A stretch of DNA of 26,484 nt from an uncultured Candidatus Peribacteria bacterium (GTDB lineage: Bacteria > Patescibacteriota > Gracilibacteria > Peribacterales > Peribacteraceae). Location of the stretch: positions 1 to 26,484 of the forward strand of contig CAYUBO010000001.1 of assembly GCA_964443095.1 (NCBI GenBank), written 5' to 3'. The translations under genes were made by a program, and so were the position numbers. Below the pieces are notes generated by a model. That model was not told where the DNA came from. It saw nothing but the letters and a program-made list of their open reading frames with translations, and did not search any database. Shown piece by piece: positions 1 through 26,484 of this stretch. How positions within the stretch are numbered: position 1 is the stretch's first letter; each line of letters starts with the position of its first letter.

Positions 1-1143
1 CTCGCGATCCCATTACTGATACTTCTTCTGCTCTGCATGGAGAGAAAAAAATGGATAGCTTTCTGGATATGCGCCATCTTGCTTCTTTCCGTAAAAGAAG
101 ACATGCCCTTGCTTCTACTCTTCTATACCCCACTCATATTTGTAAGAGGTTCAAAAAAGCATTCGATCATTCTTGTTGTAGTATGCATTGCATATTGGTT
201 TTTCGTATCCAAAGGGATAGAAATGATATTCGGGCAAGCTGTGGGCTCTGACGTAAACCATAGGTACGGCTACTTAGGAAGAACTCCAAACGAAATAGTT
301 ACCACAGTCATAACCGAACCAACGAAGTGGCTCTCTACGCTGAGAGCTCCTAAGCAATTCGCTTATTTGTACTATCTATTCATACAAGGTTTATTTATGG
401 CTGTGCTATCTCCACTTGCACTACTCGGTGCCATCCCAAATATTGCACAGAACACACTCAGTAGCCTAGATTTCCAGAAATCTCTCAGTGGCGCTTACTA
501 CTCTGGAATTGTAATAACAAGCATCTACATTGCCTGTTTATATTCATTACGCAATCGTAGTAGCCTGTTTATTAAAGCCCTACTAACTGCATTCATAATT
601 CAAATATTTGTCATAACACTTGTAATGAGTCCATTACCATATGGCATACGGAACGAATGGATTGAGGTGATGCCAACCCACCGAATATCATCATTCAAAA
701 ACATGCTTTCATTGATTCCTGACAATGCTCCTGTAGGAACACAAAACAATTTGGGAGCACATCTCTCCGAACGAGATTTCATCGTAAAATATTCTCATTT
801 GTTCGATCAGGCCGATTACATACTTCTCCACACACAAATACCTCTTTATAAATTTAATGGACCTTACTTCAAAGCACACAGACAATTACTCTCTCATTCT
901 TTAGACGAGTTCGATACATATTCAAAGAACATGTTCTTTAAGAAGGATTTCGGGGTTCTCTCCTATGACCCTCCATTCTATCTCTTCAAACGAGATCACC
1001 CCCGCACTCTCAATCATACTGCTTACAAAAGTTCCCTGCATCATTTAAAGAATCTACGTTATTGTGCAGATGACACTAACGCAGCTCTGAATCCATGTCC
1101 TGATGACCCCATTCTCCCCACCAGTAACCCTTTAAAACAATAA
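1..1143 (+). CDS. DUF2079-like polytopic membrane protein (putative GT-C glycosyltransferase), 5'-truncated by the window edge
   Basis: Frame 1 is open from base 1 (LAIPLLILLLLC-MERKKW), collinear with the internal LAIPLLILTLLCMEKKRW of the downstream paralog, so ATG 37 is internal. Shares KEDMPLLL, QNNLGAHL and PPFYLFK motifs; many TM segments. Confidence 0.75.
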   Translation, partial: LAIPLLILLLLCMERKKWIAFWICAILLLSVKEDMPLLLLFYTPLIFVRGSKKHSIILVVVCIAYWFFVSKGIEMIFGQAVGSDVNHRYGYLGRTPNEIVTTVITEPTKWLSTLRAPKQFAYLYYLFIQGLFMAVLSPLALLGAIPNIAQNTLSSLDFQKSLSGAYYSGIVITSIYIACLYSLRNRSSLFIKALLTAFIIQIFVITLVMSPLPYGIRNEWIEVMPTHRISSFKNMLSLIPDNAPVGTQNNLGAHLSERDFIVKYSHLFDQADYILLHTQIPLYKFNGPYFKAHRQLLSHSLDEFDTYSKNMFFKKDFGVLSYDPPFYLFKRDHPRTLNHTAYKSSLHHLKNLRYCADDTNAALNPCPDDPILPTSNPLKQ

Positions 1144-1168
1144 TACAGATTTAATTCTTAGTATCTCT

Positions 1169-1174
1169 TATAAT
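1169..1174 (+). promoter_or_regulatory. Perfect -10 hexamer TATAAT 6 nt before ATG 1181 (leaderless-type promoter)
   Basis: ctct-TATAAT-ctaatt-ATG; no SD and no recognisable -35. Confidence 0.7.
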
Positions 1175-1180
1175 CTAATT

Positions 1181-2782
1181 ATGCGGTTTATTTCTTATAT
1201 TAGTCGAGATCGGAGCCTATGCATCATGATTGCATTCGCAATTACAATGACCTTGTATATTGGATTGCTTGCGATTCTCGATCACATTGGACTCAGAACA
1301 CAACTAAATGACCTTGGTCATGCCGAACAGGCCATATGGCAAGCAACACAAGGAAACTTCTCTATGCCACTGACAGACCCCGTCATGTTCCTTTCTAGAT
1401 TTACGACGCACGCGAACATAATTTATTACATTGTTGCAATCCCCTACTTCTTCTTCAAAAGCCCTATCACACTTCTCGTGATTTCTGCACTTGCTTTCGG
1501 TGCTGCAGGAATTTCAATGTATTTCTTGGCAAATACCGTATGTAAGAACAAAACCATCGCACTTGTCCTTGGTAGTGCCATGCTTCTAACTCCTATGATA
1601 CAGGAGACTGCGCTATATGATTTTCATGCGATTATTCTAGCTATTCCTCTCCTCATACTGACTCTGCTATGCATGGAAAAGAAGCGCTGGATTATCTTTT
1701 GGGTATTCGCGTCTCTTCTTCTGATGATAAAGGAAGACATGCCTCTACTGCTAATAGCTTTCAGTCCGCTTATTTTCCTTAGAGGATCCAGGAAGCACGC
1801 GATCATGCTGGTAATTGTTTCAATAACTTACTGGCTTGCAGTTACACACGGAACCGCATATTTCTTTGGCACTAGAGTTGCTGACGAATTCATCTTCACC
1901 AGGTATGCCTACCTTGGTGATTCTGCAAATGAAATTCTGTTGAATGCGATCCTTGAGCCACAAAGATGGATGGAGATAGCCGGTGCGGGTCTTCGCAAGC
2001 GCTACATTCTGTACCTCTTTATGCAGGGTGGATACTTAGCCATCTTCTCACCAATAGCACTTCTAGGATCCATTCCCAATTTTGCACAGAACGTCATGAG
2101 TGCAGCATACCTTCCCCATGCAATAGCAGGAACGTACCACTCAGGGATCATCCTGCTAACGATATACATCGGCTGCGTCTATACATTTAGAAAACTCAAA
2201 CCTCGTTTAAGAAAAATTGTTCTCTCACTATTTGTTGTACAGGTACTCTTGATCACTATTGTGATGAGCCCGATGCCGTATGGAAAGTTCTCTACGTGGA
2301 AAGACTACATGCCTGTTCACAACACTAGCAGATTGCGAGAGATGCTTTCGTTAATTCCAAAAGATGCAGCGGTCGCAGCACAGAACAATCTTGGAGCTCA
2401 TCTCGCATCTAGAGATATCATTGTGAAGCGCCCAGAGTTTTTTGACTACACTGACTACATCGTCCTGAATGTACAGATCCCCGTCTCTCACTTTAACGAT
2501 CTGATGATTCGCTCGCATGCAATGATCGTGGGACATACAATTCCCATCTACAATGATTTTGTGAAAGAGATGTTTGAAAAGGAGGGCTACGGAATCCTAT
2601 ATTACATGCCTCCTTTCTACCTCTTTAAAAAAGGCTACCCTCAGACGATGAATGCGATTGCAGAGATCAACGCCTTACGTGACCTTACTTACTTCCGCTA
2701 CTGCGAGAACAACATCAATGCCGCACTGGGGAACTGTCCGAATGCACCTCTATCACGTAAGCCCAACTTCTGGAGAAACTGA
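1181..2782 (+). CDS. DUF2079-like polytopic membrane protein (putative GT-C glycosyltransferase)
   Basis: 533 aa. N-terminal NDLGHAEQAIWQ acidic loop after TM1, LYDFHA, IKEDMP motifs, about 10 TM segments and a soluble C-terminal domain; this pattern matches DUF2079 proteins as I know them. Confidence 0.75.
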   Translation: MRFISYISRDRSLCIMIAFAITMTLYIGLLAILDHIGLRTQLNDLGHAEQAIWQATQGNFSMPLTDPVMFLSRFTTHANIIYYIVAIPYFFFKSPITLLVISALAFGAAGISMYFLANTVCKNKTIALVLGSAMLLTPMIQETALYDFHAIILAIPLLILTLLCMEKKRWIIFWVFASLLLMIKEDMPLLLIAFSPLIFLRGSRKHAIMLVIVSITYWLAVTHGTAYFFGTRVADEFIFTRYAYLGDSANEILLNAILEPQRWMEIAGAGLRKRYILYLFMQGGYLAIFSPIALLGSIPNFAQNVMSAAYLPHAIAGTYHSGIILLTIYIGCVYTFRKLKPRLRKIVLSLFVVQVLLITIVMSPMPYGKFSTWKDYMPVHNTSRLREMLSLIPKDAAVAAQNNLGAHLASRDIIVKRPEFFDYTDYIVLNVQIPVSHFNDLMIRSHAMIVGHTIPIYNDFVKEMFEKEGYGILYYMPPFYLFKKGYPQTMNAIAEINALRDLTYFRYCENNINAALGNCPNAPLSRKPNFWRN

Positions 2783-2789
2783 TTTTATG

Positions 2790-2866
2790 TGGTCGGGGTG
2801 GCCGGACTTGAACCGGCGACCTCGTCGTCCCGAACGACGCACTCTAGCCAACTGAGCTACACCCCG
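2790..2866 (-). tRNA. tRNA-Pro(CGG)
   Basis: Reverse complement CGGGGTG TA GCTC AGTTGGCTA GAGT G CGTCG TT-CGG-GA CGACG AGGTC GCCGG TTCAAGT CCGGC CACCCCG A CCA: full 77-nt cloverleaf with encoded CCA. Confidence 0.97.
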
Positions 2867-2892
2867 AAATTAATGCCATCCTATCTAAAAAA

Positions 2893-3606
2893 CTAGAAAT
2901 AGAAAGGATTGAAGTTTGTCTTTTTGTCATAAAAATCCTCATGCTCCTTCCTCTTAAGATACCAAGCTACATGATACGTAACCGGAACTAATATAGCTTC
3001 ATAAAGCACTTTAATTACAAACAAAGAAACAATCAGACTTACCGCAATATTCCAGGAAAAGACTCCAAAGATGCATGCTATTCCAATGAATAAGACAGTA
3101 TCGATTGCTTGACCTACCAGCGAGGATCCAATTATTCGCCACCAAAGATGCTTACCTTGCATACCCACCTTCATTTTTGCCAGAACATACGAATTACTTA
3201 ATTCACCAAGGAAAAACCCTACTAAACTTGCAATCATTATTCCCCCTTTTAAAACACCTCCGAAAATCTGATCAAATGCTTCTGTTGTTGTATGAGAAGA
3301 GTCGCCAGGCATCCAACTCACAACTGTTAAGAACAAGCTTGTAAAAAGAGCTGCGAAACAAGCGAGCCACACCATCCTCCTCAACCTCGCATACCCATAT
3401 ACCTCAGTCACAATATCTCCCATTATGTAAGTTATCGGGAAAATAATCGTTCCTGCGGAGATTAGTATCGGCATATTGAAAAAACTTAGTTTGATATCTA
3501 TTACTTTCGCAGCTGAAGCAATATTGCTTAGCAAAAACACCACTACAAACAGCACAAGTAGCATGTCGTAGCATTTATAGGCCTTTCCGTCGTGTACAAA
3601 GCACAT
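2893..3606 (-). CDS. yhhQ: Queuosine precursor transporter (VUT/YhhQ family)
   Basis: SNIASAK, AGTIIFPITYIMGDIVTEVYGY, IASLVGFFLGELSN, RIIGSSLVGQAIDT and KVLYE motifs; about 6-7 TM. Confidence 0.9.
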   Translation of the reverse strand: MCFVHDGKAYKCYDMLLVLFVVVFLLSNIASAAKVIDIKLSFFNMPILISAGTIIFPITYIMGDIVTEVYGYARLRRMVWLACFAALFTSLFLTVVSWMPGDSSHTTTEAFDQIFGGVLKGGIMIASLVGFFLGELSNSYVLAKMKVGMQGKHLWWRIIGSSLVGQAIDTVLFIGIACIFGVFSWNIAVSLIVSLFVIKVLYEAILVPVTYHVAWYLKRKEHEDFYDKKTNFNPFYF

Positions 3607-3964
3607 CAGCGAAAAATTTTACTCTGTAGCTAGGGACAAAGAAAGTTACTTAACGATAAGACGCTTAACCAAAAGGATCTCAGAAATTTCGGAACCTGGC
3701 TTGAGAGTTTATAAAGAACTCGTTTTGCCAAAAGAGCCCTAGTTTAAAAGGATATCAAACCACAGTATCTGACTTTTTGTATACATTATTTATACACAAA
3801 ACCACCAAGAATCAGGTCAGTGCAAGACTGCCCCATAATTTGGATTGAGCCCTAAGTACTGCCACCAAGTATATCTTTACGTCATCAAATGAGAAGCTGT
3901 CAAAGGTTACTAGACAACCGTATCTCTCCCCGTACACTGCCCCACTCTCCTCTAAAACCTTAGA

Positions 3965-4081
3965 ATGATATATACAGTGAAGTACTTACTTCGCCATGCA
4001 TCCTTTCCGCCCGTGGTTCTCCACGTGCTCCTCATCACCCTTTACTCATTCATCATGGTGGTGAGACTCCCTCTCAGTTAG
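3965..4081 (+). CDS. Putative 38-aa Leu/Val/Ile-rich leader peptide or membrane micropeptide (MIYTVKYLLRHASFPPVVLHVLLITLYSFIMVVRLPLS); alternative GTG start at 3977
   Basis: Translated by hand (below the ORF-track cutoff); 17 of 38 residues are L/V/I; lies within a strongly structured RNA that ends in a terminator. Confidence 0.4.
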   Translation: MIYTVKYLLRHASFPPVVLHVLLITLYSFIMVVRLPLS

Positions 4082-4162
4082 GAGAGTAGTAGGATGCAAC
4101 GAGCCCCGTAAGGGAAAACATAAACCTCTCGCAAAAAGTGCAGCGGCACCGAGGGGCTTTTG
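3997..4162 (+). ncRNA. Unclassified multi-stem structured RNA (attenuator-like)
   Basis: TGCATCCT 3997-4004 / AGGATGCA 4091-4098; CGTGG-TTCT-CCACG 4012-4025; CTCATCACC 4031-4039 / GGTGGTGAG 4057-4065; CTCTC-AGTTAG-GAGAG 4071-4086; CCC-GTAA-GGG 4105-4114; terminal stem 4125-4156. G-U pairs work only on the + strand. Confidence 0.55.
4125..4162 (+). terminator. Intrinsic terminator-like hairpin
   Basis: CCTCTCG-CAAAAA-GTGC-AGCG-GCAC-CGAGGGG then CTTTTG; could also act, more weakly, on the convergent gene ending at 4181. Confidence 0.55.
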
Positions 4163-4180
4163 ACCCTATTTTATTCTTGA

Positions 4181-4681
4181 CTACCTCTCAGTTACTTTCA
4201 TAGTACCCTCCGCAACGTGTTGAGCTGGTGCGGGATTCCCATCATCTTTCTCAAGAGTGATAATTACCTTTAGCATATCCCTCAAATCGTCATCTCCGAT
4301 GAATGTTAGAAAGTGCCTCGAATCTCCAAGCTTATTTACAAGGTGCCCTGTGCTGATTGTTTTCCCACCCTTTGTAAGCCATCCCTCATAGAAGTATCCA
4401 TCCTCTGCAGGCTTGATGTTTAACTGTATTGCGTGACCAAAGGTACCATCCTGGAAGAAGTGTGCCTGAGCAACACCATTGGCGGCCACACCCTTCACTC
4501 CTGTCATAGACCCAATGGCAAACCATGTCTCTTCACCATGCTTCGGATCAACCATCTTCCCTCCGGTCGGCATTGCCTGCTGAACCTGATGCACACCTTG
4601 TGACTTCTCAACTACAACTCCCTTGTCACAACCCATGAGAAGCAGGGGCAGAAGCAGAAGCGGTAATAGCAATCTATACAT
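4181..4681 (-). CDS. Lipoprotein with anti-sigma-K factor RskA-like C-terminal domain
   Basis: Signal peptide II with lipobox LLMG-C; YEGWL, STG and ITLEKDDGNPAP motifs resemble the RskA beta-sandwich domain. Confidence 0.65.
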   Translation of the reverse strand: MYRLLLPLLLLPLLLMGCDKGVVVEKSQGVHQVQQAMPTGGKMVDPKHGEETWFAIGSMTGVKGVAANGVAQAHFFQDGTFGHAIQLNIKPAEDGYFYEGWLTKGGKTISTGHLVNKLGDSRHFLTFIGDDDLRDMLKVIITLEKDDGNPAPAQHVAEGTMKVTER

Positions 4682-4703
4682 ATAAAAGGAGGAACGGCGG
4701 TGC

Positions 4704-4712
4704 AGTATAGCA
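4704..4712 (-). promoter_or_regulatory. Extended -10 promoter (TGc-TATACT) for the RskA-like lipoprotein gene
   Basis: Coding strand gTGcTATACTgcaccgccgttcctccttttatATG. Confidence 0.55.
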
Positions 4713-4735
4713 CGTAAGATCTATCCACAAGAGTT

Positions 4736-6742
4736 TTACCAAAGGAATCCCGGTGGCCTGGCTTTCAGGCGCTCTCTTTCGAGTCTTGAATGGAAATCTG
4801 CACGTGCAGCTAGAACCTGATAGAAGGGCGCATCTTTGTAATAGAGTTTCGAAAGCCCCTCAGCAAGCCCCACCGTACCCTCAGCATTCGGTGAAAGAGC
4901 AACGAAGTGGCTATTCCTCTGAACGGCCAGTGCAAACTCCTGAAGAAGGGTATCAAATTCTTCTCTGCGATTATCAACATCTTCTCTCTTCTTAAGAGTA
5001 ATCATCGTTTTGATCAATCTGTTAGCAATATCAACATCGTTGTACTTGCCATAGTTATACGCCTGCGTATACGAATTGAATGCTTTTTGATAATCCTTCA
5101 CGGCAAATGAGATATCTCCCTGCCTCTTCCACGCTCTGTAATCTTTAGAATTGTCCTGGAAGTAATCGTCCAGAGCACCCTGTGCCTCCTCCATCTGCAT
5201 ATTCTCGTAATAGATCTTGGTGCGGCTCAAATCCATGTCTCGCTTAAATTTCTCAAGTTGGGATCTCTCATACCAGGTTATGGCAGTATCCGTATCTCCT
5301 CTCGCTTCTGCATGACGCCCGAACGACGACGTTGTAAGGAATACACCCTCATAAAAAGCAACCACAAGAAGGGCCGTGACAAGAACCAGTTCGGTTAAAT
5401 ACGCGACGCGTTTTGACATCGCTTTGCGCTCGACCGGTATCAATGGAAATGCAAGAAAGGCAACGAATAACCAGAACGGAAGAGCTATGCCTACAAACTG
5501 CAGATTGAAATCTACAAGGTTGTGCAAAATCACTCCTGAAATAGCAACAAAGAGTGCTGCCCTGAATGAGAACACATTCAATTCTTTATCTTTTTCATAG
5601 ATGCTCTTTGCTGTAAACAGCATTACCCATCCAAGCATGATGAAGAACAGAACCATTGGAATGACCCCCCGCTCCATTCCAAGCTTCAGAAAAACATTAT
5701 GAGGATGGTCTGATGTCTGAAGTACTCCTTCCTGCATTCTTGGCTGAATAAATCTGAAGCTGTATGGACCCCACCCAAAAACAGGCCTCTCAAGCATCAA
5801 CGTTCCCGCCTGCACCCAAAACTGTGCTCTCTCTCCAATTGATGATGATCCTTCATCCGCAGTAAATGTAACCTTGCTCTTAACATCCTGTACCTCATAG
5901 AAATGGGAACGGACACTATTCCCTCCAAGAAATACAAGAAATGCTACAGCAGCAACTAAGACAGCTACCGGGAAAACTTTTTCCCATGCGAATCTTTTTC
6001 CATGATGGAAATACAAAACAGAAGTCCACAAAACAAGCTGAATAACAGAAGCAATTATCGCTGCGCGTGAATAGCTTAATAAGAAACATCCAACAACAAG
6101 ACCGAATATCGCACTGCGTACGAGAAGTTCTACTCTGCCTCTTACCGAATTGTTGTTGATGTTGTAATTCTTGAGAGCCCAATACAGAACAACTGGCCAG
6201 ACAAGAAGAAGATACTGCGCCCATGCATTTGGCCAATAGTCTGTGTGGAATCTATGATCAAAGAATGTTCCGACTGCCCTATTGACCGGTTGGAAGACAT
6301 ATACAAAGAGTCCAACTGTGCATGCGATGATTGTTACTATTGATAGAGCTCGGATAAGTTCTCCGTGAAGTTTTACATCTCCTCCGCGACGGACAATCCA
6401 GAGAAACAGCAGAACAAAAGATGTCGTTCGCAAAACTTCATCTAGACCATAGTTTCCCGTTGTCGATAAAAAGAAGCTGGCGATTGTCCATCCTACAAAG
6501 GAAATCAAAGCCACCCACAACCACATTGGAACATGGTCTTTCACATCGGGCTCCATAGATTTCCTGTCCCTGAGAAATGTCATCCACAGAAGGAATGCTG
6601 TAACTCCGGTTAGTATCCACGTCATCTCCAGACTCTTCCCTCCACGCCATAAAACTGCCAATCCACAGAATATTACTAGAATCCACTGACTGGTTGCCTC
6701 ACATTCGAGGGTACGCAGACGCTCACGAGAAAGAAATCTCAT
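4736..6742 (-). CDS. O-antigen ligase/PglL-like membrane protein with C-terminal TPR repeats
   Basis: LLSYSRAAI, ERAQFW, RPVFGWGPYSF and HPHNVFLKLGMERG (Wzy_C/WaaL signature) plus a helical TPR tail. Start at ATG 6742 (MRFL) preferred to 6760 because a promoter-like TGc-AAAGAT sits 6 nt upstream. Confidence 0.8.
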   Translation of the reverse strand: MRFLSRERLRTLECEATSQWILVIFCGLAVLWRGGKSLEMTWILTGVTAFLLWMTFLRDRKSMEPDVKDHVPMWLWVALISFVGWTIASFFLSTTGNYGLDEVLRTTSFVLLFLWIVRRGGDVKLHGELIRALSIVTIIACTVGLFVYVFQPVNRAVGTFFDHRFHTDYWPNAWAQYLLLVWPVVLYWALKNYNINNNSVRGRVELLVRSAIFGLVVGCFLLSYSRAAIIASVIQLVLWTSVLYFHHGKRFAWEKVFPVAVLVAAVAFLVFLGGNSVRSHFYEVQDVKSKVTFTADEGSSSIGERAQFWVQAGTLMLERPVFGWGPYSFRFIQPRMQEGVLQTSDHPHNVFLKLGMERGVIPMVLFFIMLGWVMLFTAKSIYEKDKELNVFSFRAALFVAISGVILHNLVDFNLQFVGIALPFWLFVAFLAFPLIPVERKAMSKRVAYLTELVLVTALLVVAFYEGVFLTTSSFGRHAEARGDTDTAITWYERSQLEKFKRDMDLSRTKIYYENMQMEEAQGALDDYFQDNSKDYRAWKRQGDISFAVKDYQKAFNSYTQAYNYGKYNDVDIANRLIKTMITLKKREDVDNRREEFDTLLQEFALAVQRNSHFVALSPNAEGTVGLAEGLSKLYYKDAPFYQVLAARADFHSRLERERLKARPPGFLW

Positions 6743-6797
6743 ACCCCTATCTTTGCACAAAATACTTGCTTGCGTTAGTAGTTATCACAAACTTAGA

Positions 6798-6884
6798 TGG
6801 TGCCGAAGGAGAGATTTGAACTCTCACGGGGTTGCCCCCACACGCTTCTGAAGCGTGCGCGTCTACCAATTCCGCCACTTCGGC
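6798..6884 (-). tRNA. tRNA-Leu(CAG)
   Basis: Reverse complement GCCGAAG TG GCGGAATTGGTAGACGC G CACGC TT-CAG-AA GCGTG, long variable arm GGGG-GCAA-CCCC, GAGAG TTCAAAT CTCTC, CTTCGGC A CCA; 87 nt. Confidence 0.97.
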
Positions 6885-6967
6885 TCGCTGCTCATTCTCC
6901 CAATCTTATTAACTAACCGCAACAGCATTAGATCAAAAGTTAACTATTGTACTTATAAGCATGAATA

Positions 6968-6995
6968 TTGACACTCTAACTTAATAGGGTATACT
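6968..6995 (+). promoter_or_regulatory. Near-consensus sigma70 promoter TTGACA-N16-TATACT
   Basis: Read directly at 6968-6973 and 6990-6995. Confidence 0.8.
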
Positions 6996-7004
6996 TACAG
7001 CTCA

Positions 7005-7064
7005 ATGCTTTGTTGCATGCACCAATATTGGAATGATTTTTTGCCCCTGAACAGGCGGAGCTAA
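7005..7064 (+). CDS. Putative 19-aa leader peptide MLCCMHQYWNDFLPLNRRS
   Basis: ATG 9 nt after the -10 box; the stop TAA 7062-7064 falls inside the 5' arm of the long leader hairpin. Confidence 0.4.
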   Translation: MLCCMHQYWNDFLPLNRRS

Positions 7065-7117
7065 ACGTATAACATCTCAATTTTGTTAGCCGCCCTGATC
7101 AGGGGAGGTGTTTTTTG
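7044..7117 (+). promoter_or_regulatory. Attenuator-like leader: long hairpin 7044-7105 mutually exclusive with a terminator-like hairpin 7089-7109 plus T tract
   Basis: CCCCTGA/TCAGGGG, GGCGG/CCGCC and CTAA/TTAG pairings versus GCC.CCCT-GATC-AGGG..GGT followed by GTTTTTT. Confidence 0.5.
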
Positions 7118-7118
7118 T

Positions 7119-7826
7119 ATGTCTACTTTTATGAAAACTCTTGGCATCATTGGCGGCATGGGTCCACAGGCCAGCATACGGTTCATGGAACTCGTCATAC
7201 AAAAATGTACCAATGATTTTGGCATCCAAAAAAATGAAGAATTTCCCCGTATTCTTTTGAGTAACCTTCCTGCACCGGACATTATATCCGACCGATCACG
7301 TGAAACAGATGCAGGATCTATGATCAGACAAGAAGCGCTTTGTCTTGAAAATGCCGGTGCTGACTTTCTTGTTATGACTTGCAATACAATGCACTTACTC
7401 AAAAAGCAGATCACAGAAAACGTATCTATTCCTTTTTTATCAATCATTGATACTGTTGTTCAACATGTAGTCTTAAAACAGATTAAGTGCGTTGGCCTTC
7501 TTGGCTCAATTACAACCATGACATCAGACTTGTACATTGCCCCACTTACAGATGCAGGTATCAATGTAATCATTCCAGGGGCAAATGACAGAGCTATTGT
7601 TGGTAATTGCATAATGAGTGTAATTGCAGGCACTTCTTCTATAGAAGATTCGTTAGCTATCCAATCAATTATAAGAAAACTGGAACGGAACGGTACGGGT
7701 TCTGTAATCCTCGGGTGCACGGAACTACCACTTTTGATAAGGCAAAATATGACTCCTGTTCCAATCCTTGACAGCTTAGATCTCTTAGCAGATGCTTCGT
7801 GCAGAGAGATTTTCAGAGTTTCCTGA
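7119..7826 (+). CDS. Aspartate/glutamate racemase family protein (PLP-independent)
   Basis: LGIIGGMGPQAS, VMTCNTMH and ILGCTELP with both catalytic Cys. Start ATG 7119 (or 7131) rather than TTG 7083. Confidence 0.9.
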   Translation: MSTFMKTLGIIGGMGPQASIRFMELVIQKCTNDFGIQKNEEFPRILLSNLPAPDIISDRSRETDAGSMIRQEALCLENAGADFLVMTCNTMHLLKKQITENVSIPFLSIIDTVVQHVVLKQIKCVGLLGSITTMTSDLYIAPLTDAGINVIIPGANDRAIVGNCIMSVIAGTSSIEDSLAIQSIIRKLERNGTGSVILGCTELPLLIRQNMTPVPILDSLDLLADASCREIFRVS

Positions 7827-7835
7827 TTATCAATT

Positions 7836-8186
7836 ATGAAAAGACTCCTCCTATTAACATCGGCGATTCTCCTCACATCCTGTAATCCTGTTACTCCGAA
7901 AGAAGATATTGATGACGAGCTCCCACCTGCACAGACTGTCGAGGAGGCATTCCAGAGAAAGTACCCCGAAGCTGGGAACATAGTCGTTATAGTTAATCAG
8001 TCTTCATCAACAAGATCTCACATTCGCGGGATGGTTAAGATTGATGGACAAGGTGGACTTTTCCTTGCAGCGAATATTGATGGTGGATGGGTAATTGCTT
8101 TTGATGGCAACGGAGCAATCCCCTGCTCTCTTTACGTTGAGTTCCGGTTCCCCGAAGAAATGCTTAAAGATTGCGCAGATATTTAA
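7836..8186 (+). CDS. Hypothetical lipoprotein
   Basis: MKRLLLLTSAILLTS-C lipobox; 116 aa; two further Cys near the C-terminus; 9 nt after the racemase stop. Confidence 0.75.
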   Translation: MKRLLLLTSAILLTSCNPVTPKEDIDDELPPAQTVEEAFQRKYPEAGNIVVIVNQSSSTRSHIRGMVKIDGQGGLFLAANIDGGWVIAFDGNGAIPCSLYVEFRFPEEMLKDCADI

Positions 8187-8213
8187 AAAGTGCGACTTCG
8201 GAAATGTGATTTT

Positions 8214-8241
8214 TTGACTACTCACAACTTAAGAGTATTTT
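8214..8241 (+). promoter_or_regulatory. Promoter TTGACT-N16-TATTTT, 6 nt before GTG 8248 (leaderless type)
   Basis: Read directly from sequence. Confidence 0.6.
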
Positions 8242-8247
8242 CTGCGC

Positions 8248-8910
8248 GTGCCAGCACTCCACCCGATCAGACCACGATTGGATGACCCCCCGGATGTAGA
8301 CCTCGAAGACCTCGATGGGAAGTTGAACTTTAACATGATGGCAGGAATCCTCTTTACTAATGAATCAATGCGCAATGTTGTTGCCCCTCACGGATCAACA
8401 AATGTATTGATTGTTCGCGATAAGCACATAGAACTCCCTGATGGTGTGAATACCTTCCGCAGAGGACCTGCTGTTGAAGGATCATCTACCCCATACTGGG
8501 CAGCAAATGAAAACGTACGTGCACCGGACATTCTCCCTTTTTCTCTTCCAAATATTGATCAGCTTGAGCTCTCGCCCGGACTTCATGTGCCTGATGATGT
8601 ATTAATAGCAAGAATCCAAGCAGCTGTTCAAAGTGAAAAAGCAAAAGTAAATGGTACACCACAGAGAGAAACGACAAGAATGATCAGGAGAATAGGAGCT
8701 GAGCAAAGGAGACGATTCTTTACATTCCCAAGAAATCGCAAAGGAGAGAACATGGATAACCTTACTATCCGCACATGGAGCAAAGAAGAAGAATCGAATC
8801 TCTGGTGGGAACTTCTTTCCTCTCAAGTTTTCGTAACAGAAAAAGATCTTGCACAAAGAAGTAGAGCTAGGCCATCTCAAGCGTCAAGCATTGTTGCTCA
8901 ATTTAGTTAA
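8248..8910 (+). CDS. Hypothetical protein (220 aa, soluble)
   Basis: Only long ORF filling the gap; has its own promoter; no motif recognised. Confidence 0.6.
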   Translation: MPALHPIRPRLDDPPDVDLEDLDGKLNFNMMAGILFTNESMRNVVAPHGSTNVLIVRDKHIELPDGVNTFRRGPAVEGSSTPYWAANENVRAPDILPFSLPNIDQLELSPGLHVPDDVLIARIQAAVQSEKAKVNGTPQRETTRMIRRIGAEQRRRFFTFPRNRKGENMDNLTIRTWSKEEESNLWWELLSSQVFVTEKDLAQRSRARPSQASSIVAQFS

Positions 8911-8911
8911 A

Positions 8912-10564
8912 CTATTTACCTATTATTTCACTGAGCTTCTCTCTTGCAACCTGCATGTTTGGTTCATAGCGCAGAACCTCTTCCAGATAATTGATCGCGA
9001 GATCTGTTTCTCCCTTTGCATCTAGTAGCATCGCAAGATTAAACATTGCAAACACATTATCTCTATCCAATTCGATTGCATTCTGGAACGCATCAATAGC
9101 TTGTGTACCGTAACCTAAACGAACCGATGCGACTCCAACGTTTACCCATGCACGTTCATGATCCGGATTGATCCCCACTGCCTTTTTGCTTGCATCAAGT
9201 GATTCTTCCCATCTCTCCAACTCAGCAAGTGTTACACCGAGGTTGTAGTACGTTCGTGTTGTCTCCTCAACCTCAATTGCCTTTTGATAATGGTCTATCG
9301 CCTTTTGATAATCACCATTACGGTGATGGAAGTAGCCGACGTTGTTATGTGCTATTACTGAATCGGGATAATCAGCAAGAACTTTCTGGAAGAGACTCAT
9401 CGTATCTTTCCATACAATTGATTGTTGCATTGAAAGCATGGAGAAGATTGCAACGAGAATGATGAATAGTAATCTGACGTATCTTCTCTTCTGCCAGAGA
9501 TACCAGATGAAGAGACTGATGATGAGGATTATGCCAACTGACGGCAGATACGCGTATCTGTCTGATGCAAAGTAGATGCGTGCGAGGTCATCCCCTTTTC
9601 TATAGTTTCCGAATGTAGGAACAAGTGTGATCAAAAAGAACACTAGTCCGAATACCAGAGTTCGATGCTCTCTGAATCGACGAATAATCATAATTAATCC
9701 AATCAAGACAAGGGCAGACAAGATGATATCTATATTGAGAAGTGACACTTCCTTCGTATACGGATACATCACAGAAAGATTTGTCGGTACGATCAGTTTT
9801 GAAAGATAAAAAGAAAAACTCCTGATTGAGACAAGGAAAGTCTCGATCAATGGCGCTTCCGCATTCGGATTCTTTCCACCAAGTGCAATGATCAAAAACA
9901 CTACAGCCAGTACAAAGAATGGAATCTTTTCTTTATAAACATTCTTCTTAAACTTTCGTCCTTCTTTGTAATCGATCAATAACAATGCGAAGGGCAAAGT
10001 GATTACTGATACTTTTGAGAGTAGCCCTAATACGTACGTTGCGATTGTCCAATTAAATAATTTTTTCTCTTTTGATCGAACGTATTTGAGGTACAGGACC
10101 AAGCTCAGAAGATAGAAAAGTGCTGAGAGAAGATCTTTCTTCCCGCTCGCCCAAGCAATAGCTTCTGTGTGGAGCGGATGGATCAGAAAGAGCAACCCTG
10201 CGATCAATCCGATCTTTTTTTGCTTCGTAAGAATCGTGAGAAAGTAAAGTACAAGCAGTGAGTTGATAACATGGAGGATGAGACTGCTTAGATGAAACAT
10301 AAACGGACTCCCATGCCCGAGGAATTTATCAACCATGTAACTTACAAACGTTAGCGGAATGTAGAGTTCAGGATCGTAACTTAGAAATGCTTTGCCGATT
10401 TGATACTCCTGCACAATCGGATTGTCATAGATCAACATCCCATCATCAAATTCTACAAATCCATTGAAGAGCGAAGCTGCATAAATTAGAACTCCTAGAA
10501 GTAGGAATCCCCCACCGATCCTTACAGCTTTTAGCTTGCAGCTTTTAGCTTCTAGAAAATTCAT
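8912..10564 (-). CDS. TMTC-like (GT-C) putative protein O-glycosyltransferase with C-terminal TPRs
   Basis: FDDGMLIYDNP acidic loop, YIPLTFVSY, FHLSSLILH, HPLHTEAIAWASG, LLSK, SDRYAYLPS, W-KD...LF and 4-5 TPRs. TAGGAT -10 lies 6 nt before the ATG. Confidence 0.8.
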   Translation of the reverse strand: MNFLEAKSCKLKAVRIGGGFLLLGVLIYAASLFNGFVEFDDGMLIYDNPIVQEYQIGKAFLSYDPELYIPLTFVSYMVDKFLGHGSPFMFHLSSLILHVINSLLVLYFLTILTKQKKIGLIAGLLFLIHPLHTEAIAWASGKKDLLSALFYLLSLVLYLKYVRSKEKKLFNWTIATYVLGLLSKVSVITLPFALLLIDYKEGRKFKKNVYKEKIPFFVLAVVFLIIALGGKNPNAEAPLIETFLVSIRSFSFYLSKLIVPTNLSVMYPYTKEVSLLNIDIILSALVLIGLIMIIRRFREHRTLVFGLVFFLITLVPTFGNYRKGDDLARIYFASDRYAYLPSVGIILIISLFIWYLWQKRRYVRLLFIILVAIFSMLSMQQSIVWKDTMSLFQKVLADYPDSVIAHNNVGYFHHRNGDYQKAIDHYQKAIEVEETTRTYYNLGVTLAELERWEESLDASKKAVGINPDHERAWVNVGVASVRLGYGTQAIDAFQNAIELDRDNVFAMFNLAMLLDAKGETDLAINYLEEVLRYEPNMQVAREKLSEIIGK

Positions 10565-10634
10565 AAAAGTATCCTATATAAAAACATCAAATTGAGCTAA
10601 GTATGCTTTTTTTTGTTGACGAACTACACACCTA

Positions 10635-10684
10635 TTGGCACTCTATAAACCCGACTGCTAGCAGATCAGTTATTTGACTGCTAA
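10635..10684 (+). promoter_or_regulatory. CIRCE (HrcA operator), two overlapping copies
   Basis: TTGGCACTC-N9-GACTGCTAG (10635-10661) and CTAGCAGAT-N9-GACTGCTAA (10658-10684) versus consensus TTAGCACTC-N9-GAGTGCTAA, directly upstream of groES. Confidence 0.75.
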
Positions 10685-10726
10685 GAGCCGAATTTAGCTT
10701 CCATTAGCCATTTTCCCCAAATCACC

Positions 10727-11047
10727 ATGGCAGACAGCGACCTCACAGTAACCATCCAGCCTATCGGAGATAGAGTGGTTGTACGCCCTCTTGAGCGTGA
10801 ACAGGTTACGAAATCGGGCATTGTTATTCCTGATACAGCTTCTGAAGATAAACCTCAGGAAGGAGAAGTTATTGCTCTTGGAGAAGGAAACGTTGGGAAA
10901 GACTGCATTAACCCTAAAGACTTCCTGAAGGTCGGAGACAAAGTTCTCTTTGGTCGCTACGCCGGTGATGATGTGAAATTAAAAACTAAAGATGGAAAAG
11001 AAGTGGAAGTAAAAATTCTCCACGGCGATTCCATTTTAGGAAAAGTA

Positions 11048-11053
<6 letters not shown>
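10727..11053 (+). CDS. groES: Co-chaperonin GroES
   Basis: IQPIGDRVVV, TKSGIVIPDTA mobile loop, LKVGDKVLFGRYAG. Confidence 0.97.
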
Positions 11054-12742
<1,689 letters not shown>

Positions 12743-12761
12743 GTCTAAAGATCAAAATAAG

Positions 12762-12785
12762 GCCCCTGCGAGAGCGGGGGCTTTT
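12762..12785 (+). terminator. groESL intrinsic terminator
   Basis: GCCCCTGC-GAGA-GCGGGGGC then TTTT: 8 bp with a GNRA loop. Confidence 0.85.
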
Positions 12786-12794
12786 AAAATCCCC

Positions 12795-12824
12795 TAGACA
12801 AAGCCAAAAAGTCCACTGTATAGT
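12795..12824 (+). promoter_or_regulatory. Promoter TAGACA-N18-TATAGT for the micro-lipoprotein at 12855
   Basis: Read directly; lies just after the groEL terminator. Confidence 0.6.
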
Positions 12825-12854
12825 ATCTCCCAATTCGTTTTTCCCCATCCATCC

Positions 12855-12983
12855 ATGAAAAAGTTTATTGCAATCTCCAGCGTCTTGCTGCTCACAGCAT
12901 GCCAGGCACAGGTCGCACCGGAAGGTGAAGCACCTGAGGTAGAAGGAGAAGAGGCAGCTCAGGAAGAAGTCGTAGAAGAGTAG
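12855..12983 (+). CDS. 42-aa acidic micro-lipoprotein (not in ORF track): MKKFIAISSVLLLTACQAQVAPEGEAPEVEGEEAAQEEVVEE
   Basis: Lipobox LTA-C; N-terminus clearly paralogous to 13064..13288; has its own promoter and terminator. Confidence 0.85.
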   Translation: MKKFIAISSVLLLTACQAQVAPEGEAPEVEGEEAAQEEVVEE

Positions 12984-13006
12984 TCTTTCTCACCCTTACA
13001 GATACT

Positions 13007-13029
13007 AAAGCCCCTATTTCGGGGCTTTT
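13007..13029 (+). terminator. Intrinsic terminator after the acidic micro-lipoprotein
   Basis: AAAGCCCC-TATTTC-GGGGCTTT-T. Confidence 0.85.
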
Positions 13030-13030
13030 C

Positions 13031-13039
13031 TGTTATACT
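13031..13039 (+). promoter_or_regulatory. Extended -10 (TGt-TATACT) for 13064..14355
   Basis: Immediately after the terminator and 24 nt before ATG 13064. Confidence 0.6.
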
Positions 13040-13063
13040 CAAATCACTTAACCCCTTTGATGT

Positions 13064-13288
13064 ATGAAAAAACTCATCGCAATTACAAGTGTTTTGTTTC
13101 TAACGGCCTGTCAGGCACAAATAGTTCCCGAAGGGGCTCCTGATGAGGAACCACAAGACGGACAAGCATTTAATGAATGCGGAACTAACGGTGTTAAGTG
13201 TTCATGTAACAAGCTCGTTGCAGTAGATGACACAGCTCCCAGCAAAGGAGGTTGTGGATGTGGCAGTAAGTCCTGCAGGAGAATCTAG
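13064..13288 (+). CDS. 74-aa lipoprotein with Cys-rich C-terminus
   Basis: Lipobox LTA-C; six further Cys arranged as C-x6-C-x-C and C-x-C-x4-C. Confidence 0.85.
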   Translation: MKKLIAITSVLFLTACQAQIVPEGAPDEEPQDGQAFNECGTNGVKCSCNKLVAVDDTAPSKGGCGCGSKSCRRI

Positions 13289-13299
13289 CTACCCTCTAT

Positions 13300-14355
13300 A
13301 TGACTGAGAGTTGCCACATGGAACACGGGGCAAGAAAGAAACCTCGCCCGGATATAATCCTCCGCAGCTCCATTGCTTTAATTATTCTTTCGTACGGGAC
13401 GTATCTTTTCCTCCCTGAGATAACAGGAAGTTTCGTTCCGCTCTATAATTTCACATCCACAATATTCGAATTGATGAACAAGATGTGGTGGGGAGTTCTG
13501 CTTGGAATCTTCTTTGTTGGACTTCTGGACCAGATTCCACGCGAGTTCATCATGACAGTGTTGGGTAAGGACGGAAAAGTGAAAGGGATATTCCGTGCAA
13601 CACTTGCTGGAGTTCTTCTTGATCTATGCAGTCACGGGATTCTTCTTGTTGGAATGAAGCTCTACAAACGTGGTGCAAGCCTTGGGCAAGTGATGGCATT
13701 TCTGATAGCAAGCCCGTGGAATTCATTATCACTTACTTTAATCCTTTGGGCATTGGTCGGATTCAAATGGATGATTGCAATGCTTCTTCTTTCGATAGTG
13801 ATAGCTATCATTTCCGGATTGATTTTTGAAGTACTGACTGCGAAAGGCGTGCTCCCGAAGAACCCGAATGCGAGAGCCATTGATGAAAATTTCAACTTCT
13901 GGGGTGAGACAAAGAAAGGACTTTCAAAATTCCGCCCAACTCCCACTTGGTTTGTGAGAAGTACATTGATGGGGCTCGGAGATTCAAAGATGATCTTACG
14001 GTGGATCTTCTTTGGTGTTGTTCTCGCTGCAGCAGTACGAACATTTGTTTCACCGGAAGCCTTTGCAACGTTCTTTGGTCCGACTGCAATGGGTCTTTTG
14101 ATTACTGTAATTGTCGCAACGCTGCTCGAAGTCTGTAGCGAAGGATCATTACCGATAGCTGCTGACATACTCACACGTGCGGGCGCACCAGGAAATGCAT
14201 TCACGTTCCTGATGACAGGAGTATCAACGGATTACACTGAGGTTCTCTCCTTAAAAGAAACAACCCGATCATGGAAAGTAGCATTATTCCTCCCACTAGT
14301 AACCGTCCCACAAGTGATAGCAATAGGATTGATCTTAAATAAATTCGTATCCTAG
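13300..14355 (+). CDS. Predicted permease, DUF318/ArsP-like family
   Basis: Internal two-fold repeat LDLCSHG...GASLGQVMAFLIASP and LEVCSEG...GAPGNAFTFLMTG; about 8-10 TM; Cys/His in the N-terminus. Confidence 0.8.
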   Translation: MTESCHMEHGARKKPRPDIILRSSIALIILSYGTYLFLPEITGSFVPLYNFTSTIFELMNKMWWGVLLGIFFVGLLDQIPREFIMTVLGKDGKVKGIFRATLAGVLLDLCSHGILLVGMKLYKRGASLGQVMAFLIASPWNSLSLTLILWALVGFKWMIAMLLLSIVIAIISGLIFEVLTAKGVLPKNPNARAIDENFNFWGETKKGLSKFRPTPTWFVRSTLMGLGDSKMILRWIFFGVVLAAAVRTFVSPEAFATFFGPTAMGLLITVIVATLLEVCSEGSLPIAADILTRAGAPGNAFTFLMTGVSTDYTEVLSLKETTRSWKVALFLPLVTVPQVIAIGLILNKFVS

Positions 14356-14370
14356 GACTCTTAGGACTCT
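14353..14370. repeat. 9-mer direct repeat TAGGACTCT x2 between convergent stop codons
   Basis: Exact tandem duplication read from sequence. Confidence 0.8.
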
Positions 14371-16794
14371 TTATACTTTGAGATCTTCCTTTCTTATATA
14401 TATCTCATCACCTCTCTTCACTTCATTATTCAACATGTAGTCTGCAATGTAGTTTTCTAATACCTCTGTAATTGTTCTGCGCATTTCTCGTGCACCGAAG
14501 TCAACGCTGTACCCCTTCTCTGCAATCGCACGGACTGCATCTTCTTCTAATCTGAGTGAGATGCCTTTCTTCTCCTGCAGATCGTTTATGATGCTTGTGA
14601 TCATAAGGATCGCAACTTGAACTGCTTCTTCCTGAGAAAGAGGCTCATAAAGAATCACTTCATCGAATCGGTTTACAAACTCCGGGGTGAAGGTGCCTTC
14701 TTTGATGATGGTGTCGATCAATGATTTCTTGAACTGTTCCTTATCCGCACCTTTGTTCTTTGTGATGAAATCGCGAATGAATAGTGCTCCTGCATTAGAC
14801 GTGGCAATGATGACCGTATTCCTAAAGTCTGTCTTTGCTCCTCTGCTATCTGTGAGCATTCCTTCATCCAGTATCTGAAGAAATAGGTTAAGAACTTTCT
14901 TATCTGCTTTCTCAATCTCATCCAAAAGCACAACGGAGAACGGGTGGTCTTGGACCTGTTGCGTTAGGAAGCTCTCGCTTCCGGAACCTGGATCCGGTGA
15001 TCCGATTATCCCGTAGATGGAATCATCATTGCTGTACTCGTTCATGTCTAATCGGATTAAGCTGTCGACTGATCCGAAGTAGAGCTCTGCAAGCGCCTTC
15101 GCAGTTTGAGTTTTTCCAACTCCGGTTGGGCCTAGGAATAGGAAAGTCCCAAGGGGCCTATCTCCTTCATTAATGTCTAGCTTTGCACGCTTGAGAGTAT
15201 TCACAAGTGCGGTAAGTGCATAACGCTGACCAACGATACATTCACCTAGTTGTTCCTCCAGATGAATAAGTTTGTCTTTCTCATCTGTTGATACTTTCTG
15301 CACATTCATCTTGGCCTTTAGAGATACGATCTCCCGTATGTGACCATCTAATACAATCTTTTGACCTGCGTTCTTCGCTGCGAGAACAGCATCTCTAAGT
15401 ACATCGACAGCCTTCCCTGGGAAGCCACCCTTCGTAACATATCGCTTTGTGAGATCTACTATTGATTTGAGTGCTTTGTATGTGACGTTTACATGAGACT
15501 GATGTTCGAGCTTAAAGTACTCTTCCATAAGAACTCCCATAGTCTCTTCGTCTGAAGCATCTTCCAGAGGAATCTTCTCAAACATTGAATCGAGTGCGCT
15601 GTCTGTCTTAACAAGTGAGTGATAATCCTGACTGTCTGCAATTCCTACAACAAATATGTTCTTTTCCTGAAGGAACTTGCTGAGTATCCCCTTCATCTTA
15701 GTATCTCCACTCTGCAGGAAAAGTCCGATGTTTTCTATTACAAGAACGAACTTACCTGACTTGTTTGCAGTCTTGAGTGCATCCAGAAGAATTTGATCCG
15801 GCTTATCGTATCCGGAAAGAAGCTCCTGTGCTTTAAGAAGCCTAACCTGCGTGAACCTAAGATTATGCTCTCGTTCATGCATCCTTAGCATGTATGCAAT
15901 GTTATTTACGAATGTTCTTTTACCCACTCCTGTTCTTCCTGTAATTAGAACATTGTGTTGAGATGAACGACTCAGAACATGAATAGTGCTTTGAATCTGT
16001 TCTTTGTGTATTACAACCTCAAGCTTTCCCTGGAACCGAATCTTATTACTGATATTTTCTGTAAGCGTATCAAATACATTTGTATATCCCTGCACCCAGC
16101 TTCTTCCAAGACTACCGAATTTTTTTACGAGCCCGTTTGGACTGAACAATGGATCTCTTGTGACTTTCAATCGATTGTGAAATATTTCCCACTGAAGAAT
16201 ATGCTTCATGTCTTCCATAGAAATATCACATTCATTTAGAAGTTGATTAAACAGATCTCCCTGCTGCATGAATAAGAACAGAATTACATTTGCATCAATC
16301 TTCTTCTCTTTGAAGACAGGCATTAGCTGCTGTGCTTCTTTAATAAACTCAACTACCTGAACTCCACTCAATTCTTCCTTGCATCGCTCAAGTATGTCTT
16401 TCTTCTCGAGACCCATTTCATCAAGAATAAATTTACCGCGGTCTGTGGATGCAGCTGCATTCAAGAGTGCCTCCGCAGTTATATGCCTTTTGTGCCTTAA
16501 TCTTTTAACAAGTTCATAGCTAAGTTGTGATGCAATGTTTCCTTTAACTAGTGCAGGCTCTTCATCATTTGCAAGTTCTTCAATTACAAATCTGTTTATG
16601 ATGCGAAGCATTACAGTGAGTAGCAATACTCCAACAACTAGCGGTGTCCAGTAATGCGTCTGCCAATCATGAAGTGCAATCGGCAGAAGGAATGCTCCGC
16701 AAATGATCAGAAGTATCGGACCCTCTAGTGCGCTACGGAACACGAATGCCGCGTAGGATTTTGTGCCTGTAATATCAAAAGACTGTCCGAACAT
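14371..16794 (-). CDS. ClpA/ClpB-family AAA+ ATPase with two N-terminal TM helices
   Basis: D2 motifs GPTGVGKT, RLDMNEY, VLLDEIEKA, IIATSN, PEFVNRFD, GAREMRR; D1 Walker A GRTGVGK. Start at ATG 16794 (TAATG overlap with the upstream gene) preferred to 16860. Confidence 0.88.
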   Translation of the reverse strand: MFGQSFDITGTKSYAAFVFRSALEGPILLIICGAFLLPIALHDWQTHYWTPLVVGVLLLTVMLRIINRFVIEELANDEEPALVKGNIASQLSYELVKRLRHKRHITAEALLNAAASTDRGKFILDEMGLEKKDILERCKEELSGVQVVEFIKEAQQLMPVFKEKKIDANVILFLFMQQGDLFNQLLNECDISMEDMKHILQWEIFHNRLKVTRDPLFSPNGLVKKFGSLGRSWVQGYTNVFDTLTENISNKIRFQGKLEVVIHKEQIQSTIHVLSRSSQHNVLITGRTGVGKRTFVNNIAYMLRMHEREHNLRFTQVRLLKAQELLSGYDKPDQILLDALKTANKSGKFVLVIENIGLFLQSGDTKMKGILSKFLQEKNIFVVGIADSQDYHSLVKTDSALDSMFEKIPLEDASDEETMGVLMEEYFKLEHQSHVNVTYKALKSIVDLTKRYVTKGGFPGKAVDVLRDAVLAAKNAGQKIVLDGHIREIVSLKAKMNVQKVSTDEKDKLIHLEEQLGECIVGQRYALTALVNTLKRAKLDINEGDRPLGTFLFLGPTGVGKTQTAKALAELYFGSVDSLIRLDMNEYSNDDSIYGIIGSPDPGSGSESFLTQQVQDHPFSVVLLDEIEKADKKVLNLFLQILDEGMLTDSRGAKTDFRNTVIIATSNAGALFIRDFITKNKGADKEQFKKSLIDTIIKEGTFTPEFVNRFDEVILYEPLSQEEAVQVAILMITSIINDLQEKKGISLRLEEDAVRAIAEKGYSVDFGAREMRRTITEVLENYIADYMLNNEVKRGDEIYIRKEDLKV

Positions 16795-17210
16795 TATCCG
16801 TAGAACGAAGCGAGAATGAATATCACTCCCTGAATAAACAGAAGTGGGAATGTAATCCACGTCAGGAAGTAAACAATGTAGAACTGAAGCAATATGATCT
16901 GTGCAACTAATCCGAATGCGATCGTAACTATTCTGAATATAAAGCCGATTACACGAGCCGTGATATTCAAAGTAAGCGTCTGCATAATTTGCCCAAACGC
17001 CATGAGGTTCTTTGGATACTTATCTGTAATATTTTTCCACGGTGAGAAGAGCGTCATTATCAAGAACGGGATCGAGATGATCTCGTTGAAGGCTGTTAAG
17101 TACGCGATGTAGTTTTTAATGATTCGAACAGGTTCCTCTACGAAATACCAATGCGGCAACCTGATCGCTATTGCAGCGAGCAGGAACGGATGCCTACAGA
17201 GGTGTATCAC
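16794..17210 (-). CDS. Small hypothetical membrane protein translationally coupled to the Clp ATPase
   Basis: About 138 aa from GTG 17210; WYF, TLFSPWK and RVIGFIFR motifs with hydrophobic helices. The longer 17357 start would overlap tmk and lie upstream of the TATAAT at 17244-17249. Confidence 0.75.
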   Translation of the reverse strand: MIHLCRHPFLLAAIAIRLPHWYFVEEPVRIIKNYIAYLTAFNEIISIPFLIMTLFSPWKNITDKYPKNLMAFGQIMQTLTLNITARVIGFIFRIVTIAFGLVAQIILLQFYIVYFLTWITFPLLFIQGVIFILASFYG

Positions 17211-17243
17211 TCCGAACAGAGTCAGTTTTGGTATTATCCTGTA

Positions 17244-17267
17244 ATTATAGCAAAAAACTGCTATTCT
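17244..17267. promoter_or_regulatory. Back-to-back divergent extended -10 promoters
   Basis: Minus strand TGc-TATAAT (17244-17252); plus strand TGc-TATTCT (17259-17267), 7 nt before the tmk ATG. Confidence 0.65.
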
Positions 17268-17274
17268 TTGAAGG

Positions 17275-17901
17275 ATGAAGAATTTACAAGGCGCATTCAT
17301 TGTTATGGAGGGCCCAGATGGCAGCGGAACGACATACCACAGCAAAAACCTGCTCAAAAAGCTTCAGGAGTGTGGAATTGATGTAATCTCAACCTCAGAG
17401 CCCACTGATGGCGGAATCGGGAAGGAAATACGCACTCTCCTGCACTCTCCAAAACTCCCATCTCCGGATGCTGTCCAATTGCTGTTCTGTGCAGATCGTG
17501 CAGACCATGTGGCAAATCTGATACAACCAGCTCTTAATGAAGGAAAGACTGTCATCTCAGATAGATATTCACTCTCAACAATCATTTATGGGAAAGCGCT
17601 GGGCTTAGATGAGCAGTGGCTTAAGGAGATAAACAGCAGATTCCCGCCGCCCGACCTCACGATTGTGACTCTTCCTCCATTCGAGATATGTGAAAGGAGA
17701 AGAGGCAGGCGCGATGTTTTGGACCAATTTGAGGAGTCATCCTTCCAGAAAGATGTATACAATTACTACAGCGAGATTGATGATCCCGCGACAATATTTA
17801 TAGACACATCTGCATCTCAGGAAGAAGTGAGCGAAAATATCTGGAGTAGTGTGCAGAAGTACTTTGGGCCAATTTCGAGGAAGATGATCGCCGACTTATA
17901 A
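17275..17901 (+). CDS. tmk: Thymidylate kinase (with non-canonical P-loop)
   Basis: FIVMEGPDGSG, SEPT, LLFCADRADH, VISDRYSLS and PDLTI motifs. Confidence 0.88.
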   Translation: MKNLQGAFIVMEGPDGSGTTYHSKNLLKKLQECGIDVISTSEPTDGGIGKEIRTLLHSPKLPSPDAVQLLFCADRADHVANLIQPALNEGKTVISDRYSLSTIIYGKALGLDEQWLKEINSRFPPPDLTIVTLPPFEICERRRGRRDVLDQFEESSFQKDVYNYYSEIDDPATIFIDTSASQEEVSENIWSSVQKYFGPISRKMIADL

Positions 17902-17986
17902 AGGATTCCTACGAATCCAATGAATCCTACGAATCCTAGGATTCCTTATCTTCGGATTCTTCGGAATCCTCGGAGTCCTTGGTTTC
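17901..17986. repeat. Two head-to-head arrays of a degenerate 9-mer (5 + 4 copies)
   Basis: AAGGATTCC TACGAATCC AATGAATCC TACGAATCC TAGGATTCC, spacer TTATC, then TTCGGATTC TTCGGAATC CTCGGAGTC CTTGGTTTC. Confidence 0.9.
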
Positions 17987-18034
17987 TTGATCAACCGCTG
18001 GAATACCAACACCCAACCTGCGTATACTCTGGCT

Positions 18035-18883
18035 ATGACAGCTCTTCTTCTCGACGGTAAGGCAGCAGCCGAAACATGGCTCAATGAGCTCAAGCCGGAG
18101 GTTGAGAAACTTAGCCCGAAGCTTGTGGTTGTACAAGTTGGAGAAAACCCTGCGAGTGCTAGTTACATCAAGCAGAAGATGAAGAGCTGCGAGAAGATCG
18201 GGATTGAGAGTGAACACAAACATCTGTCTGAAGAAACGACACTTACGGAATTGATCGATGTGATTGATGATTTGAATGATGATGATTCTGTTTCCGGTTT
18301 CATTGTGCAGTTACCATTACCGGATCATCTGCAACCAAGTGTCCCACAAATAATCCGTGAGATTGATCCAAAGAAAGACGTAGATGGATTTACTGCATAT
18401 AACCTTGGAAAAGTTTTTCTCTCAACAGAGTTTGAACATCTGCCTCCAGCAACGCCTGCAGGGGTGATCCGTCTTCTCGATCACTTTGATATTGAGATTG
18501 AAGGAAAGCACGTTGTAATGGTCGGGCATAGCAACATAGTCGGTAAACCACTCGCGACGATGCTACTTAATCGTGGAGCGACTGTTACGGTGTGCCACAT
18601 CAAAACGCAGGATCTTGCAGCTCATACGAAACAAGCGGATATACTCTGCAGCGCTGTGGGTAAACCAAATCTGATCACAGAAGACATGGTGAAAGACGGC
18701 GTTGTTGTTGTTGACATAGGTATCACTAAAACGGATGACGGATTGAAGGGCGATACAGATTTCGAAGCGATTAAGGATAAAGCCTCTGCCATCACTCCTG
18801 TTCCCGGTGGAGTAGGACCGATGACAGTTGCAAGCCTCCTCAGCAACTGCATAGCCGCAAAGAAGAGACAGCAAGAAAAATAG
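18035..18883 (+). CDS. folD: Bifunctional methylene-THF dehydrogenase/cyclohydrolase
   Basis: LLDGK, ASYIKQK, VQLPLP, KDVDG, GHSNIVGKP, TPVPGGVGPMT. Start ATG 18035 (TATACT 6 nt upstream) rather than TTG 17987. Confidence 0.96.
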   Translation: MTALLLDGKAAAETWLNELKPEVEKLSPKLVVVQVGENPASASYIKQKMKSCEKIGIESEHKHLSEETTLTELIDVIDDLNDDDSVSGFIVQLPLPDHLQPSVPQIIREIDPKKDVDGFTAYNLGKVFLSTEFEHLPPATPAGVIRLLDHFDIEIEGKHVVMVGHSNIVGKPLATMLLNRGATVTVCHIKTQDLAAHTKQADILCSAVGKPNLITEDMVKDGVVVVDIGITKTDDGLKGDTDFEAIKDKASAITPVPGGVGPMTVASLLSNCIAAKKRQQEK

Positions 18884-18953
18884 AGATGATCTATTGCATT
18901 ATTCCAGTTCATCTATAGTATTTTCACGTGGACAGTGATCTTGTCTCATTTTT

Positions 18954-18994
18954 GGCCTCCCGGATGCATGTCCGTCAGGCCTGTTTTATTTTTT
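18954..18994 (+). terminator. Terminator-like hairpin between folD and purF
   Basis: GGCCT-CC-CGGAT-GCAT-GTCCG-TC-AGGCC then TGTTTTATTTTTT. Confidence 0.6.
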
Positions 18995-19016
18995 ATAAGC
19001 TAATCCTTCAATAAGG

Positions 19017-20525
19017 ATGTGCGGAATTCTTGCTGTCTCCGGCTTCCGCAATGTGATCCAGGACCTTTATGACGGCTTAATTCTCCTCCAGCATCGTGGA
19101 CAGGACGCGGCGGGGATAATGACATACAACTCACAATTCCATCTGAAGAAATCTAACGGAATGGTACGTGATGTTTTTCATACAAAGTCACTTGCAAGAC
19201 TGCAGGGTCACATGGGAATCGGTCACGTTCGTTACCCAACTGCAGGATGTGCAAGCGAGTTCGAGAGTCAGCCTTTCTTTGTGAATACTCCATTTGGAAT
19301 TGCTCTCGCGCACAATGGAAACCTGACAAATAACGATGATCTGCGAAAGGAACTCTTAGAAAAGTACTACAGACATCTCAACACATCATCCGATTCCGAA
19401 ACACTTTTGAATGTCTTTTCTGTTGCTCTGCACAATCAGAGGCCAAAGGACTTAACTCCGGATCACGTCTTTAAAGCAATCGCTACTGTATTTAGGAAAT
19501 GCAAAGGTGCATACAGTGCTGTAGCTATGATTGGAGGGCATGGGATTGTTGCCTTCCGAGATCCCCATGGTATTCGCCCACTACAACTTGGAAAACGAAA
19601 GTTTGGTATGAAGGAGGAATACATTATCGCATCAGAGAACACTGCGTTTACAGCTTTGGACTTTGAATTTATTAGAGACATCCAACCGGGTGAATGTGTA
19701 TACATCGATAAAAAGAATAAGCTTCACAGTAAGGTTGTTCGTCAGGGGCAATTGAATCCATGTCTGTTTGAATGGGTTTATCTTTCTGCACCGGACTCAA
19801 CTATAGATGGAGTAAACGTTTACAAGGCACGTGTACGAATGGGAGAAGCTTTGGCACAACAAATAAAGAAGTCCGGAATAGAAATCGACTCTGTTATTCC
19901 GGTTCCGGATACCGGAAGGCCTGCTGCTGCCGGGCTCGCGGATAAATTGAAGGTTCGTTATCGAGAAGGTTTTGTGAAGAACCGTTACATTGGTAGGACA
20001 TTCATTATGCCGGGACAAAAGATAAGAAAACGCAGCCTGCACTTTAAGCTGCACCCCATTAATCTTGAATTTAAGAACAACAACGTATTGATTGTGGATG
20101 ACTCGATTGTTCGTGGAAATACAAGCAAAAAGATTGTTGAACTTGCCCGTGAAGCAGGTGCAAAGAAAGTCTACTTTGCGTCATCTGCACCTCCTATTAA
20201 GGGGCCGGACCCATACGGTATTGATCTTCCTACATGGACAGAATTGATTGCAACTGATCATTCTATTGACCAGATCTGTAAACACATCGGTGCTGATGGA
20301 CTCTTCTACACAAATATTCACGACATTCATGCAGCAGTTCAGGCTGGAAATAAGAATATCAAGTCTTTTAGCGATGGTTGCTTCACAGGAAAGTACCCGA
20401 CTCCTGAGGTAGATTCTAAGCTCTTAAAGCAGATGGGAAGTAGAAGGACTACAACACGAGATACATTCTACATGAATGAACCATCTGAAGATGGTGAAGG
20501 TGGTAGAATGCTACAGCTTGTGTAG
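19017..20525 (+). CDS. purF: Amidophosphoribosyltransferase
   Basis: N-terminal nucleophile MCGI, QHRGQD, GHVRYPT, AHNGNL, SDSE and the PRPP loop VDDSIVRGNT. Confidence 0.97.
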   Translation: MCGILAVSGFRNVIQDLYDGLILLQHRGQDAAGIMTYNSQFHLKKSNGMVRDVFHTKSLARLQGHMGIGHVRYPTAGCASEFESQPFFVNTPFGIALAHNGNLTNNDDLRKELLEKYYRHLNTSSDSETLLNVFSVALHNQRPKDLTPDHVFKAIATVFRKCKGAYSAVAMIGGHGIVAFRDPHGIRPLQLGKRKFGMKEEYIIASENTAFTALDFEFIRDIQPGECVYIDKKNKLHSKVVRQGQLNPCLFEWVYLSAPDSTIDGVNVYKARVRMGEALAQQIKKSGIEIDSVIPVPDTGRPAAAGLADKLKVRYREGFVKNRYIGRTFIMPGQKIRKRSLHFKLHPINLEFKNNNVLIVDDSIVRGNTSKKIVELAREAGAKKVYFASSAPPIKGPDPYGIDLPTWTELIATDHSIDQICKHIGADGLFYTNIHDIHAAVQAGNKNIKSFSDGCFTGKYPTPEVDSKLLKQMGSRRTTTRDTFYMNEPSEDGEGGRMLQLV

Positions 20526-21854
20526 ATGAAAGTTCTTCTCGTCAGTTCAACGGCTCGTGGTCACGCGGTTGCTGAAGCAATTGTGAAGAGTCCTTACAAA
20601 CCTGAATTGATCTCTGTGTGCGCGAGTGCAAATCCCGGAATTAAAAGAATCGCGAGCGAGATGCATGTTCAGGATGTAATGGATTTCTATCCGATTGTAA
20701 ATATCGCGAATGAAACAAAGCCTGATTTTGCCTTCATTGGACCGGATGATCCCATTGGGAAAGGGCTTGCCGATGTTCTTGAAGACGCAGGAGTTCCATG
20801 TGTTGCACCAAAGCAGAGCCTAGCTCGTGCTGAGTCGAGCAAGGGATTTTTGAGAAATCTTCTTAAAAAATGCAACATCGATGTATCCCCTAAGTTTGAA
20901 GTTTTCAGGCAGATCGATCCTCCTGGAATTAAGGATTACATTGAGCAAGAGCTAAACAGTGAGTACGTCGTTAAGTACGACGCGCTTAAAGGAGGTAAAG
21001 GCGTGAAAGTAAGCGGCGAGCATATTGAATCTGTGAAGGACGGTGTTGAATACGCGATCGAATGTATTGATGAGTGCGGTGCCGTTGTGATTGAAGAGAA
21101 ATTAATTGGAGTGGAGTTCAGCCTGATGAGTTTTGTTTCCGGGACACAAGTAGTGCACATGCCCGCAGTGCAAGATCATAAGCGTGCGTACGAACATGAC
21201 ACGGGACCAAATACCGGTGGTATGGGAACGTGGAGTGATGCAGATCACTCACTTCCATTTCTAACTGATGAAGATCTGGAAAGCGCTAAACAAACGAACA
21301 TACTGACTGCTAAAGCACTGATGAAAGAATGCGGTGAACCATTCAAAGGAATTCTTTACGGTGGATTCATTGTGACTAGAAGGGGCGTAAAGTTGATTGA
21401 GTACAACTGCAGACTCGGTGATCCTGAAGCTCTCAATGTGCTACCGATCTTGAAATCTGACTTTGTAGATATTTGCCTCGGAATTGTTAACGGAGAACTG
21501 ACAGATGATCTTGCACATTTTGAAAATAAGGCAACTGTCTGCAAATACATCACACCGGAAAGTTATCCTGTTTCGAAGGATCAGAAAGGAGAACTAGTTA
21601 CTATCCCCGAAATCCCCAATCACTCTGACGCGGCCATCTACTACGGCGACCTTTCGGAAGATTCCGAAGGTGCGCTGCACCTCGGCGGATCGAGGTCGGT
21701 AGGGATCGTAGGTATTGGACCAACGATCGAAGATGCGGAAAACCTTTCCGAGGAGCTTTGCCAGAAGGTTCAGGGTCCGGTGCGGTATCGCTGCGACATT
21801 GGAACCAAGCCTCTAATTGCTCAGCGTCTAGAGGCGGTGAAGTCTCTCCGGTAA
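20526..21854 (+). CDS. purD: Phosphoribosylamine-glycine ligase (archaeal-like sequence type)
   Basis: FIGPDDP, GGKGV, IEEKL, QDHKRAY, GPNTGGMG, EYNCRLGDPE and DIG motifs; ATG directly follows the purF stop. Confidence 0.95.
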   Translation: MKVLLVSSTARGHAVAEAIVKSPYKPELISVCASANPGIKRIASEMHVQDVMDFYPIVNIANETKPDFAFIGPDDPIGKGLADVLEDAGVPCVAPKQSLARAESSKGFLRNLLKKCNIDVSPKFEVFRQIDPPGIKDYIEQELNSEYVVKYDALKGGKGVKVSGEHIESVKDGVEYAIECIDECGAVVIEEKLIGVEFSLMSFVSGTQVVHMPAVQDHKRAYEHDTGPNTGGMGTWSDADHSLPFLTDEDLESAKQTNILTAKALMKECGEPFKGILYGGFIVTRRGVKLIEYNCRLGDPEALNVLPILKSDFVDICLGIVNGELTDDLAHFENKATVCKYITPESYPVSKDQKGELVTIPEIPNHSDAAIYYGDLSEDSEGALHLGGSRSVGIVGIGPTIEDAENLSEELCQKVQGPVRYRCDIGTKPLIAQRLEAVKSLR

Positions 21855-22077
21855 ACAAGTTTTGTACAATCCATCTCCTTTCCATTGTTATGTGAGTTTG
21901 TTTATCACTGCCTCTGCTAAGAGCAATAGCATACTTCTCTGGCTGTGGACTCATTTGAAGACGCGTTAACACATCAATCTCTGCAGCAAATGTGAGTCTA
22001 TTAAAATTTGCTACCCCTTCATCAAGATTTTTTGGGCAAAATTTATATTCCGAGCTTGGACCTGATTCTTCAGACAT
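21601..22077 (-). CDS. Possible hypothetical protein or pseudogene; 3' half antisense to purD
   Basis: ATG 22077 has TGt-TATAGT 7 nt upstream; the first 74 codons fill an otherwise empty intergenic gap; the rest overlaps purD by 254 nt. Confidence 0.3.
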   Translation of the reverse strand: MSEESGPSSEYKFCPKNLDEGVANFNRLTFAAEIDVLTRLQMSPQPEKYAIALSRGSDKQTHITMERRWIVQNLFTGETSPPLDAEQLEAWFQCRSDTAPDPEPSGKAPRKGFPHLRSLVQYLRSLPTSIRRGAAHLRNLPKGRRSRWPRQSDWGFRG

Positions 22078-22162
22078 CTAAATAACTATAACATCATTTG
22101 GAATTTCTGTCTTCCATCTACAAGACTTTTTTAGGAGACTACTTCCTGTACAATCCCCCTCA

Positions 22163-23485
22163 ATGAAAAAGGATCTCACAGGAATCCTCATACCGTTTGT
22201 GTACTTCATTGCTGGAGCAACCACTCTCGCAGGAGTTGCCACAACTTTCTACTACAAAGAAGATCTGGGTTTGACGATTGTGCAGACGCAAATTCTGGGA
22301 TCCATCAGCATTATTCCGTGGAGCATTAAGCCGATCTATGGATTTCTAAGTGACAGAAGGCCGATCTTTAAACTGAATCGGAAGCCATATCTCTTTATCG
22401 CTGGACTTCTTGGATCTGCAGGATATTTCTCACTTGCAACATGGGTGCATAGTTTCTCCGGAGCAGTGATCGCTATTTTGATCTCCGGAATGGGTTTTGC
22501 TCTTGCGGATGTGATTGTGGATGGAATAGTTGCTGAAAGGAGTCGCACACAAAAAGAGGCAGGGAAACTCCAGAGCATTTGTCGTGCAGCACTTCTTACC
22601 GGTGCACTCCTTGTTGCGTATCTCTCCGGAGTACTAGTTGAAATTATCGGTGCACGGAACGTCTTCTATATAACAGCAATGCTTCCGTTGCTTACAACAT
22701 TCTTCTCGCTTCTGATAATTGAGCCTCCGGGAGAGATTGTTTCCTTCTCACTCAAAGACACGTGGCGAGCATTCAAAGGCGCAATCAATAAGGATATCGT
22801 CTGGGCAGCGGCCTTTCTTCTTGTATGGAGATCAACTCCAACAACAGGCGGGGCATTCAGTTTCTATTTGATTGATGAACTTAGCTTCAGCCCTGAGTTC
22901 TTTGGGCGTCTTGCACTTGTAAGTTATGTGATGGGAATTATAGGAGTTCTTATATTCCGCAAGTGGTTGATGTCCGTTCCACTCAATAAACTCTTCTTCT
23001 GGATAATGGTTCTGAGTGTGATTCTCTCGCTCCCATCCATCGGACTTGTATACGGATGGTACAAGTACTTAGGAATGAGTCCTCACATGTTTGCGATGGC
23101 AGATACTTTGATCTCCGCACCGCTTTCAGAAATAGGATTCCTGCCACTGATGGTTTTGATTGCACGAGTTTGTCCCAAAGGAATTGAAGCCACGATGTTC
23201 GCTGTCCTTGCTAGCCTCAGCAACATCGGCCTTGCTGTGAGTGACCTTGGCGGAGGACTCCTTGTAAAGATCTTCGAAGTACGCCAGGCAGCACACCCAC
23301 TTGGAGCTGATTACTCAAACCTGCACATAGTCCTTTGGATTGCGATACTAAGTAGCTTCCTACCCTGGCCACTACTTAGATTCCTACCGGATACACGAGT
23401 AGCAGAAGAAGTAGCACCGGATATTACTCCATCAAAATTACACACTCAAAAACCTGGTGACCCCTCCAAGGAAGAGATAGCTTAA
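22163..23485 (+). CDS. Folate-biopterin transporter (BT1/FBT family, MFS)
   Basis: PWSIKPIYGFLSD, FALADVIVDGIVAE and VCPKGIEATMFAVL motifs; about 12 TM. Confidence 0.88.
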   Translation: MKKDLTGILIPFVYFIAGATTLAGVATTFYYKEDLGLTIVQTQILGSISIIPWSIKPIYGFLSDRRPIFKLNRKPYLFIAGLLGSAGYFSLATWVHSFSGAVIAILISGMGFALADVIVDGIVAERSRTQKEAGKLQSICRAALLTGALLVAYLSGVLVEIIGARNVFYITAMLPLLTTFFSLLIIEPPGEIVSFSLKDTWRAFKGAINKDIVWAAAFLLVWRSTPTTGGAFSFYLIDELSFSPEFFGRLALVSYVMGIIGVLIFRKWLMSVPLNKLFFWIMVLSVILSLPSIGLVYGWYKYLGMSPHMFAMADTLISAPLSEIGFLPLMVLIARVCPKGIEATMFAVLASLSNIGLAVSDLGGGLLVKIFEVRQAAHPLGADYSNLHIVLWIAILSSFLPWPLLRFLPDTRVAEEVAPDITPSKLHTQKPGDPSKEEIA

Positions 23486-24546
23486 TCTTTGCTTAGCTCA
23501 GCTAGCCTCTCTTCTTCTCTCTTAGCCTGAAGATCATCAAGGATCTGCCCTATGTCTCCTTCCATGATTCCGGGGAGGTTGCTGTAGTTTTTTCCTAAGC
23601 GATGATCTGTCACACGATCTTGGGGATAATTGTATGTACGAATCTTTTCACTGCGATCTCCGGATCCGACCTGCCCTGACCTCAAATCACCTCTCTCCTT
23701 TGCTAGTCTCTCCTGCTCAGCTGCGTACAATCGTGACCGGAGGATACCCAGAGCACGTGCTTTGTTCTTGTGCTGACTCTTTTCATCCTGACAACTAACG
23801 ACAATGCCGGATGGGATGTGTGTAAGACGTACAGCTGAGTCAGTTGTATTTACTGACTGACCTCCGGGGCCGCTGCTTCTGAATACATCAACCTTTAAAT
23901 CCTCATCTTTAATCTCCACATCAACTTCTTCCGCTTCAGGCAAGATTGCAACAGTTGCTGCGGATGTGTGCAGACGACCCTTGCTTTCCGTCGCTGGAAC
24001 TCTCTGAACGCGATGTGCGCCGGATTCAAATCGCATTAGTCCATATGCACCGGGTCCATCAATCTTACAAACTGCTTCTTTTATTCCTCCCGCATCTGCA
24101 TCAGCTTTATCCAGAACTTCCACTTTCCATCCCTGCTCTTCGGTAAAACGCAGATACATCCTCAAAAGTTCAGCAGCAAAAAGTGCAGCTTCTTCTCCTC
24201 CTGTTCCGGCACGAACTTCCAAAATCACACTCCTGTCATCATCAGGATCTTTGGGGATCAAAAACCTTTTCATCTCTTCCTCTAGTTCTGGCAGACGAGC
24301 TCTTGCCACCGATGCTTCTTCTTCCGCAAGCTTTTCCATTTCAGGATCGCCCTTAGCTTCATCGGTGAACTTGATCGCATCCTGACACTTGTCATATTCC
24401 TTAAGCAAACCGATAAGTGGTTCGAGATCAGAAAGTTGCTTACCGATCTTTGCAATCTGCTTGGGGTCCGAAAGAACTTCAGGATCCTGCATCTTCTGCT
24501 GCAACGCAGAGTACTCCTCAGCCAATGCTCGAAGCTTATCAATCAT
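23482..24546 (-). CDS. prfA: Peptide chain release factor 1
   Basis: GGQ motif (SSGPGGQSVN), PAT anticodon-mimic (RF1 PxT), EVRAGTGGEEA and EKIRTYNYPQ. Confidence 0.98.
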   Translation of the reverse strand: MIDKLRALAEEYSALQQKMQDPEVLSDPKQIAKIGKQLSDLEPLIGLLKEYDKCQDAIKFTDEAKGDPEMEKLAEEEASVARARLPELEEEMKRFLIPKDPDDDRSVILEVRAGTGGEEAALFAAELLRMYLRFTEEQGWKVEVLDKADADAGGIKEAVCKIDGPGAYGLMRFESGAHRVQRVPATESKGRLHTSAATVAILPEAEEVDVEIKDEDLKVDVFRSSGPGGQSVNTTDSAVRLTHIPSGIVVSCQDEKSQHKNKARALGILRSRLYAAEQERLAKERGDLRSGQVGSGDRSEKIRTYNYPQDRVTDHRLGKNYSNLPGIMEGDIGQILDDLQAKREEERLAELSKD

Positions 24547-24554
24547 GATGATCG

Positions 24555-25583
24555 TTAGTTCTCAGATGATTCCTTGCCACAACTTGTACAAACAGACTGC
24601 CATTCAAATCCTTCCGCATTACATGAAGGACACTTCTTCTTGAGAACACGTCCGCATCCTCCGCAAAAGTTACCACTGAGGGATAACGGATAATTACACT
24701 TTGGACAGTCGCCATTCTTTATCTTCTTCTTGCCCCACAAAACAGGATCCGTAAGTTTCCGATGCACGATAACAATCAAAGCACCAAAGAGAACTATTGG
24801 GATTAATATCAAAATGTAATAACCGATTACACGAGTGAATACGGTGACCTGCAAAAACTCCCATAGTTTCTCTAAAAACATTTTAGGAACAAGACTCCAG
24901 ATGAAAACGATCACCGAGTGCAGGCTAACGGCACATGCTGCAAGAAGTGCTGCGATTGATACTACCTCCCAGCTTGAGTTCTTTTTCTTCGTACGAACAT
25001 GCCAGAAGAGTACAACCAGGAAGAACGGAAGCCAGAACAAGGCTTCCAAACCGAATACTTTCGCCTGCCGTATCCTCATTTTTTTCTCATATTCCAACTT
25101 CATTGGCTCAAACGCATCCTCTGCTTTCTCCTCCAATCTCTCTGCCATTTCTTCTTTTACGGATATTTCCTTTTCAAGTTTACTCAGCTCCTCTCGTACA
25201 TCTGTAATCGAAGTCTGAACTTCATCTATCCCACCATAAAAAGGCTTATCGCTCTCAGCTATCTCCTCAAGCAAACTGGTGTCGTAGTCCTGCCTGTTAA
25301 TCCTCAACTGATCCTCCAACTGGTATTTTCTTCTGTAAAGGGGCTGAAGTTCATCATCACGAAAATCCTGAAGAGCGACATGCTCCGGTATTTTCCAGTA
25401 TTGAGGATAATCGATCCTTTCCACACCATCTCTCATATCAGCCATAGATCTTTCCCCGAGGGCGAATAGGAAAATAGCGAGCATAAGAACCAGAATCTTC
25501 ACGACGAGGGAGTACCTTTTCTCCTCATAATCGAACTTGAGGCTCTCCTTGCGCCGAAATGGTTTTAGAAGCTTTTTGAACAT
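24555..25583 (-). CDS. Membrane protein with extracytoplasmic coiled coil and C-terminal double zinc ribbon
   Basis: TM1, long helical region, about 3-4 TM, then CPKC..CGGC..CPSC..CTSC. ATG 25583 has TGc-TAGAGT 6 nt upstream. Confidence 0.75.
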   Translation of the reverse strand: MFKKLLKPFRRKESLKFDYEEKRYSLVVKILVLMLAIFLFALGERSMADMRDGVERIDYPQYWKIPEHVALQDFRDDELQPLYRRKYQLEDQLRINRQDYDTSLLEEIAESDKPFYGGIDEVQTSITDVREELSKLEKEISVKEEMAERLEEKAEDAFEPMKLEYEKKMRIRQAKVFGLEALFWLPFFLVVLFWHVRTKKKNSSWEVVSIAALLAACAVSLHSVIVFIWSLVPKMFLEKLWEFLQVTVFTRVIGYYILILIPIVLFGALIVIVHRKLTDPVLWGKKKIKNGDCPKCNYPLSLSGNFCGGCGRVLKKKCPSCNAEGFEWQSVCTSCGKESSEN

Positions 25584-25651
25584 GGCCAAACTCTAGCACA
25601 ATTTCTCACTATTTCCGTAGAAAAAATAGGATCAGGACATAGAATAGATAC

Positions 25652-26484
25652 GTGAAAATTCTGGTTGCCATGTCCGGCGGGGTCGATTCAAGCACTGTTG
25701 CACATATGCTCAAGGAACAGGGACATGAAATTGTGGGCGTAATGTTCACCATCTGGTCAGATCCTCTTGCGTCACCCCTTGCACAGGTGCTCCCAAGCAA
25801 GTGCTGCCATGCGCAGACAAGGGCACGCGCCACTCAGGTAGCGAAGGATCTGGATATTCCACTTCACATACTTGATCTTGAAGAAGACTTTAAGAGCACA
25901 GTTGTTGATCCATTTTTGAAGAGCTACAAAGAAGGAAAGACACCGAACCCATGCGTTTACTGCAATCGAATCTTTAAGTTTCAAAAAATGCTTGAGTGCA
26001 TGGAGGAATTTGGGTGCGAGAAGATGGCTTCGGGGCACTACGCAAGAGTCGCTCAGGAGACACGATCAAATGGATCCAATAAGTACCTCCTCCTTGAGGG
26101 GCTAGACAAGACCAAAGACCAAAGCTACTTCCTACATCGCCTCTCTCAGGAACAACTCAGTAAGACTCTATTCCCACTCGGATCTATGGAGAAGAGTGAC
26201 GTGATTAAGGAAGCAACCAAGTACGGGATTCCAATTGATCCTGAAAATTATCAGGAGAGTCAGGACATCTGCTTCTTCCCGGAAAAGGAGCCAAAAGAGT
26301 TTTTAAACAGGCACTTAAAGGATCAAATCAAGCCGGGAAATATCACTACAGAAGATGGCGAAGTTATCGGTACACATCGGGGGCTACCTCACTACACAAT
26401 CGGCCAGAGAAAAGGCCTCGGTGTTGGTGGACTCAAGATCCCACTTCATGTGACTGCAAAGAACATTAAAAAGAACACGCTCAC
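25652..26484 (+). CDS. mnmA: tRNA U34 2-thiouridylase, 3'-truncated (not in ORF track)
   Basis: GTG start; KILVAMSGGVDSS PP-loop, TPNPCVYCN, GHYARV, KDQSYFL, ESQDICF, YTIGQRKGLG; frame is open to the window end. Confidence 0.97.
   Translation, partial: MKILVAMSGGVDSSTVAHMLKEQGHEIVGVMFTIWSDPLASPLAQVLPSKCCHAQTRARATQVAKDLDIPLHILDLEEDFKSTVVDPFLKSYKEGKTPNPCVYCNRIFKFQKMLECMEEFGCEKMASGHYARVAQETRSNGSNKYLLLEGLDKTKDQSYFLHRLSQEQLSKTLFPLGSMEKSDVIKEATKYGIPIDPENYQESQDICFFPEKEPKEFLNRHLKDQIKPGNITTEDGEVIGTHRGLPHYTIGQRKGLGVGGLKIPLHVTAKNIKKNTL

Follow-up and report, generated by a model that had tools for sequence, protein, structure and literature searches.

The window analysed here, a 26,484-nucleotide stretch of DNA from an uncultured Candidatus Peribacteria bacterium, quite probably carries at positions 3899-4161 of the + strand a micropeptide gene specific to one family, complete as a monocistronic transcription unit. 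We likewise consider it likely that the part flagged in a preliminary description as an orphan attenuator for branched-chain amino acids encodes a 38-residue membrane peptide on a structured mRNA of its own and is not an amino-acid attenuator. The sequence features on which that description drew were all recovered in place, and one of its alternatives, in which the RNA is a folded message for a hydrophobic membrane micropeptide, fits the conserved peptide and RNA junction documented below. Relatives across the family share the peptide frame, the stems and the sequence itself, and the element is more than a chance arrangement. The gene is confined largely to one family of tiny-genome (Peregrinibacteria-type) bacteria, most members of which carry it.

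The reading frame occupies positions 3965-4081 of the + strand, from an ATG at 3965 to a TAG stop codon at 4079-4081, and encodes 38 amino acids; an alternative start at the invariant GTG at 3977 would yield a peptide of 34-35 residues. The product is rich in L, V, I and M, ends in IMVVRLPLS and, as judged by sequence analysis, consists of a basic N-terminus followed by a single transmembrane helix. In the homologue alignment the whole peptide is conserved as a membrane-spanning helix; Ser, His, Ile and Val residues are invariant, a Pro is nearly so and a Thr is conserved, while the 'VV' of the window is V-V, V-M, V-L or V-I among relatives. The conserved Ser and His, spaced seven residues apart, would share one face of the helix. 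Searches of Pfam and NCBIfam with the peptide and its relatives returned no match, and look-alikes in the ESM Atlas were confined to generic clusters of membrane fragments at a chance-level score of 0.84. A longer protein at this locus was dropped as a candidate on account of stops in all frames, as was an LPXTG-like sorting signal, for which conservation was limited to LP.

Substitution patterns among the homologues are those of a protein-coding gene. Entropy was lowest at codon position 2 (0.56), followed by positions 1 (0.79) and 3 (0.91), and dN/dS was 0.60 in frame vs 0.92 and 1.13 in the shifted frames; constraint on synonymous sites keeps the in-frame value from being more than moderately low, and one of the shifted frames has next to no stops (2 in 32 sequences). 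All three stop codons, TAA, TAG and TGA, occupy a single alignment column that holds nothing else, and every insertion or deletion within the frame is a multiple of 3. In the loop of the hairpin termed P3 below, conserved Leu and Ser residues are each specified by 3-5 different codons, including switches between TCN and AGY serine codons, so synonymous change is free there while the amino acids are kept. In one diverged genome (G078), the transmembrane core of the peptide has been retained and the RNA stems have been lost. An intact reading frame and protein-level substitutions place the locus among conserved small protein genes, as an unnamed Peregrinibacteria family.

Initial blastn searches against 40 relatives gave one match only, and a shorter query, then a protein profile, was needed to reveal the distribution of the gene. 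With positions 3899-4075 as the query, blastn detected copies 63-69% identical in many genera. With the peptide profile, an intact copy without internal stops was identified in 161 of the 200 family genomes searched, nearly all positive genomes carrying a single copy; among high-quality genomes of the family the count was 126 of 151. In a sample of the class, matches were found in 55 of 64 family genomes vs two marginal matches in 337 genomes of other families. Ten genomes that had given no match were inspected, and four of them carry divergent copies at the same syntenic spot. A search of protein-database clusters, made with the peptide alignment extended a few codons upstream, returned about 100 clusters (102), mostly of 38 residues and all unnamed or 'hypothetical', one of the latter deriving from Candidatus Peribacter riflensis. 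Three metatranscriptomes from the same study gave zero coverage of the stretch; among the runs listed, none of RNA contained it, and coverage came from a DNA run only.

Upstream of the reading frame lies a block, GTCAA...CT(A/G)GACA (3899-3916, + strand), that shows little or no variation among 19 homologues and contains a -35-like hexamer, TAGACA, at 3911-3916. A -10-like hexamer, TACACT, follows at 3933-3938, and GTACACTGC is invariant in the homologue alignment. Among 40 unique loci, 37 have TRGACA 16 nucleotides upstream of the -10-like hexamer; the other three have TAAACT or TACAAT at the -10 position, and all -10 variants of diverged loci (TAAACT, TACAAT, TAGAAT and TACTCT) retain TAnnnT. 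When scanned with a relaxed -35/-10 pattern, 38 of 40 loci showed a promoter-like site on the + strand at the same position. Such a sigma-70-type promoter (TAGACA, 16-nucleotide spacer, TACACT) would initiate transcription near 3944-3946, giving an mRNA that starts near 3945. The TAGAAT pointed out in the preliminary description is indeed found at 3961-3966 as a second -10-like box, overlapping the ATG. The corresponding TAnnAT occurs in 40 of 40 unique loci exactly seven nucleotides before GTG (10 nucleotides in the window), and the complete layout TRGACA-N16-TACACT-N22-TAnnAT-N7-GTG is fixed in 37 of them; the box is degenerate or absent in the G089 and G091 loci and is the sole -10 box in G002. 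It either provides the start codon with A/U-rich, unstructured surroundings or acts as a second promoter of near-leaderless type.

Translation most likely begins at the exposed AUG at 3965, which would lie in an A/U-rich unstructured patch. Over 40 homologues the mean unpaired probability was 0.07 for the GUG vs 0.56 for the in-frame upstream AUG, and in the window itself the AUG reached 0.84; in G078, moreover, the ATG is the only possible start. Against this choice, the GTG is invariant and TAnnAT-N7-GTG resembles the signature of leaderless genes, and the proximal ATG is absent in the g95 genus and at locus L021. That signature, TAnnnT six nucleotides before starts, is enriched in the genome (103 vs about 28), and motifs resembling the Shine-Dalgarno sequence are depleted (120 vs a background of 177). 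Ca. Peribacter riflensis has been classed as SD-scarce (PMC10783764). The clade makes little use of Shine-Dalgarno pairing.

The RNA transcribed from the + strand is predicted to fold more stably than expected from its composition. Positions 3961-4175 gave a folding energy of -68.8 kcal/mol vs -52.2 +/- 4.6 kcal/mol for 200 dinucleotide shuffles (z = -3.62), none of which folded as well, and the - strand of the same stretch scored z = -1.23; the comparison with shuffled controls thus came out in favour of the proposed fold. The predicted structure is a four-way junction that spans most of the reading frame. A 5' hairpin, P1 (3977-3994; GUGAAGU/ACUUCGC), pairs the invariant GUG. The junction itself is closed by a stem, Pc, whose 5' arm UGCAUCCU (3997-4004) covers codons 11-14 of the 38-residue frame and whose 3' arm AGGAUGCA (4091-4098) lies 3' of the stop codon. 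At the DNA level, TGCATCCT is perfectly complementary to AGGATGCA, and the 8-bp closing stem put forward in the preliminary description is accordingly present both as complementarity and in the predicted fold. Within it, P2 (4009-4028) is CGUGG-UUCU-CCACG with two outer G-C pairs, and P3 (4031-4065) is a 9-bp stem, CUCAUCACC/GGUGGUGAG, with a 17-nucleotide loop. P4 (4066-4090) holds the stop codon in its loop and is formed in part by CTCTC at 4071-4075 and GAGAG at 4082-4086; these do pair with each other, but what had been read as segments 1 and 2 of an attenuator is one hairpin of the conserved junction. Further 3', a small hairpin in the untranslated region (4105-4114; CCC-CGUAA-GGG) is replaced by a longer one in relatives.

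Comparison of the homologues supports these stems to different degrees. In P2, 100% of alignment cells were paired and three of five pairs showed changes on both sides; in P3, 96% were paired and the loop length was constant at 17 nucleotides. Both stems show compensatory changes and many G-U pairs. These G-U pairs, frequent on the + strand throughout the alignment, would become C-A mismatches in an RNA from the opposite strand and indicate a + strand RNA, as the preliminary description had argued for the window. Entropy at third codon positions was 0.58 in stems vs 1.13 outside, and P3 combines frozen synonymous sites in its stem with freely varying ones in its loop. In nearly all homologues a hairpin was predicted to surround the stop codon; its register varies, and only 70% of P4 cells pair in the MAFFT alignment. 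MAFFT with RNAalifold recovered P2 and P3 and left the 3' arm of the closing stem, whose distance varies, unaligned; we therefore folded each sequence separately, with shuffle and swap controls. Of 40 homologues, 36 formed Pc in their minimum-energy fold, vs 35% when the 3' segment was shuffled. It formed in 90% of cases with cognate 3' segments vs 34% when these were swapped between homologues (Mann-Whitney p = 2e-12, the sequences being related), and its columns hold several pair types each; the closing stem covaries. Duplex energies of the arms alone (-14.2 vs -12.0 kcal/mol) discriminated weakly, given the high G+C content of the arm.

For the GCUUCAC segment, most relatives offer two possible partners, the 5' GUGAAGC and a similar element downstream of the stop codon. 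All three elements co-change in the L017/L023 lineage, and two of them, the 5' element and the middle segment, do so in L020. It is conceivable, if rather doubtful, that the junction serves as a conformational gate in which GUGAAGC and its near-copy after the stop compete for GCUUCAC, or that it is a second, RNA-level product. Under the gate reading, the nascent RNA would be closed to ribosomes, and the finished, processed, ligand-bound or protein-bound RNA would be open. A gate, if real, would mean that a circuit in the style of type I toxins had been adopted for an essential-like membrane peptide in an SD-poor lineage of ultra-small genomes; a junction acting as a product in its own right would make this a genuine dual-function RNA.

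The transcription unit would be closed by an intrinsic terminator at 4125-4161 (+ strand), in which CCUCUCG at 4125-4131 pairs with CGAGGGG at 4150-4156 around an inner GUGC/GCAC hairpin, followed by UUUU. The hairpin is followed by CTTTTG in the window and by a T-rich run, often ...TTTTGA..., in homologues. UUUAUGUUUU follows the hairpin on the - strand side, and the terminator is probably used from both sides, ending also the convergent gene for a 166-aa lipoprotein at 4181-4681 (- strand). This neighbour has an LLMGC lipobox and a weak RskA_C-like domain, in agreement with its earlier description as a convergent RskA-like lipoprotein gene; the RNA would end 19 nucleotides before its stop codon. 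The pairing of segments 3 and 4 reported earlier is thus real, but it belongs to an ordinary, apparently bidirectional terminator and not to an attenuator switch. Inspection of what lies downstream in relatives revealed a convergent gene in 50 of 50 loci and a co-oriented operon in none. The neighbour is the same lipoprotein family (fam1) in 41 of the 50 and, in all but one of the remainder (a contig edge), a Wzy_C/TPR gene; match positions indicate adjacency to the lipoprotein gene in many further genomes as well. The upstream gene varies between loci, and 65 to 888 nucleotides separate the peptide stop codon from the lipoprotein gene.

These arrangements leave an attenuator extremely improbable. 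According to that proposal, the peptide would be a leader sensing Val, Ile or Leu, either orphaned by loss of an ilv/leu operon or controlling antisense read-through into the lipoprotein gene. In its favour, the peptide is rich in L, V, I and M, the complementary pairs CTCTC/GAGAG and CCTCTCG/CGAGGGG do exist, the window's GAGAG could also pair with CUCUC in the arm of the terminator, and the neighbour is convergent. Against this, the 50 loci offer no co-oriented downstream gene to regulate, and the spacing to the lipoprotein gene is far from constant. The peptide is conserved throughout as a membrane helix with His, Thr, Ser and Pro in place of runs of regulatory codons, so that tandem sensed codons within an otherwise unconserved peptide were not found, and the closing arm of Pc and a further hairpin separate segments 1 and 2 from the terminator. 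Nor did we find the biosynthetic pathway: KARI_C (ilvC) and ILVD_EDD_N (ilvD) were unmatched in the 81%-complete genome, although 14 of 14 control genomes were positive.

Two other readings keep the RNA and its peptide and assign them different roles. One is a type I toxin-like mRNA encoding a hydrophobic, membrane-damaging peptide, silent until processed or refolded and held in check by an unseen small-RNA antitoxin. A peptide of 35-38 residues with a single transmembrane helix has the right size and form, and a stand-alone folded mRNA in which codons 11-14 are joined to the 3' untranslated region and a hairpin covers the GUG fits as well; the competing GUGAAGC/GCUUCAC pairings recall the staged refolding that hok- and AapA1-type mRNAs undergo. 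Type I toxins, however, are usually patchy in distribution and present in multiple copies, and no such distribution was found here: the gene is single-copy, occurs at one syntenic site in 161 of 200 family genomes of about 1 Mb with little dispensable DNA, and is under selection at the amino-acid level. Moreover, G078 keeps the peptide without the stems that would silence it. A scan of 40 loci for -35/-10 sites on the - strand, which used the consensus only and is blind to a trans-encoded RNA, detected no positionally conserved promoter-like site over the reading frame or 3' untranslated region. A toxin role for the peptide is unlikely. Less probable again is that a structured regulatory or protein-binding RNA is the main product and that the reading frame is a by-product or serves a secondary function, as in a dual-function RNA. 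Conservation of the junction with covariation, frozen synonymous sites in its stems, a P3 loop of constant length, a + strand z-score of -3.6 and a terminator of its own would all be expected of such an RNA. It would not, on the other hand, be expected to vary in its loop nucleotides while keeping the amino acids, serine codon-family switches included, to preserve a column of stop codons and restrict indels to frame-preserving ones, or to lose its stems and keep the peptide core, as in G078. At the gathering threshold of Rfam, the window and 12 related loci yielded only tRNAs, so that no known RNA family was assigned to the element. A permissive Rfam scan of 3550-4250 produced a single chance-level match overlapping the element (mir-202, 3925-3988, - strand, 12.9 bits vs a gathering score of 51, E = 9.3). 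SRP, 6S, RNase P and tmRNA identities were dropped in the absence of a motif or Rfam match, as was a preQ1 riboswitch for the - strand Vut_1 gene (no Rfam match, z = -0.76).

For the membrane-peptide gene that we favour, the mRNA would be tightly folded from codon 5 onwards, its closing stem enclosing two hairpins internal to the reading frame and a third holding the stop codon, and the junction may restrain or time translation and stabilise the mRNA. The peptide may act as a small accessory or regulatory subunit of some membrane protein, perhaps one with a link to the adjacent envelope genes. In the candidate phyla radiation, bacterial genomes are about 1 Mb in size, a large share of their conserved genes has no known function, and annotation is poorest for small proteins. 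The gene described here, carried by some four fifths of the genomes of its family, is often skipped by ordinary annotation and is otherwise called 'hypothetical'. It is a candidate small subunit or regulator of envelope proteins in organisms not yet grown alone, and a test case for control of translation in a lineage largely without Shine-Dalgarno pairing, with selection acting on the same ~120 nucleotides at the level of the peptide and of the RNA fold alike. It also calls for caution, since short hydrophobic reading frames combined with hairpins are easily misread as attenuators for branched-chain amino acids.

Among known systems, the ilvL, leuL, hisL and trpL attenuators share with this locus a short reading frame followed by hairpins and a terminator; they differ from it in having a regulated downstream gene and a run of regulatory codons, whereas here the peptide is what is conserved. 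The hok/sok, tisB/istR, aapA/isoA and fst systems have in common with it a short hydrophobic peptide, a compact, stable-looking mRNA, pairing of the 5' coding part with the 3' untranslated region, a partly paired start region and alternative pairings. Unlike them, the present gene is a single-copy, near-universal and syntenic core gene of its family, and no conserved antisense promoter was found. SgrS/SgrT, RNAIII/hld and SR1/SR1P resemble it as single short transcripts with selection on both a fold and a small reading frame. In those RNAs the reading frame and the base-pairing region are mostly separate, whereas here structure and reading frame coincide and no target-pairing region is evident. 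Comparable too are stand-alone small membrane proteins of fewer than 50 residues, such as AcrZ, MgrB, CydX, KdpF, MgtS and SidA, which usually act by binding a larger membrane protein. The peptide has no sequence similarity to these proteins and no Pfam or NCBIfam family, and most of its reading frame lies inside a covarying four-way junction, an arrangement that to our knowledge has not been described for genes of the AcrZ/MgrB type. It nevertheless shares with them a length of 35-38 residues, one transmembrane helix with a basic end, a promoter and terminator of its own and conservation within a defined clade.

The locus at 3965–4081 on the + strand is a real, conserved gene for a micropeptide, and its mRNA is unusually structured. 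In kind the gene is ordinary; its main interest is that peptide-level and RNA-level constraint coincide. A blastn search of 200 Peribacteraceae genomes with 3880–4180 returned copies of 3899–4075 at 63–69% identity from many genera. No frame is open through this conserved block on either strand; a small + strand ORF of 34–36 codons from an invariant GTG (3977 in the window, where an in-frame ATG at 3965 gives 38 aa) is retained in all 19 first homologues, with TAA, TAG or TGA occupying one alignment column (4079–4081). A peptide profile matched 161 of the 200 genomes, nearly always in single copy and without internal stops, and 126 of 151 high-quality family genomes. Ten 'no-match' genomes were inspected beside their copy of the neighbouring lipoprotein gene, and four (G002, G078, G089 and G091) carry diverged copies in the same position; real occupancy is therefore above 161/200. 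In a sample of the class, the profile matched 55 of 64 family genomes, and gave two marginal matches among 337 genomes of other families. Public protein data contain 102 clusters, mostly of 38 aa and all unnamed or 'hypothetical', with named sources including Candidatus Peribacter riflensis and Peregrinibacteria; no Pfam or NCBIfam family matches the peptide.

Several measures mark the ORF as protein-coding. Variability follows coding order (0.56, 0.79 and 0.91 bits at codon positions 2, 1 and 3), pairwise dN/dS is 0.60 in frame and 0.92 and 1.13 when the frame is shifted, and all indels within the ORF are multiples of three, the window's own 3-nucleotide insertion lying between ATG and GTG. 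Most telling is the 17-nucleotide loop of hairpin P3 (4031–4065), in which a conserved Leu-Ser-Leu-Ser is encoded by three to five different codons per residue and the serines switch between the TCN and AGY families, a variety that only amino-acid selection explains. The encoded peptide is basic at its N-terminus and contains one transmembrane helix; a nearly invariant Pro precedes the short C-terminal tail. The copy in G078 (L068, contig C4, about 38,550–38,700) is a shortened 30-aa version that keeps the membrane core …LLHAVLITFLAVN…, the promoter and the 5′ hairpin, and has lost the N-terminal third together with the P3 stem and the stem closing the junction (Pc); this makes it a naturally occurring 'peptide without junction'.

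The window is a contig of a 1.22 Mb genome (G000; 165 contigs, 81% complete, 44% G+C); the relatives' genomes are all ~1 Mb, and the DNA runs that contain the stretch come from marine or seawater metagenomes. No RNA run containing it was identified, and three metatranscriptomes of the same study showed zero coverage. The micropeptide gene lies in a 574-nucleotide gap flanked on both sides by minus-strand genes, a Vut_1/YhhQ-type transporter gene (2893–3606) and a gene for a 166-aa lipoprotein with an LLMGC lipobox (4181–4681), whose RskA_C/anti-sigma C-terminal match is sub-threshold (28.4 bits versus a cut-off of 29.4). The convergent orientation of the latter had been described correctly. 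Next comes a minus-strand gene for a 674-aa Wzy_C (O-antigen-ligase-type) protein with TPR repeats (4736–6760), the usual successor of the lipoprotein gene, and this pair adjoins the micropeptide gene across the family. The convergent downstream gene encodes the lipoprotein in 41 of 50 loci and the Wzy_C/TPR membrane protein in the other nine, save L052, which ends at a contig edge; genome-wide coordinates show the lipoprotein gene in this adjoining position in many other genomes, and the gene upstream differs between loci. This neighbourhood hints at a tie between the micropeptide and envelope functions. Two tRNA genes flank the region (2793–2866 and 6801–6884, both minus strand), and several related loci likewise have tRNA genes close to the micropeptide gene.

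Long 5′ regions of Vut_1/YhhQ-type transporter genes are a frequent site of preQ1 riboswitches. A candidate at 3607–3830 (minus strand) was rejected, having no Rfam match and a fold no better than shuffles (z = −0.76). G000 contains two copies, 96% identical, of a 25-nucleotide A/T-rich palindromic element (…GTATACATTATTTATACA…), at 3772–3796, ~170 nucleotides upstream of the transporter gene start on the other strand, and at 3851–3875 of contig C101 (1501–1525 of locus L004), where it ends 8 nucleotides ahead of an ATG; the two copies may serve as a common promoter or operator sequence.

Upstream of the ORF, the layout TRGACA-N16-TACACT-N22-TAnnAT-N7-GTG is fixed in 37 of 40 unique loci, the window having N10 before GTG. 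TRGACA and TACACT are compatible with a sigma-70 promoter, and under relaxed −35/−10 criteria a scan places a site there in 38 of the 40. Diverged lineages retain TAnnnT in the −10 place (TAAACT, TACAAT, TAGAAT, TACTCT). Many relatives (e.g. L009, L010, L025 and L067) share TTGAACAC...GTCAA about 20–45 nucleotides before TRGACA, and the −35 box is framed by the imperfect palindrome GTC-N12-GAC, a region that may be the operator of a regulator; the window retains GTCAA (3899–3903) without GAACAC. A small hairpin of the inferred 5′ UTR (CUCCC/GGGAG, with covarying variants) lies between TACACT and TAnnAT in ~60% of lineages (e.g. L010, L013, L022, L037 and L042), its purine-rich arm 7–9 nucleotides ahead of the AUG, and is missing from the window and the genus g95.

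Our preferred reading is a leadered mRNA with a leader of ~20 nucleotides, which would be translated from AUG 3965. A near-leaderless GUG mRNA, transcribed from the second box, TAnnAT, is a possible alternative. Genome-wide counts bear on such initiation: in G000, SD-like motifs are depleted before the first starts of 1292 long ORFs (120 versus 177 at control positions) and TAnnnT is enriched before starts (103 at 6 nucleotides, 72 and 60 at 8–9, over a background of about 25–30), with a weak TTG at −35 and a TG immediately ahead of the −10 in the promoters of genes so preceded. Judged by these motif counts, the genome appears to have few Shine-Dalgarno sites and many leaderless genes, and Ca. 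Peribacter riflensis is counted among SD-scarce organisms in a published survey (PMC10783764). In G002, TAnnAT is the only −10 box, 10 nucleotides ahead of an ATG. The box is absent in L069 (G091) and degenerate in L065 (G089), and in G078 the sole possible start is an ATG within it, and transcription in that genome must therefore start upstream. In folds of the inferred transcripts the GUG is nearly always paired (mean unpaired probability 0.07) and the upstream in-frame AUG, from which the leadered mRNA would be read, is exposed (mean 0.56; 0.84 in the window). At the other end lies a terminator at 4125–4161 (+), whose hairpin is followed by UUUU and has the U-rich run UUUAUGUUUU behind it on the opposite strand; the convergent lipoprotein gene has its stop codon 19 nucleotides away, and the terminator thus probably serves both genes.

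The motifs and complementarities listed in the preliminary description all lie where it placed them, and its claims on the junction and the strand were borne out. The + strand of 3961–4175 folds at −68.8 kcal/mol, better than dinucleotide shuffles (z = −3.62, versus −1.23 on the minus strand), and the predicted structure runs from a 5′ hairpin through a four-way junction, which Pc (3997–4004/4091–4098) closes as proposed, to a small hairpin and the terminator. An Rfam search for the element matched no family. The stems are conserved with the peptide frame: across 19 aligned homologues, pairing covers 100% of cells in P2 (4009–4028), where three of five pairs have changed on both sides, and 96% in P3. 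G-U pairs, from which the strand had been called, are common and fit the + strand only. Pc pairs codons 11–14 of the 38-aa ORF with a segment at variable distance beyond the stop; its 5′ arm is GCUUCACUCC in most relatives and UGCAUCCU in the window, and arm variants are matched on both sides (GUUUCAUCC/GGAUGAAAC, CACUUC/GAAGUG, CAUUCC/GGAAUG), with pair types by column including A-U/C-G and C-G/G-C/U-A. Of 40 unique homologues, 36 form Pc in their minimum-energy fold, versus 35% with a shuffled 3′ segment, and with the cognate 3′ segment 90% of folds contain it, versus 34% with that of a differing-arm homologue; these figures come from per-sequence predicted folds with controls rather than a structure-aware alignment, and relatedness of the homologues means that p-values overstate independence. 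Among sequences with the same amino acid, third-codon entropy is 0.58 bits in stems versus 1.13 outside, and in-stem Val is always GTG, Thr always ACC and Ile ATC in 29 of 31; these nucleotides are thus under a double constraint, as parts of codons and as partners in helices.

The element had been described chiefly as an orphan branched-chain-amino-acid attenuator, a reading that we reject. No locus has a co-oriented downstream gene, the peptide is conserved as a protein, and the supposed attenuator segments CTCTC (4071–4075) and GAGAG (4082–4086) are one arm pair of the conserved junction; no ilvC or ilvD was found in G000 (81% complete). A type I toxin, one of its suggested alternatives, is unlikely: the gene is single-copy and syntenic and is near-universal within the family, a consensus scan of 40 loci showed no conserved antisense promoter over the ORF or 3′ UTR, and the G078 lineage retains the peptide without the stems. 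The resemblance to type I toxin mRNAs is nevertheless real, in that a 5′ GUGAAGC and a near-copy past the stop can both pair with GCUUCAC in most relatives. All three segments change in concert in the L017/L023 lineage, as do the 5′ element and the middle one in L020. Because these elements compete and co-change, a refolding gate that would control translation of the micropeptide is a live hypothesis.

Follow-up and report, generated by a model that had tools for sequence, protein, structure and literature searches.

We found that a short Cys-rich lipoprotein and the permease encoded directly downstream probably form a two-gene unit for the detoxification of a soft metal, most probably copper. 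The genes lie in a 26,484-nt stretch of DNA (the window) from an uncultured Candidatus Peribacteria bacterium, in which one small predicted lipoprotein gene (ORF1) is followed by its paralogue (ORF2) and by the permease gene (Table 1). Copper detoxification, and not uptake, appears the most likely role because the Cys proteins of relatives lie mostly in copper-resistance clusters and because the partner here is a permease of metal-export type.

Table 1. Features of the ORF1-ORF2-permease region (positions in the window)
Feature	Position	Strand	Description
CCCCTA box	12791-12796	+	Overlaps the -35 hexamer of the ORF1 promoter-like site
Promoter-like site TAGACA-18-TATAGT	12795-12824	+	Before ORF1; consensus match only
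ORF1	12855-12983	+	42-aa predicted lipoprotein precursor, lipobox LTAC; ORF2 paralogue without Cys domain
Intrinsic-terminator-like hairpin	13007-13028	+	8 bp, 5 G-C, then T-run; closes the ORF1 unit
Second CCCCTA box	13011-13016	+	Inside the hairpin at 13007-13028
Extended -10-like TGTTATACT	13031-13039	+	Putative, read by eye; after the hairpin, 24 nt 5' of the ORF2 start codon
ORF2 (CysLp)	13064-13288	+	74-aa predicted lipoprotein precursor: lipobox LTAC, acidic linker, Cys domain C-x3-G-x2-CSC ... GCGCG-x3-C
PF03773 (ArsP_1) permease	13300-14355	+	351 aa; begins 11 nt after the ORF2 stop; alternative start 13318
Weak terminator-like hairpin	14350-14366	+	Permease gene end

ORF1 and ORF2 are paralogous lipoprotein genes

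When the two precursors were aligned at the lipobox Cys, they agreed at 19 of 25 positions, compared with 9 of 25 for the runner-up among 81 lipoprotein-like signals of the same genome. Of the first 24 codons, seven are the same in both genes, 12 show synonymous differences only and five carry conservative replacements; in the shared part, saturation at synonymous sites (pS 1.0) contrasts with a pN of 0.09 (Nei-Gojobori). These results show that ORF1 and ORF2 are true paralogues with a similarity beyond chance, as the initial annotation had proposed. The two genes showed no direct DNA repeat at seed 7, and the upstream similarity is weak. Lipoprotein signals were recognised by a basic n-region, a hydrophobic h-region and a lipobox [LVI][ASTVI][GAS]C, all of which are present in both precursors (MKK at the start and L-T-A-C at residues 13-16); the matches to LPAM_1 were weak (E 0.03-0.09). 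The genome encodes Lgt (PF01790, two matches) and LspA (PF01252, one match), all above cut-offs. Mature ORF1, counted from Cys16, has 27 residues, 10 of which are Glu and none Lys, Arg or His. Gene callers called ORF1 as a gene on metagenome contigs, and our searches did not find it beyond this population.

ORF2 belongs to a family with six invariant cysteines

Mature ORF2 has 58 residues, and beyond the lipobox Cys16 it contains six Cys arranged as C39-x6-C46-S-C48 and G62-G-C64-G-C66-G-x3-C71. Membership of the family was defined by the pattern C-x3-G-x0-2-CSC ... G-C-G-C-(G/A)-x3-C, with every one of the six Cys in place behind a signal or anchor; ORF2 carries this pattern in full and had an E-value of 3e-21 in a profile search of 5.8 billion proteins. 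The family has 18 members, and in 18 of 18 the six Cys together with G43, S47, G63, G65 and G67 (ORF2 numbering) are invariant; the initial annotation had staked its reading on conservation of these cysteines, and the pattern held throughout. Within the window's family the profile matched in 10 of 200 genomes, from 4 of 84 genera, with no match elsewhere among 400 genomes sampled across the phylum. Before this analysis, the members were labelled 'hypothetical protein' or had no name at all.

The family has no match in Pfam or NCBIfam, and with ORF2 and eight members as queries the Pfam results at E up to 1 did not include the models for metallothionein (SmtA/BmtA) or CopL (DUF1541). A phmmer search with ORF2 against 1.84 billion representatives returned ORF2 itself and one spurious match of the linker to a 788-aa repeat protein, a single-sequence word search returned ORF2 only, and the ESM Atlas gave nothing at or above 0.9; thus no relation of the Cys domain to characterised metal-binding families was detected in the Pfam, NCBIfam and ESM Atlas searches. 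Since 18 of 18 members begin with a Sec-type signal, a lipobox signal or a membrane segment at the N-terminus, the Cys domain is probably extracytoplasmic. AlphaFold2 with the 18-row alignment gave ORF2 a pLDDT of 49 and no secondary structure, a prediction that fits a metal-dependent fold and, equally, other explanations. The metagenome contigs that carry ORF2 give no view of population variation because they are identical to the window except for one base in groEL. We also considered ORF2 as a RiPP precursor, which was ruled out by the lipobox and by the lack of modifying enzymes nearby.

In most relatives, a Met/His-rich module that is absent from ORF2 is fused to the Cys domain. This module occurs fused to CysLp, fused to an oxidase or alone, and the genome also encodes, at another site, a free-standing 78-aa Met/His lipoprotein; BLASTP of the latter against one CysLp gave no alignment, and profile comparison alone linked them.

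The permease has distinctive metal-ligand motifs

The permease matched PF03773 with an E-value of 1e-30 and 107.3 bits (cut-off 32.3) over model positions 6-293 of 294. Its best NCBIfam matches were the SO_0444 Cu/Zn efflux family (NF033936, E 2.6e-33) and SaoE (NF040736, E 4.9e-33), with scores of 115.6 bits against a cut-off of 300 and 114.8 bits against a cut-off of 325; no SAO uptake genes adjoin it among its window neighbours. SO_0444 is required for growth under Cu and Zn stress (PMC3219624), and the hallmark of the SO_0444/SaoE families is a Cys-Ser-Cys (or Sec-Ser-Cys) motif in the membrane domain (10.1101/2022.07.06.499078). In the permease this tripeptide reads C110-S-H112, which is invariant in 30 orthologues and aligns with the CSC of a canonical ArsP-like paralogue in the same genome (contig C30). 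Since the scores fall far under the SO_0444/SaoE cut-offs and the CSC motif is absent, efflux and substrate are extrapolated from these families. The permease also differs from ArsP in having LDLCSHG instead of a TPFCSCS-type vicinal Cys pair and in having GroEL and a Clp-like ATPase as neighbours and no ars operon, and it scored 22 bits against a cut-off of 100 with the arsenic efflux model NF037962. Both LDLCSHG and LEVCSEG are invariant, with D108, C110, H112, E277, C279 and E281 kept in 30 of 30 sequences. Judged by its CSH in place of CSC, an extra CSE motif in the second half and its own His/Cys N-terminal tail, the permease is a distinct predicted subfamily of PF03773.

The N-terminal tail reads MTESCHMEHG-RKKPR and is probably cytosolic because its His/Cys segment precedes a polybasic stretch (positive-inside rule); the orthologues likewise have a Cys/His pair ahead of a polybasic stretch. 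The CHxxH motif requires translation to start at 13300, and metagenome gene callers picked 13318. We favour 13300 because the orthologues keep the Cys there and one from another genus begins MTESC, which bears out the earlier emphasis on this N-terminal motif.

Among the orthologues at 55-67% identity, an oxidase lies directly upstream in five genomes and a CusA-like RND gene in five, with CsoR nearby in two and a Met-rich protein in two. On metagenome contigs, orthologues accompany a CopA-type oxidase and CopB, CzcB and an RND pump, or DsbA and CsoR; one is flanked by DUF305 and DUF2933. The neighbours of this putative subfamily point to copper or soft-metal export, not arsenic.

The Cys family lies mostly in metal-resistance contexts

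In six of eight locus types, the Cys protein was found in a metal-resistance context (CsoR repressor, cupredoxin, multicopper oxidase, RND pump or the same PF03773 permease), which supports the earlier view that the module is related to metals; the other two (MATE; DsbA only) have no metal gene beside it. One locus type reads CsoR, cupredoxin, CysLp, multicopper oxidase and MauE, another CsoR, Met-rich protein, Cys protein, permease and DsbA, and a third CusA-like RND, Cys protein, permease and DsbA. A DsbA-like gene adjoins the family in four loci (L027, L028, L029 and L041). The permease lies directly 3' of the Cys protein in three genomes from two genera, and a multicopper oxidase takes this place in most other loci, so the fixed linkage to the permease that had been supposed is not supported.

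In a sister genus, cupredoxin, CysLp and oxidase genes are bordered by GroES-GroEL on one side and by the Clp-like ATPase, Tmk and FolD on the other, which is the slot that the window genes occupy. The slot that runs from GroEL to the Clp-like ATPase in the window thus has cupredoxin-CysLp-oxidase(-permease) as its equivalent there. One sister-genus genome (G205) has a CysLp fragment just upstream of oxidase-permease-Clp-like on one contig, and two others (G208 and G210) have the oxidase-permease-Clp-like order. The window locus is probably a reduced form of the cupredoxin-CysLp-oxidase-permease operon in this chromosomal slot of the sister genus. The Cys domain itself is a lineage-restricted module, recombined in relatives with the Met/His-rich module and with varied partners (multicopper oxidase and cupredoxin, permease or RND pump).

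Candidate regulatory signals

A scan found promoter- and terminator-like sites in the region at a count not above that of shuffles, and since there is no such excess, the signals in Table 1 are suggestive by position only. The window contains five copies of the CCCCTA hexamer against 5.9 expected, and thus shows no enrichment. CCCCTA boxes occur at both promoters and loosely resemble operators upstream of csoR genes. A putative CsoR operator at the ORF2 promoter is a weak resemblance and a lead only. No CsoR gene lies within the window, and the genome encodes CsoR on contig C46 and has a CsoR operon with homologous Met-rich proteins. An attenuator, with ORF1 as leader peptide and the hairpin as attenuator, was rejected, as folding gave the terminator hairpin alone (z-score -0.49) and Rfam gave nothing above threshold.

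Discussion

In the detoxification unit proposed here, the permease would take cytosolic metal through its His/Cys N-terminal tail and move it across the membrane through a site made of the two invariant motifs, D-x-C-S-H and E-x-C-S-E. ORF2 would be lipid-anchored at the outer face of the same membrane, where its six-Cys domain, metallothionein-like and unfolded without metal, may bind exported or incoming thiophilic metal, buffer it and prevent its re-entry or damage to exposed proteins. Such a scheme could include a hand-off of metal between the permease and ORF2; a complex prediction of the permease with mature ORF2, run with alignments, scored 0.00 and weighs neither way.

[quoted passage not shown] CopL has no sequence relation to ORF2, which lacks any Pfam match, and its partner is a P-type ATPase, whereas the Cys protein is partnered by a PF03773 permease or by a multicopper oxidase. 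CopL is also a larger, folded protein, in contrast to ORF2 with its 58 mature residues, six Cys and no predicted fold. On the transporter side, SO_0444 and SaoE share with the permease the Pfam family, a Cys-bearing transmembrane motif at the same alignment position and a metal-related context; they differ in having CSC where the permease has CSH, and the permease adds CSE and the His/Cys tail and scores far under their cut-offs. The bacterial metallothioneins (SmtA/BmtA and MymT) are, like ORF2, short and Cys-rich with CxC motifs and expected disorder without metal. They are cytosolic and have no signal peptides, whereas ORF2 has only six Cys, no Pfam match and a predicted export signal and lipid anchor. 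PcoE/SilE, CusF, CopC/CopK and the exported Csp1 are small extracytoplasmic metal binders of copper-resistance operons; all use mainly Met and His except Csp1, which uses Cys in a four-helix bundle. The Met/His-rich module of most CysLp relatives resembles such Met-rich Cu(I) binders, and ORF2 is without it; ORF2 is not known to be homologous to these proteins.

The initial annotation had pictured uptake, with the two lipoproteins (carboxylate and thiol chelators) capturing metal at the surface and feeding the permease. The adjacency of ORF2 and the permease, which are probably co-transcribed across the 11-nt gap, the extracytoplasmic Cys domain and the reliance of tiny CPR genomes on scavenging would all agree with uptake, but we regard it as highly improbable: the closest curated relatives of the permease (SO_0444 and SaoE) are exporters (PMC3219624; 10.1101/2022.07.06.499078), a probably cytosolic His/Cys tail before a polybasic stretch is the arrangement of a metal exporter, and in relatives both genes keep company with genes for detoxification (CsoR, multicopper oxidase, cupredoxin and CusA-like RND pumps). 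Handling of Zn, Cd, Hg, Ag or As(III) instead of copper is unlikely, if somewhat easier to accommodate. Loss of SO_0444 causes sensitivity to Zn as well as Cu, the permease motifs mix Cys with His, Asp and Glu, of which the last three could also serve Zn(II) or Cd(II), PF03773 takes in the organoarsenical exporter ArsP, and the CzcB/CzcA-type RND neighbours could be Zn/Cd/Co pumps. However, the neighbours with the clearest specificity are proteins for copper (multicopper oxidase, cupredoxin, CopB and a CsoR-family repressor), none of the loci examined had an ars or mer gene beside it, and an ArsP-like paralogue that keeps the canonical CSC is encoded separately in the genome.

Because a DsbA-like gene adjoins the family in four loci, the Cys residues could be disulfide-bonded and not free thiolates. 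Taken further, the DsbA-like neighbour would form three structural disulfides from the six Cys, and ORF2 would be a small disulfide-knotted surface protein with a non-metal job, such as a stabiliser or receptor of partner enzymes. The even number of Cys and the extracytoplasmic position of the domain are consistent with this, yet CSC and GCGCG would be awkward for local disulfides; motifs of this kind are typical of thiolate clusters, as in metallothioneins and CopY (CxCx4CxC). Moreover, DsbA-like proteins themselves belong to copper-tolerance loci, as is known for the Scs system, AlphaFold gave ORF2 no compact fold, and the copper context of the family is recurrent, which together make a purely structural role very unlikely.

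ORF1 would be an old duplicate that retained only the lipoprotein signal and the acidic tether, and may act as an acidic surface lipopeptide or be a relic. The idea that the pair arose by swapping tails is not supported, since the Cys tail is an ancient conserved domain of the family and ORF1 is a derived copy without it. Purifying selection on the N-terminus suggests that ORF1 is, or recently was, translated. There is nevertheless a substantial chance, somewhat short of even, that ORF1 is a non-functional stump that is still open by chance, left over from the 5' end of a lipoprotein gene that was displaced or half-deleted (either a copy of CysLp or the lipoprotein signal of the oxidase). ORF1 is known in this population only, it is no more than a signal peptide plus an acidic tether that resembles the linkers of many lipoproteins in the genome, the oxidase expected in the slot is absent from the window, and the ORF1/ORF2 signals score slightly higher against the sister-genus oxidase signal than against its CysLp signal; the low pN is also no proof of present-day selection if the copies diverged as orthologues in separate lineages. 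Against a stump stand the intact lipobox, the pS of 1.0 versus pN of 0.09 in the part shared with ORF2, its own promoter-like site and clean terminator, the CCCC-N8-ATG context common to ORF1, ORF2 and groES, and the lack of remnant coding sequence after the stop codon.

A bolder reading, which is possible but rather doubtful, is that the Cys domain represents a new type of metal module in bacteria, a mini-metallothionein that is exported, tethered to the membrane and equipped with an extracellular Cu(I)-thiolate cluster, and that serves as a portable adaptor before an oxidase, permease or RND pump and combines freely with the Met/His module. ORF1 would then be a functional companion, an acidic lipopeptide keeping harder cations such as Cu(II) at the cell surface, and the pair would give a cell without a periplasm a metal buffer of two chemistries.

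Extracytoplasmic copper binders beside exporters are already well known, so the biology is not categorically new. By its sharp motif and consistent copper context, the Cys family is a newly defined predicted family of small proteins, and the ORF2 peptide is short enough for synthesis, which makes the central claim cheap to test. On the transporter side, a large PF03773 subfamily is set apart, with thousands of metagenome proteins that carry CSH, CSE and the His/Cys tail. The host is a tiny marine bacterium of the Peregrinibacteria type. Copper handling in CPR/Patescibacteria, which have minimal genomes and, as far as known, a single membrane, is almost unstudied, which gives weight to the question of how they keep toxic metals in check at the cell surface. 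The locus described here shows metal-binding modules reshuffled in a modular way within one chromosomal slot.

Results

All three genes described by the initial annotation are present in the window (see the table). Both small proteins, ORF1 and ORF2, begin with a lipoprotein signal (MKK, a hydrophobic stretch and L-T-A-C at residues 13-16), and genes for Lgt (two matches) and LspA are present in the genome. When aligned at the lipobox Cys, ORF1 and ORF2 match at 19 of 25 positions, compared with 9 of 25 for the best other lipoprotein-like signal (81 signals in all in the 1.22-Mb assembly). In a comparison of the first 24 codons, 12 pairs show synonymous changes alone, 5 have conservative replacements and 7 are the same, with a pS of 1.0 (17 differences at 16.8 synonymous sites) against a pN of 0.09 (Nei-Gojobori). 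The proposed paralogy is thus confirmed as more than a shared style of signal peptide. By these pS and pN values the two copies duplicated or diverged long ago, and the N-terminal peptide of both has been kept under purifying selection. This selection is the chief argument that ORF1 probably is, or until recently was, translated; ORF1 is also called as a gene by metagenome gene callers. Its mature peptide has 27 residues, 10 of them Glu and none basic. The likeness to ORF2 dies out beyond about 30 residues (AP-E/D-x-E), and no remnant of the Cys domain was found past the ORF1 stop. The pS (12855-12926 compared with 13064-13135) exceeds the approximately 0.75 expected at saturation, which may be a chance effect of so short a stretch (24 codons) or the outcome of selection that disfavours recombination of direct repeats. 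The two signals score 63-75 against the lipoprotein signal of the oxidase from the related genus g98, versus 27-58 against most signals of CysLp, the family to which ORF2 belongs.

Features of the locus and of related loci
Feature	Coordinates	Strand	Description
ORF1	12855-12983	+	42 aa
ORF2	13064-13288	+	74 aa
Permease	13300-14355	+	351 aa; start 11 nt past ORF2 stop
Promoter-like site	12795-12824		consensus match
Hairpin with T-run	13007-13028		good; consensus match
TGTTATACT	13031-13039		3' of hairpin; consensus match
csoR operon, contig C46	L045:785-1749	minus	CsoR (88 aa), Met-rich secreted protein (129 aa), 78-aa lipoprotein, 256+ aa protein
Second PF03773 permease, contig C30	L020:1288-2250	plus	321 aa, 203 bits, TPFCSCSS
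Multicopper oxidase, metagenome contig	L038:1521-3323		600 aa; Met/His module (QMAEMMGITVEELRSQTP...) at N-terminus

The division into two transcription units proposed earlier stands as far as placement goes, since the promoter-like site, the hairpin and TGTTATACT are positioned consistently with it; promoter- and terminator-like matches are no more numerous in the region than in its shuffles. Shine-Dalgarno sequences are not used at start codons of this genome. In their place, the starts of groES, ORF1 and ORF2 have CCCC-N8-ATG in common (10700-10727, 12838-12855 and 13047-13064), and those of groES and ORF1 share TTTTCCCCA; the majority of the remaining starts in the window have neither signal. 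The hexamer CCCCTA occurs five times in the window, and two of these copies (12791-12796 and 13011-13016) occupy the -35 position in the promoter-like sites of ORF1 and ORF2. Ahead of csoR genes, both in this genome and in relatives (loci L027, L028, L038 and L045), it recurs as the core element, and it may be a candidate CsoR operator.

ORF2 carries the pattern C39-x6-C46-S-C48 and G-G-C64-G-C66-G-x3-C71. Searches of Pfam, NCBIfam, the ESM Atlas and, with phmmer, 1.84 billion representatives returned nothing useful. A six-frame scan of genomes from the same taxonomic family found the domain in two other genera, and a profile built from these matches retrieved 17 clusters among 5.8 billion proteins, all unnamed or 'hypothetical' and one labelled Candidatus Peribacter sp. 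The conservation expected of the Cys residues was borne out, with all six, together with G43, S47, G63, G65 and G67, invariant in 18 aligned sequences. The profile matched 10 of 200 genomes (4 of 84 genera) in the family and no further genome among 400 drawn evenly across the phylum. The domain is extracytoplasmic, since all full-length members start with a lipobox signal, with a Sec-type signal (genus g97) or with a membrane segment; one sequence is a fragment without its N-terminus.

In most members the signal and the Cys domain are separated by a Met/His-rich module (...MAEMM-ISVEELR-QTPEEHMKMMQ...), which ORF2 is without. In the window's genome this module is found in a separate gene, the 78-aa lipoprotein of the csoR operon, and in one metagenome locus it is fused to the N-terminus of a multicopper oxidase. 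Since the module occurs fused to the Cys domain, alone or on an oxidase, the two modules are shuffled independently. The csoR promoter contains TACCCCTA twice; the Met-rich protein of the operon is homologous to one adjoining the Cys protein in g97, and the 256+ aa protein has no Pfam match. The oxidase with the module adjoins a 179-aa CysLp variant with an N-terminal membrane segment, not a lipobox.

The Cys protein lies between cupredoxin and oxidase genes in four g98 genomes and in metagenome contig L038 (CsoR, cupredoxin, CysLp, multicopper oxidase, MauE). Other gene orders are CsoR, Met-rich protein, Cys protein, permease, DsbA (G196); CusA-like RND, Cys protein, permease, DsbA (G200); CsoR, Met-rich protein, Cys protein, DsbA (G202); DsbA, CysLp (locus L041); MATE, CysLp (G125); and, in the window, ORF1, CysLp, permease. 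The fixed linkage to the permease put forward earlier was not supported: the Cys domain more often precedes an oxidase, and is thus not a dedicated permease partner. The g98 locus is flanked by GroES-GroEL on one side and a Clp-like ATPase, a small protein, Tmk and FolD on the other, as is the window locus. Three g98 genomes have, directly behind the oxidase, an orthologue of the permease found in the window, with the Clp-like gene next; one of them (G205) also carries, just upstream on that contig, a CysLp fragment. Given this shared slot and these gene orders, the window locus appears to be a reduced cupredoxin-CysLp-oxidase-permease operon. In the window's assembly (81% complete) no oxidase turned up. 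Between the Cys protein and a DsbA-like gene, G196 (L027) and G200 have the permease and G202 (L028), of the same genus, does not, which looks like a recent gain or loss.

The permease belongs to PF03773 (E 1e-30). Among NCBIfam models it comes closest to the SO_0444 Cu/Zn efflux family and SaoE, but its score of 115 bits falls short of their cut-offs (300 and 325); Shewanella needs SO_0444 under Cu and Zn stress (PMC3219624). In the window and 29 orthologues, the position of the CSC tripeptide typical of those two families (10.1101/2022.07.06.499078) reads C110-S-H112, and the other half holds a second invariant motif, C279-S-E281; D108 and E277 flank these motifs. In a profile alignment, CSH aligns with the CSC of the canonical paralogue on contig C30, whose central loop has a CCC triplet; since that paralogue reads TPFCSCSS, one genome keeps both ArsP-like and CSH types. 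This is a large subfamily: over 4,700 proteins match with an E-value of 1e-20 or lower, and approximately 60%-identical matches occur in Peribacteria, Gracilibacteria, other Patescibacteria and Rickettsiales. The N-terminus has a His-rich stretch, a Cys-Cys or Cys-His pair and a polybasic segment before the first membrane helix, and this tail is predicted to be cytosolic by the positive-inside rule. MTESCHMEHG-RKKPR in the window matches MTESCC...KRKD in a g98 orthologue; since the latter also begins MTESC, we favour the start at 13300 over the gene callers' 13318.

Neighbours of permease orthologues were counted in 19 of the 200 family genomes: directly upstream lies an oxidase in five, and a CusA-like RND is upstream in five; CsoR and a Met-rich protein are nearby in two genomes each. 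Loci outside this set read CopA-type oxidase, CopB ... permease; CzcB, RND, permease; DsbA, permease, CsoR; and DUF305, permease, DUF2933. A metal gene is missing from one Rickettsiaceae locus. In the GC-rich relative G009, the 55%-identical orthologue has an extended N-terminus rich in His (HEHGENHEHGAH); its neighbours are a DUF305 fragment on one side and a DUF2933 His-rich membrane protein on the other (L005:1248-1484 and 2607-2864), and it has no Cys protein next to it.

Discussion

The most economical reading is that ORF2 and the permease form a copper (soft-metal) detoxification pair, for which we infer the metal, the direction of transport and binding alike. The permease would act as the exporter, its His/Cys tail in the cytosol and its transmembrane site made up of Cys, His and Glu, and ORF2 as a membrane-tethered six-Cys binder buffering metal outside the cell. 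CopL, a staphylococcal surface lipoprotein whose gene lies beside an exporter (PMC8546587), would be analogous in role, although its sequence is unrelated to that of ORF2. Uptake, with surface capture feeding the transporter as first suggested, fits none of the comparative evidence.

Three alternatives are serious. The six Cys of ORF2 may instead form structural disulfides, in line with the DsbA genes that adjoin the Cys protein, and the system may handle a metal other than copper, as the Zn/Cd-type ligands of the permease would allow. ORF1 may be a relic and not a working gene.

Systems that pair a copper binder outside the cytoplasm with a neighbouring exporter or oxidase are already known. 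What is new here is the family of the Cys domain, the modular way in which it is used, a CSH/CSE permease subfamily set apart and with a copper context, and a truncated acidic paralogue, ORF1.

Follow-up and report, generated by a model that had tools for sequence, protein, structure and literature searches.

A membrane-anchored Clp/Hsp100-like ATPase with a degenerate D1 ring and a small membrane protein form a conserved gene pair in Patescibacteria

The window, i.e., the whole analysed stretch of 26,484 nucleotides from an uncultured Candidatus Peribacteria bacterium, carries two genes encoding a small membrane protein and a membrane-anchored Clp/Hsp100-like ATPase. The pair is a conserved module, found only in Patescibacteria among the phyla sampled. 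New here are a dead D1 ring in the ATPase and the absence of the pore-loop tyrosine from both rings. We put at roughly 0.55 the probability that the two proteins constitute an obligate, ClpP-independent membrane AAA+ complex which does not thread substrates in the classical manner. No published description of this ATPase/small-protein family was found in the literature.

The main features of the locus and of the N-terminal part of the ATPase are as follows (window positions):

16794..17210, minus strand: small membrane subunit, 138 aa plus stop (ORF calls and family alignments A2, A4 and A7)
14371..16794, minus strand: membrane-anchored Clp/Hsp100-like ATPase, 807 aa plus stop (ORF, Pfam, NCBIfam and PDB profiles)
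16792..16796, minus strand: TAATG stop/start overlap, translational coupling (sequence; tight junctions in relatives)
17244..17272, minus strand: promoter-like site with TTCAAA, a 17-nt spacer and an extended -10 element TGcTATAAT (motif match)
16591..16725, minus strand: two N-terminal TM helices of the ATPase, at about residues 24-42 and 50-68 (hydropathy, relatives)
16099..16578, minus strand: divergent Clp_N-fold domain, ATPase residues 73-232 (hhalign, PDB profiles, AF2 and Foldseek)

The codons of the small ORF run without a stop through 16797-17210 on the minus strand and end with TAA at 16794-16796. One base of this TAA is shared with the ATPase ATG (16792-16794), producing TAATG; the two-gene overlap reported in the initial annotation is thus borne out. 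A length of 138 aa requires a GTG start at 17208-17210, which agrees with the source's own gene call (P0073), and homologues starting with ATG are 131-145 aa long, in line with this call. The promoter-like site lies 34 nt upstream of the GTG. Its motif stands as described, with matches at 10 of 12 positions plus the TG, and ranks first among such sites in 14200-17500, although these are no more numerous in the region than in shuffled sequence; TTCAAA/TGcTATAAT is thus a plausible putative promoter, real as a sequence motif. The window was found in DNA runs only, from marine and seawater metagenomes.

With the broader profile A7, the small-protein domain is found in 221 of the 401 Patescibacteria sampled (55% of the sampled CPR genomes, 186 genera), each time as a single copy, and in 0 of 141 genomes of each of three other phyla (0/423 together). 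The ATPase gene follows directly downstream on the same strand in all 27 phylum-sample loci having downstream DNA, and the two genes adjoin in 12 of 12 loci of the GTDB family of the window. In all these 12 loci, as in 16 distant ones, the junction measures -20 to +9 nt. This constant pairing holds for the inspected loci, and in some genomes the ATPase clade is detected while the small domain falls below threshold. A search of genome contigs with the ATPase alignment, which drew on generic Clp peptides, yielded mostly canonical ClpB and ClpC, and of its loci only L007-L021 were useful. Recurrence of a similar pair in CPR genomes had been suggested, with co-occurrence and synteny as a check; both are confirmed by these counts.

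In all ten long matches of the small-protein HMM, the small domain is fused to the N-terminus of the ATPase. One of them (P0104) lies in the orthologous tmk/folD/purF/groEL locus, and another (P0123) keeps its length of 912 aa across 20 members of its cluster, which come from ENA, JGI and Logan assemblies. On the tree, fusions of the two genes fall at about seven separate positions. Because such natural fusions exist, they show, as far as gene architecture tells, that the small protein is an integral subunit of the ATPase machine. The module ATPases are monophyletic (SH-like 0.963) and stand apart from ClpC, ClpB and TssH, and the window protein lies inside this clade. All the traits of the module are present in the window: a hydrophobic N-terminus, D1 without RR fingers, a catalytic set in D2 only, no pore Tyr, and, encoded immediately upstream (or fused, in other members), a small protein with the clade-defining pattern WY...PW(K/R)...R..G...R...W...P.

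Conserved motifs of the small protein in alignments A2, A4 and A7 are W21-Y, P27, F-S, T-L-F-x-P57-W58-K, N82..R86..G89...R93 and W118...P122. The protein was originally described as polytopic, which is not clearly so: the AF2 model (pLDDT 92.6) is a long helical hairpin, the C-terminal 44-45 residues are hydrophobic, and the helix counts implied by fusion architectures disagree with each other. Neither a family nor a name for it was obtained from Pfam, NCBIfam, PADLOC or the ESM Atlas. When the model was compared with the PDB by Foldseek, no match reached E<=0.001 and the weaker ones were generic long helical hairpins, and an AAA-like fold was seen neither in the model nor in this fold search.

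The ATPase contains AAA_lid_9 (PF17871), AAA_2 (PF07724; 5.9e-45) and ClpB_D2-small (PF10431; 4.1e-18) and carries the two AAA+ modules of class-I Clp/Hsp100 proteins, with PDB profile matches up to 1e-190. Clp/Hsp100 proteins are soluble threading motors. Two hydrophobic helices at the N-terminus of the window ATPase, which are kept in all relatives, stand out in the Kyte-Doolittle profile with peaks of 2.2 (residues 21-45 and 48-72). A short acidic/aromatic loop connects the helices and Arg residues follow TM2, suggesting an N-in/C-in topology. The Clp_N double-repeat domain of class-I proteins is present beyond this hairpin despite the lack of a Pfam Clp_N match: residues 73-232 align to Clp_N by hhalign (88%, E 2.9e-6), PDB profiles match the N-domains of HSP101 (1.7e-6) and ClpB (0.015), and with the AF2 model of the domain (pLDDT 86.9) the best 50 Foldseek matches in the PDB are all Clp/Hsp100 N-domains (TM 0.45-0.61). 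The predicted order of two TM helices and Clp-N-like helices is well supported by these results.

The proposal of a membrane-anchored Clp/Hsp100 protein devoid of an M domain and a ClpP loop likewise holds. Compared with the genome's own Clp, the D1 small subdomain of the ATPase has no insertion for a coiled-coil M domain; coupling to DnaK is therefore not expected. An IGF/IGL/VGF ClpP-docking loop is absent after the D2 sensor-1 ATSNAGALFIRDF, and the segment following sensor-1 is about 10 residues shorter than that in the genome's own ClpC, which has IGF.

The first AAA+ module has the following features:

15220..16062, minus strand: D1 AAA+ module, catalytically degenerate (motif alignment)
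15913-15939, minus strand: D1 Walker A GRTGVGKRT, Thr lost
15796-15822, minus strand: D1 pore-loop site LLSGYDKPD, without KYR
15730-15750, minus strand: D1 Walker B FVLVIEN, Glu lost
15574-15597, minus strand: D1 Arg-finger site ALDSMFEK in place of ALERRFQ, both Arg fingers lost

In the alignment, GKRT, IEN and DSMFE, and SGYD---KPD at the pore loop, stand where ClpB, ClpA and ClpC have the residues of an active D1. All sampled module ATPases lack both the D1 Arg fingers and the D1 KYR pore loop, and the loss of Walker B holds for the lineage of the window. Judged by these motifs, the D1 ring of the window ATPase is a catalytically dead pseudo-ATPase. The second module is as follows:

14374..15219, minus strand: D2 AAA+ module and D2-small, catalytically intact (motifs, Pfam)
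15109-15132, minus strand: D2 Walker A GPTGVGKT (motif)
14968-15003, minus strand: D2 pore loop GSPDPGSGSESF, without GYVG
14905-14928, minus strand: D2 Walker B LLDEIEKA (motif)
within 14767-14805, minus strand: D2 sensor-1 ATSNAG (motif)
14659-14685, minus strand: D2 Arg finger in PEFVNRFDE (motif)
14476-14499, minus strand: D2 sensor-2 FGAREMRR (motif)

Walker A, Walker B, sensor-1, the Arg finger and sensor-2 of D2 are conserved among the module ATPases, and only the D2 ring is predicted to bind and hydrolyse ATP. The D2 pore loop aligns as GSPDPGS--GSESF, so that neither of the threading loops, KYR in D1 and GYVG in D2, is found. The GYVG Tyr is gone in nearly all sampled members; a single exception (L164) keeps Gly-Tyr (AGYGK).

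Complex prediction with ATPase residues 1-235 and the small protein gave a score of 0.43 (best control, 0.00); in the benchmark, 58 of 80 solved complexes attained the mark, as did 2 of 110 mismatched pairs, while at 0.60 or under only 7 of the 80 and both mismatches did so. The predicted interface involves residues 9-18 and 39-74 of the ATPase and residues 3-26 and 121-136 of the small protein. The model thus hints that the small protein and the N-terminal segment of the ATPase may form a complex.

In the reading that we prefer, the two genes would provide two subunits of one membrane-embedded AAA+ machine. The large subunit would be a class-I Clp/Hsp100 derivative with a Clp_N-fold domain, whose N-in/C-in helical hairpin would anchor it in the membrane, and the small helical-hairpin subunit would pack on the TM hairpin and the N-terminal segment of the ATPase. 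Translational coupling, or a single polypeptide in many lineages, would fix the subunit proportion. Hexamer formation is assumed from family behaviour. As the ClpP loop, the M domain and the aromatic pore residues are all absent, neither feeding of ClpP nor classical hand-over-hand threading would be expected. Most likely, nucleotide-driven movements of D2 would reach the helices in the membrane by way of D1 and the N-domain, and the small subunit or a client in the membrane or envelope would be remodelled or gated in this way, as by torsins with their membrane cofactors. The part played by the complex would be accessory and not essential. We infer in this way a physical complex, an oligomeric ring, a non-threading mechanism and a physiological role; what the data show is the structure of the two genes, the state of their domains and motifs, fusion, co-inheritance, monophyly and, within the searched samples, the taxonomic range. 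The more specific idea that an Hsp100 ring without grip loops and with one engine drives a transmembrane subunit by D2 ATP hydrolysis, processing no polypeptide, is tentative and doubtful as it stands. The role first suggested, a membrane extraction, secretion or pilus-remodelling motor, is not supported because all these activities imply polypeptide threading, whereas the pore-loop aromatics are lost, as are the D1 catalytic residues; also, no conserved link to pilus or secretion genes appears among the sampled loci.

A true unfoldase or extractase is an unlikely alternative. A membrane Hsp100 hexamer would extract misfolded or tail-anchored membrane proteins from the bilayer through non-canonical pore contacts, in the manner of FtsH or Msp1, with the small protein serving as an adaptor or insertion site. 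The Clp_N-fold domain, which binds substrates and adaptors in relatives, is kept, D2 is fully competent by its motifs, and the ATPase is anchored in the membrane as FtsH and Msp1 are. Also, a Tyr occurs in the shortened D2 loop of part of the window's subfamily (DPRY), and a Phe is kept in that of the sister subgroup (PGTKDF). Loss of the canonical pore Tyr is no proof against translocation, as such nearby Tyr or Phe residues occur in some subfamilies and unconventional pore contacts are possible. However, the aromatic-hydrophobic pore motif is missing in both rings clade-wide, and most members have a D2 loop that is 2-6 residues shorter. In the window loop GSPDPGSGSESF the first aromatic residue is the terminal Phe, itself a variable position occupied by F, Y, L, I, Q and others in the clade. 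Neither an associated protease nor a ClpP loop is present, and D1 is dead, though D1 adds to substrate grip in ClpA, ClpB and ClpC.

By analogy with PTEX HSP101-EXP2, a ring of at least 24 TM helices (6 x [2 + 1-2]) might form a conduit below the AAA+ ring that moves a polymer or lipid across the membrane, which we regard as improbable. The top sequence and fold match of the ATPase N-domain is indeed the PTEX HSP101 N-domain, but this match is barely better than those to ClpB, ClpC and ClpA and is probably without functional meaning. The subunits are obligately membrane-embedded, and many members have a Q or E midway in the hydrophobic helix of the small subunit. The third gene of the operon varies (DUF4015, PKD, C39-like peptidase and unknowns), and the downstream genes encode mostly membrane-anchored extracytoplasmic proteins, which would suit transport, but no cargo gene is conserved. 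Against a motor of this kind, pore-loop residues for pushing polypeptide are lacking, the loop residues being acidic or small, and mutants of a candidate pair in Southlakia (see below) are viable.

It is highly improbable that the ATPase is an ordinary ClpA/ClpC-type ClpP partner or a ClpB-type disaggregase with a chance hydrophobic N-terminus: the full-length profile aligns to ClpA residues 15-735 in one stretch and the best full-length PDB profile scores are with ClpC (3j3t, 6em8), but scores lie far below the NCBIfam cut-offs for ClpB (TIGR03346; 356.8 bits vs 1232), ClpA (TIGR02639; 351.7 bits vs 993, and PRK11034; 279.8 vs 1350) and ClpV/TssH (TIGR03345; 294 vs 885), and its separate clade (in the tree it also lies outside TssH), missing IGF/L loop and M domain, dead D1 and absent pore Tyr all argue against this identity, which we reject. 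A search for a separate canonical Clp, which had been recommended, was successful: contig C42 of the genome encodes a ClpC with two Pfam Clp_N domains, an M-domain insertion, KYRG and GYVG loops, ERRFQ and IGF, and a ClpP gene lies elsewhere in the genome, which likewise speaks against an ordinary ClpC. An accessory defence or mobile-element module combining an AAA+ ATPase with a membrane effector is similarly rejected as most improbable, since the partial PADLOC matches (DolB, PDC-M37B) involve no more than the generic D2, none of the PADLOC models fits the small protein, mobility genes are absent near the locus, and the patchy presence in the window's family is set against a single-copy module with conserved housekeeping synteny (tmk, folD, purF, groESL) in more than half of the sampled CPR genomes.

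As for physiology, 11 of 22 genomes in the GTDB family to which the window belongs lack the module, so that it is dispensable and may serve a niche-specific role. In Southlakia epibionticum, SEML1_0701 (a 127-aa hypothetical protein) overlaps SEML1_0700, which is annotated as "AAA family ATPase" (860 aa) and has the AAA_2 and D2-small domains without Clp_N; in Tn-seq both genes are called NE, NE and GD at T0, T1 and T2, and their read counts fall in parallel (Wang et al., 2023, supplement; PMC10633639). This candidate look-alike pair, matched on architecture rather than sequence, is dispensable with a late growth defect, and is offered as a lead.

The module represents a Clp clade that is membrane-integral, has one live ring and no pore loops, and is accompanied by a small protein of no known family. 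CPR organisms make up a large share of bacterial diversity, and the upkeep of their membranes and envelopes is poorly understood. Its presence in over half of the Patescibacteria sampled, against none of the 423 genomes from three other phyla, makes the module a candidate for a lineage-defining component of CPR cell biology. If true, the more specific idea of a transmembrane subunit driven by D2 would mean a new working principle for bacterial Clp/Hsp100 proteins, e.g., an ATP-gated machine that remodels the membrane or envelope on the surface of the episymbiont. For AAA+ mechanism, the clade is a natural experiment on what remains possible for an Hsp100 ring once its pore tyrosines are gone. 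The module is experimentally tractable, with only two genes and natural single-chain fusions, and cultivable, transformable Saccharibacteria appear to carry it.

Among known systems, ClpA of E. coli is similar in the order of N-domain, D1, D2 and D2-small without an M domain, in the Clp_N fold of its N-domain and in the single-stretch alignment of the family profile. Unlike ClpA, the window ATPase has two TM helices before the N-domain, no IGL loop and an obligate small membrane partner, and has lost the D1 Walker A Thr, Walker B Glu, Arg fingers and KYR as well as the D2 GYVG. The genome's own ClpC shares the catalytic motifs of D2, whereas its M-domain insertion, KYRG/GYVG, ERRFQ, IGF and two Pfam Clp_N domains have no counterpart in the window protein. 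ClpB/Hsp104 resembles it as a ClpP-independent two-ring Hsp100 with similar D2 and D2-small, but the window protein lacks both the M domain and the pore tyrosines, its D1 is dead, and it is membrane-embedded. FtsH and Msp1/ATAD1 likewise have a cytoplasmic AAA+ ring tethered by TM segments at the N-terminus, but belong to the classical AAA clade and have a single ring with aromatic pore loops, and FtsH also has a protease domain. In Plasmodium PTEX, an Hsp100 (HSP101, the top N-domain match) is docked on a membrane pore (EXP2); however, HSP101 is soluble with an M domain, active rings and pore tyrosines, and its partners are unrelated proteins. Torsins, found in the eukaryotic ER and nuclear envelope, are luminal, consist of one AAA+ module and lack their own Arg finger, which is supplied by the cofactor. 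They are Clp/Hsp100-related AAA+ proteins without aromatic pore-loop residues that are sited at membranes and have a dedicated transmembrane cofactor, LAP1/LULL1 (PMC5425593). Unlike torsins, the window ATPase has two modules with its own D2 Arg finger (NRFD) and sensor-2 (GAR), and its partner is not AAA-like; the likeness to torsins is thus an analogy in mode of action only, residing in the absence of aromatic pore loops and the presence of a membrane cofactor.

The minus strand between the thymidylate kinase gene tmk and an ArsP-type permease gene carries two ORFs, a small one followed by the ATPase gene:

13300-14355, + strand: ArsP-type permease (ArsP_1 'predicted permease'), convergent with the ATPase gene
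14374-16794, - strand: membrane-anchored Clp/Hsp100-like ATPase, 807 aa
16797-17210, - strand: small membrane protein, 138 aa
17272-17244, - strand: extended -10 promoter-like site (TTCAAA-17-TGcTATAAT), 34 nt upstream of the GTG start codon of the small ORF
17275-17901, + strand: tmk, divergent from the small ORF

The stop codon of the small ORF (TAA, 16794-16796) and the ATPase start codon (ATG, 16792-16794) share the junction TAATG, confirming the overlap-coupled two-gene unit of the initial annotation. With tmk beginning at 17275 on the opposite strand, the small ORF has no room to extend far upstream; the GTG at 17208-17210 gives a 138-aa product, the length in the source record's gene call (P0073) and one that agrees with ATG-started homologues of 131-145 aa. 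The promoter-like site is the best match in a region where such sites are not more numerous than in shuffled sequences. As the permease gene is convergent, no gene follows that of the ATPase in the operon. Only 15 nt separate the permease stop (14355) from the ATPase stop (14371), a gap bridged by a terminator-like + strand hairpin (14350-14366). Immediately 5' of the permease gene, a 74-aa ORF (13064-13288, + strand) combines a lipoprotein-like signal (...LFLTAC) with a Cys-rich tail (CSCNK...GGCGCGSKSC), which suggests a possible metal-binding lipoprotein/permease pair. Positions 1-10564 of the window hold an envelope-glycosylation-like gene cluster, including:

1-2782: two tandem DUF2079 membrane proteins
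4739-6760: Wzy_C O-antigen-ligase-like protein
8915-10564: PMT_2 + TPR protein
within 1-10564: Vut_1 transporter and RskA_C-like protein

In Pfam, the ATPase matches AAA_lid_9, AAA_2 and ClpB_D2-small, with no match to Clp_N, and it misses every NCBIfam equivalog cut-off by far (ClpB, 357 against 1232; ClpA, 352 against 993; TssH, 294 against 885). Two hydrophobic helices (residues ~24-42 and ~50-68) keep their position in every relative, close or remote, which bears out the proposed membrane anchor of two N-terminal transmembrane (TM) helices; Arg residues after TM2 fit an N-in/C-in hairpin. The Clp-N-like helices described earlier behind this pair correspond to residues 73-232, which match the Clp N-domain in profile-profile comparison (88%, E 2.9e-6). 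The best hit of a PDB profile search is the HSP101 N-domain (1.7e-6), followed by those of ClpB and ClpA, and the top 50 PDB matches of an AF2 model (pLDDT 86.9) are exclusively Clp/Hsp100 N-domains. By profile and predicted fold, this region is assigned as a divergent Clp N-domain. The whole-length profile aligns with ClpA in one piece (residues 15-735), indicating that the M domain is absent, and no IGF/VGF/IGL tripeptide occurs after the D2 sensor-1 (ATSNAGALFIRDF), in a segment to which the genome's own ClpC adds ~10 residues; both absences had been noted previously. In a tree of 66 sequences including ClpC, ClpB and TssH, module ATPases are monophyletic (SH-like 0.963) and separate from these three families. 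The module ATPase is derived from a ClpA-like ancestor.

The two AAA+ rings differ in their motifs. In D1, Walker A (GRTGVGKRT) has Arg at the Mg-binding Thr position, Walker B is VIEN in place of IDE, ALDSMFE replaces the arginine-finger motif ALERRFQ, and the pore loop AG-KYRG-EFE is shortened to SGYD-KPD. D2 retains Walker A and Walker B intact, together with the Asn of sensor-1, an Arg finger (NRFD) and sensor-2 (GAR); its pore loop is GSPDPGS--GSESF in place of G-A-P-P-GYVG-Y-E-E-G-G. All 47 module ATPases compared, from distant lineages of Patescibacteria (CPR), lack KYR and the Arg fingers in D1 and conserve the catalytic set of D2; the canonical D1 Walker B 'DE' persists in a few lineages only. 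The D2 pore-loop Tyr is missing in nearly all; one (locus L164) retains Gly-Tyr, and some have an aromatic residue nearby. On these motifs D1 is predicted to be dead, with both pore-loop motifs gone, features that the initial annotation overlooked.

The host genome comprises 1.22 Mb in 165 contigs and is ~81% complete. The nearest homologues are named Candidatus Peregrinibacteria or Peribacteraceae, and the window DNA is present in metagenomes from marine and seawater sources. Contig C42 encodes a canonical Clp ATPase in which Pfam recognizes two Clp_N repeats, C79 encodes ClpP, and C142 a partial third AAA_2 protein. On alignment, the C42 protein proves to be an ordinary ClpC: an M domain is inserted, the pore loops read KYRG and GYVG, the arginine fingers ERRFQ, and the IGF loop is present. 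The genome thus has a separate canonical clpC/clpP, a point the initial annotation had left to be checked.

The small protein belongs to no family in Pfam, NCBIfam or PADLOC. Its relatives share sharp motifs (W-Y/W, F-S, T-L-F-x-P-W-K/R, N..S-R..G...R and W...P). The AF2 model (pLDDT 92.6) has two helices (8-45 and 47-55) and, after a loop, a long third one (72-137), the final 44-45 residues of which are hydrophobic; solved structures resembling it are only generic helical hairpins. The head has 9 K/R against 4 D/E, with conserved Arg residues beside the hydrophobic helix, so that the positive-inside rule places it in the cytoplasm. Mid-way in this helix (residue 103 in the window), many aligned members have a polar residue, Gln in the window's family and Glu in many distant ones, possibly a buried polar contact or ion site.

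Full-length matches to the ATPase N-terminal 300 aa are confined to the window's own GTDB family, where the module is present in 11 of 22 other genomes (~98-100% complete); in the rest of the class, no sampled genome matched. This patchiness suggests loss or lateral acquisition. At all 12 family loci, the ATPase gene directly follows the small ORF, with stop and start overlapping or at most 8 nt apart. A small-protein profile retrieved 1252 cluster representatives among 1.84 billion and occurred in 113 of 401 sampled Patescibacteria genomes; wherever downstream DNA was available (27/27 loci), an ATPase homologue came next on the same strand, and junctions at 16 distant loci range from -20 to +9 nt. 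Seemingly partnerless members of the ATPase clade proved to have a more divergent partner, upstream or fused. With a widened profile, the small domain is found in 221/401 genomes (55%; 201/338 of high quality, 186/320 genera), exactly one copy in each, so that the recurrence in CPR put forward in the initial annotation is substantiated. One of the 401 genomes is flagged as unpublished and contributes to the tallies alone. Zero matches were obtained in the phyla of the Streptococcus, Erwinia and Chloroflexi genomes reached via loci L015, L052 and L041 (141 genomes each). Four MAG records titled 'uncultured Gammaproteobacteria bacterium' (L014, L016, L017, L021) also have the module and, given genome sizes of 0.7-1.2 Mb, are probably mislabelled CPR.

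In all ten long matches to the small-protein profile, the small domain is fused to the N-terminus of the ATPase. Fusion P0104, which shares 39% identity with the small protein and 51% with the ATPase, sits in an orthologous tmk/folD/purF/groESL locus, and fusion P0123 is the same 912 aa in 20 assemblies. Fused forms occur at ~7 separate places on the tree, suggesting repeated fusion or fission. These data point to a membrane AAA+ complex, probably obligate and made of two subunits or of a single chain, which was found in none of the phyla sampled outside CPR. Between head and AAA+ part, some fusions have one hydrophobic stretch (L151/L153) and others one stretch and one further TM helix (L177/L178/L166/P0104), counts hard to reconcile with a one-span or two-span small subunit. 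For ATPase residues 1-235 with the small protein, complex prediction scored 0.43 (best control, 0.00) and weakly supports a complex, as the mark applied is reached by 58/80 solved complexes and 2/110 mismatches, and at scores of 0.60 or under by just 7 of those 80 and both mismatches; predicted contacts join the ATPase N-terminal segment and TM2 to the partner's N-terminus and last helix. In a divergent 'sister' subgroup (L179:1017-3791; L184, reverse complement 1230-4001; L183), the ATPase has a Cys4 zinc-ribbon-like motif (CxxC...CxxC) before the TM helices, and the partner lacks a ~19-residue loop and has PMYG/PYH replacing PWK.

The gene after the ATPase differs between loci (DUF4015, PKD, C39-like peptidase, unknowns), and its product is usually membrane-anchored and extracytoplasmic. 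At L167 and L170, mraZ-rsmH lie two genes downstream. The module is present at saccharibacterial loci, and the cultivated Southlakia epibionticum has a look-alike pair by architecture, a candidate member: SEML1_0701, a 127-aa hypothetical protein, overlaps by 22 nt SEML1_0700, an 860-aa 'AAA family ATPase' with AAA_2 (544-706) and D2-small (713-792) and without Clp_N, and murT/gatD (SEML1_0702-0703) are divergent from the pair (PMC10633639). In Tn-seq, both genes are non-essential at T0 and T1 with 'growth defect' at T2, and reads drop in parallel (4124, 2517 and 1638 for SEML1_0700; 258, 157 and 51 for SEML1_0701) (Wang et al., 2023; PMC10633639). In several lineages, the module thus lies beside cell-wall/division genes, cases too few for a trend. 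Full-text literature searches yielded no account of this family; a list of 106 families enriched in CPR, most of them unannotated and many of them membrane proteins, makes no mention of Clp (Meheust et al., 2019).

The absence of the ClpP loop and the M domain speaks for rejecting the roles of ClpP partner and DnaK-coupled disaggregase, and that of the pore tyrosines makes a classical threading motor improbable, which favors a torsin-like logic. Two motor roles remain beside it: an unconventional extractase is unlikely, and a translocon motor more doubtful still. In the favored torsin-like action, D1 would serve as scaffold and D2 as sole engine, and ATP-driven ring movements would work on the partner in the membrane or on clients that the Clp_N domain holds. 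Such a complex might have an accessory role in membrane or envelope upkeep. The likeness to torsin lies in mode of action only.
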